A stretch of DNA of 64,000 bases from Eledone cirrhosa (Eukaryota), in assembly GCA_964016885.1 (NCBI GenBank), contig OZ024754.1:44020001-44084000 (forward strand). The letters are read 5' to 3'. A program made the translations under genes and the position numbers. This document shows positions 1 to 64,000 of this stretch, in pieces. How positions within the stretch are numbered: the first letter of the stretch is position 1; each line of letters opens with the position of its first letter. Below the pieces are notes generated by a model. That model searched no databases, had not been told where the DNA came from, and worked only from the letters and a program-made list of their open reading frames with translations.

Positions 1-164
1 CACCACCACTACAATACTACCACACCACTACCACCACCACAACCACTACAACACTACCACCACCACTACAATACTACCACCACAACATCACCCTTCTTCC
101 AAAATGACATAACACCAGAAATGACAAATAAAAGAAATTCTCTAAATTCTTCATTATTATTATT

Positions 165-1130
165 AATCGGTAGAGCGTCAGACACCATGCTTAGAGTTAC
201 GGCCCTTTATGACCCGAGTTCAAATCCCGCCGAGGTTAGCTTTGCCTTTCATCCTTACGTGGGGGTCAATAAAATAAAGTACCAGTAATGCACTGAGATC
301 GATTTAATCGACTTTCCCTCCACCAATATTATATTGTGCCTGAATCAGAAATAATTATTAGTCCTATATTAATTGCAGGTCATTACTGCATTACTGAGCA
401 CAGCTGTATGAGCCTTGGTGATGTGCAGTGTCATTTGTGGTGGTGTTGTTTCTATTATGTTTAGAGTACTCTTCTTAATATGTTTGTAGTGCCTAGTAGT
501 GCTATCTTTGTGTATGTTGTATATATGTGTAAGTCCTGGGGTTTGGGCTATGTATCTGTCTGTGTTTTTGCCATTGCCTCAACACCTATAATTACAGGTA
601 TTGCTTCTGTCTTCATCATCCACATTCCGGTTATCTCTATCTCTAGATCGTTATATTTGGATTAAACATATTAATATTATTATGTATAATACGGCCCTTT
701 ATTATCTGAGTTCAAATCCCGCCGAGGTTGACTTTGCCTTTCATCCTTACGGGGTCGATAAAATAAAGTACCAGTAATACACTGGGATAATTGCTGGCCT
801 TGTGCCAAAAGTAGAAACAATTATATATGTATAATAATTGTTTCTACTTTTGGCACAAGGCCAGCAACTACCCAGTACATTACTGGTACTTTATATGTAT
901 AATAATGGTTTCTGATTTAGACACAGGGCCAACAATTTTTTTTGGGGGGGAGGAGGGAGGGGAAATTCGATTAAATCAACCCCAGTGCATTACTGATATT
1001 TTATTTCATCCTTAAAAGGTCGATAAAATAAAGTACCAGTAATGCACTGGGGGATTCTAATCGACTGTTCCACCCCCTCAAAAAAAAAAAAAAAAAAATT
1101 GTTAGCATTATACCTAAATCAGAAACCTTA
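165..1130. mobile_element. Cluster of the same SINE in both orientations (165-360 +, 690-822 +, 835-890 -, 905-1015 -, 1016-1130 +)
   Basis: Direct matches to 9181-9372. Confidence 0.8.
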
Positions 1131-1373
1131 AATATTATGTATAAACCGATACTGTGCCGTCATCGATCTTTATGTTACCCTTGTGGTTAATAAAGAAATC
1201 ACTATGATTATTATGTGTCTCTATAGATAGTATCGATCACACTTTTTTTACACGACGTAAATAACTGCCCTCCCACTCCCACTGATTGCTTTTTTCTTCT
1301 TTTTTTGGTTTCCCTTTCAATTTCACCTTCGTAGTATTAAAATTTGCTTTAACGATGCACATATACACCACCC

Positions 1374-1496
<123 letters not shown>

Positions 1497-1505
1497 TGTG
1501 TGTGT

Positions 1506-1557
<52 letters not shown>

Positions 1558-1975
1558 TCCAATAATCAGTGTTGTTGATCCAAGTAATCTACAGCAACTG
1601 CGGTGTAATCCACACTAACTACTCTACGCCATGGATATATCGTAAGGTAACACGTATAAGGTATCAGACGTAGTAGCAATATTAAGAGATGCTTTCACGT
1701 ATTTAACTCCACTTTATTAAAATAATATTGTATCAAACACTTGAAGTGGAATATGTGAAACCATCTCCCTTCTTTTCTTAATAAAAACACATATATATAA
1801 TGTATATATATGTATATATATATATATATATACATATATTTGAATTTAAAAAAATATATATATATAATGTATATATGTGTATATATATATATACTGTATT
1901 ATGAAGAGCTCGGTACTTATTCCTTGAGCTCATTAAATTACAAGGGATTAACGCGAACCTTTAACTCCGTTTTTT

Positions 1976-2009
<34 letters not shown>

Positions 2010-2117
2010 ACAACATGACCCTCCCAAAGTATAACAATATATATATAACAATATATATATATAATATGATATAATAAAGAGATCGATATATTAATATAAC
2101 GAATACATACATATACA

Positions 2118-2151
<34 letters not shown>

Positions 2152-2152
2152 T

Positions 2153-2215
2153 CTGATGAAAACACAAATATTATTGCATGATGATGTTTGTTTTTGAAAT
2201 GCGCATAATAAAATA
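2153..2215 (+). ncRNA. Hammerhead motif with eroded helix I
   Basis: CTGATGA, long helix II (about 15 of 16 pairs, 2160-2195), GAAA-TGCGCA-TA|ATAAAATA. The 5' strand of helix I is replaced by (TA)n. Confidence 0.55.
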
Positions 2216-2245
2216 CATGGAACTCCTTTAACCATCTTTTGATCT

Positions 2246-2299
<54 letters not shown>

Positions 2300-2560
2300 G
2301 ATAAGGTATACATATATCTATAAAGATAGTGTGTAATCGAGACTGCAACACTGTGTATATAAATATACATATTTTTAATATGGAGACATGTAAACACGCC
2401 AGAAACTACGACATTCCCTGTAATCTGATATAATGTATGAATGACACTATAAACACCACAGGTGACAGGTTATAGTTTAAAATACTTTGCATGCTGAGTG
2501 ACATAACGGAATGAAGAGATGATAAATAGAAATTATCAGACATACACACACACACACATA

Positions 2561-2614
<54 letters not shown>

Positions 2615-2846
2615 AAATATAAATATATATATATATGTAAATATAAATATATATGATATGAATTATATATAGAAGAAGACTAAATAAATATAGACATGAA
2701 CAGTTGACAGTGAAAAATAAGGTACTCTTGAAATCTGAGCATGAAATATTATATATAAGCACCAGTAATACACTGAGGTGATTGCTGGTCTTGTGCCAAA
2801 TGTAGAAACAATTATATATATATATATATATATATATAGACATACG

Positions 2847-2893
<47 letters not shown>

Positions 2894-3109
2894 TTATATA
2901 TGTATGTATAAACGGAATTTTCTGAAGGAGAATCAAAATACTCTTATCAACATTGCTTATTCTTTACAAATTGATCTTCGAAGGAAACAGTTCTAGTCCT
3001 GTAGAAGCCATTTCTATATTAAACATTTATACTCTGCTATGTATTGAGTACCTTACTGTGGTTACCCCCGATTGAACCCGGGATACACACGCATACATAT
3101 ATATTTATA

Positions 3110-3158
<49 letters not shown>

Positions 3159-3418
3159 AAAGTTATATTTAAATTGTTGGGTTACAACTAGTAAATATTT
3201 ATAACTGATATATATATATATATATATATATTTATGTGTGTACAATTACAAATTATATATAGTAGAAAACTGGATGAAAATAAACATGAAGAGTTGACAG
3301 TGAAAAATATGGTAGCCTTGAAATCTGAGCATGTAATATAAATAAACAAACAGAGGAGTGAGGACAAAACAACAACAGGTTTCATTAGGTCTCTTGGTGG
3401 AAAAACAAACAAACCTAC

Positions 3419-3614
3419 CTAGCAAGACTTTCCAAACATCCAGTCTATATACCGAAGGTAAAGGGAATTTCAATACAAATAGTTTTAATTTCTCGATGTC
3501 GACTCGTTCTTCCTTAAGAAAAGACTCGATGTATTTTTTCGATTCCACTGCAGCGGGCATGCCAAATTTATTATAGAAATACACACGAAAATTTCGATCT
3601 TTTTCGTCTGCCAT
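3419..3614 (-). CDS. TBC1D7: TBC1 domain family member 7 (TSC complex subunit), first coding exon; gene continues off the left edge
   Basis: MADEKDRNFRVYFYNKFG...PLPSVYRLDVWKVLL(G) resembles the TBC1D7 N-terminus as I recall it (RNFRSVYYEKVG...FPLPSMYRALVWKVLLG). Start context CACCATGG; 196 nt, then phase-1 donor G|GTAGGT at 3418. Confidence 0.9.
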
Positions 3615-3900
3615 GGTGAGAAATGAGCTTAGAAGAATCAGGTTTTAAAGTCCAGAATAATAAATATATATAATATATATATATATATTATATATATATA
3701 TATATATATCAATTCGATACGAACTGATTACGTCGATATGTCGCAGTGTTTTAAAGAGAAAGCCAGATTTTCTCGGCCACTTCTCGATTTATTAAAACAG
3801 CAGCGGCCACTCTCTTCATGTTTCTTAACAATTACCGCACAAGTGCTTTATATAGCAACTTTTTAGTTTCGTATAATTTCAATTAACCTTTACGTAAACA
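3615..3900 (-). promoter_or_regulatory. Probable 5' UTR/promoter of TBC1D7
   Basis: Mostly non-repetitive, locally CpG-enriched sequence just upstream of the ATG; position-based inference. Confidence 0.35.
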
Positions 3901-4187
3901 CATTTACTGTTATCTTTTATTTAACATTTTCAAGTAGGAAGCTATCTTATTTTCTCCCTTTTTTTTTCTTTTCCTTATTAGTTAACTAATTGTTCGTACA
4001 ATCTATATTATATTATAATTCTCCATTTTTGTCCGTCTGCCACACGAAAGCAACGGTCTGCTTAAATCTTTTAAAAATTATTTATTTAGAATTCATGAAC
4101 CAGAGACGTAAGGCGAAAATAGGAGTGAAGTCGAATGATGTAAAATGCTTTAATTCATACCAGAAAATCTCTCCCTCACACACACAC

Positions 4188-4218
<31 letters not shown>

Positions 4219-4379
4219 GAGAGAGAGATATAGATAGATATGTGTGTGTGTATATAGTTTTGTGAAACTATACGTTGCGCATTCGTCTAAATAATTCTAG
4301 TTTGGTTTCCTACATGGTTTAGAAAATTTAGTTTTATTCAAACCTGTTCGTTAATGTAATTATCCTACGCATGATAAAA

Positions 4380-5355
4380 ATATTTTTGCATAATTAAAAG
4401 CAACGATAAGAATATAGAGAAGGAAAGAGAGAGGGAGGAATATAGGAAGAGAGAGATATAAGACGGCGAAGGAGCGAGAAAGACAGGAAGGGGGAAGTAG
4501 AGAGAGAGAGAGGGGGGGGAAGATAAGGGAAGACGAAGACAGAAATAACAGTAGAAAAGAAAACGTAGAAAGAAAGAAAAATAAAGACAAATAGATGGTG
4601 AAGAAAATAGAAAAAGACACGAGAGAGTGTGTGAGTGAGATAGAGAGGGGGAGTGTGTGAATGAGATAAAGAGGGGAGTGTGTGTGTGTGAGTGAGATAG
4701 TGTGTGTGAGTGAGATAGAGAGAGGGAGTGTGTGTGTGTGTGAGATAGAGAGGGGGAGTTTGTGTGGGTGTGTGTCAGTGAGATAGAGAGGGGGAGTGTA
4801 TGAATGAGATAGAGAGGGGGAGTGTGTGAATGAGATAGAGAGGGGGAGTGTGTGAATGAGATAAAGAGGGGGAGTGTGTGAGTGAGATAGAGAGGGGGAG
4901 TGTGTGAATGAGATAGAGAGGGGGAGTGTATGTGTGAGATATAGACGGAGTGTGTTAGTGAGATAGAGAGGAGGAGTATATGAGCGAGATAGAGAGGGGG
5001 AGTATATGAGTGAAGGACAGAGGGAAATAGAGAGTGAGATAGTGAACAAGAGAGGATGAGAGAAGGAGAGTGTGTAAGTGAGACAGTGAGGGAGAGAGAG
5101 TGTGTGTGTGTAAGTGACATAGTGAGGGAGAAAGAGATAGAATGTAAGTGAGATAGAGAGGGAGAAAGAGATAGAGTGTAAGTGAGATAGAGAGGGAGAA
5201 AGAGACAGAATGTAAGTGAGATAGAGAGGGAGAAAGAGATAGAGTGTAAGTGAGATAGAGAGGGAGAAAGAGATAGATTGTAAGTGAGATAGAGAGGGGG
5301 AAAGAGATAGATTGTAAGTGAGATAGAGAGAGACAAAGACTGTAAGTGAGAGAGA
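4380..5355. repeat. GA/GT-rich low-complexity tract with degenerate ~26-32-bp units
   Basis: Repeated GTGAGATAGAGAGGG. Confidence 0.8.
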
Positions 5356-6815
5356 ACGAGAGTAACTCTATGTTGATGATTTCAGTAAATAGAATGTATT
5401 TCGTGGAGCAATTGAGAGGAAAAGTGGCTGTCACTCATCAAGGGTAAGCCAGTCCAATACTTAAAGTTATCTGGAAACAGTTTAATAATGTCTGTAAAAC
5501 CACCTTTACGACACCAAGTTATTATATACAATGGACTTTCTCCACCAAAAGAACGCGCTTCTAGTGGTTCCCACCCCAAAACCCACGACGTCCTAGAATC
5601 AATTGGAAACATTTTCACCAGGTTAGTATATATTAGAAATCTGTCCGTACAAAAAGATGTTTATTTTAAAAGTCACCGACATCGAACCAACGAGAGAGCT
5701 TCTAGGTGGTCGTTCGATTTTCCATCTAGAAGAAAGAGCAACCATAAATCCCTTAAATTACACGCTGCCATTTATAAGGGAAAAAATACGGAGCGAGAGA
5801 GGGGACAGAATGGATAATGTGGTTTTGGGTTCTGTGTATGGAAGAAAAAAGACTTAGTGGTCGCGATTGTGATACTTTTAATAACAGAATCTGTTCGATT
5901 GTTGCTAATCTGGGCCAAACAACGGCAACCCCACGCACGAGCGAAACAATCACTGTTGCAAACCCCGTCAACAGCACCGCACTGACCCCATATATAAGAT
6001 ATTTTATTGGGTTGTGTCATCGTAATCCTAAACTGGTAAGGACGGACGGACCTACGAAAGTTTCGCTGTCCAGTAGCGAGGACTTTAAATTTTCCTATAT
6101 ATCTTCAACATTAATATATTGATACTTCTCCGACTGTCCCATTATTTGAGAAAATTATACATCAGTGATCAAAACAATATTTTATTCTTTAATTATAAGC
6201 AATAATTCATTTATTCAAATGTCATTTTGTCCACATACGTGCTCCCAAATAGTCATGCATCTTCACTTTTGACACAAATTCCTTTAAATAAATTAAAGGA
6301 ATTACAGCGAAAGTGTATCAGTGGTCAGTTTTGATATAATGAACCGTATTAGAAACATTTTTATAAATTAGATTCTACAAAACGGGAATATAATAAGGAA
6401 ATAATTTTAGTAAATCTTTTTACTAGAGGAGTATCCTGATAAAGTTATTTACTATAGTATATTCCATTAAATCTATCAAAGTTGTTCCCCTTTAAAGGTG
6501 CTAACCCTTTCGTTGGTCACACCTTCCATTACCATCTCAGATGAGTTTTGCTTTCGCCCTTTCATTCCTTCATCTTTTATATGTATTAGCATACTCACTA
6601 ATATATATATATATATATATATGAGTGTGTATGTGAGACTAAGGATGGTTGCCCGAGGGTTATCAGAAAAAAAAACAAGTTAAATAACGTACTCAATACG
6701 TTAGTAGAGAAGCTGCACATTTATTTTATATAGAAATGATCTCTGCAACAGTAGAAGTGTTTCGTTCGTATGAAATCATCAGGAATGTCCCGTAGAAGTA
6801 ATCTCTCTCTCTCTC

Positions 6816-6853
<38 letters not shown>

Positions 6854-6874
6854 TTCTACGGGACATTCTTAGTG

Positions 6875-6912
<38 letters not shown>

Positions 6913-6915
<3 letters not shown>

Positions 6916-7104
6916 CGAAGGAAATGTGGTAAGGAACCAGATGGACCATAACGCACCAAAGTACTCAATACTTAGGGTAGTAGAGTGGGTAATAGGAACG
7001 AGTAGGACCCCGACGGCTGAGCTCAAGCCGTTTCGACGGCTAATTCTAGTCCAGAATTAGCCGTCGAAACGGCTTGAGCTCAGCCGTCGGGGTCCTACTC
7101 GTTC

Positions 7105-7106
<2 letters not shown>
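6913..7106 (-). mobile_element. Short (TA)n-inserted element with a perfect 54-bp fold-back and the 3' half of a hammerhead
   Basis: Arms 6994-7047 and 7053-7106 are exact reverse complements around loop AGTCC; contains GAAACGGCT-TGAGCTC-AGCCGTC. Confidence 0.7.
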
Positions 7107-7142
<36 letters not shown>

Positions 7143-7145
<3 letters not shown>

Positions 7146-7327
7146 AAAATGTTTGACCCCGACGGCAGAGCTCATGCCGTTTCGATGGTCATCTCAGAAA
7201 TAGCTGTCGAAAAGGTTTGAGCTCTGCCGTCGGGGTCAAACATTTTCCCATTACCCACTCTAATACCCTAAGTATAGAGTACTCTGGTGCGTTATGGTCC
7301 ATCTGGTTCCTTACCACACCTCCTTCG

Positions 7328-7330
<3 letters not shown>
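7143..7330 (+). mobile_element. Second, diverged copy of the same element, inverted relative to the first
   Basis: 7250-7330 is the near reverse complement of 6913-6993; it has its own imperfect hairpin at 7144-7248. Confidence 0.7.
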
Positions 7331-7420
<90 letters not shown>

Positions 7421-7907
7421 TAACAGATTAAAGTTTAAGCAAAGAATCGCTGCTTTCACCCTTATGTTATTTTAATAAATATTTGCTCTACGGTTCTTAT
7501 ATATTTGATATATATTTATCCTTATCGAACCCTCTTTGGATTTTAGTCTTCAAATTTATTATTATTACTATATATATATATATATATATATATTGATTTA
7601 AAATTGTAAGAAAGTCAAATACAATAAATTATTATTTATTCATTCATCTCTTCGGACATTTCAATACGGCTAGAATATCGCATCATTTGCAGAGCAGCTG
7701 GGGATTACTATTCAATAATTATCTATCTATATATATATTGTTATATTTGGGGAGAGTCATATTGTTATAATATTACCAGAAATAATAATAAAACACACTC
7801 ACTGTTTGGTTTGGATTGGTTTTCGCTTCTGTATATTTTATATCTTTTGAGTTAATTTATCTGGCAATCAATGTTTATCATTGATTGACTAATGGTTAAA
7901 AATATCG

Positions 7908-7944
<37 letters not shown>

Positions 7945-7970
7945 ATCAAAGTTCTTTCATCACGCATCTA

Positions 7971-8015
<45 letters not shown>

Positions 8016-8713
8016 TCCGAGGGCCCACCTCTGTTTTCGGGAAAAGGAGTCGTTGCCGAGTCGGATGTTAGATCTGTCGAAAACAAACGAAAAAACCTAG
8101 AAAAGTAAAATAAATATTCCCACCAAAGAGAGCACTGAGGTTGAAAAATTCCGAGGGATACAACCCATGCTCTCCCCAAATACTTTATTCGGGGAAAAAA
8201 AGTCGGTTGCGAGCATGCCGGGTGTAGTTGACAGCCGAGAGAAAATAGTAGTGAATAGTGAAGTAGAGTTCAAATATTCATTTTGTTAAGGCTAAATAGT
8301 GGGTCAACTTTGCTTTTCATCCATTCGAGGTCGATAGAAAAAGCGCAAGCCAAGTACTGGGGTCAAGTCTTCCTCTTTATCTCTTTCTCACTCCCTATCT
8401 CTCACTTTCTATCCTTCTCTGGAAGAAATCTGCTCTGGAGAGGAGATGGGCTTCGCCAGGTTTTTAAAATGTCCTGGTAAGGCCGTATGACAATATGGCA
8501 CCCTTACGACTCTCTCAAGAGTTACGGGACAAAAGAAAATTATATATATATATATATGTGTATATATATTGAGTAAAATGACAGGAGGCCGGACTGGTGA
8601 AATTCCTTCAAAGTTTTATTTCTGCAAACACTCTGCACATTTCAATGGTCAGGTTACGTAGCATCGATTGCTTTTCCTACTATTATATCATGGTTAACTC
8701 TACAGAAAGACTA

Positions 8714-8760
<47 letters not shown>

Positions 8761-9180
8761 TGTGATGTGTGTGTTTGCATTTTTTCTTTTTTAATTTTCA
8801 TTTTGTGCCAGATTTTTTCTCAACCTGCTAATTGTAAATTGACCCTGTCCACTTTAAATTTGATATCATCAAATATTTGCTCTGTCGTTTCACATAAACT
8901 TCAGCTACAGTGCGTGGGTTTTCTTTTGAAAGTGTTGTGCGTATAGAGTTTCGTCTCCTGACTGTTAATAAATTGTAAACAAACTGTGTTTAAAAGTACC
9001 TAAACCAAAGAAACTACGACACACAATATAATATGACATCGGTTATTTTAACTTCTGGTCATTCTTGATCGGAGAGACCAATATCAAGAATATTTCATGC
9101 ATGATTAACCCAATCTATTTATTTAATTTATTATTAACCTTATTTTTATTGAGTGTCGTCACTGCATTATTTAACAGTTA

Positions 9181-9372
9181 GGGCGGTGGTTTGGCAGTAT
9201 CGGTAGAGTGTCCGACACTATGCTTTGCAGCATAGAGTTATGGCCTTTTACCTTCTGAGTTCAAATCCCTTCGAGGTTAGCTTTGCCTTTCATCCTTTAC
9301 GGGGTCGATAAAATAAAGTACCAGTAATGCACTGGGGAAATTGCTGGCCTTGTGCCAAAAGTAGAAACAATT
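9181..9372 (+). mobile_element. Full-length tRNA-derived SINE
   Basis: A-box-like TGGCAGTATCGG, B-box GAGTTCAAATCC, core GCCTTTCATCC...GGGGTCGATAAAATAAAGTACCAG (resembles the Meta/MESC SINE core as recalled), tail GGCCTTGTGCCAAAAGTAGAAACAATT. Confidence 0.85.
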
Positions 9373-10834
9373 AGTTAACACAGTTCTGTTGCGTTTTTAG
9401 TATGTGCAGGTTTCTGTTGTATTGAGTGCACACCTCGTGATATGTGCACTGCCTAATAGTGATATTTGTTTGTTAATTCCTTTCTACTCTATTTCAGTGT
9501 ACCCCCCCCCCCCGTCCCTGTCTATTGTCCCCTTTTATTGGTGGCAAATAAAGAGAAATAATAATAATTAATATTATTTGAGTTCAAATCCCGTCGAGGT
9601 TCCTATTTCTGCAGTAATTTCAATGGAATTCATCACCACCACTACCATCATGATCATCACCATCACCACTACCATCACCACCACCATCACCACCACTACC
9701 ATCATCACCATCACTACCACTACCACCACCACCACTACCATCACCACCACTACCATCACCACCACTACCATCATCGCCATCACCACCACCACCACTACCA
9801 CCATCACCACCATTTAACATCTACATTAGACAGGTTTAAATATCTTCTGCTAAATCATTACAAAATATTAAGAGATTTAAAAAATGTTTTCAAGAATTGA
9901 TTGATGATGATGATGATGATGTTTGTTGTGCATATCTACCAATTCCTTATATGTCTGCTAGAGGTTTATATTTTGATATGCCTGCAAGACATTTTAAATT
10001 ATATGTCTTCCTATATATTTATATTATAATACACCTTCCTATCTATTTATATAATTATAAGTCTTCCTATATATTTATATTATAATAGTCTTCCTATATA
10101 TTTAGATTGTAATACACCTTCCTATATATTTAGATTGTAATAAATCTTCCTATATATCTATATTATAATAAGTCTTCCTATACTATAATAAGTCTTCCTT
10201 TATATCAATACTACAATAAGTCTTCCTATATAAAGGGTAAAGACCCCCTTTCAGAGTATTTGAGACCCGGGTGTAGTCAAGGATGAAATTCCTTTGGTCA
10301 TATATCTATTTCATCTGTTACATTTTACACATTTGTGTTTTATAAATAAATGTTTCTTGTAAATTCTTGCATAAAAACATTGGAATTTTCACAGAACCAT
10401 TGTCACACCATTACAGTTTTCAACGAATCGCTAACTAAATTGTCCCAGAAAGTTGATATGTGATGCCATATGATAACACCATTCTTTGGTATATCGAGTT
10501 AATTTATTACAATGCACAACCCCCCAGCTGCCTGCCTATTATTCTCTCTGTTAACTAACTAAATATAACTCTAATAATATTTACTACAACTGATGCTGCT
10601 TTCTACTTTCTGGTATGTTTAACCGTTTTGCTACCAAACTGCCTGAAGCAATGTGTTCATTATACAAAACTGTTCATTTTGAAATATTTATATTAAACCC
10701 TTCCATCATAATTTTATTTTAGAAATTTTAGTTAACTAATATCAGCTTATTAATAACAATCTTAACTATTTTATTAAATTCCTCAATATTTTTGGTTATT
10801 TTCAAAATAAATTGAAATACATAGGCAATGTATT

Positions 10835-11437
10835 TGATTAGAAATATGATAATGAAAGGGTTAATGACATAGACAGTGTCTCTTATTAGAAATAGGGTAA
10901 TGAAAGGGTTAATGACATAGGTAGTGTCTTTCATTAGAAATAGGGTAATGAAAGGGTTAAAGACATAGACAGTGTCTCTTATTAGAAATATGGTAATGAA
11001 AGGGTTAATGACATAGACAGTGTCTTTCATTAGAAATATGGCAATGAAAGGGTTAATGACATAGACAGTGTCTTTCATTAGAAATATGGTAATGAAAGGG
11101 TTAATGACATAGACAGTGTCTCTTATTAGAAATATGGCAATGAAAGGGTTAATGACATAGACAGTGTCTTTCATTAGAAATATGGTAATGAAAGGGTTAA
11201 TGACATAGACAGTGTCTTTCATGAGAAATATGGTAATGAAAGGGTTAATGACATAGACAGTGTCTTTCATTAGAAATATCGTAATGAAAGGGTTAATGAC
11301 ATAGACAGTGTCTTTCATGAGAAATATGGTAATGAAAGGGTTAATGACATAGACAGTGTCTTTCATGAGAAATATGGTAATGAAAGGGTTAATGACATAG
11401 ACAGTGTCTTTCATTAGAAATATCGTAATGAAAGGGT
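10835..11437. repeat. 48-bp minisatellite, ~12 copies, containing a MITE terminus (AATGAAAGGGTTAA)
   Basis: Unit ATGAAAGGGTTAATGACATAGACAGTGTCTTTCATTAGAAATATGGTA. Confidence 0.9.
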
Positions 11438-11595
11438 AGATTTTTTAGACTTATTTTAGGGAAAATGTAGCATCTTCGACGCTGGGAAATATGGTAACTT
11501 TGCCTTTCATCCTTACGAGGGTTGATAAAATAAAGTACCAGTAATGCACTGGGGTAATTGCTGGCCTTGTGCCAAAAGTAGAAACATTTTTAGTT

Positions 11596-11987
11596 TAAGT
11601 GGCTGACTGTCCCACAGACACAGTGTACCTCTAGTGTAAGTGGCTGAGTATTCCACAGACACAGTGTACCTCTAGTGTAAGTGGCTGAGTATTCCACAGT
11701 CACAGTGTACCTCTAGTGTAAGTGGCTGAGTATTCCACAGACACAGTGTACCTCTAGTGTAAGTGGCTGAGTATTCCACAGACACAGTGTACCTCTAGTG
11801 TAAGTGGCTGAGTATTCCACAGTCACAGTGTACCTCTAGTGTAAGTGGCTGAGTATTCCACAGTCACAGTGTACCTTTGGTGTAAGTGGCTGAGTATTCC
11901 ACAGACACAGAGTACCTCTGGTGTAAGTGGCTGAGTATTCCACAGATACAGTGTACCTCTAGTGTAAGTGGCTGAGTATTCCACAGT
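11596..11987. repeat. 41-bp minisatellite, ~9.5 copies
   Basis: TAAGTGGCTGAGTATTCCACAGACACAGTGTACCTCTAGTG. Confidence 0.9.
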
Positions 11988-12106
11988 AAACTATTTAGAT
12001 CTATTCAACATAGTTGATCTAATTCTTGATATGATATTTGTGGCTGATTTGATGCAACCTTCTGTGAAGTCACTCCAAGAAAATAGGAAAAAATTATTCC
12101 ATATAT

Positions 12107-12245
<139 letters not shown>

Positions 12246-12282
12246 GTTTTAAAAAAGGGAGATGAAAGAAAACAAATATATA

Positions 12283-12473
12283 TAATTGTTTCTACTTTTG
12301 GCACAAGGCCAGCAATTATTGCAGTGTATTACTGGTACTTTATTTTATCGACCCCGTAAGGATGAAAGGCAAAGTTAACCTTGGCGGGATTTGAACTCAG
12401 ACCATAAAGGGCCGAAACTCTTTGCTGCAAAGCATGGCGTCTGACCCTCTACCGATACTGCCAATTCACCGCC
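12283..12473 (-). mobile_element. Full-length SINE; further copies at ~24239-24420 -, 48165-48315 +, 50285-50437 +, 53250-53435 -, 58230-58405 -
   Basis: Reverse complement of the 9181 element. Confidence 0.85.
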
Positions 12474-14169
12474 AAAACAAATATATATAATGGATGACTG
12501 TTCATTAGTATTTAATTAGCTGTGTTTCATTAAACTAAATTACTAGCTCGTCTTCACCTTGGAATTCACAGCAACATAATTGTTTTAATAATTCATTTGC
12601 TAATCTACTCAGTTTTGTTTCAAGGAAAACACACATATATATACGTACATACATTATATATACATAGACACACGCACACACACACACATATATAATGATT
12701 TTAAAAAAACAGCAAAAAGTGCAGGCATTCTTTCAATTATCTAATTGAGGGTTATTTTTGTAAATTATTATTCTACATTGCCAAACAAACAAACAACTTT
12801 CTATGTGTGTGTATATATGTATGTGTATGTATGTGTACTGTATGTGTGTGTGTATATATGTGTGTATGTATGTGTACTGTATGTGTGTGTATATATGTAT
12901 GTGGACTGTATGTGTTTAAATGTGGACTGCATGTGTGTGTATGTATGTGGACTGTATGTGTTTAAATGTGGACTGTATGTGTGTATATATGTGGACTATG
13001 TGTGTATATATCTGTGTGTGTACTGTGTATATATGTGTGGGTACTGTATGTGTGTATATATGTGGACTATGTGTGTATATATCTGTGTGTGTACTGTGTA
13101 TATATGTGTGGTACTGTATGTGTGTATATATGTGTGTGGGTACTGTATGTGTGTGTATATTTTAGCAATTATTTGTCTCTCTTGGCAATACATTGACTTC
13201 TGTGAACTATTCCACAGTGAACTATTTCCAAAGAATTAGTCTCTTCCAATTTGCCAAAGAATATTCTATGTAGAAATTACTTCAACTTTCTTTACCGCTA
13301 TCAAATACATTGAACTTTATGTTTCAATTAGTTTTGAATTTGGAGGAATTTAATGAAAAAATTAAATCTCTCATTTTTAACCCTTTAGCATATTCGGCCA
13401 GAATTCTTTCACCCCTTTCTCTTAAAACCTGCTGTAACCGGTCACTCATACTGATGTTAAGGTATTGTTCTCAAAATAGATAATATCAAAATCTCATAGA
13501 TTCAATATTATGTGAGATTAAGTGTTTACCATGAAAATACAATAGTAAATATAGAGTAATGTAAATGCTAAAGTGTTAAGCTGTTGTTTGGAACATAACT
13601 TAACAAAGGTTCTTACATAAAATTATGATGAAAGATTTTTAGATAGATATAAACACTTTAAAATAAACGGCTTAGTATTGTAGAACTAGGCATTGCTTCA
13701 GGCAGTTTGGTATCAAAATAGTTAAGGAGTACCAAATACATTTCAATATATCCTGACCCCACCCCATTTTACACTCGGTTTATACAGGAATTTATGTGAT
13801 AACTTCTCATATTTTTGTTTTGTTTATCAACACAGATTGTTCTTTATTTTCTCCAGCAGTAGTTCTTGTTTTATCAATTTCTTATCTGGAAATCATTTTA
13901 TTTTAAAATGTGTGTTGCTTGAATTGTTGGCGTTCTTCTAGCAAACCCCCACCACCAGGACCACATCCTTACTCACTGCTACTGGGATGGAGTTGATTAC
14001 TTGCTTGTGCAAGCCATGCAAGGTGGACTACTTGTTCCAATGTGTCTCTCTTGCCATTCTCCAGGAAATGTCTTTTCTGACCATGAGATAGACTAATATA
14101 AATCTCTCTCTCACTCTCACAGTAAACACTTATAAAATTAAAGTATTAATATATCTGTTCAATATCACA

Positions 14170-14517
14170 TTCTGGTGTGATGACAAAAAACACCCAGTCC
14201 ACACTGTAAAGGGGTCGTGTAGGTGTCATGGCAAAAAGCACCCAGTCCTCACTGTAAAAGGGTTGTGTAGGTGTCATGGCAAAAAGCACCCAGTCTAATC
14301 TGTAAAGGGGTCGTGTAGGTGTGATGACAAAAAGCACCCAGTCTAATCTGTAAATGTGGTTGGCATTAGGAAGGGCTTCCAGCCATAGAAACCAAGCCAA
14401 AATCAGTTCTGTATGAACAAGATATGGTCGTCTGATCTGGCTTGTCTTATAACAGGACAACTCGGGAAACCCATGCTAGCATGGTGAAATGGACATTAAA
14501 TGATGATGATGATGATG
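14170..14517 (+). mobile_element. RTE 3' UTR fragment with about 4 UTR repeats and (GAT)n tail
   Basis: Same UTR motifs as 39060-39326. Confidence 0.75.
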
Positions 14518-14719
14518 TAACCAGATTATCAAAATTATTTGAAAACCATAGGCAGAGTCTTTCATTGGAAATATAGTTAAGGGTATCTAAGACTTTATTA
14601 GCTAATGTGTCTTTTCTGAGTTTTAAGACTATGGAGTGTTATCTGAGTGATTTTAGCTGTTATTTTTAGTAAACCAAATGATTGCATAGAGACTCCCTCA
14701 TTAACTCATGTAAAACATC

Positions 14720-15135
14720 TTCATCATCATCAACTTGCTTGCATGAGTTAGATGGATCTTTTCCAGCACAGCTTCCCTCCATATGTTGACTACCTTTGGC
14801 AGGTTCAGTGTTTTGAGATCTGCTCTCACCACCTCTGTTCAGATCTTCCTCGGTCTTCCTCTACTGCAGCTGCAATTCATTGGTAATTCCTTGCACTTTG
14901 TCACCCAAGAATCATCCTTTATATGTATCATATGTCGATACCAGTACAGTCTTCTTCTCTCTTGCACACTACATTTGATTTCTCTTATACCCAGTTTCTC
15001 TCTCAGTTAATCCATGCTTCATTCCTACAGAGTAATGTGAATTATCCATCAAAGCATGCTTGAATCATTTCTCTCCATCCATTGCATCTCTACTATATTT
15101 ACTGCCAATCTTTCATTCCCCTGTGACATTATACT
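14720..15135 (-). mobile_element. Old RTE 3' coding fragment, antisense
   Basis: Reverse complement resembles 38666-38930; CATCATCAT tail near 14722. Confidence 0.55.
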
Positions 15136-16204
15136 CTGTAGATGTTAGAAATTGGGGTGAATCATTTCCACACAAAGGAATATTTTTAACTTTACTTGTA
15201 TCATAAACTGAAGAATGTCAATTCTTTTTTAGAGCTTTCCATTGATATTTAGACTACAAAAGTCAGTCTTACTCAGTGGGAAATGAGGTCATATTTTATT
15301 GGACTACAATAAAGTCTTTGTATCTTGAACAGGAGATAACATTCAGTGTCAGGTAACAGTTTATAGGGGTTATGAAATGACATTTTAGGTTTTGGTTGGA
15401 TTTTTTTAAATTTTTAATATTTTTATTTTTATTTGGACTTTGGTGGGGATAATGGCAATGGCATTTGTGATTACCACCCTCATTGGTGTTGCTGTCATTT
15501 AAGGATATATCTGTAGCTAAAATATCAAATATTTCAGAAGTCACTGCAAGTTGCTACTGAATACAGCAACAACATATATAAGTTGCTTCTATGAGGGAGC
15601 TTCAAAATGTTCATGAAAAAGGACGGTTGGAAAAAAGGGTTTAAGTTATGATGTTTATTTTTCAACATATGCTCCATCTAGGTCAATATATTTCTGCAAG
15701 CGTTGATATCAACCTTTAAGTTCATCTGTGTAAAACTGAGAGAACAATACCTTATCATCAGTATGAGTGATTGGTTATAGCTGGTTTGAACAGAAAGCTG
15801 AGAGAATTCTGGCTAGATACGGCTGGTTTAAATGCTAAAGGGTTAAAGGAGCACTTTAAAATGAGTGGTTTAGTCTCTTAGAAAGAGGGACGGTTTTAGT
15901 GTAGTTAGTATCAAAAGGGTTAAAGTTGTGGATGGAAAAGTTGAGTATTGCAAGGTAGATTGTGATAGTTGCATTCTTTATAAACTTTATTCAAATTTTG
16001 TCAGGGGTTAACTTTGCTGTTTCTCCTTCCATGAGTTAAGTACTTGAGTCATCCCAAATTATATAGCTAGTAATCTGTTAGTAACCAGTATGTGTCTGTG
16101 TGTGTGTATGTGTATCAATACAGATGTATATATGTATGTGTGTGTGTGTGAGTGTGTGTTTGTGTACATCAGTTTTAATCCAAACATTTTATTACTGCAA
16201 TGTC

Positions 16205-16404
16205 NNNNNNNNNNNNNNNNNNNNNNNNNNNNNNNNNNNNNNNNNNNNNNNNNNNNNNNNNNNNNNNNNNNNNNNNNNNNNNNNNNNNNNNNNNNNNNNN
16301 NNNNNNNNNNNNNNNNNNNNNNNNNNNNNNNNNNNNNNNNNNNNNNNNNNNNNNNNNNNNNNNNNNNNNNNNNNNNNNNNNNNNNNNNNNNNNNNNNNNN
16401 NNNN
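16205..16404. other. Assembly gap (200 N)
   Basis: Run of N. Confidence 1.
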
Positions 16405-18212
16405 CTGTCATTACTATGACAACATATTGATACCATAGAGATAGAACTGTCATTACTATGACAACATATTGATACCATAGAGATAGAACTGTCATTACTA
16501 TGACAATATATTGATATCATAGAAGACAGTTAAGAGATAGAACTGTCAGTACTATGACAATATATTGATATCATAGAAGACAGTTAAGAGATAGAACTGT
16601 CAGTACTATGACAATATATTGATATAGAAGACAGTTGAGAGATAGAACTGTCAGTACTATGACAATATATTGATATCATAGAAGACAGTTAAGAGATAGA
16701 ACTGTCAGTACTATGACAATATATTGATATCATAGAAGACAGTTAAGAGATAGAACTGTCAGTACTATGACAATATATTGATATCATAGAAGACAGTTAA
16801 GAGATAGAACTGTCAGTACTATGACAATATATTGATATCATAGAAGACTGTTGAGAGATAGAACTGTCAGTACTATGACAATATATTGATATCATAGAAG
16901 ACAGTTAAGAGATAGAACTGTCAGTACTATGACAATATATTGATATCATAGAAGACTGTTGAGAGATAGAACTGTCAGTACTATGACAATATATTGATAT
17001 CATAGAAGACTGTTGAGAGATAGAACTGTCAGTACTATGACAATATATTGATATCATAGAAGGCAGGTGAGAGATAGAACTGTCAGTACTATGACAATAT
17101 ATTGATATCATAGAAGACAGTTAAGAGATAGAACTGTCAGTACTATGACAATATATTGATATCATAGAAGACTGTTGAGAGATAGAACTGTCAGTACTAT
17201 GACAATATATTGATATCATAGAAGACAGGTGAGAGATAGAACTGTCAGTACTATGACAATATATTGATATCATAGAAGACAGTTAAGAGATAGAACTGTC
17301 AGTACTATGACAATATATTGATATCATAGAAGACAGGTGAGAGATAGAACTGTCAGTACTATGACAATATATTGATATCATAGAAGACTGTTGAGAGATA
17401 GAACTGTCAGTACTATGACAATATATTGATATCATAGAAGACTGTTGAGAGATAGAACTGTCAGTACTATGACAATATATTGATATCATAGAAGACAGGT
17501 GAGAGATAGAACTGTCAGTACTATGACAATATATTGATATCATAGAAGACAGTTAAGAGATAGAACTGTCAGTACTATGACAATATATTGATATCATAGA
17601 AGACAGGTGAGAGATAGAACTGTCAGTACTATGACAATATATTGATATCATAGAAGACTGTTGAGAGATAGAACTGTCAGTACTATGACAATATATTGAT
17701 ATCATAGAAGACTGTTGAGAGATAGAACTGTCAGTACTATGACAATATATTGATATCATAGAAGACAGGTGAGAGATAGAACTGTCAGTACTATGACAAT
17801 ATATTGATATCATAGAAGACAGTTAAGAGATAGAACTGTCAGTACTATGACAATATATTGATATCATAGAAGACAGGTGAGAGATAGAACTGTCAGTACT
17901 ATGACAATATATTGATATCATAGAAGACTGTTGAGAGATAGAACTGTCAGTACTATGACAATATATTGATATCATAGAAGACTGTTGAGAGATAGAACTG
18001 TCAGTACTATGACAATATATTGATATCATAGAAGACAGGTGAGAGATAGAACTGTCAGTACTATGACAATATATTGATATCATAGAAGACAGTTAAGAGA
18101 TAGAACTGTCAGTACTATGACAATATATTGATATCATAGAAGACTGTTGAGAGATAGAACTGTCAGTACTATGACAATATATTGATATCATAGAAGACAG
18201 GTGAGATAGAAC
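16405..18212. repeat. 54-bp minisatellite, ~33 copies, with 270-bp higher-order structure
   Basis: GAGATAGAACTGTCAGTACTATGACAATATATTGATATCATAGAAGAC plus a 6-nt variable site. Confidence 0.92.
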
Positions 18213-18231
18213 TATGCGATATTTTACTCAC

Positions 18232-18264
18232 CAATGATAGAAATTTTCTGGTGTTTGTGTTTTT
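18232..18264 (-). CDS. PTP 33-nt microexon (E)KHKHQKISII
   Basis: T-tract, cag|...|gtgagt, phase 1 to 1. Confidence 0.6.
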
Positions 18265-18669
18265 CTGTAAAAAAAAAGAAGGGAAATGAGTAAAAAAAAA
18301 GCTAATAGATTGGAGGAGGAAAATTCTTGTTTTCATTTAGGAATTTATGACTGCCTGGAATGGTCTAGGATCTTTAAAGGATCTTGATATAGTGACTCCC
18401 TAGACTGTTATTAAAGGGTTTTGATATAGTGACTCCCTAGACTATTATTAAAAGGTTGTGATACAGTGACTCTCAAGATTATTATTAAAGGGCCCAGCAA
18501 CTCGCAAGACTGTCATTAAGGGTCTTGATAGAATAGCTGTTATTCAAAGGACTGTTTCACCAGATTCTTTTACCATATGGAATGTTAATCCCGGCTACAA
18601 ATTACCCATAAGCCTCTGCTGTAATATGACTAAAAGACTTCTATTATAGCAACTTCCTATAGTGTCCGA

Positions 18670-19072
18670 CTGTTATCAGCTCCCTAAAGTCTTCTCAAGG
18701 TCAGTACCTTGTTATCAGCTTCTTAAAATCTTCTCAAGGTCAGCCACATGTTATCAGCTCCCTAAAGTCTTCTCAAGGTCAGTACCTTGTTATTAGCTCC
18801 CTAAAGTCTTCTCAAGGTCAGTACCTTGTTATTAGCTCCCTAAAGTCTTCTCAATGTTAGTACCTTGTTATCAGCTTCTTAAAATCTTCTCAAGGTCAGC
18901 CACATGTTATCAGCCCCCTAAAGTCTTCTCAAGGTCAGTACCTTGTTATCAGCTCCCTAAAGTCTTCTCAAGGTCAGTAACTTGTTATCAGCTCCCTAAA
19001 GTCTTCAAGGTCAGCCACATGTTATCAGCCCTAAAGTCTTCTCAAGGTCAGGCCCATGTTATCAGCTCCCTA
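18670..19072. repeat. 39-bp minisatellite, ~10 copies
   Basis: TGTTATCAGCTCCCTAAAGTCTTCTCAAGGTCAGTACCT. Confidence 0.88.
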
Positions 19073-19339
19073 AACTCTATTAAAAGTGTGTATATTGATA
19101 TACACATCAGTGCAGTCAAGTTACCCACTTTTTATTTGTGTTTTCTTGTGGTTGTTTAGGGGATATACACACCTGACAAGGACCCTAAATTGATTAAAGG
19201 TGTTTAGCATTTTTTTTCTCCTAATTTACAGGGAAATTCACATTTTCTGGCATGTTTACATGTCTACATATTAGATGTGTGTAAATATATATACACATTG
19301 CTGCAGTCTCAGTTACACACACTGTGTGTGTGTGTGTGA

Positions 19340-21600
19340 ATATAAACAGCAATGTTGCATGGTAGTGAGACCTGGGCACTGTGCACAAGACTTGCACAGA
19401 TTGGAAAGGAATGAAGCTTGCATCCTTTGATGGATGTGTAATAGTAATATATGTGAACGGCAAAGCATAAATGTACTGAGAGAGAAACTAGGCATAAGAG
19501 GGATCAAATGCAGTGTGTAGAAGAGGAGATTGCGTTGGTATGGACATGTGATGTGTGTGAAGGATGACAGCTGTATGAAATGGTGCAGAGCGCTCAGAGT
19601 TGATGGAAGCCATGAAGTGGGGAGACCCAAGATGACATTGGACGGAGGTGATAAAAGCTGACCTTGCCCAATTTCACCTCTCAAAGGTGATGACACAGGA
19701 CCGACATCTCTGGTGTTACGCAGTATTACAGAAGACCAGACATCCCACAGGTACAGGCCAAGACTGGAGCATATAAATAATATGTACCACCCACCCCACC
19801 TCCCATGAGGAGAGGTCAAAGTATACATCCTTTGAAGCACCCAGTCCACACTGTAAAGTGGTCATGTAGGTGTCACGACAAAAAGCACCCAGTCCACACT
19901 GTAAAGTGGTCATGTAGGTGTCACAAAAAAAAGCGCCCAGTCCACACTGTAAAGTGGTCATGTAGGTGTCACGACAAAGCCCCCAGTCCACACTGTAAAG
20001 TGGTCGCATAAGTGTCACAACAAAATGCACCCAGTCTACACTGTAAAGTGGTCATGTAGGTGTCACGACAAAAAGTACCCAGTCCACACTGTAAAGTGGT
20101 CATGTAGGTGTCACAACAAAAAGCGCCCAGTCCACACTGTAAAGTGGTCATGTAGGTGTCACGACAAAAAGTACCCAGTCCACACTGCAAAGTGGTCATG
20201 TAGGTGTCACAACAAAAAGCGCCCAGTCCACACTGTAAAGTGGTCATATAGGTGTCACGACAAAGCCCCCAGTCCACACTGTAAAGTGGTCGCATAAGTG
20301 TCACAACAAAATGCACCCAGTCTACACTGTAAAGTGGTCATGTAGGTGTCACGACAAAAAGTACCCAGTCCACACTGTAAAGTGGTCATGTAGGTGTCAC
20401 GACAAAAAGCCCCCAGTCCACACTGTAAAGTGGTCGCATAAGTGTCACAACAAAATGCACCCAGTCCACACTGTAAAGTGGTCATGTAGGTGTCACGACA
20501 AAAAGCACCCAGTCCACACTGTAAAGTGGTCATGTAGGTGTCACAACAAAAAGCGCCCAGTCCACACTGTAAAGTGGTCGCATAAGTGTCACAACAAAAA
20601 GCCCCCAGTCCACACTGTACAGTGGTCATGTAGGTGCCACGACAAAAAGCACCCAGTCCACACTGTAAAGTGGTCATGTAGGTGCCACGACAAAAAGCAC
20701 CCAGTCCACACTGTAAAGTGGTCATGTAGGTGCCACGACAAAAAGTACCCAGTTCACACTGTAAAGTGGTCGTGTAGGTGTCACGACAAAAAGCATCCAG
20801 CACACACTGTAAATGTGATCATGTAGGTACCACGACAAAAAGTACCCAGTTCACACTGTAAAGTGGTCATGTAGGTGCCATGACAAAAAGTATCCAGTCC
20901 ACACTGTAAAGTGGTTGCGTAGGTGACAACAAAAAGCATCCAGTCCACACTATAAAGTGGTCGCATAGGTGACAACAAAAAGCCCCCCGTCGTAGGTGTC
21001 ACGACAAAAAGCCCCGTCCACACTGTAAAGTGGTGTCGTAGGTGTCACGACAAAAAGCCCCGTCCACACTGTAAAGTGGTCGCGTAGGTGTCACGACAAA
21101 AAGCCCCCCGTCCACACTGTAAAGTGGTCGTGTAGGTGACACAACAAAAAGCCTCCAGTCCACACTGTAAAGTGGTCGCATAGGTGTCACAACAAAAAGC
21201 ATCCAGTCCACACTGTAAAGTGGTCGCGTAGGTGACACAACAAAAAGCCCCCAGTCGTAGGTGACACAACAAAAAGCCTCCAGTCCACACTGTAAAGTGG
21301 TCACGTAGGTGACACAACAAAAAGCCTCCAGTCCACACTGTAAAGTGGTCACGTAGCTGATACAACAAAAAGCCCCCAGTCCACACTGTAAAGCGGTCAC
21401 GTAGGTGACACAACAAAAAGCCTCCAGTACTCATTGTGAATGAGGTTGGCACTAGGAAGGACATCAAGGAGTAGCAATGTGGCCAGAAACAGTTCTGTAT
21501 GAGAGGGGGGATACGGTCACCTGACCTGGTATTGTTCACAACAGGACAACTCGTGTAACCCATGCCAGTGTGGAAAAATGGTCGTTAAATGGAGATGATG
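19340..21600 (+). mobile_element. Degenerate copy of the same RTE 3' end, with its UTR expanded into a ~45-bp minisatellite (19836-21430)
   Basis: 19410-19800 aligns with 38675-39050; the UTR resumes after the array and ends in GATGATG. Confidence 0.85.
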
Positions 21601-22054
21601 ACATACATACAGATATAACTTTAACATACACTTCGGCTGCTTAGCACCCCCTCTCTCTCATATATACACACACACACATTAGGTTAAGTTGAAAAGTTCA
21701 TAGGCTGACCAAGATACTCTCATGGAATGACCAAATGAGGTTTATTTATCAACATAGTCCCTGGAAAGAATCAATGCAGTTATTAATAAGAATTGAAAAT
21801 AATACATTCAAGATTTCACATTCCTAGCATCACTCTTTCATCGGAAAGCCTATGAATTTTTCAGCCGACCCTATTATATATATATATATACATATATATA
21901 TATAATGAAACTATTGTGTACAGTGCTCAGGTGCACTACAACTGATCAAAGGTGCATGTATAGTACATAGAATAATGTACAAATGTCAGGAAAGTGAACA
22001 GTGTATGTGTCATGATATACACACAGATACATGGATGCATGTGTATAGAGAGGG

Positions 22055-22097
<43 letters not shown>

Positions 22098-22456
22098 GTG
22101 TTGTTTCCTTGAGCAAGACACTTTATTTCACATTGCTCCAGTTTCAGGTCCCTATCATTCCACTGCAAAGTGGTCGTGGAGGCACCACGGCAAAAAAAAA
22201 AAAAATCACCCAGCACTCACTGTAAATGAGGTTGGTGTTAGGAAGGGCATCCAGCTGTAGAAAGCAAGCCAGAATCAGTTCCCGTCCCACCCTTGCAAGC
22301 AGGGAAAAAGCGGACATAAAATGAAATGATGAATGAAATGATGATGATTCTTCTTTGCCCACTTATTCCTGAGAGGGTCATGGTGGCAGAGTCCTCAAAC
22401 ATCTGTGTTGGAACATTTCAGATTTGAAATAATGTAAAATGTCTCAAGAGGCTTAC

Positions 22457-22484
22457 CAGTATTGGGACTATTCTTTATATGTAA
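22457..22484 (-). CDS. PTP 28-nt microexon LHIKNSPNT
   Basis: Strong pyrimidine tract, cag|...|gtaagc, phase 0 to 1. Confidence 0.65.
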
Positions 22485-23012
22485 CTGAAAGAAAAAGAGA
22501 GAAACATCAGTGACAAATATTTTTAAAATCTTGGTTAATGTATCTTCCAAATCCTCAGGAATGGATAATAACATTCTTATATTAAGGTGTTTAAAAACTG
22601 TTAAGTCATTCTTACATTAAAGTGATGTTTAAAAACTTAAGTCATTCTTACAGTAAGACACATGGGCCCAGGTCTGAGAGGGTGAAATTAGACACATGGG
22701 CTCATATAGTGGATGCTACATGGTAGTGAATGTAGAGGATGCTACATGGTAGTGAATGTAGAGGATGCTACATGGTAGTGAGGTATCATCAGTGAATGAA
22801 GAGGATGCTATATGGGATAATGTAGATTTTAGAATATTTTTGTGTTGCTATATAGAGATGTTGATATATTTGTATGTTTATGTAATACTGTATGTCTGTA
22901 TATTTGTGTATATGCATGTGTGAATGTCTGTATGTATGTGCATATTTATGTATATGTGTGTGTGCATGTATGTATGCGTGTTTGTGTGTAAAAATCTTAA
23001 ACAATATCTTAC

Positions 23013-23077
23013 CATTTCCAACACCTTTCCTAATTTTCCTGTATGTTTTTCTTCCTTTGTTTTCTCAAAAGGTTCCA
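23013..23077 (-). CDS. PTP exon (M)EPFEKTKEEKHTGKLGKVLEM
   Basis: 65 nt, cag|...|gtaaga, phase 1 to 0. Confidence 0.7.
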
Positions 23078-23100
23078 CTGGAAATATTAGAAACATTAAA

Positions 23101-23315
23101 TATGATAAAATGGGAGGTAACATGATAAAATGGGAGGTAACAGATGATAAAATGGGAGGTAACATGATAAAATGGGAGGTAACAGATGATAAAATGGGAG
23201 GTAACATGATAAAATGGGAGGTAACATGATAAAATGGGAGGTAACATATGATAAAATGGGAGGTAACAGATGACAAAGTGGGAGGTAACAGATGACAAAG
23301 TGGGAGGTAACAGAT
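23101..23315. repeat. ~20-22-bp minisatellite
   Basis: ATGATAAAATGGGAGGTAAC(AG). Confidence 0.85.
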
Positions 23316-24127
23316 AGTTAAAGTGGAAAGTAGCAGATTATATTTAACCCTTTATCATTTAAACCAGCCACATCCGGCCAGAATTCTCTCACCTCTGTTT
23401 GGTCGAACTGGCCGTAACTGGCCTATCATACTGTTGTTAATATTTTGTTCTGAAAATAAATAATATCAAAATCTTATAGATTCGATATTATGCAAGACAA
23501 TTATATGAGGTAAAGCCTTTACCATGAAAATACAGTAGTATATCTAGAGTAATGTAAATGGTAAAGGGTTAAAGTGAGAGATAGCATTAGATTATATTTC
23601 TACAGAGTAGCAAGAGGGAACGTTTCCAGTGGAATGAGATATCATTTAGTCCCAGATTGGGAATATATTCTAAAGTCTTGAGCTCATTTCTGGCAGTAGG
23701 TATAGTGGAGCAGAACATCATAGATTTAAAACCCAGCTCTGAGACTGATCTGGGAGTAAAGAGGAATCAGTTGAACCAGTTTTTAGCTGCCAGTATAGCA
23801 GAGTAGCTCTCTCTCTCTTCTCTTCTTACAGAAATCTGCTGTGTTCAGACCTGGAGAGGGGTGGGCTCTGCTAGGTTTAAAAAATGTCCTAGAAACACTA
23901 TATGACAGTCATGCAACTCCAGCAGGAGTTATGAGTTAAAAGAGAGAAAAAGATAGCAAAGTAAAAGACATTCAAATGGAATCCAATCAGCTTTATCACA
24001 ATTGGCTTCCTCAGAAAGAAATACATTTGGTATGACATCATAACCCATTCTAGCGTGGAAGATAGATGTTAAACGATGATGATGATGATCACAAGATTTA
24101 GAACAATGGAAGAAACAGAGAACTTAC

Positions 24128-24176
24128 TATCACTTTTGTATTTCCGTGGAGGGAGGTTGGGTGTAAAGCCAATTTC
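24128..24176 (-). CDS. PTP exon EIGFTPNLPPRKYKSD
   Basis: 49 nt, tag|...|gtaagt, phase 0 to 1; PxxPxR motif. Confidence 0.75.
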
Positions 24177-24697
24177 CTAAACAAAAAGATTTCCAGTGGT
24201 AATTATAATGATAAGTGAAATGGTGAGGTAATTATAATAATTGTTTCTACTTTTGGCACAAGGCCAGCAATTATTCAGTGAATTACTGGTACTTTATTTT
24301 ATTGACTCCGTGAGGAAAAGTTAACCTGGGCGGGATTTGAACTCAGAATGTCAAGGGCCATAATTCTAAGCGTCAAAGAATGGCGTCCAACCCTCTGCCA
24401 ATTCTGCCAATCCACCGTCCATGGTGAGGTAATTATAATAACAAATGCAATGGTGAGGTGATTATAATAATTATTTCTACTTTTGGCACAAGGCCAGCAA
24501 TTTGAAGTGAAGAGTCAATTAAATCAACCCCAGTGCAGTTCTGGTACTTTATTTTATCGACACCCTTAAGTTAAAAGTAAAGTTAACCCTGTACAGAAAT
24601 CGAACCCACAGCTATATAAATATCATCCCCAACACCCTAACCACTAAGCCATGTATGTACCTTCATTGTTAAACCACAAAAACAAATCTTTTCTTAC

Positions 24698-24720
24698 CGT
24701 ATCTCCAAAGTCAAGGGAAG
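24698..24720 (-). CDS. PTP 23-nt microexon (A)SLDFGDT
   Basis: cag|...|gtaaga, phase 1 to 0, consistent with neighbours. Confidence 0.7.
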
Positions 24721-25923
24721 CTGAAAGAAGTAAAAAAAAGCAAAGATAAATAAATAAATTTTATATTTAAATCTAATATCAAACAAAAAAAATGTGATAT
24801 GAGAATTAATTTTAAAGACAATTTTAGAATATTTCTTGGTTGTTATCTTCCTGGTTATTTGTGACCATATTTAAGTGAGTCAAAATGGGGTGAGGAGGTG
24901 AAATGTGTGACGTCTGGGTCCTGACGCCTGAACTAGTACCCTCCACCTCCAACTAACTTGCCCTAACAATATGATTGAGATAGGAAATGAATTGTGTGAA
25001 GTTATCTCCCTTGCATAAGAAATAAAAACAATAGAAATGTAGCTACACACACATATATACACACACATACATACATGCATACATACATACACACAGATAC
25101 ATATATACACATACATACATACAAACACAGATACATACATACATACATACAAACAGATACATACATACACATATAGAAACAAGTCCAGTAAGACAACCTT
25201 TCTAGTGCTGGTGGCATGAATAAAAGCACCCAGTCCATGCTGTAAAGTGGGGCTGGTGATAGGAAGGGCATCCAACCAGTATATTATTAATGCCAAATTA
25301 TGAGCACAAAATACAAATATTATATTATAGATACATAGATAATACTTATCTCAGTTTTTGTCATCATACTGTTTGTATCATAGCAACAATAAACAGGTGA
25401 TGTAGGGAGAAACTGGGGTATATAGAAGGGTAAGTCACTTATCTGGGATGGCACATGTCACATAGAATGGTACCTGTTGTGACAGGGAATGATACATGTG
25501 ACATAGAATGGTGCAATTTAGAATAGGTACACCATATCCTAGGGTGTATCTAGTTTACAATAGGTACACCATATCCTAGGGTGTGTAGGAATACAGTAGC
25601 TAGCGTATTCCTCCATTGTAAGAAGCAACTGAAAGCACTGAAGTAAGGAAGAGCATCTGGCCGTAAAACATTACTTTAAAATGTTCTATCCAGCCGATGA
25701 TAGCCTGAAAAAGTCAACATAAAATGATGATGAATGCCTTTGTTCAGATGGGCAAATGAAAAAAAAAAATGAAAAAACAAAAAATGAAAAAACAAAAAAT
25801 GAAAAAACAAAAAATGAAAAAAAAAAAAAAAAGAAAAAAATAAGAAAGGAAGCAGGCTGTCAATGAAATATTATTGTAATCATTATCATCATCATTGTTT
25901 AATGTTTATTAACACTAACTTAC

Positions 25924-26607
25924 CTGGGCTTTTCATTGCAGAGATTTCACAGTAAGTTTTATCAGATTCAGAAAGACTTCTCATATGGGATTTGCTGACC
26001 ACAGAATAAACATGCTCATCGTTGTTCTTAGAACTTTCTGCCTTTCCGTGACCAGACATAGTCAATGACTTCACCTTGGAGCTTGGCATTTCAGAATTCA
26101 TGAGGGCAGCTGCTCCTTTTACACAAGGTGACAACTCCTGGTATGGGGGCCGACTATTATTTCCGTTAAACTGAACATTGTCATATCTTGGTGAAACTGG
26201 TGGGGCTTTAGTTGGAATCACATGTCTGTCAAGGTTAGGAAGGGTGTCTTGTGAAGACAAGTTGTGTTCACAGTCAGAATTGCCGACTGATACGTATGTC
26301 ACAAATTTCTTAGTATCTTCAGAAGTATTATTTACATTAGAATATATACCACTTGAGGTAACCTTCCATTCTTGGTCTATTGGAGTAACTGGTCTGCAAG
26401 TTGGGGAATTTGAATAAAGTCCAGGGCTTGGAGTTCTTTGGGTTGGTGAGAGATTTTGTGGGGACATATCAACAGGAGACAGACTATTCGAGGTACATTG
26501 TTCTGGGGTTACAGTTAAGTTTTCTGGCTTCTTTTTCCTCTCGGGTGGAAGAGGGGTTTCTTGGCAGGGTTTGCATTCAAAGTCAGAAAATGTAGGAATG
26601 GAATTTT
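25924..26607 (-). CDS. PTP large Pro/Ser/Thr-rich (PEST-like) tail exon
   Basis: 684 nt open frame (E)NSIPTF...SAMKSP, tag|...|gtaagt, phase 1 to 1. Confidence 0.88.
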
Positions 26608-26758
26608 CTAAATAGAAAAAGATTTGTAACAAATATATATAGAGAGGCAGGTGTGTGTATGTAAGTAGGAAAGATAGGTGTGTGTGTGAGTGAGAGAGAG
26701 TTAGTGAGAGAGAGTGAGAGAGAGTGAGTGTGTTAAATAAAAACAGTTGAATATTTAC

Positions 26759-26780
26759 CGCATGTGACGTTTTCATATCC
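26759..26780 (-). CDS. PTP 22-nt microexon GYENVTC
   Basis: Pyrimidine tract, cag|...|gtaaat; phase 0 to 1 is exactly what is needed to join the flanking exons. Confidence 0.75.
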
Positions 26781-27264
26781 CTGGAAAGAGAAAAAATAAA
26801 GAAAATTAGATGAAGGACTTCGTTTAGTTGTTGTTAGATATATGTAATGATGTTAATAATGGAGGTGTTGTGAGGTTGTTTGTGTGTGAGAAAGGATCTA
26901 ATATATAATGATTAGAGAACTGTGAGACTGTGTCCAGTTTATTATTTTTTATCACGTTATTAAAATAAGTTGGATTACTTTGAATAAATCATGAATAAAT
27001 ATTATATGATTTATCTACTAAATTCTGTAGCTCTTGATTAAAGATAAATATTCTTATATATGAAATGTATTGCTTGTTTCAAGATTCACTTCTTTTAAAA
27101 TTTTCAAATGTCAACACTTCTGTTAGTGTCCATTATATCATAACACTTTGCCATACACTATATCACATCACTTATATAAACGTTTATATATTTGCATCAT
27201 TCTATGTATGTGTATATATATATATACATATACACCACAACATCCAGTCCAAAATAATGAATCG

Positions 27265-27502
27265 TGTAGGTGTCACGACAAAAAAACAGTCCGCGCTGTA
27301 GTGTGGCCGTGTAGGTAACATGGTAAAAAGCTCCCAGTCCACACTGTAAATGTGGTTGGTGTTAGGAAGGGCATCCAGCTGTAGAAAACCAGCCAGACAG
27401 TCCTATACGAGCGAGACACGGTCACCCGACCAACCTTGCCTCAAATTGGGACAATTCCTGTCTAACCCATGCTAGCGTAGAAGATAGACGTTAAACGACG
27501 AT
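27265..27502 (+). mobile_element. RTE 3' UTR fragment; similar fragments at ~22160-22350, 25205-25280 and 60850-61007
   Basis: GTTAGGAAGGGCATCCAGCTGTAGAAAACC...CCCATGCTAGCGT. Confidence 0.7.
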
Positions 27503-27520
27503 ACATATACATATATATAC

Positions 27521-27553
<33 letters not shown>

Positions 27554-27594
27554 TACATGTATATGAAAAGCAATAAAACCTTTCTAGAACTTAC

Positions 27595-27732
27595 ATGGTC
27601 ACTGACATCACCAGACTTGGTCATGTTAATAGTTTCATAGACATTGATATTTTCATAATGGCAGATTCCCAGTGTCTTCAAATGGTTCTTGAATATCTGT
27701 CGCACAACATAATGTGCCAGTTGGTATTGGTC
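27595..27732 (-). CDS. PTP exon DQYQLAHYVVRQIFKNHLKTLGICHYENINVYETINMTKSGDVSDH
   Basis: 138 nt, tag|...|gtaagt; QY ends the catalytic domain. Confidence 0.9.
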
Positions 27733-27986
27733 CTAGGTAGAGAGTTCAATAGCAATTATTGAACACCACTTAGACAACCACATGCATACATACCTGCATA
27801 CACACACAAACATACATACATGTACACACATATACATGCATACACACACACACAAACATACATGCATACACACGTGCGTGCACACAGACATATGCACACA
27901 CAGACACACATACATGCACATGCACACACAAACATGAATATACACACAGAAGTATACATGTACACATAGGCACTATGATAGATGTT

Positions 27987-28765
27987 TTAATGACAGCCAC
28001 TATGACAAGTGTCCTAATGACAGCCACTATGACAGGTGTCCTAATGACAGCCACTATGACAGGTGTCCTAATGACAGCCACTATGACAGGTGTCCTAATG
28101 ACAGCCACTATGACAAGTGTCCTAATGACAGCCACTATGACAGGTGTCCTAATGACAGCCACTATGACAGGTGTCCTAATGACAGCCACTATGACAGGTG
28201 TCCTAATGACAGCCACTATGACAGGTGTCCTAATGACAGCCACTATGACAGGTGTCCTAATGACAGCCACTATGACAAGTGTCCTAATGACAGCCACTAT
28301 GACAGGTGTCCTAATGACAGCCACTATGACAGGTGTCCTAATGACAGCCACTATGACAAGTGTCCTAATGACAGCCACTATGACAGGTGTCCTAATGACA
28401 GCCACTATGACAAGTGTCCTAATGACAGCCACTATGACAAGTGTCCTAATGACAGCCACTATGACAAGTGTCCTAATGACAGCCACTATGACAAGTGTCC
28501 TAATGACAGCCACTATGACAGGTGTCCTAATGACAGCCACTATGACAAGTGTCCTAATGACAGCCACTATGACAAGTGTCCTAATGACAGCCACTATGAC
28601 AAGTGTCCTAATGACAGCCACTATGACAGGTGTCCTAATGACAGCCACTATGACAGGTGTCCTAATGACTGCCACTATGATAGTTGTTATGATAACTGTC
28701 CTAATGACTGCCACTATGACATGTCCTAATGGCAGCCACTATGACAGCCACTATGACATGTCCTA
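27987..28765. repeat. 24-bp minisatellite, ~30 copies
   Basis: CTAATGACAGCCACTATGACA(G/A)GTGTC. Confidence 0.92.
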
Positions 28766-28828
28766 TGTACATCAGATTCAAGAACTTCAATGTCAGCAAG
28801 AAATTAGTTTGAGAACTGAAATACTTAC

Positions 28829-28906
28829 AGGAGTTTGAACCATTGATTGTCGCTGGGTTCTCATAAATTTAATAATTTCACAAAGGCTAAAGTCTGGAGT
28901 GATTTT
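28829..28906 (-). CDS. PTP exon KITPDFSLCEIIKFMRTQRQSMVQTP
   Basis: 78 nt, tag|...|gtaagt; MRxQR and VQT (Q-loop). Confidence 0.93.
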
Positions 28907-29386
28907 CTATAATGAAACAATAAAGATAAACAAATTGATGAGACTTTGGATTAAAACAAGACAGTTCCACTTTATAATATTGTCATCGGCTTCATTGTTT
29001 GTGTGTGTGTGTGACAGCTCACACCTAGGCAGGTTTAGCTGGCCTCTTCCAAAGTATATCTCGGAGGTGTCTTGGGTAATTTAATGATAGGGACCCCAGT
29101 CCTATCATCACATTTCTACAGCTGAGTAAACTGGAGCAACATGAAATAAAGAGTCTTGCTCAAGGATACAACACATCACCCGGTCCGAGAATTGAACTCA
29201 CACCCTTTCGATTGCAAGCCCAATGCTCTAACCACTAGGCCATGCACCTTCATATGTCCAGTACTCTAATGAGAGCTCAGTAATCAGAAGAAGTAGGTAG
29301 CTGTAAAAGCCAAACTTGCTATCTTCAATTCAGTATACCTAGCACATAGAAATCTAGGCCTTGTGTAAAACTATTTCTATACTCAC

Positions 29387-29453
29387 ATTAGATTTCAGCA
29401 GATTCTGGGCATAGTCTATGGCACAAATAGTTCCAGTTCGTCCACAGCCAGCA
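29387..29453 (-). CDS. PTP exon (S)AGCGRTGTICAIDYAQNLLKSN
   Basis: 67 nt, cag|...|gtgagt; completes HCSAGCGRTG. The AGCGRTGxICAIDY string is characteristic of PTPN12/18/22. Confidence 0.95.
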
Positions 29454-29668
29454 CTGAAGGAGAAGACAGAAGGTATGATTGATAACATTTCAATATATAA
29501 GAAACACAGGAAAGATAAAGAGGGTGAGGTGAGAGGGTGGGGTGAGAGGGTGAGGCGAGGGGTTGAGGCGAGGGGGTGAGGAGAGGGAGTGAGGCGAGGG
29601 GTGAGGCGAGGGGGTGAGACGAGGGGGTGAGACGAGAGAGTGAGACAGGGAAGATGAGTGTTAGTTAC

Positions 29669-29877
29669 CTGCAATGGACAACAACTGGTACTTCTGGTCT
29701 TACTCGCTCTGCTAACATCTGGATGGTCTGCAAGATAGAAGTTTGGTCCTCGACATCAGGCACTCCGTGGTCAGGCCATTCAGCGAGATGAAGTTGGGTG
29801 ATATGTTGTACAGTGTCTCCTTGCTTGGCACTCATTTGGCGCACAATGAAGTCTGATGAATGCTTTGTTTCACTGAG
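29669..29877 (-). CDS. PTP exon LSETKH...WPDHGVP...VPVVVHC(S)
   Basis: 209 nt, cag|...AG|gtaact, phase 0 to 2; WPD loop and catalytic HC. Confidence 0.95.
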
Positions 29878-30457
29878 CTGTGAACAAACAACATGAAAAT
29901 AAACAGATTTATTCAATACTGTAAGTCAGTAGAGTGCAGGGGTGTTGTAGTGGGATACAGCATGTCTTGGGTACATTAAACCTAGCAGAGTTCATCCCCT
30001 CTCTTGGTCTGAACACAGCCGATTTCTTCCAGAGAAGGAGAAAGAGTGATAAAGAGGAAGTGAGAAAGAGATATAAAGGAAGAATTAACCCAATACTGGA
30101 CTGGTACTTTTGTTTATCAACCTCGAAAAAATGAAAACAAAGTTGACCTTGGTGGGATTTGAACTCAGACCACAGAAAAATGCAATACCATAAAACATTC
30201 TATCTGACCTAACAATTCTCTTGACATGTACATCACCTCTAGAGTATGTTAATATCTGATTAATGTTCACTAAAGACTGAACAGAGACGGTGAACATGTA
30301 TACCACCTCTAGAGTGTGTTAACATCTCATTGCTCTCCCTAAGTGTAGCATTAAGTTTTTGGTATGCTGTCAGTGGTTTGCAATCTGATAAATTCTGCCT
30401 TTCCTCTCCTCGATATACTGATTACTATGAAGAAATAAAAAACAAAACAGCACTTAC

Positions 30458-30526
30458 CAATTTAACTTCAATGTTGCCAAATAACTTGGTTTCACTGTCT
30501 TTAGGCCAATATCGCTCACATTTTGG
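30458..30526 (-). CDS. PTP exon PKCERYWPKDSETKLFGNIEVKL
   Basis: 69 nt, cag|...|gtaagt; KCxxYWP motif. Confidence 0.95.
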
Positions 30527-31218
30527 CTGGAAGAAAGATAAAGATAGAAAATTGGTTGAAATTTTAGTGATGGAAAGGGAGATAAAGAGGGGAAATGAAG
30601 ACAACACAAGAGAGACATCAAGCTGATAAATCTGGTTTTTGACACTTCTTACTCTGACCAAACTAAGAAAATGACTAAGCTTGCATTTTCTACTACACAG
30701 TTCACACTGATCATGACAAGTCATACCACCAGACATCCCCTCCACTGCTTTCGATATTTCCACAATGCTGTTATGCAACAAAGATGTTTAGAAATTTATT
30801 TATTGCAGTAATTAATATATATTTACTTTATACAAATTTGTCTAAGCTGATTTTTTAAGCTTCAGTAATGCCCCTCATTGAGGTCTGTACCCTAGTTGTG
30901 GCCTTAGTAGTAGCACCTGCCCTGATTATAGGTTTAATTGAGGAAGAGGTTCCTGGGACAACACCTACTCTCCTTCGTGTTTAATGAGATTACTGTCTGC
31001 TCTGAGGCATTGAACTGAGGGTTGCAAGTCAACAAAAACTGTGTTACTTCTGTGTTTTGGCTTGCATTGAGAAATGATAACAACATGCAGTTAGCTATTT
31101 AAAACTAAGAGGACTCAGCTATTAAGTGTCAGCCATAGTTATATGTTGTCTCAGTGGTAGGAGATGTCCTGAGTAGCCTTGATATCTCTTGATCAGCCAA
31201 TCTCCAATAAGTTTATCT

Positions 31219-31447
31219 TTAACCCTTTAGCATTTAAACCAGCCATGTCCAGCCAGAATTCTCTCACCTCTTTCTGTTCAAACCAGCTGTAACCAGCCAC
31301 TCATACCAACGTTAAGGTATTGTTCTCAAAATAAATAATATCAAAATCTCATAGATTTGATGTTATGTGAGATAATTATGTGATGTAAATCCTTTACGAC
31401 AAAAATACAATAATAAATATAGAGTAATAGAAATGTTAAAGGGTTAA
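31219..31447 (+). mobile_element. piggyBac-type MITE (~220 bp); copies at 13377-13579, 23344-23572 and 50435-50653
   Basis: TTAA|CCCTTTAGCATT ... AATG(C/T)TAAAGGG|TTAA terminal inverted repeats with TTAA target duplication; no ORF. Confidence 0.85.
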
Positions 31448-31934
31448 ATCTATAGCTATGGAAAGATCTGGCATTCTGAATCCCTGACCAACTCCCTACT
31501 TACTAGGATTAGAGCAAAGATGGCTATTCACAAGAATAAGCCCTCTGAGCTGGACTGGCTCTTTCAATGGAGCTCACTTACCATCCTCCAAAGAAATATA
31601 TTCCTTATTCTATCTGCCGAGATTATGAAATAACAATAGACTTCACTCTTAACATCCTGTAATGTTTCAATAGAAAATATCTAAAAACAAGTTTATGTGA
31701 AACTAAAGGAAACACTTTAACATGTGATGTGGTCAAGGTTCGGTTTTGGACTTCTTTCTAAGAGTGTTGTTAATGTGATTTCAAGTGGACAGGAAGTTAA
31801 CAACAACAACAACAAAACAATATCGTACAACAACAGAATATCAAATAACAACAACAATATAGACCAACAACAACACAATACAAAACAACAACAACAGCAA
31901 CAGCAAGAACAATAATGGTATAACGGTGTATTAC

Positions 31935-32069
31935 CTTGTTACCTTCTTCTTCCTTACAGCCCATCACAACAGTCTCAATGTTTAGTTCCATTATCATTCG
32001 CCAGAAGTCTGCGACTGTGTTTGGTAACGGCCCTTGGCAGGCAATATAACCATGCCCACTGACTGCTGA
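31935..32069 (-). CDS. PTP exon SAVSGHGYIACQGPLPNTVADFWRMIMELNIETVVMGCKEEEGNK
   Basis: 135 nt, tag|...|gtaata; YIAxQGP and DFWRMI motifs. Confidence 0.95.
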
Positions 32070-32144
32070 CTAGAACAATATACAACGGCTTAATTAAGGC
32101 TTTCTGTTATTGCTGTAGGGAAAAACCCTTAAACACCACCGCCT

Positions 32145-33545
32145 CATCATAAAATACACCCAGTCCACTCTGTAAAGTGGTAGTGTTGGTGTCATGATAA
32201 AATACACCCAGTCCATTCTGTAAAGTGGTAGTGTTGGTGTCATGATAAAATACACCCAGTCCACTCTGTAAAGTGGTAGTGTTGGTGTCATGATAAAATA
32301 CACCCAGTCCACTCTAAAGTAGCAGTGGTGGTGTCAATAAAATACACCTAGTACACTCTGTAAAGTGATAATGTTGGTGTCATGATAAAATACACCCAGT
32401 ACATTCTGTAAAGTGGTAGTGTTGGTGTCATGATAAAATACACCCAGTCCACTCTGTAAAGTGGTAGTGTTGGTGTCATGATAAAATACACCCAGTCCAC
32501 TCTAAAGTAGCAGTGGTGGTGTCAATAAAATACACCTAGTACACTCTGTAAAGTGATAATGTTGGTGTCATGATAAAATACACCCAGTCCACTCTGTAAA
32601 GTGGTAGTGTTGGTGTCATGATAAAATACACCCAGTCCATTCTAAAGAAACAGTGGTGGTGTCAATAAAATACACCTAGTACACTCTGTAAAGTGGTAGT
32701 GTTGGTGTCATGATAAAATACACCCAGTACATTCTGTAAAGTGGTAGTGTTGGTGTCATGATAAAATACACCCAGTCCACTCTGTAAAGTGGTAGTGTTG
32801 GTGTCATGATAAAATACACCCAGTCCACTCTAAAGTAGCAGTGGTGGTGTCAATAAAATACACCTAGTACACTCTGTAAAGTGATAATGTTGGTGTCATG
32901 ATAAAATACACCCAGTACACTCTGTAAAGTGGTAGTGTTGGTGTCATGATAAAATACACCCAGTACATTCTGTAAAGTGGTAGTGTTGGTGTCATGATAA
33001 AATACACCTAGTCCACTCTGTAAAGTGGTAGTGTTGGTGTCATGATAAAATACACCTAGTCCACTCTGTAAAGTGGTAGTGTTGGTGTCATGATAAAATA
33101 CACCTAGTCCACTCTGTAAAGTGGTAGTGTTGGTGTCATGATAAAATACACCTAGTCCACTCTGTAAAGTGGTAGTGTTAGTGTCATGATAAAATACACC
33201 CAGTACACTCTGTAAAGTGGTAGTGTTGGTGTCATGATAAAATACACCTAGTCCACTCTGTAAAGTGGTAGTGTTGGTGTCATGATAAAATACACCCAGT
33301 ACACTCTGTAAAGTGGTAGTGTTAGTGTCATGATAAAATACACCCAGTACACTCTGTAAAGTGGTAGTGTTGGTGTCATGATAAAATACACCCAGTACAC
33401 TCTGTAAAGTGGTAGTGTTAGTGTCATGATAAAATACACCCAGTACACTCTGTAAAGTGGTAGTGTTGGTGTCATGATAAAATACACCCAGTCCACTCTG
33501 TAAAGTGGTAGTGTTAGTGTCATGATAAAATACACCCAGTACACT
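32145..33545. repeat. ~48-bp minisatellite related to the RTE 3' UTR unit
   Basis: AAAATACACCCAGTCCACTCTGTAAAGTGGTAGTGTTGGTGTCATGAT. Confidence 0.9.
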
Positions 33546-33621
33546 TAAAAGGATGAAAAAGAAATTTTAGTATAAACTCTTTAAAATTAAGGGTTTGAAG
33601 GGTTTCTAAGAGAGTACTTAC

Positions 33622-33698
33622 TTGAATATAATTAGCATTGATGTAGTCTGAGCCAGGTACATTAGGAATGGCTTTTAACTTCACGCGGGTGGCATCAT
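33622..33698 (-). CDS. PTP exon (Y)DATRVKLKAIPNVPGSDYINANYIQ
   Basis: 77 nt, tag|...|gtaagt, phase 1 to 0; RVKL and DYINAN motifs. Confidence 0.95.
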
Positions 33699-34667
33699 CT
33701 AAGGAGAAGATAGAAAAGAGAAAGAGGTAAGAGGGGTACATTTTTAATATCAAAGAAACAGGGGGGAAAGTGTTCTTAATCTCAGATCAAGTCATCTGCC
33801 AGACATGTCCAACTGTGGCTCAGTTGAATACCAATACCACCAGCACCACCACCTGTACTGTAATGACACCACCACCTGTACTGTAATGATACCACCACCT
33901 GTACTGTAATGATACCACCACACCACCCATGGCTAGCTATACCACCACCACCACCACCGCCATACCATCCATGGTCGCTATATACCCCACCACCATGCCC
34001 CCCCCCCCCCCTCCGGGTCTGCTATATACCCCACCACCACCACACCACCCATATCCCCCCCCCCCCTCCACCCACCCGCTATATAAACATCAGACTGTGG
34101 TGGCTAGAGAGAAGTTTGTAAAACAATAATCTGGTGATGGAAATAATTCAGTTAATTAGTCTGGTGACATTTGAAGGGGAGAGAGAGAGGGGAGAGAGGG
34201 AGGGAGACGAGGAGAGAGAAACAGGGAGAGAGAGAGAGAAACAGGGGGAGAGAGAGAGAAACAGGGGGAGAGAGAGAGAAACAGGGGGAGAGAGAGTAGA
34301 GAGAGAGAGAGAAATAAGAAAAGATAAATTTCTAACATGTATATATTTGTACACCACCCCGCCACACCAATACCAACACTTGGTCACACACACACAACCT
34401 CACACATACTAACACTGCCACACCCACCCTCACATAACACCATTATACTTTCTCTCTCTCACTCATTCTCTCTTATGCACCACCACCCCCACACACACAC
34501 ATACCCCTCCCATACACACAAACACACACATACCCCTCACACAGACACACAGAAAGACACACCCTAGGACACACAAAGGGAAAAAAACCATGAAATGCTG
34601 TATTGTTACATAATTGTTTCTAATTTTGGCACAAGGCCAGTAATCTGAAGGGAGGGGGGTGAGTCAA

Positions 34668-35084
34668 TTAACCCTTTAACATTTACATTACTCTATATTT
34701 ACTATTGTGTTTTCATAGTAAAGGTTTTATCTCATATAATTATCTCACATAATATTGAATCTAAGAGAGTTTGATATTATTTATTTTGAGAACAATACCT
34801 ACACATCGGTATGAGCTGCTAGTTATGGCTGGTTTGAACAGAAAGATGTGAGAGAATTCTGGCCAGATACGGCCGGTTTAACCCTTTAGCATTTAAACTG
34901 GCCAAATCCAGCCAGAATTCTCTGTTTAAACCAACTGTAGCCAGCCCTTCATACTGATGTTAAGGTATTGTTCTCAAAATAAATGACATCAAAATCTCAT
35001 AGATTCGATATTGTGTGAGATAAAGCCTCTACCACAAAAATACAATAGTATATATAGAGAGTAATGTAAATGCTAAAGGGTTAA
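34668..35084. mobile_element. Two copies of the MITE head-to-head (34668-34881 -, 34878-35084 +)
   Basis: Shared TTAA at 34878-34881; the minus copy lacks its left TIR. Confidence 0.75.
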
Positions 35085-35313
35085 AAGAGATTTATGTATT
35101 GGTGGTAGTAAACTTATTTCTCCAGAAAATACTAGGACTAGAAATATGTGGTTATATGTTTGTGTGTGTCCTCAATGGATGTTCCTTTACGGTCTCCATA
35201 ATTTGACCTCATAACCATGTAGTTGGTTGATAGATTTGAAGAGATTGGCTGATCTCATTCCTGTGGAGTAACAACAACAATAAGATATGGTAAAAGACTA
35301 AGGTGTCACTTAC

Positions 35314-35422
35314 ATGGTATGATATCTTTATATCTGTTCTTTTTGATGTTGTAGATCTGTTTACCTTCTTCGGCTGGGTACGTATCTTCCTCCTTGTCCC
35401 GGATTCCTTGTATACGCAGTTC
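35314..35422 (-). CDS. PEST-family PTP (PTPN12/18/22-like) exon, ELRIQG...KKNRYKDIIP(Y)
   Basis: 109 nt, cag|...|gtaagt, phase 0 to 1; KNRY phosphotyrosine-recognition loop. Confidence 0.93.
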
Positions 35423-36560
35423 CTGTGTAAACAGAAAACAAATTAACCTTTAATAATCAAAAGTTGTGATAATGTTGTCAAGGACACTAATAAATATTAC
35501 TACCACAGTACCTATAAAAAATTAATGTTGTTGTTGTTATTATTAAGGGTAGTGGAATGTCAGTATCAGAGTGTTGGACGACATGTTTTGTTGCATTTAA
35601 TCAAAACCCTTTATATTCCGAGTTCAAATCCTGCCAAGATATTTTATGTACTAAAGGTTACCACATAAACCTTTAAAGTCACTCAAGGTGTAAAGGGTTT
35701 TAACTAAATACTGCAATGATGGGAGGCTCCCGTACAGCTCTGAGTTCTTCATTCTCAGTGTATACTGATTAATGTTCAGAGCCATTCTCGTGTAGCACCC
35801 AATAATATTATTAATAAAAAACAAAATACTGAAATGTTATTTTTCATCCCTTGGAATGCTATCCCACACCCCTGGGAGACCCTGCTCTAGTTCTTTACTA
35901 GTCAACAGACAAAGGTAACCAGTCTGTCCTGTTCAGTGAAATGGTCTTTATGATGGACTTAGCTAGGCTGATAGCCAGATCTGCCCTACATGTGACTACA
36001 GCTTGTCAATATAACTCTACCGATCAGTCATTCTTGGACCAAGCCTGGCTGATGAAAATGACTTAATGCTGACACTGACACCCACCAAGACAAACACAAT
36101 CTATATTAAATAAAATACAGTGTGTATTTAACTTAAGCTGAGGGTGTGTTGGACTAAGAAGTAAAAATACATTTCTAAATCTACAAGTAGTTTCTGAAGC
36201 CCACACTAGATTAAATACACATTAAAATAGGTATGTTTTGAATATGTGACTGTGCAGTACAGGTGAAAGTAGCAATCTGATATGTTTGATGTATATAGGA
36301 ATGTAATGTTGACACATTTATAATCTACAGAATAGTTATACTGAGTACATTTAAGGAGGAAGGAGAAGAGAATAAATTAATATATATATACATATAGTTC
36401 TTTTTTGTTTTGTTTTTCTTTTATAGATTTTTCCATTGGTTGTATAGATGGGAGGTGGCAAATTGGCAGAGTTTTTAGAATATTGATTAAAATTATTCCA
36501 GTTGCTTGCACTCTGAGTTCAAATCCTGCTGAGGACAAATTTGCCTTTCATCCATTTGCA

Positions 36561-36962
36561 TGAAAGGCTGTGTAGTACCTCTGGTTTAGAGTGGGTACAC
36601 CATATCGTAGGCCATGTTGTAAGAACTGAAAGGCTGTGTAGTACCTCTGGTTTAGAGTGGGTACACCATATCGTGGGCCATGTTGTAAGAACTGAAAGGC
36701 TGTGTAGTACCTCTGGTTTAGAGTGGGTACACCATATCGTGGGCCATGTTGTAAGAACTGAAAGGCTGTGTAGTACCTCTGGTTTAGAGTGGGTACACCA
36801 TATCGTGGGCCATGTTGTAAGAACTGAAAGGCTGTGTAGTACCTCTGGTTTAGAGTGGGTACACCATATCGTAGGCCATGTTGTAAGAACTGAAAGGCTG
36901 TGTAGTACCTCTGGTTTAGAGTGGGTACACCATATCGTGGGCCATGTTGTAAGAACTGAAAG
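36561..36962. repeat. 66-bp minisatellite, 6 copies, following a SINE head
   Basis: TGAAAGGCTGTGTAGTACCTCTGGTTTAGAGTGGGTACACCATATCGT(A/G)GGCCATGTTGTAAGAAC. Confidence 0.9.
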
Positions 36963-37120
36963 GGTTGGTGTGCAAAATATTGCCATAAAAGTCCTGTTGA
37001 ACACATGTCAACATAGAAAGGTCAACATAAATATGTTGAGGAGGATCTCTATAGAATAGCTAAGTTGCCTTTTGACATATGAAGATGTCAACCAACTATT
37101 TTACACCAACGAACACACAT

Positions 37121-37155
<35 letters not shown>

Positions 37156-37523
37156 TATATTATATTATATTTATATTATATATATTATATTATATATATA
37201 TATATATATATTATATTATATATATATATATATATTATATTATATTATATTATATTATATATATATTATATTATATATATTATATTATATTATATTATAT
37301 ATTATATTATATTATATATATTATATTATATTATATATTATATTATATTATATATATTATATTATATTATATATATTATATATTATATTATATATATTAT
37401 ATTATATTACATATATATATTATATTATATTATATATATATATATATATTATATTATATATATATATATATATTATATTATATATATATATTATATTATA
37501 TTATATATTATATTATATATATT

Positions 37524-38598
37524 GAGATTCTGTGGACCGTTACTGCCTGATGAAGATCTTACAGGCTTATGGGATCCCCAAGAGGATAGTGGACCTGATA
37601 TCACTGCTCTACACCAACACCCAAGTCATTACACCTGATGGGATGACAGAGTTCTTTGAGATACTGGCTGGAGTGCTCCAGGGAGATACATTGGCTCCCT
37701 ACCTTTTTATCATCGTAGTGGACTATTGTATGTGCCTTGCACTGGAGAAACACCAGGACTCTGGCTTTACTGTAGCACCGGCTGAGAGCAGGAGAGTTCG
37801 GGCGAAAAAGGTATCGGATGCTGAATTTGCCGACGACATAGTTTTGGTGACAAATACAGTGAAGGAGGCAGAGGATTTCATGCGGGAGGTTGAGACTGTG
37901 TCGATGAGTGTGGGGCTGAGAATGAATGAGACTAACACAAAATATCTGGTAGAAAATGTTGAGAAGCCAGAGGGAATCACTAATATAGGCGGGAAGCCGC
38001 TGGAATTGGTTGAGGACTTCCTGTATTTGGGAGCAAAGATTGGGAATACGGAGGATGATGTGGTTGAGAGGAAGAGCAAGGCCTGGGCGGCGTGCCACAG
38101 CTTGAGATCGGTGTGGAAGTCGGACCTTCGTAGAGACCTGAAAGTCCGCCTCTTCATTGCTGTAGTGGAGTCTGTGCTGCTGTATGGATCTGAGACTTGG
38201 ACACTGACCAAGAAACTCACTCAGATGGTGGATGGGTGCTACACGAGAATGCTGAGGATGGCTCTGAACATTAATCAGTATACACTGAGGATGAAAAACT
38301 CAGAGCTGTATGGGAGCCCCCCAAAAGTCAGCTCAAAAGTGACACAGAGGAGACTGAGGTTGGCTGGACATGCTCACCGACATCCAGAGTTGACATTGCA
38401 CTCAGTGCTCCTTTGGGAGCCCCTACATGGACACACTAGAAGAGGAAGATCAAGGTTAACATATGTTGATGCCCTAAGGACAGACACTGGTCTGTTGGAG
38501 ATGCAGGATATGGCAGCGATAATGAGGGACAGAGACCGCTGGAGAGAACTCGTCCATGGATCTCGGGAATTTTACTCGCCTTAGATAGATAGATAGAT
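37524..38598 (+). mobile_element. 5'-truncated non-LTR retrotransposon (RTE-like) RT and C-terminal fragment
   Basis: 350-aa ORF with GVLQGDTLAPYLF, FADD, FLYLG, LLYGSETW and RRLRLAGH; (TAGA)n tail; embedded in a TA/TTA tract. Confidence 0.9.
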
Positions 38599-38663
38599 AT
38601 TATATATATATTATATATATATATATTATATATATTATATATATATATTATATTATATATATT

Positions 38664-39326
38664 TTAGAGAGAAACGAAGCCTGCATGCTCCGATGGATGT
38701 GTAACAGTAATATACGTGAACGACAAAGCATAAATGAATTGAGAGAGAGACTGAGCATAAGAGGAATCAAATGCTGCGTGCAGGAGAGGCGGTTACGCTG
38801 GTATGGACATGTGATGCGTATGAAGGATGACAGCTGCATAAAAAGGTGCAGAGCACTAGAAGTTGATGGAAACCGCGGAGTGGGGAGACCCAAGATGACT
38901 TGGGATGAGGTGATAAGAGCCGACCTTACCCAACTACACCTCTCAAAGTCAATGACACACGACCGTGACTTCTGGCGTCACGCAGTAATACAGGGTACCC
39001 GACCTCCCATGGGTACATGCTGAAGCATATAAACAATATGCCCCCCCCCCCCCACCGCAAGGTGGTCGTGGAGGTGCCACGGCAAAAAAGCACCCAGCCC
39101 ACACTGTAAAGTGGACGTGTAGGCGCCACGAAAAAGCACCCAGCACTCACTGTAAATGAGGTTGGTGTTAGGAAGGGCATCCAGCTGTAGAAATCAAGCC
39201 AGATCAGTTCCTGTATGAGCAAGGCATGGTCAGCCGACCAGACACTGCCCACAACAGGACAACCCGTCTAACCCATGCTAGCGTGGAAGAACGGACGTAA
39301 AACGGTGATGATGATGATGATGATGA
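38664..39326 (+). mobile_element. RTE LINE 3' end (second family) with 3' UTR and (GAT)n tail
   Basis: MLRWMC...RRLRWYGHVMR...GRPKMTW, then UTR AAAAAGCACCCAG..CACTGTAAA..GGAAGGGCATCCAGCTGTAGAAA. Confidence 0.88.
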
Positions 39327-39328
39327 TA

Positions 39329-39403
<75 letters not shown>

Positions 39404-40075
39404 ATATTATATATATTATATTATATATATATATATATATTATATTATATATATAATATTATATATTATATATATATATATTATATTATATATTATATAT
39501 ATATTATATATATATATTATATTATATATATTATATATATATATTATATTATATATATTATATATATTATATATATATTATATATATATATTATATTATA
39601 TATATATTATATATATATTATATATATATATTATATTATATATATATTATATATATATTATATTATATATATATTATATTATATATATATTATATTATAT
39701 ATATATTATATATATATTATATATTATATTATATATAATATTATATATATATTATATATATATTATATATATATTATATTATATTATATTATATATTATA
39801 TATATATTATATTAATTATATATATATTATATATATATTATATTAATTATATATATATTATATATATATTATATTAATTATATATATATTATATATATTA
39901 TATATATATTATATTATATATATATTATATATTATATATATATATAAAACCATATTTATTTCATGTTAAATTATGGTATGCCTTCATCAGACGAAATATC
40001 CTGATGTCTTCCAAAAGTAACGGTTGCATTTTGAAAGGGTACGTCAATGTTTATTTATAAAACTGGTATATATTG

Positions 40076-40140
40076 TATTTCGTCTGATGAAGGCATACCA
40101 TAATTTAACATGATATCCTTGAAATATGTATAATGAAATA
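40076..40140 (+). ncRNA. Minimal type I hammerhead ribozyme motif
   Basis: TATTTCGT-CTGATGA-[helix II 40091-40120, 9 of 11 pairs]-GAAA-TATGTA-TA|ATGAAATA. Helix I is 8 bp; predicted cleavage after 40132 (AUA). Confidence 0.72.
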
Positions 40141-40606
40141 AATATGGTTTAATAAATATAGTTTCCATTTATTAATATCGTATATATATATATATATATT
40201 TGTGAGAACTGAATCTCAAATCCCACAATAAACTTTCACTCTTTAGACAGATTAACAAGTAGTACACACACACACCCATACACTCAGAACGCAAGGGGCC
40301 GTAACTCTATGCCGAAAAACATGTTTCCGACGCTCTACCGATTCTGCCAATAATAATAATGGTTTAATAACAATAATATACAATCACAGCACTAAATCTT
40401 AAAACAGAATGTCTTAGAAAGAATGACTCATGGAGAACCTGGTTAGAATAATCTAATTTTGGGGTTATAAATAATAATGATGATGATGGTGATGATGATG
40501 ATGATGATGAACATAATGATAAACATAAGTGAAGAAGTTCTGAAAGTAAATAGAAAAAAAATAGTACAAGAAATGTTAAGAGAAGAAACTGTAGATGGTA
40601 CAGGAA

Positions 40607-41650
40607 TTGGAGGTGGTGGTGGTGGTGAGTTGGTGGTGAGTTGGTGGTGAGTTGGTGGTGAGTTGGTGGTGAGTTGGTGGTGAGTTGGTGGTGAGTTGGT
40701 GGTGTTGGTGGTGAGTTGGTGGTGTTGGTGGTGAGTTGGTGGTGTTGGTGGTGAGTTGGTGGTGTTGGTGGTGAGTTGGTGGTGTTGGTGGTGAGTTGGT
40801 GGTGTTGGTGGTGAGTTGGTGGTGCTGAGTTGGTGGTGGTGGTGAGTTGGTGGTGGTGGTGTTGGTGAGTTGGTGGTGAGTTGGTGGTGTTGGTGGTGAG
40901 TTGGTGGTGTTGGTGGTGAGTTGGTGGTGAGTTGGTGGTGAGTTGGTGGTGTTGGTGGTGAGTTGGTGGTGTTGGTAGTGAGTTGGTGGTGAGTTGGTGG
41001 TGAGTTGGTGGTGTTGGTGGTGAGTTGGTGGTGAGTTGGTGGTGTTGGTGGTGAGTTGGTGGTGTTGGTAGTGAGTTGGTGGTGAGTTGGTGGTGAGTTG
41101 GTGGTGAGTTGGTGGTGAGTTGGTGGTGAGTTGGTGGTGAGTTGGTGGTGAGTTGGTGGTGAGTTGGTGGTGAGTTGGTGGTGGTGGTGAGTTGGTGGTG
41201 GTGGTGAGTTGGTGGTGGTGGTGAGTTGGTGGTGGTGGTGAGTTGGTGGTGGTGGTGTTGGTGAGTTGGTGGTGGTGTTGGTGAGTTGGTGGTGGTGTTG
41301 GTGAGTTGGTGGTGGTGTTGGTGAGTTGGTGGTGGTGTTGGTGAGTTGGTGGTGGTGTTGGTGAGTTGGTGGTGGTGTTGGTGAGTTGGTGGTGGTGTTG
41401 GTGAGTTGGTGGTGGTGTTGGTGAGTTGGTGGTGGTGTTGGTGAGTTGGTGGTGGTGTTGGTGAGTTGGTGGTGGTGTTGGTGAGTTGGTGGTGGTGTTG
41501 GTGGGTTGGTGGTGGTGTTGGTGGGTTGGTGGTGGTGTTGGTGAGTTGGTGGTGGTGTTGGTGAGTTGGTGGTGGTGTTGGTGAGTTGGTGGTGGTGTTG
41601 GTGAGTTGGTGGTGGTGATGGTGAGTTTGTGGTGGTGTGGTGGTGAGTTC
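40607..41650. repeat. GGT-rich satellite (11-bp and 20-bp GAGTTGGTGGT units)
   Basis: Direct reading. Confidence 0.9.
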
Positions 41651-41872
41651 GTGGTGGTGGGGAGATGGGGGAGGGAATATAGTCGCACTTAGTGGTGTAG
41701 AGGTGTAAGAGAAGGGGGTGGTAAACAATAGAATTTGTTGGGGTGGGAGTTTATAATTGTGGCACTTGCTATAGTTAGATTGGGGTCTTAAAAGGCCCTT
41801 AACTGCTGATGGAAACATCTCTACACATGGCATGTCTAAGGCATATAAGAACTGGCAAAACCCATCCCCTCT

Positions 41873-42000
<128 letters not shown>

Positions 42001-42696
42001 GCAAAGCTGACCTTCATGGAAGAATCAGCCCCAGTACTAGACTGGTATTTTATCAAACTTGAGAGGATGAAAGGCAAAAATGACCTTGGTGAGACAAAGG
42101 GGGGTAAATGTAGAGTTGGGACAAAGGGAGGTAAGTGTAGGGAGTTAGGACAAAAGAGGGGTAAGTAAGAAAACTTCTATGAAAATGGGAGGAAAGAAAT
42201 GGGATAGGTGAGGGAGAGTCTAAAAGAGAAACAGTAAAGTACAAAGGTGTAGAATGATGTCGGTGGGGTGGGTGGTAGGAAGAAGGGAGATGATGAAAAA
42301 AAGATGAATGAAAGAAGCCATTCATAAAAATATACAACTTTCTCCCCCCCACATCCTCCCACCAATCCTATAATACCCAGCATCCTTTGCAGTGTTCTAA
42401 TCTAACTTCTACAACCAGCTGTTATTACAAGTGGAGACTGTCAGAGCAGTTGTGGGTTTGATGAGGGCTTGATGATAACAAGAGTGGTTCTGTGTTAGAA
42501 TGGTAGTTGTGTGTAGAAAGAACAGGAGAGAGAGGCGGGAGAGAATGAGGGAAAAGAGGGGAGGGAGAGGCAAAGAGAGAAAGAGATAAGGAGAAGAAGG
42601 GGGAGTTGGGGAGGTGAGAGAGAGGAGGAGGCACAGATGAAACAAAGCCTGAAAAACTGTTTTGTAAATATATATATATATATATATAAGGAGTTG

Positions 42697-42753
<57 letters not shown>

Positions 42754-42791
42754 ATATTAACAAATGGAAACTATATTTATAAAACCATATT

Positions 42792-42857
42792 TATTCTATT
42801 ATACATATTTCAAGGGCCACCAAGGCTAATTATGGTGCGCTCTCATCAGATAAAATA
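42792..42857 (-). ncRNA. Minimal type I hammerhead ribozyme motif, same family as 40076
   Basis: Minus strand: TATTTTAT-CTGATGA-GAGCGCACCA...TGGTGGCCCTT-GAAA-TATGTA-TA|ATAGAATA; 8-bp helix I. Confidence 0.72.
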
Positions 42858-42970
42858 CAATACAGATTAGTTTTATAAATATATATTGACATACCCTGAA
42901 AAAAGACAACCTTAACGGTTGGAGCTTCCAATACAACAGTCTCACCAACACTATATATATATATATATAT

Positions 42971-44413
42971 AGTGTTGGTGAGACTGTGGTGTTGGTGAGA
43001 CTGTGGTGTTGGTGAGACTGTGGTGTTGGTGAGACTGTGGTGTTGGTGAGACTGTGGTGTTGGTGAGACTGTGGTGTTGGTGAGACTGTGGTGTTGGTGA
43101 GACTGTGGTGTTGGTGAGACTGTGGTGTTGGTGAGACTGTGGTGTTGGTGAGACTGTGGTGTTGGTGAGACTGTGGTGTTGGTGAGACTGTGGTGTTGGT
43201 GAGACTGTGGTGTTGGTGAGACTGTGGTGTTGGTGAGACTGTGGTGTTGGTGAGACTGTGGTGTTGGTGAGACTGTGGTGTTGGTGAGACTGTGGTGTTG
43301 GTGAAACTGTGGTGTTGGTGAAACTGTGGTGTTGGTGAGACTGTGGTGTTGGTGAGACTGTGGTGTTGGTGAAACTGTGGTGTTGGTGAGACTGTGGTGT
43401 TGGTGAAACTGTGGTGTTGGTGAAACTGTGGTGTTGGTGAAACTGTGGTGTTGGTGAAACTGTGGTGTTGGTGAGACTGTGGTGTTGGTGAGACTGTGGT
43501 GTTGGTGAGACTGTGGTGTTGGTGAAACTGTGGTGTTGGTGAGACTGTGGTGTTGGTGAAACTGTGGTGTTGGTGAAACTGTGGTGTTGGTGAAACTGTG
43601 GTGTTGGTGAGACTGTGGTGTTGGTGAAACTGTGGTGTTGGTGAGACTGTGGTGTTGGTGAGACTGTGGTGTTGGTGAAACTGTGGTGTTGGTGAGACTG
43701 TGGTGTTGGTGAGACTGTGGTGTTGGTGAGACTGTGGTGTTGGTGAAACTGTGGTGTTGGTGAAACTGTGGTGTTGGTGAAACTGTGGTGTTGGTGAGAC
43801 TGTGGTGTTGGTGAAACTGTGGTGTTGGTGAGACTGTGGTGTTGGTGAGACTGTGGTGTTGGTGAAACTGTGGTGTTGGTGAAACTGTGGTGTTGGTGAA
43901 ACTGTGGTGTTGGTGAAACTGTGGTGTTGGTGAGACTGTGGTGTTGGTGAGACTGTGGTGTTGGTGAAACTGTGGTGTTGGTGAGACTGTGGTGTTGGTG
44001 AGACTGTGGTGTTGGTGAGACTGTGGTATTGGTGAAACTGTGGTGTTGGTGAGACTGTGGTATTGGTGAGACTGTGGTATTGGTGAGACTGTGGTGTTGG
44101 TGAGACTGTGGTGTTGGTGAGACTGTGGTGTTGGTGAGACTGTGGTGTTGGTGAAACTGTGGTGTTGGTGAGACTGTGGTGTTGGTGAGACTGTGGTGTT
44201 GGTGAAACTGTGGTGTTGGTGAGACTGTGGTGTTGGTGAGACTGTGGTGTTGGTGAGACTGTGGTGTTGGTGAGACTGTGGTGTTGGTGAGACTGTGGTG
44301 TTGGTGAGACTGTGGTGTTGGTGAAACTGTGGTATTGGTGAAACTGTGGTGTTGGTGAGACTGTGGTATTGGTGAGACTGTGGTATTGGTGAGACTGTGG
44401 TATTGGTGAGACT
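42971..44413. repeat. 17-bp satellite GGTGTTGGTGA(G/A)ACTGT, ~85 copies
   Basis: Direct reading. Confidence 0.92.
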
Positions 44414-44537
44414 AGTGTGGCACCATCCCAAAGACTTGTCAAATCAAGGCGTTTCTTCATTGAATTCAATCCTGCTGCATTGGAATGTAGATTGGATGAT
44501 TAAGACATCAAGACTTTCTAAATCAGAGCGTGTGTGT

Positions 44538-44614
<77 letters not shown>

Positions 44615-46016
44615 TGTGTCAGTGTGTGTCAGTGTGTGTGTATGTATCTGTATGCATCTGTGATTGTATATGTTTATGTGCATATGAGTGTGTGCAACAG
44701 AATGCATTGTTTGCACTTTTAAGTATGCCATGAATGTGCTTCACATATGCAGCAAGCACACAAACACCATGAGGGCATGTGGGTGTGTACTTCTAAGTAC
44801 ATGCATGTGTGCACTTTTAAATACACGCATGTGTGCACTTATAAGCAGATATGTGTGCGTGTGTGTGTGCACTTCTAAATGCAAGTATGTGAGTTGATGG
44901 GGGATGCTGAAAGTAGGGAGATGTAAAAACAATCACAAATAAGAGCTGTGTGAAGGAAACTAATATAATTGCCTCACACCCTCCCTTCCCCCAGTTACAA
45001 CTGACAACACAAGCCACCACCTCCATCAACACCACCTCCACCACCAACACGACCTCTACCACCACCACCATCAACACCACCACCACCACCTCTACCACCA
45101 CCAACACCACCATCAACACTGCCACCACACCAGCACCTCCACCAACACCACCTCCACCAACACCACCACCACCACCCCAACACCACCACCATCAACACTG
45201 CCACCACACCAGCACCTCCACCAACCACCAACATCACCAACACCACCGACACCACCACCATCAACACTGCCACCACACCAGCATCTCCACCAACCACCAA
45301 CACCACCACCGACACCACCAACAACATCACCACCACCATCAACACTGCCACCACACCACCACCTCCACCAACACCACACCAGCAGTCACTTCAGAAACAC
45401 TTTCCCTGGGTCAAAGGTTATTCTCTCAATTGATGGCAGGTGATGTGGACCGACAGAGAAAGACAGGTGCTTTATACCATTACCACCACTATCACCACCA
45501 ACAACACTCATCATCAACACCACCAACAACACTATCACCAACACCACCACCAACAGCACTATCACTAACACCACCACCACCAATACTATCACCACCAACA
45601 ACAACACTATCACCAACACCACCACCAACAGCACTATCACCAACACCAACACTATCACCAACACCAACAACACCACCACCACCAACACTATCACCACCAC
45701 CACCAACACTATCACCACCACCACCAACACTGCCACTACAGACAAGTCACCACCACAACAACTACAACCACCTTATGTAGTGGTTGTAGTTGCAGTGGTG
45801 ACTTTTTAAACCTCAGCCATACCCTACCCCCACCCAATATATCCACCCCGACCCTCATACAGCCACCCCACACCCCGCTCCTCAGCCCCACCCCATATAA
45901 ATATAATCTTCTCAAGACATCTCTATCAACATTCTTGACATACTATTTTTTTCTTTTATAATTAAAGAAAATTTCATTTGTAATTAAAGTAAATTAAAAA
46001 AAATTGGTAAATGGTG

Positions 46017-46051
<35 letters not shown>

Positions 46052-46094
46052 GCTACTACTACTGCTGCTACTGCTACTACTGTTACTACTACTG

Positions 46095-46128
<34 letters not shown>

Positions 46129-46564
46129 CAGTAGTAGTAGTAGTGATTATGGTTTGGTGAAGGTTGCATTAATAGTGGTAGACAGTTGTAGTGGTTGTGG
46201 TTATAGTAGTGGTGGTTGAAGTAGTGGTGTTTGTGGTAGTGGTGGTAGTAGTAGTAGTAGTAATAGTGGTAGTGGTGATAGTGGTAGTAGTACTGAAGTG
46301 TTACTGATAGTATTACTGGTAGTAAAAGTGTAACTGTGTTGGTGGTAGTAGTGAGGTGTGATAGTATTACTAGTAGTGGTGGTAGTAGTGGTGGTAGTAG
46401 TGAGGTGTGATAGTATTACTAGTAGTGGTGGTAGTAGTGGGGTGTGATAGTATTACTAGTAGTGGTGGTAGTAGTGGGGTGTGACAGTATTACTGAATGA
46501 GGTCAGATATGGTACAACAAGTCTTTCACATCTCAAATCCTTTCTCAAGTCAATAGAGAGTGAT

Positions 46565-46994
46565 TTAACCCTTTACCATTTAAACCAGCCATATCCAGCC
46601 AGAATTCTCTCACCTCTCTCTCAAAACCAGCTGTAACTGTCCGCTCATACTGATGTTAAGGTATTGTTCTCAAAATAAATGATATCAAAATCTCGTAGTT
46701 TCGATATTATGTAAGGTAAAGCCTTTACTATGAAAATACAATAGTATATATAGAGTAATGTAAATGTTATGTGAGATATTATGTGAGGTAAAGCCTTTAC
46801 TGTGAAAATACAATAGTATATATAGAGTAATGTAAATGTTATGTGAGATATTATGTGAGGTAAAGCCTTTACTGTGAAAATACAACAGTATATATAGAGT
46901 AATGTAAATGTTATGTGAGATATTATGTGAGGTAAAGCCTTTACTGTGAAAATACAACAGTATATATAGAGTAATGTAAATGGTAAAGGGTTAA
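46565..46994 (+). mobile_element. MITE with about 4 internal 60-bp tandem units
   Basis: Both TIR/TTAA ends present. Confidence 0.85.
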
Positions 46995-48840
46995 CCCTTC
47001 CAATACCAACCATATTTCTAATGAAAAACAACTGCCTATGGTTACAGATATACACAAGGACACAGAGGCATATTTACACACACAAACAGACCCATACAGA
47101 CCTCCCCCACCCAAACTGAGTCATCTCTTGCTCCACCCTGGTTCAAGCATGAAATGATGAAACCAGTCAGACATGGAAAATTCGTGTTTTCCACACCCCT
47201 CCCCCAGCTTATTACAACACCCCTCCACCATCTATTCTAACCCCCACCCCGCCCTTATAAATCCCCCTCCTCTCCCACCTACTCTAACTCCACCCACCCT
47301 TCCATCTATTATATCCCCCCACCCTTCTAAACCCCCCTCCCACCTATTCTAACTCCACCCCTCTGTTCTAAACACTGCCACACATACATCTATCCCCTCC
47401 TCCAACCTATTCTAAATGTCCCCCTCCCCCCACCTATTCTAACATCCCCACCCTACCCTCCCATCTATTCCAACCCCACCTCGCCCTTATAACCCCTCCC
47501 CCCTATTACTTCACCGTCACAATCCACACAAGAGTTGTTGACTTGGAAAGTTCTGCTGCTTCGCTTAGTAATGGACTTTTCCAGCAGATCAGGAAATAAC
47601 AAGGACAAACGTTGTACAGGAGTTGGGCTGTTCCATTTAGTGATGATGGGGGGGGGGGTAGAGGATGGCGGCGAAGGAGGGATTACTAGCAGAGGGTGGT
47701 GGTGGTGGTTGTGGCAGAGGTGGGATTACTAGCAGAGGGTGGTGGTGGCAGAGGTGGGATTACCAGCAGAGGGTGGTGGTGGTGGTGGTGGTGGCAGAGG
47801 TGGGATAACCAGCAGAGGATGGTGGTGGTGGTGGTGGCAGAGGTGGGATAACCAGCAGAGGATGGTGGTGGTGGTGGTGGCAGAGGTGGGATAACCAGCA
47901 GAGGATGGTGGTGGTGGTGGTGGCAGAGGTGGGATTAGCAGCAGAGGGTGGTGGTGGTGGAAGGATTCGTGGCAGGAATATGAAAAAAAAAGTGAAGGCA
48001 ACAGCTTAACTGTTAACATCCTGAACCACATGAGACAGCATTAGCAAGACATTCTTGAAAAGTACTAAACAACACTATGATTGCATCTTGTTAAAAATTA
48101 AAGTCTTTACCACAAGATACAGCATTTTTGTTTTACGATTTGTTCGTCAGTAAAGATACTATTAGGGGTTAATTGGCAGAGTCGTTAGAACGTCCGTTAG
48201 AATGGTTTATGGTATTCATTCCAGCTCTCTGCTCTCTAGGTAAAATACCACTGAGGTCAACTTTGCTTTTCATCCTTTCGGGGTCGCTAAAAAAGTACCA
48301 GTCAAGTACTGGGGGTCTATTCTTCCTTTCTCTGCAAGAAATCTGCTGTACTCAGGCCTGGAGAAGGATGGGTTCTGCAAGGCTTAAAATGCCCAAGAAA
48401 CGTTGTATGTCAATATGGCATCCCTACGATTCTATCAGGAGTTATGGGACCCTACATACAATACAAAGACACTATAATTATTTGAATTAACAAATCCATT
48501 TTTAGATATTTTTAGCAAAATTATTACAGGATGTTCAGTGTTAAGGAACAAGTTTCAACTCCCAATTTCTCTCTCTCACTCAGACTCACTCAGACTCTCT
48601 CTCTCTCTCTCTCAAAAGACAGAAAGAAGGCTAGCTGAAGAAATATTTATAAAAAGTTGCAAATTTTATTTTACCTTGTTGAAAGTGCTAATGAAATTTG
48701 ATGCTAATCACACCCTATTTGATACACCTGCATACCATTTCTATTTTACCCCATATATCTAATACCATTGATGTCTTTCATACACCTATATCCCACTACT
48801 ATTTTGCTCAACATACCCGATACCCAAATATCTGACGATG

Positions 48841-50262
48841 GGTCTTGTATACATCTAGTTGGTATAGCAAGGAGGGTCTTGTATACAGCTAGTTGGTATA
48901 GCAAGGAGGGTCTTGTATACAGCTAGTTGGTATAGCAAGAAGGGTCTTGTATACAGCTAGTTGGTATAGCAAGAAGGGTCTTGTATACATCTAGTTGGTA
49001 TAGCAAGGAGGGTCTTGTATACAGCTAGTTGGTATAGCAAGAAGGGTCTTGTATACATCTAGTTGGTATAGCAAGGAGGGTCTTGTATACAGCTAGTTGG
49101 TATAGCAAGGAGGGTCTTGTATACAGCTAGTTGGTATAGCAAGGAGGGTCTTGTATACAGCTAGTTGGTATAGCAAGGAGGGTCTTGTATACAGCTAGTT
49201 GGTATAACAAGGAGGGTCTTGTATACAGCTAGTTGGTATAGCAAGGAGGGTCTTGTATACAGCTAGTTGGTATAGCAAGGAGGGTCTTGTATACAGCTAG
49301 TTGGTATAGCAAGGAGGGTCTTGTATACAGCTAGTTGGTATAGCAAGGAGGGTCTTGTATACAGCTAGTTGGTATAGCAAGGAGGGTCTTGTATACAGCT
49401 AGTTGGTATAGCAAGGAGGGTCTTGTATACAGCTAGTTGGTATAGCAAGGAGGGTCTTGTATACAGCTAGTTGGTATAGCAAGGAGGGTCTTGTATACAG
49501 CTAGTTGGTATAACAAGGAGGGTCTTGTATACAGCTAGTTGGTATAGAAAGGAGGGTCTTGTATACAGCTAGTTGGTATAGCAAGGAGGGTCTTGTATAC
49601 AGCTAGTTGGTATAACAAGGAGGGTCTTGTATACAGCTAGTTGGTATAGCAAGGAGGGTCTTGTATACAGCTAGTTGGTATAGCAAGGAGGGTCTTGTAT
49701 ACAGCTAGTTGGTATAGCAAGGAGGGTCTTGTATACAGCTAGTTGGTATAGCAAGGAGGGTCTTGTATACAGCTAGTTGGTATAGCAAGGAGGGTCTTGT
49801 ATACAGCTAGTTGGTATAGCAAGGAGGGTCTTGTATACAGCTAGTTGGTATAACAAGGAGGGTCTTGTATACAGCTAGTTGGTATAGAAAGGAGGGTCTT
49901 GTATACAGCTAGTTGGTATAGCAAGGAGGGTCTTGTATACAGCTAGTTGGTATAGCAAGGAGGGTCTTGTATACAGCTAGTTGGTATAGCAAGGAGGGTC
50001 TTGTATACAGCTAGTTGGTATAGCAAGGAGGGTCTTGTATACAGCTAGTTGGTATAACAAGGAGGGTCTTGTATACAGCTAGTTGGTATAGAAAGGAGGG
50101 TCTTGTATACAGCTAGTTGGTATAGCAAGGAGGGTCTTGTATACAGCTAGTTGGTATAGCAAGGAGGGTCTTGTATACAGCTAGTTGGTATAGCAAGGAG
50201 GGTCTTGTATACAGCTAGTTGGTATAGCAAGGAGGGTCTTGTATACAGCTAGTTGGTATAGA
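48841..50262. repeat. 34-bp minisatellite, ~42 copies
   Basis: GGGTCTTGTATACAGCTAGTTGGTATAGCAAGGA. Confidence 0.93.
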
Positions 50263-51173
50263 AAGCAAGGACTAGTATATAGTTAGTTGGCAGAGTTGTT
50301 AGGCTGTTGGATTAAAAAAGCCTGGGTTTTTTTCTGAGTTCAAATTCCGCCAAGGTTAACTTTGCCTTTCATCCTTACGGGGTCGATAAAAAATACTGGG
50401 GTAATTGCTAGCCTTGTGCCAAAAGTAGAAACAATTAACCCTTTAGCATTTAAACTGGCCATATCCAGTCAGGATTCACTCACCTCTTTCCGTTCAAAGC
50501 AGCCATAACTGGCTGCTCATACTGATGTTAAGGTATTGTTCTCAAAATATCAAAATCCCATAGATTCGATATTATGTGAGATATTTATGTAAGATAAAGT
50601 GTTTACTGTGAAAATATAATAAATATAGAGTAATGTAAATGTTGAAGGTTTAAAGGGACTGGATGCTGCAATATCTTTTATGTGATGCTCTACTGAACCT
50701 GATAATCTAAACAACCATCACCACCATCACAACCACCACAACAACAACAAACACTATCACAATAACCACCACCAACATCATCACCACCATTAAAACTATT
50801 ATCACAATAACCACCACCAACACAACCACCACCACACCGCCACAATACAACATAATGGAAATTTTCAAAAAAAGCCAGCAATAATTATTTTTCTTCATAA
50901 TTTATTTCATTTTAATTATGTTTTCAAATTCTTGAACTAATGATTAAAATCAATATATGTTATGTCAGTAATGGAAGTGAGAAGATACACATATATATAT
51001 ACTGAAACGCATATGTACATATATATATATATATATATATACATACATATATATATATATATATGCGCTTTGGCTTCTAACTAATTCACCAATATCTCCT
51101 CTCCTATCTCCATTTCTCTCTTTAAGATTGGTTACTCTTGAACTGTGTTTATATATACATACACACATACTGA

Positions 51174-51214
<41 letters not shown>

Positions 51215-51249
51215 GTTTCAGTATGTGTGTATGTATGTATATGTATATG

Positions 51250-51285
<36 letters not shown>

Positions 51286-51401
51286 CACACACACACATAC
51301 TGAAACATACATATGTACATATATACATGTCCAACACAAATACAGATACTAAAACACATACATATGTACATATATATACATACATACATATTGAAACATA
51401 T

Positions 51402-51444
<43 letters not shown>

Positions 51445-51843
51445 GCGTATATGTAAACGAAACTTCCTTGTTTTTTCTATTATACATATACACACACACA
51501 CACATATATATACATATATACACACAAATCACAAATATATATCTATAGATACACAGTTATATATAAATAGGAATATATCCCCCCCCCCCCTCCTTCCGGA
51601 AGATGAGAGGAAGAAAGTAAAGGCATTGATGTGGCCTTGAAACAACTGTGGAAATGGGAGGACTTGTACAGGTGGGGTTGAAGATGAGGTTAAGTAGAGC
51701 ATGGTGAGATGGGGGGGGGGAGATAGGGAGAGGGTGAGAAAGAGAGGGAGGGAGAGAGGGAGGAGGTGTTCTGAGCTGAGGTTAAATAGTGCATGGAGAG
51801 AGTGATTTGGAGGTGGTTAGCCATGAGGCAAAGTAGAGAATGC

Positions 51844-51946
<103 letters not shown>

Positions 51947-53732
51947 CCACCAAACCAGGTAAGTGGATGAAAGATAGTTTGCTGTTATGGAAGTATTTAA
52001 CGGAAGGTGAGAAGGAAATGATGGTGGATGAGTTGAAGAGATGTGGTGGTGGCGGTGGTAGTGGTGGTGGTGGTATAGTGGTGGTGGTGGACGTAGTGGT
52101 GGTGGTATAGTGGTGGTGGTGGTAGTGGTGGTATAGTGGTGGTGGTGGTATAGTGGTGGTGGTGGTGGTAGTAGTGGTGGTGGTAGTGCTAGTGGTAGTG
52201 GTGGTGGTGGTGGTAGTGGTAGTGACAACGGTAATGGTGACAATGAAACATCAGATAACAGTAAATATTCTTTCTCTACTTTTATTGCCTCATCTATAAT
52301 ATTGCAAGTTTAGTAACTCAATCTCTGTCTCCCACCTCTCTAGCTCTCTCTACCCTCTCTATCTATCTCCACCCTCTCTCTCTCTGCACCCTCTCTAGCT
52401 CTCTACCCTCTCTATCTATCTCCACCCTCTCTAGCTCTCTCTCTCTCTACCCTCTCTATCTATCTCCACCCTCTCTCTATCTATCTCCACCCTCTCTCTC
52501 TGCACCCTCTCTATCTCCCCCCTCTCTACAAAGTACAAATATCTGATACATCACACTTCCTCACATAACAAAACATCTTCCTTTATTTCAATAAAACATT
52601 GGGAAAATAAAATACTTTGTGAGATTTCTTTCATCTCTGTTATCCAACGAAGGTCAGCTTTACCTTTCATTCTTGATAAAATAAATTAACAGTCAAATAC
52701 TGGGGTTGATATAATTCACTTTCCTCCTCCCTTAACCCATAAGTTACCAACCCAGCCAAAACCAGCTCTGGTTCTATGAAATAAAACCACCCATTTTAAA
52801 GGTTTCAAATTTAAATTAATTTTATATAAGAACATTACTATTTTAATAATGAAATAATTGATAATTTTAGTAAATCCCTTGAAATTCTTCATTAATTAAA
52901 ATACAGTGTGTTTCATTAGAAATGCAGTCATGTGTCTAAATCAACTTCTTTGGTCATTTATTCCTGAGAGAGTCTTTGGAGCAAAGTCCTCAAACACTCC
53001 TAAGAAACATAGAAGTTTAGTTTAACTGTGGTTACCACAGCTTCTATATCTGTAGACAGAAGATATCGGATTGATGAGGCTAGTTTCATGTTGCCTCCTC
53101 TCCACAGAAACAATATCTTGTATACACCATCAATAGCTGTTTGTTGGTGAGTTGAAATAAACAGTAGAATTGGTTCAGTGAAACATAAAAGTAAACTTGA
53201 CTACAGTCATTAAAATAACAACTGAATGATAGAATAGGAACTCTATATATAATTGTTTCTATTTTTGGCACAAGGCCAGCAATTACCCAGTGCATTACTG
53301 GTACTTTATTTTATCGACCTCATAAGGATGAAAGGTAAAGTTAACTTCGATGGAATTTGAACTCAGACCGTAAAGGGACGTAACTATGCAGAAAGAATGG
53401 CATCCAACCCTCTACCGATACTGCCAATTCACCACCATATATATGAACTCTATAGATAATGAACACAACCACAAGGATATGGTCCGAACGTGGAAGAGCG
53501 AAACTCCCACTGTCATCGCCTCCATCTTTCTAGCCCTCCCCATCTTGGGGTCCCACATGCTGGCCTCCCCACAGTAAATAGCTATAAACTACTAATCTCT
53601 TCATGGATAGATGATGGCTATTTTGTCTCCGACGAAGGTCTAACAAGACAAGAAACTATCCAGATTAATCTCATTTCTGCTCATGGAGAGATAAAACCTG
53701 TCATCATATTCTTTACTTTACATACAAGTGTT

Positions 53733-56256
53733 TTAACCCTTTAGCATTTAAACTGGCCTTATCTGGCCAGAATTCTCCCACCGCTTTCTATTCAAACTGA
53801 CTGTAACCGGCTGCTCATACTTATGTTAAGGTATTATTCTCAAAATAAATATCATCAAAATCTCAGATTCTATATTATGTGAGATATTATGTGAGGTAAA
53901 GCCTTTACTGTGACAATACAATAGTATATATAGAGTAATGTAAATGTTATGTGAGATATTATGTGAGGTAAAGCCTTTACTGTGAAAATACAATAGTATA
54001 TATAGAGTAATGTAAATGTCATGTGAGATATTATGTGAGGTAAAGCCTTTACTGTGAAAATACAATAGTATATATAGAGTAATGTAGATGTTATGTGAGA
54101 TATTATGTGAGGTAAAGCCTTTACTGTGACAATACAATAGTATATATAGAGTAATGTAAATGTTATGTGAGGTATTATGTGAGGTAAAGCCTTTACTGTG
54201 ACAATACAATAGTATATATAGAGTAATGTAAATGTTATGTGAGATATTATGTGAGGTAAAGCCTTTACTGTGACAATACAATAGTATATATAGAGTAATG
54301 TAAATGTTATGTGAGGTATTATGTGAGGTAAAGCCTTTACTGTGAAAATACAATAGTATATATAGAGTAATGTAAATGTTATGTGAGGTATTATGTGAGG
54401 TAAAGCCTTTACTGTGAAAATACAATAGTATATATAGAGTAATGTAAATGTTATGTGAGATATTATGTGAGGTAAAGCCTTTACTGTGACAATACAATAG
54501 TATATATAGAGTAATGTAAATGTTATGTGAGATATTATGTGAGGTAAAGCCTTTACTGTGAAAATACAATAGTATATATAGAGTAATGTAAATGTTATGT
54601 GAGGCATTATGTGAGGTAAAGCCTTTACTGTGAAAATACAATAGTATATATAGAGTAATGTAAATGTTATGTGAGGTATTATGTGAGGTAAAGCCTTTAC
54701 TGTGAAAATACAATAGTATATATAGAGTAATGTAAATGTTGTGTGAGATATTATGTGAGGTAAAGCCTTTACTGTGAAAATACAATAGTATATATAGAGT
54801 AATGTAAATGGTATGTGAGATATTATGTGAGGTAAAGCCTTTACTGTGACAATACAATAGTATATATAGAGTAATGTAAATGTTATGTGAGATATTATGT
54901 GAGGTAAAGCCTTTACTGTGACAATACAATAGTATATATAGAGTAATGTAAATGTTATGTGAGGTATTATGTGAGGTAAAGCCTTTACTGTGACAATACA
55001 ATAGTATATATAGAGTAATGTAAATGTTATGTGAGATATGTGAGGTAAAGCCTTTACTGTGACAATACAATAGTATATATAGAGTAATGTAAATGTTATG
55101 TGAGATGTTATGTGAGATAAAGCCTTTACTGTGACAATACAATAGTATATATAGAGTAATGTAAATGTTATGTGAGATATTATGTGAGGTAAAGCCTTTA
55201 CTGTGACAATACAATAGTATATATAGAGTAATGTAAATGTTATGTGAGATATTATGTGAGGTAAAGCCTTTACTGTGAAAATACAATAGTATATATATAG
55301 AGTAATGTAAATGTTATGTGAGATATGTGAGGTAAAGCCTTTACTGTGACAATACAATAGTATATATAGAGTAATGTAAATGTTATGTGAGATATTATGT
55401 GAGGTAAAGCCTTTACTGTGAAAATACAATAGTATATATATAGTAATGTAGATGTTATGTGAGATATTCTGTGAGGTAAAGCCTTTACTGTGAAAATACA
55501 ATAGTATATATAGAGTAATGTAAATGGTATGTGAGATATTATGTGAGGTAAAGCCTTTACTGTGAAAATACAATAGTATATATAGAGTAATGTAAATAGT
55601 ATGTGAGATATTATGTGAGGTAAAGCCTTTACTGTGAAAATACAATAGTATATAGAGTAATGTAAATGGTATGTGAGATATTATGTGAGGTAAAGCCTTT
55701 ACTGTGAAAATACAATGGTATATATAGAGTAATGTAAATGTTATGTGAGATATTATGTGAGGTAAAGCCTTTACTGTGACAATACAATGGTATATATAGA
55801 GTAATGTAAATGTTATGTGAGATATTATGCGAGGTAAAGCCTTTACTGTGAAAATACAATAGTATATATAGAGTAATGTAAATGGTATGCGAGATATTAT
55901 GTGAGGTAAAGCCTTTACTGTGAAAATACAATGGTATATATATAGAGTAATGTAGATGTTATGTGAGATATTATGTGAGGTAAAGCCTTTACTGTGAAAA
56001 TACAATGGTATATATAGAGTAATGTAAATGGTATGCGAGATATTATGTGAGGTAAAGCCTTTACTGTGAAAATACAATGGTATATATCGAGTAATGTAAA
56101 TGTTATGTGAGATATTATGTGAGGTAAAGCCTTTACTGTGAAAATACAATGGTATATATATAGAGTAATGTAGATGTTATGTGAGATATTATGTGAGGTA
56201 AAGCCTTTACTGTGAAAATACAATGGTATATATAGAGTAATGTGTTAAAGGGTTAA
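53733..56256 (+). mobile_element. MITE inflated to 2.5 kb by about 39 copies of its 60-bp internal unit
   Basis: TTAACCCTTTAGCATT at left, TAAAGGGTTAA at right, array ~53875-56243. Confidence 0.88.
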
Positions 56257-56377
56257 ACACACAGCCAGGCCTAGACCTATATTTATTTAAAAAATACATC
56301 ATTGTTTTTGTTTTAACTCAGTTTATTAAATATGTGAGGTCATACTATATTTGTAATGGAACTGGTTGACATCCAGA

Positions 56378-56985
56378 TGCTCACACACACACACACTGCT
56401 ACTCTCGTATGCTCACACACACACACTGCTACTCTCGTATGCTCACACATATATACTCACACACACACACACACACATACTGCTACTATCGTATGCTCAC
56501 ACATATATACTCACACACACACACACACTGCTACTCTCGTATGCTCACACATATATACTCACACACACACACACTGCTACTCTCGTATGCTCACACATAT
56601 ATACTCACACACACACACACATACTGCTACTATCGTATGCTCACACATATATACTCACACACACACACACACATACTGCTACTATCGTATGCTCACACAT
56701 ATACTCACACACACACACACACACACACATACTGCTACTATCGTATGCTCACACATATATACTCACACACACTGCTACTCTCGTATGCTCACACATATAT
56801 ACTCACACACACACACATACTGCTACTATCGTATGCTCACACATATATACTCACACACACACACACACACTGCTACTATCGTATGCTCACACATATATAC
56901 TCACACACACACTGCTACTCTTGTATGCTCACACATATATACTCACACACACACACACTGCTACTCTCGTATGCTCACACATATA

Positions 56986-57018
<33 letters not shown>

Positions 57019-57660
57019 CTACTCTCGTATGCTCACACATATACTCACACACACACACTGCTACTCTCGTATGCTCACACATATATACTCACACACACAC
57101 TGCTACTCTTGTATGCTCACACATATATACTCACACACACACACTGCTACTCTCGTATGCTCACACATATATACTCACACACACACTGCTCCTCTTGTAT
57201 GCTCACACATATATACTCACACACACACTGCTACTCTCGTATGCTCACACATATATACTCACACACATACACACTGCTCCTCTTGTATGCTCACACATAT
57301 ATACTCACACACACACACACACTGCTACTCTCGTATGCTCACACATATATACTCACACACACACACACTGCTACTCTCGTATGCTCACACATATACTCAC
57401 ACACACACACAGCTACTCTCGTATGCTCACACATATACTCACACACATACACACTGCTACTCTCGTATGCTCACACATATACTCACACACACACACTGCT
57501 ACTCTCGTATGCTCACACATATATACTCACACACACACACTGCTACTCTTGTATGCTCACACATATATACTCACACACACTGCTACTCTCGTATGCTCAC
57601 ACATATATACTCACACACACACACACACACACTGCTACTCTTGTATGCTCACACACACAC
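56378..57660. repeat. Compound minisatellite with a variable (CA)n spacer
   Basis: CTGCTACTCTCGTATGCTCACACATATATACT(CA)n. Confidence 0.88.
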
Positions 57661-58934
57661 CATTAGTCTTTTATCATGACACACATTCAGATTATATTTA
57701 CATAATAATTGACTCATACACACACACTTACACACACATACATACACTTACACACACAGAAACATGCACTTACACACATACATACATACACTTACAGACT
57801 GTTATGATACAAAGACTATTTTTATATAATTAAACACACACACATGTACACACACACTTGTACACACACACACTTGTGTACACACACACTTGTACACACA
57901 CACACACTTGTACACACACACACACACACACACACTTGTACACACACACACACACTTGTACACACACTCCATTGATATAAAAATAGCCGCCAGTAGTAAA
58001 GCAGTCGTTGCCTGTGTTCTCTATTAACTTCAGTAACACTTTAATAATAAGTGAGAGAGGTGCCATTTCATGGTTACTGAACAATACAGATTGACAGGGA
58101 AGACATACAAACACCCCCTACTCCAGTCTCGGCTACAAATTAACACCAGACAGGTCACTCTAGTTAGATTCTTGACCACACTACTTCCGCCTTCCTTCTA
58201 AATAACTGCAGAAATAATAATAATAATATTAGTTGTTTCTACTTTTGGCACAAGGCCAGCAATTACCCCAGTGCATTACTGGTACTTTATTTTATCGACC
58301 TTGTAAGGATGAAAGGCAAAGTGAACCTCGGCAGGATTTGAACTCAGATCATAAAGGGCTGTAACTCTATGCTATGAAGCATGGTGTCTGACACTCTACC
58401 GATACCACTGTAAAAGGAATGACTCCTCAAATCTGTTCTCCTCTAGGCCACCCCAAAAGTCCAGCAGACACCTGTTGGCTACCCATACCACTGTAAAAGC
58501 GATGACCCTCAATTCTGGGTTAACCCTGAACTCCAGCTATTACTGGTACTTTCAGCTGAGTATACTGGAGCAACGGGAAATGAGTTTTGCTCAAGAACAC
58601 ATAAACCCCCACCTAAATACATATTCTTGGTTACATTGGTGCTTATAAGAGAGAGGGGGGGAGAGAGAGGGGGGGAGAGAGAGGGGGAGGAGAGAGAGGG
58701 AGGGAAAGAGAGAGAGTGTGTGTGTGTTGTTATTTGTATCAATTAAAACTAATATTTTTCTGAGAAAAGAATTTCCTTGTGAAATCCGTGTATTTGTTCA
58801 GTCCTTAAAAACAGGTTTGTGTTTGTCCTTCTCTGGAGGTGGCGCTGGGGTCACATTTGCATAACACAGCTATTTTGTCACTTCAGAAAGGGAAGAAGAG
58901 AATCTTTTCTTTACGAATTAGTCTTTTTCACTAA

Positions 58935-60578
58935 AAAAGGTCATGAATGTAACCTCTCTCTTCTGTCCAAGCCTGACAAAGTCCTCTAAAAGGCCATGAA
59001 TGTAACCTCTCTCTTCTGTCCAAGCCTGACAAAGTCCTCTAAAAGGCCATGAATGTAACCTCTCTCTTCTGTCCAAGCCTGACAAAGTCCTCTAAAAGGC
59101 CATGAATACTACCTCTCTCTTCTGTCCAAGCCTGACAAAGTCCTCTAAAAGGCCATGAATGTAACCTCTCTCTTCTGTCCAAGCCTGACAAAGTCCTCTA
59201 AAAGGCCATGAATACTACCTCTCTCTTCTGTCCAAGCCTGACAAAGTCCTCTAAAAGGCCATGAATGTAACCTCTCTCTTCTGTCCAAGCCTGACAAAGT
59301 CCTCTAAAAGGCCATGAATACTACCTCTCTCTTCTGTCCAAGCCTGACAAAGTCCTCTAAAAGGCCATGAATGTAACCTCTCTCTTCTGTCCAAGCCTGA
59401 CAAAGTCCTCTAAAAGGCCATGAATGTAACCTCTCTCTTCTGTCCAAGCCTGACAAAGTCCTCTAAAAGGCCATGAATACTACCTCTCTCTTCTGTCCAA
59501 GCCTGACAAAGTCCTCTAAAAGGCCATGAATGTAACCTCTCTCTTCTGTCCAAGCCTGACAAAGTCCTCTAAAAGGCCATGAATACTACCTCTCTCTTCT
59601 GTCCAAGCCTGACAAAGTCCTCTAAAAGGCCATGAATGTAACCTCTCTCTTCTGTCCAAGCCTGACAAAGTCCTCTAAAAGGCCATGAATGTAACCTCTC
59701 TCTTCTGTCCAAGCCTGACAAAGTCCTCTAAAAGGCCATGAATGTAACCTCTCTCTTCTGTCCAAGCCTGACAAAGTCCTCTAAAAGGCCATGAATGTAA
59801 CCTCTCTCTTCTGTCCAAGCCTGACAAAGTCCTCTAAAAGGCCATGAATGTAACCTCTCTCTTCTGTCCAAGCCTGACAAAGTCCTCTAAAAGGCCATGA
59901 ATGTAACCTCTCTCTTCTGTCCAAGCCTGACAAAGTCCTCTAAAAGGCCATGAATGTAACCTCTCTCTTCTGTCCAAGCCTGACAAAGTCCTCTAAAAGG
60001 CCATGAATGTAACCTCTCTCTTCTGTCCAAGCCTGACAAAGTCCTCTAAAAGGCCATGAATGTAACCTCTCTCTTCTGTCCAAGCCTGACAAAGTCCTCT
60101 AAAAGGCCATGAATGTAACCTCTCTCTTCTGTCCAAGCCTGACAAAGTCCTCTAAAAGGCCATGAATGTAACCTCTCTCTTCTGTCCAAGCCTGACAAAG
60201 TCCTCTAAAAGGCCATGAATGTAACCTCTCTCTTCTGTCCAAGCCTGACAAAGTCCTCTAAAAGGCCATGAATGTAACCTCTCTCTTCTGTCCAAGCCTG
60301 ACAAAGTCCTCTAAAAGGCCATGAATACTACCTCTCTCTTCTGTCCAAGCCTGACAAAGTCCTCTAAAAGGCCATGAATGTAACCTCTCTCTTCTGTCCA
60401 AGCCTGACAAAGTCCTCTAAAAGGCCATGAATGTAACCTCTCTCTTCTGTCCAAGCCTGACAAAGTCCTCTAAAAGGCCATGAATACTACCTCTCTCTTC
60501 TGTCCAAGCCTGACAAAGTCCTCTAAAAGGCCATGAATGTAACCTCTCTCTTCTGTCCAAGCCTGACAAAGTCCTCTA
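58935..60578. repeat. 53-bp minisatellite, ~31 near-identical copies
   Basis: AAAGGCCATGAATGTAACCTCTCTCTTCTGTCCAAGCCTGACAAAGTCCTCTA, with an AATACTACC variant. Confidence 0.93.
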
Positions 60579-61117
60579 ACTAAAAAAAAGCTATCAAAGA
60601 AACTGAGAAAGAACTACACACATCATAATCCTCATCACTGCTTTTACATCCACTTTCATATGCAGACATAGGTTAGATGGTATGCTTTCATACCATGTTT
60701 TACAGTCAGATGCCCTACCATACACCAACCCTTTCAATTGCTTCCTACGACAGGCAGGGGTACAGCCTACCTATTCTAAAAACCCTGTTATACATGATAT
60801 GCACTCATTTTAGAATGTCTTAGAAGATGTTATGCTTAAATAAGTCAGAATTGGTGGATGGGTCTCCAGCTGTAGAAAACCAAGCCCTAAACAGAACATA
60901 TGAGCAAGATATGGTCATCTGACCTGTCTGACCTCGAAATGTGACAACTTGTCTAATTGATGAAATCATGGAAAATAGATATTAAACTGACGGTGATGAT
61001 GATGATGTGTGCATAAACGTGACAGAAAAGAACCAGTTAATTTATGTAGTTTATTTATTTATAAAAACTGAAGATTAATTTTATTGATTCTCTTCCTTGA
61101 AGAACAGGATAGACCGA

Positions 61118-61977
61118 GACTAGCTGACCCTGTAGAAGTGAGAGAACAGGGTAGGGGAAGACTAGCTGACCCTGTAGAAGTGGGAGAACAGGGTAGGGGA
61201 AGACTAGCTGACCCTGTAGAAGTGAGAGAACAGGGTAGGGGAAGACTAGCTGACCCTGTAGAAGTGGGAGAACAGGGTAGGGGAAGACTAGCTGACCCTG
61301 TAGAAGTGGGAGAACAGGGTAGGGGAAGACTAGCTGACCCTGTAGAAGTGAGAGAACAGGGTAGGGGAAGACTAGCTGACCCTGTAGAAGTGGGAGAACA
61401 GGGTAGGGGAAGACTAGCTGACCCTGTAGAAGTGGGAGAACAGGGTAGGGGAAGACTAGCTGACCCTGTAGAAGTGAGAGAACAGGGTAGGGGAAGACTA
61501 GCTGACCCTGTAGAAGTGAGAGAACAGGGTAGGGGAAGACTAGCTGACCCTGTAGAAGTGAGAGAACAGGGTAGGGGAAGACTAGCTGACCCTGTAGAAG
61601 TGAGAGAACAGGGTAGGGGAAGACTAGCTGACCCTGTAGAAGTGAGAGAACAGGGTAGGGGAAGACTAGCTGACCCTGTAGAAGTGAGAGAACAGGGTAG
61701 GGGAAGACTAGCTGACCCTGTAGAAGTGAGAGAACAGGGTAGGGGAAGACTAGCTGACCCTGTAGAAGTGAGAGAACAGGGTAGGGGAAGACTAGCTGAC
61801 CCTGTAGAAGTGAGAGAACAGGGTAGGGGAAGACTAGCTGACCCTGTAGAAGTGAGAGAACAGGGTAGGGGAAGACTAGCTGACCCTGTAGAAGTGAGAG
61901 AACAGGGTAGGAGGCCAGCTAACTCAGTGAAAGTGGGAGAACAGGGCAGGAGACCAGCTAACCCTGTAGAAGTGGGA
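61118..61977. repeat. 42-bp minisatellite, ~20 copies
   Basis: AGACTAGCTGACCCTGTAGAAGTG(A/G)GAGAACAGGGTAGGGGA. Confidence 0.92.
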
Positions 61978-62539
61978 TCTGTAAATCTATTATTTTCATT
62001 GGTTGGTTCAATAAGCAGATGGTTGTTTATATATTGTCAAAGCTCTTTCATCACAAATTCTGTGACCTCCTCAGCGACAGGGATGTTATTTTATGTCTCT
62101 TCTTTGATCTGTCCTACACCATCTTGTTTTTGTGTGCTCATTATAGAGAGAGAGAGAGAGAGAGAGAGTGTGTGTGTGTGTAGTCTTAAGAGCACTATGT
62201 TCAGAAGGAAAGATGTGGTAGTCATGATTAGAATGCCTTTGATCATAAGTCTGTTCATAAGAGACCTGCCTAGGGTTAAACAACAACATTAGTTAAGTAA
62301 TTGAAGATTCATTGGAATAGAGACAAATATAAATATTTATCTTTGAACTGAAATCTGATTTTTTTCTGGTATTTTATATTTTCATACCAGCTGCACCCCC
62401 ACCCAAAGAGTTTCTATTTAAATTAAAATATTCTAACTATTTTATATAAGAACCATATGTTAAATTATTCGCTAATTAACAAAATAATTAAAAATTCTAG
62501 TAAATTCCTCCCAAATCTTTCATGAAAATTTTCATCGAC

Positions 62540-62758
62540 AGTATTTCTAATGAAATACACTATTTTAATTAATTAATGAAGACTTTTGAGGGATTTACTA
62601 AAATTATTAATTATTTCATTAATGAAATAGTAACTTAAAGTAAGGTCCTTATATAAAATTATATTAGATTTTAATTTAAATTGGAAACCTTTAAAATGGG
62701 TGATTTTATTTCATAGAACCAGGGCTGGTTTTGGCCGGGTTGGTAACTAAAGGGTTAA
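62540..62758 (-). mobile_element. Second TTAA-MITE family; related pieces at 52731-52925, 10620-10865 and 13580-13726
   Basis: End GGTAACTAAAGGGTTAA; reverse complement matches 52731 TTAACCCATAAGTTACCAACCC. Confidence 0.6.
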
Positions 62759-63094
62759 ATCACAAGAAATATGGTAAGAGAAGGGTTTAAATGACATTTG
62801 GGTTTACATTACATTGAGATAATCAGCAGAGAAAATCTTCCTTTCAGTATTTCTAACTGAATGGACCAGAGAAGTTAGGGTGTTGTATATAGCAGCTTAT
62901 GTGTAGTTTTCCTACATATAAGCTGCTTTTATTGGCTGCTGCTTTAGCAATCATGTGACAGGCTTAGAACAGGCAAGGAAGTGAGGAGTTATCTATAGTC
63001 ATGTGACTGTTATAGTAGTACCATCATTTATAGTATAGTAATCACATGACTTCTATGATAATAGAAGTCATGTGATTACTATAATAGCTATAAT

Positions 63095-63870
63095 AATGAT
63101 TTCTTGTATAGGCACAAGGCCAGCAATTTGGGGGGAACGGAAAGTTGATTAAACCCACCCCAGTACATTACTGGTACTTTATTTCATCGACCCCGTATGG
63201 ATGAAAGGCAAATTTAACCTCGCCAGGATTTGAACACAGACCGTAAAGGTCCATAACTCTATGCTGCAAAGCATGATGTCCTCCTCTCTACCAATACTGC
63301 CAATCCACCACCCTTAATATTAATGATTTCTAAATCTAGGCTGAAGGCCAGTAATTTGTAGAGAAGAGAAAGCCAATCACACCAACCCCAGTACTTGACT
63401 GGTACTTTATTTTAGCGACCTTAAAAAGATGAAAGACTTAGCTGACCTCAGTAGGATTTGAACTCAGAATGTGAAGACCCAGAACAAATAGTGTTAAGAA
63501 TCTGTCTGCTGCTTTAATGACTCAGTCAATTAACCTCTGCCCAAAGTATAACAATATCTCTTTCAACACATTTTCAGATAAGAAATCTTGCAAAACAAAT
63601 TCAAAAACAAACTATTTTATTTATTTTTCCATAAAACAGGTAAGGCCTAATTTATTCACACCTGTACAAACGACATTACAAAATGTTTGTAATTCTTTCA
63701 GAATGAAAATATAAACAAACTTTAGGCACAAGGCCAACAATTTGGGGGGGGAGCAGAAAGTTGATTAAATCAACCACAGTACATAACTGGTACTTTATTT
63801 TATCGAACCCTTAAGGATGAAAGACAAAGCTAACCTTGGTGGGATTCGAACTCAGAATGTAAAGGGCCGT
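63095..63870 (-). mobile_element. Three minus-strand SINE copies
   Basis: Repeated GGCCAGCAAT...CTGGTACTTTATTT...GATGAAAG...GATTTGAACTCAGA. Confidence 0.75.
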
Positions 63871-64000
63871 AAGCACATATAATAAATACAATTAACTATT
63901 GTTAGGAACCTCACAAATATTATGACACACCAAAATATACGATCAAAACGAAAGACAATCGACAACATATCACAAGGTCAACGGAATATTTTGAGGCAAG

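Follow-up and report, generated by a model that had tools for sequence, protein, structure and literature searches.

Penelope-like retroelements insert with a shorter, inverted copy of their pseudo-LTR (pLTR) placed head to head with the first, and a tail may be present on one inverted pLTR (PMC3846280). They prefer (TA)n targets, where they occur with tails (PMC8557442). The pLTRs of clades with a C-terminal endonuclease are reported to carry full hammerhead ribozymes, which are absent in Naiads (PMC8557442, PMC4209133; further hammerhead features in PMC7229834 and PMC6765202). A Penelope-like protein was shown in vitro to cleave both strands of AT-rich DNA and to extend both; with PAc, the Poseidon element of Anolis carolinensis, two internal RNA start sites bound the tail, and ribozyme cleavage is dispensable (PMC11167929). 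How the inverted ends are formed is stated to be unresolved (PMC3846280, PMC8557442, PMC11167929). An annotation of O. vulgaris counts 31 recently active Penelope-like families, given without sequences in the excerpt used (PMC13282606).

The window analyzed here is a stretch of 64,000 nucleotides from Eledone cirrhosa that contains a perfect palindrome between (TA)n tracts. As excerpted, Pen2a and Pen3a of Adineta vaga (PMC3846280) and Penelope of Drosophila virilis (PMC2377424) resemble it in the head-to-head inverted pLTR that is shorter at its 5′ end, the palindrome at the junction, the tail on one inverted pLTR and the AT-rich targets. They differ from it in that no ORF lies between the repeats here, the unit is only ~140 nt long, the hammerhead core is missing, the tail has 79 nt rather than 31–34, and a TATA-like word lies upstream. 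Inverted pLTRs in head-to-head position, palindromes at their junctions, tails on one side and insertion into (TA)n have all been described before, and what is distinct here is the lack of a body, the length of ~140 nt, the 79-nt tail, the core-less hammerhead and the one fixed side of the junction.

Two head-to-head units between TA tracts

The palindrome is exact, as a first-pass annotation of this DNA had claimed: the arms 6994–7047 and 7053–7106 are reverse-complementary at 54 of 54 positions around the spacer AGTCC. For the 193-nt unit, a folding energy of −133.1 kcal/mol was obtained (z −16.8), which none of 200 shuffles reached. The feature is larger than that annotation gave. It comprises two homologous units, L at 6915–7106 and R at 7143–7328 on the opposite strand, and in both of them a tail-less arm meets, head to head, a long arm with a 79-nt tail.

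The long arm of L (6915–7047) consists of the inverted short-arm sequence and 79 nt outermost, and the short arm occupies 7048–7106. The inverted arm proper (6994–7047, − strand) has a 5′ end that varies among family copies, and only this arm carries the 3′ extension or tail (6915–6993, − strand). Its counterpart is the tail-less arm at 7053–7106 (+ strand). R has its own inner inverted repeat in the same layout, with a tail-less arm (7143–7194, − strand), the palindromic part of the tailed arm (7195–7249, + strand) and a 79-nt tail (7250–7328, + strand). All four outer ends abut (TA)n, in tracts left of L (6880–6914), between L and R (7108–7142) and right of R (7329–7414).

Comparison of the two long arms gives 16 mismatches between L and R in 133 nt, 5 of which fall in the 79-nt tail. 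Six letters diagnostic of R versus L are present in both arms of each unit, so the arms of one unit are single-source or homogenized. Between the arms of R, the outer 31 nt are identical (0/31) and the inner 22 nt differ at 9 (Fisher p 0.0001), a contrast for which simple ageing does not account. A coding tail (ATG at 6949–6947, 11 codons to the end) was considered and dropped, as the low-agreement continuation in RAD reads soon hits a stop codon by eye.

L and R lie ~3.3 kb upstream of the start codon of a TBC1D7-like gene. As a single locus they are an ordinary young repeat insertion that shows no sign of a host function. An exon of the TBC1D7 homolog at 3420–3617 (− strand) matches human TBC1D7 (E 2e-14). 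The window is rich in microsatellites and minisatellites, with long minisatellite arrays at 16405–18213, 19835–21440, 32144–33545, 48837–50290, 53872–56243 and 58935–60579, among which those at 19.8–21.4 kb and 32.1–33.5 kb are ~70–76% alike. Protein tyrosine phosphatase-like exons occupy 25892–30787 (− strand), including a weak Y_phosphatase match at 29354–29755 (E 0.0005, below the cut-off), and LINE-type reverse transcriptase fragments, which we take to be RTE-like, lie at 37526–39023 (+ strand; RVT_1, E 3e-10). A further head-to-head pair sits between TA tracts at 39945–40185, with 41-nt arms that are 98% complementary around a 77-nt spacer. Both of its arms begin with CTGATGA, and only the right arm has a ~30-nt extension, with a short internal duplication there. 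The pair does not fold as a hammerhead, and it looks like a second Penelope-like family.

Family copies and their junctions

Four of 23 listed public runs, namely three contig sets and one read set, were aligned to 6911–7112 at 80% likeness. The contigs X1, which may stem from the source of the window itself, and the RAD reads X21 come from organism A, and the contig sets X5 and X6 from organisms B and C, respectively. Matches were found in 20,665 of 16,285,364 contigs (X1), 24,499 of 12,467,656 reads (X21), 43 of 8,254,286 contigs (X5) and 9 of 6,943,267 contigs (X6); these match counts are not copy numbers, and they indicate a very abundant family of ~140 bases in TA microsatellites. At least 99% likeness was reached by 3,699 of the 20,665 matching X1 contigs, which places L near a large young subfamily, so that the 54/54 identity needs no conversion. 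Of the two origins offered in the first-pass annotation for the lack of mismatches, a recent event or arm-to-arm conversion, the young copy is therefore upheld.

The junction was found beyond L itself. One X1 contig with 12 other letters spans the whole spacer with at least 31 letters on each side (6969–7092), a second spans the 7047|7048 joint (6960–7079), and indels at 7045–7048 occur in 5, 34, 17, 13 and 17 X1 contigs. The bridging of the junction by a diverged contig and the indels in dozens of contigs argue that other copies have it too and that it is no peculiarity of this assembly, a point on which the first-pass annotation had sought confirmation.

Outer ends were read from loose ends, i.e. 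the best 20 of 457 with 30 letters each. Among these 20, ends that run into TA lie at 6970, 6992 and beyond 7096. The loose end behind 7096 represents arms that end at 7106 into TA and is supported by 1,158 X21 reads; 20 X1 contigs have tail-less arms against TA at 6992. Another 1,072 X21 reads continue past 6925 with non-TA letters. Read-end pile-ups in X21 at 7045 and 7055 were not taken as biology, as they coincide with AATT at 7042–7045 and 7055–7058; they probably mark the restriction site of the library, by which X21 loose ends would be enriched for variants without AATT. Incidentally, organisms B and C have an identical 30 letters of flank behind a 60-nt, tail-only fragment (6911–6970 in X5 and X6), so the fragment is either an old orthologous insertion or that of one species with two labels.

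Un-inverted copies continue upstream of 7047 with AT-rich sequence (81 X1 contigs at an agreement of 0.58, and single contigs in X5 and X6), which is mirrored by 818 X21 reads running GGACTAAAT behind 7047. Accordingly, T7047 and AGTCC are native, and the innermost 13-bp stem is a mere palindrome center. The first-pass annotation had read these 13 bp as helix II of a hammerhead, predicting ACCCC-CTGANGA directly before GACGGCTA in intact copies. This sequence is absent from the best 20 of 457 loose ends, the same 20 include no loose end at 7035 as expected of intact copies, and by the spacing in a neighboring relative (N1, below) the helix II slot covers only 7054–7065. Rare intact copies may be among the other 437 loose ends. 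A second variant joins at 7058 (1,046 X21 reads), where a possible 7-bp helix II with two G-U pairs follows a 4/7 match to CTGATGA. In its mirror consensus (773 reads), 3 of 30 letters are different, and all three lie within the putative helix II stem. The variant may represent a subfamily with a decayed ribozyme, in which case the earlier view would be favored in part.

Because the query is palindromic, a skip from its left arm to its right arm amounts to an inversion junction. Among the best 15 of 81 such joints, several of them listed without the letters between the arms, 11 enter at 7047–7052 from left-arm ends at 6952–7014, and the other four enter at 7058, 7066, 7068 and 7089. In a second listing, five of nine X1 rows enter at 7047–7053 with 1–4 letters between. 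Microhomology of 3–4 nt (TAG, AGT, TAGT) occurs at 5 of the 11 joints versus 7% of random pairs (binomial p 0.0006). An upward bias affects both the clustering and the p value, as these are the best-supported rows, a start upstream of 7047 cannot produce a clean joint on this query, and aligners favor microhomology. The tail-less arm thus has one fixed start, whereas the tailed arm is cut at scattered places over about 95 nt. Breakpoints had been predicted to cluster at helix II; instead, one side of the junction is fixed and the end of the inverted arm varies between 6952 and 7047.

The fixed start zone of the tail-less arm, with native TAGTCCA at 7047–7053 (+ strand), emerges from joints, loose ends and the N1 spacing. 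The fixed side may correspond to an RNA 5′ end, with +1 near A7048. A TATA-like word lies 29–31 nt before A7048 in un-inverted copies, and TTAGTCC fits the Initiator consensus. The consensus behind this putative promoter comes from AT-rich loose ends with an agreement of 0.58.

A probable hammerhead half and its relatives

The tail-less arm of L carries a credible 3′ half of a hammerhead at 7066–7088 (+ strand), with GAAA at 7066–7069, a 5-bp helix III (7070–7074/7082–7086) closed by the loop TGAGCTC, and GTC followed by GGGG at 7086–7092. When the 138-nt unit was shuffled with its dinucleotides preserved, GAAA, a stem of at least 5 bp and TH occurred together on either strand in 24 of 20,000 cases, and a looser version with a stem of at least 4 bp in 125 of 20,000. 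With these frequencies and the positional homology to N1, the placement of GAAA, helix III and GUC in the first-pass annotation stands. The predicted cut site would be 7088|7089. Two X1 joints enter at 7089, right behind GUC, one with a 3-nt ambiguity and both near the detection edge; they are too few to support self-cleavage.

The rest of a ribozyme was not found. The CUGANGA core of a type I hammerhead is present in neither L nor R, the sole CTGANGA within 6000–8500 being at 6782 on the − strand, and it is likewise absent from the best 20 of 457 loose ends. No helix II and helix I lie within one un-inverted unit, where a single arm folds otherwise and the hammerhead half is not its lowest-energy fold (z +0.67). 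The 13-bp stem and GACCCC are supplied only by the inverted arm, and the upstream letters of un-inverted copies, as listed, do not include the partners. Among the best 40 of 206 variant rows, A7082T is common in helix III and T7074A is absent, with no family-wide compensatory change visible. We also considered the short arm of R as TGA, a 3-bp helix II, GAAA and a compensated helix III, but four A/G transitions suffice in an ungapped alignment, and the variants listed include no subfamily of this kind, which leaves a weak lead.

The CTGANGA at 6782 belongs to N1, a neighboring member of a related family (6640–6800, ends approximate, − strand), which by sequence comparison has CTGATGA at 6782–6776, a 12-nt helix II slot, GAAA at 6763–6760 and a 3′ motif at 6709–6689. 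N1 does not fold as a hammerhead. A second copy of its family, N2 (2915–3090, ends approximate, + strand), has the motif at 3032–3051, and the N1–N2 alignment score of 70 was reached by 0 of 2,000 shuffles. The motif, CTCT..GTATTGAGTAC, is common to L, R, N1 and N2; in L, it lies in the tail (6961–6985, − strand), 63 nt downstream of GAAA. The GAAA-to-motif distance is 63, 63, 64 and 57 nt in L, R, N1 and N2, respectively. L and N1 share the 11-mer GTATTGAGTAC, which occurs three times in the window versus 0.046 expected. Local alignment scores were reached by 6 of 2,000 shuffles for L–N1 and 1 of 2,000 for L–N2, for pairs picked after the motif, which itself was defined only after the matches were seen. 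A loose form of the motif has five matches in the window versus 1.46 expected, one of them a CT microsatellite, and 2 of 100 shuffles reach five. The motif was rejected as a conserved hairpin (z −0.03 to −1.24 in the four copies).

In the register of N1, the helix II slot of L falls at 7054–7065, and the core slot, 7047–7053, holds the native TAGTCCA. With the N1 spacing and the common motif, the family looks descended from a hammerhead-bearing end that has lost its core, and the ribozyme half is likely vestigial.

Some further features of the relatives were observed. N1 has a truncated inverted partner at ~6852–6879 on the far side of a palindromic (TC)n(TA)n(GA)n stretch (arms 6769–6825 and 6826–6882, 86%). 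N2 is flanked by TA tracts a short way downstream of the first TBC1D7-like coding exon, and by eye its helix III region resembles hammerheads of the Hydra type.

The Hydra clade, which includes Hydra-1_Obim of Octopus bimaculoides, shares with this family the (TA)n targets and resembles it in having a type I hammerhead, of which a putative half is present here, near the 3′ end, and two of six Hydra-clade consensus 3′ ends have CTCT..GAGCAC (GAGYAC) after the hammerhead by eye; however, the Hydra elements keep CUGANGA with a very short helix III, and the 3′ end of Hydra-1_Obim is unlike the unit here (PMC8557442). Naiads, of which the octopus ones are marked ‘HHR_half_core’, are similar in (TA)n targeting, inverted truncated copies, tails and the lack of a canonical hammerhead (PMC8557442). 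Two consensus ends just before and at the octopus Naiad entries contain GTCGAAAC and a stem with a palindromic hexamer loop, but they have CTGATGA downstream and no other visible sequence in common with the family, and cephalopod Naiads are described as old remnants, whereas the present family has young copies (PMC8557442). When five short family words were looked up in the excerpted supplement of that paper, four were absent and the fifth occurred only in unrelated coding DNA (PMC8557442).

Database searches gave little more. No Rfam family reached its gathering score in the whole window, and an E-value scan of 6500–7600 gave 103 sub-threshold matches, none of which was a hammerhead; those to miRNA families were discarded as reflecting hairpin shape only. 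Family members numbered zero in a metagenome collection, in prokaryote genomes and in viral contigs. A looser metagenome pattern hit 13 contigs of 62–74% GC without TA tracts, where one 35-nt BLAST match was judged to be chance. No description of the family was found in the literature searched, and it may already be listed in Repbase, Dfam or the O. vulgaris library (PMC13282606, Zenodo).

Origin of the inverted units

We conceive the palindrome as a solo pLTR insertion by a Penelope-like element, in which two twin-primed cDNAs were made on one RNA, and give this account about an even chance. A Penelope-like origin as such, under either priming model, is probable. The first-pass annotation had likened the palindrome to the inverted 5′ ends of Penelope-like insertions, and this likeness holds up. 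L and R each consist of a head-to-head pair with a 5′-truncated inverted copy (joint ends 6952–7033), as in endonuclease-bearing Penelope-like elements, and both sit in AT-rich (TA)n targets. Each has a one-sided 3′ extension as well, but of 79 nt versus the 30–40 nt reported for tails. No reverse transcriptase or GIY-YIG gene was linked to them: a Pfam scan of eight chosen ORFs of the window gave no GIY-YIG match and one RVT_1 ORF (37526–38584), which is 30 kb off and unlinked.

In twin priming, an RNA would start near A7048, using the TATA-like word at about −30 and the Initiator-like word. After cleavage of both (TA)n strands by an endonuclease, the two 3′ ends would prime cDNA synthesis on the same RNA, the one internally (+59) and the other at the tail end (+138). 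The first cDNA would run off the 5′ end of the RNA, generating the fixed start, and the second would stop at variable places. The 3′ end of the first (..ACTA) could then anneal to TAG(T) in the second, by which the two would be joined; this joining step is our conjecture. A perfect palindrome would result when the second cDNA is almost full length, as in the young copy L.

PAc offers a parallel, with two RNA-internal starts that bound a tail downstream of the hammerhead and with cutting and extension of both target strands, for which we propose a likeness here; its ribozyme is intact, unlike that of the present family, and the formation of head-to-head junctions is not addressed in the excerpt (PMC11167929). 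The RNA could belong to a mini-element of its own or form the 5′ portion of a long Penelope-like transcript. Since PAc starts internally near the RNA 5′ end, short units could derive from a long autonomous transcript, and the X21 reads that continue past 6925 with non-TA letters might fit such an origin. Some points speak against a Penelope-like reading. The 79-nt tail exceeds the length reported for Penelope-like elements, CUGANGA is absent although the pLTRs of C-terminal-endonuclease elements reportedly carry full hammerheads, and the putative promoter has a TATA-like word, whereas the promoter of Drosophila virilis Penelope is TATA-less (PMC2377424). The lack of a linked reverse transcriptase gene, the failure of a single arm to fold into the hammerhead half and the uneven divergence between the arms of R count against it as well.

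A snap-back of a single strand, the main rival, would generate similar units. The tail-bearing strand, a cDNA or an antisense RNA as proposed by Arkhipova and colleagues, would end at a fixed site, fold onto its own TAG(T) and copy itself, and integration would involve trimming of the first arm where the tail begins. The scheme is that of the first-pass annotation with another priming site, and we regard it as possible but rather unlikely. In its plain form, with the cDNA folding back on helix II, it is not supported: the native spacer letters lie on the tail-less arm of L, and simple self-copying cannot add a tail to the arm that lacks those letters. With trimming, it explains why the arms of a unit are identical and why microhomology is seen at 5 of 11 joints, and un-inverted copies do have GGCTAA as an imperfect upstream complement of TTAGCC. 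Self-priming has been proposed for head-to-head palindromes (PMC3846280), as has endonuclease resolution for tail formation (PMC8557442). However, with the spacer letters on it, the tail-less arm would have to be the first strand, although the copy exceeds it by 79 nt, and an extra, precise trimming would be needed in both L and R. The ends of the inverted arm spread over about 95 nt rather than being confined to a helix, and two internal start sites in vitro explain tails without trimming (PMC11167929).

Mobilization as DNA, by which the palindrome or the whole 6915–7328 block would be a foldback element (a TA-target MITE or Helentron-like), is improbable. The 133-bp inverted ends, the 90% complementarity of 6880–7047 to 7196–7363, the TA flanks and the very high abundance would suit it, but most copies of such an element should have a uniform length and both terminal inverted repeats, in contrast to the variable inverted arms and the single arms among the listed joints and loose ends. 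X5 and X6 include single truncated arms (6911–6970 followed by TA-rich flank), the junction is fixed on one side and scattered on the other, and the summed contig depth at 7046–7048 is less than a tenth of that at 7030 or 7056, which is partly an edge effect. Moreover, 16 of 133 nt separate L from R, whose inner palindromes are different too, and the hammerhead half has a relative with an intact core next door. Still less probable is that single-arm insertions became palindromic, or were kept identical, only later by template switching in replication or arm-to-arm conversion. The identical outer and divergent inner parts of the R arms and the small indels clustering at the hairpin tip are in line with such events, which leave the common start zone and the two outer ends of many copies unexplained, and the closeness of L to a large subfamily means that youth alone explains 54/54. 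As no listed contig matches the junction of L without differences, an assembly or amplification artefact was considered too; with a diverged contig bridging the junction, dozens of contigs having junction variants and R repeating the layout with its own letters, it is very improbable indeed.

Two other classes of short repeats were dismissed. Animal non-LTR retrozymes are also short, non-coding and hammerhead-related and are thought to be mobilized by Penelope-like elements, but they are direct tandem repeats of 170–400 nt with complete type I hammerheads, in contrast to the inverted, core-less pairs here (PMC7229834; bioRxiv 10.64898/2026.07.22.740005). As for a tRNA-derived SINE, the window has no tRNA gene and the family no Rfam match, though decayed heads could escape both.

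Within the Penelope-like account, the units may even be a high-copy, protein-less ‘Penelope SINE’, in which an RNA polymerase II start has replaced the hammerhead core and the junctions record twin priming, a notion that we offer tentatively and with considerable doubt. The short, abundant family makes the choice between self-priming and twin priming testable by counting in the assembly, using the fixed and variable sides of the junctions, the two fixed outer ends and the diagnostic letters in both arms. Perfect 54-bp hairpins across the genome would, where transcribed, supply double-stranded RNA. The Penelope SINE reading, if true, would make the family a genome-scale read-out of how head-to-head ends are formed.
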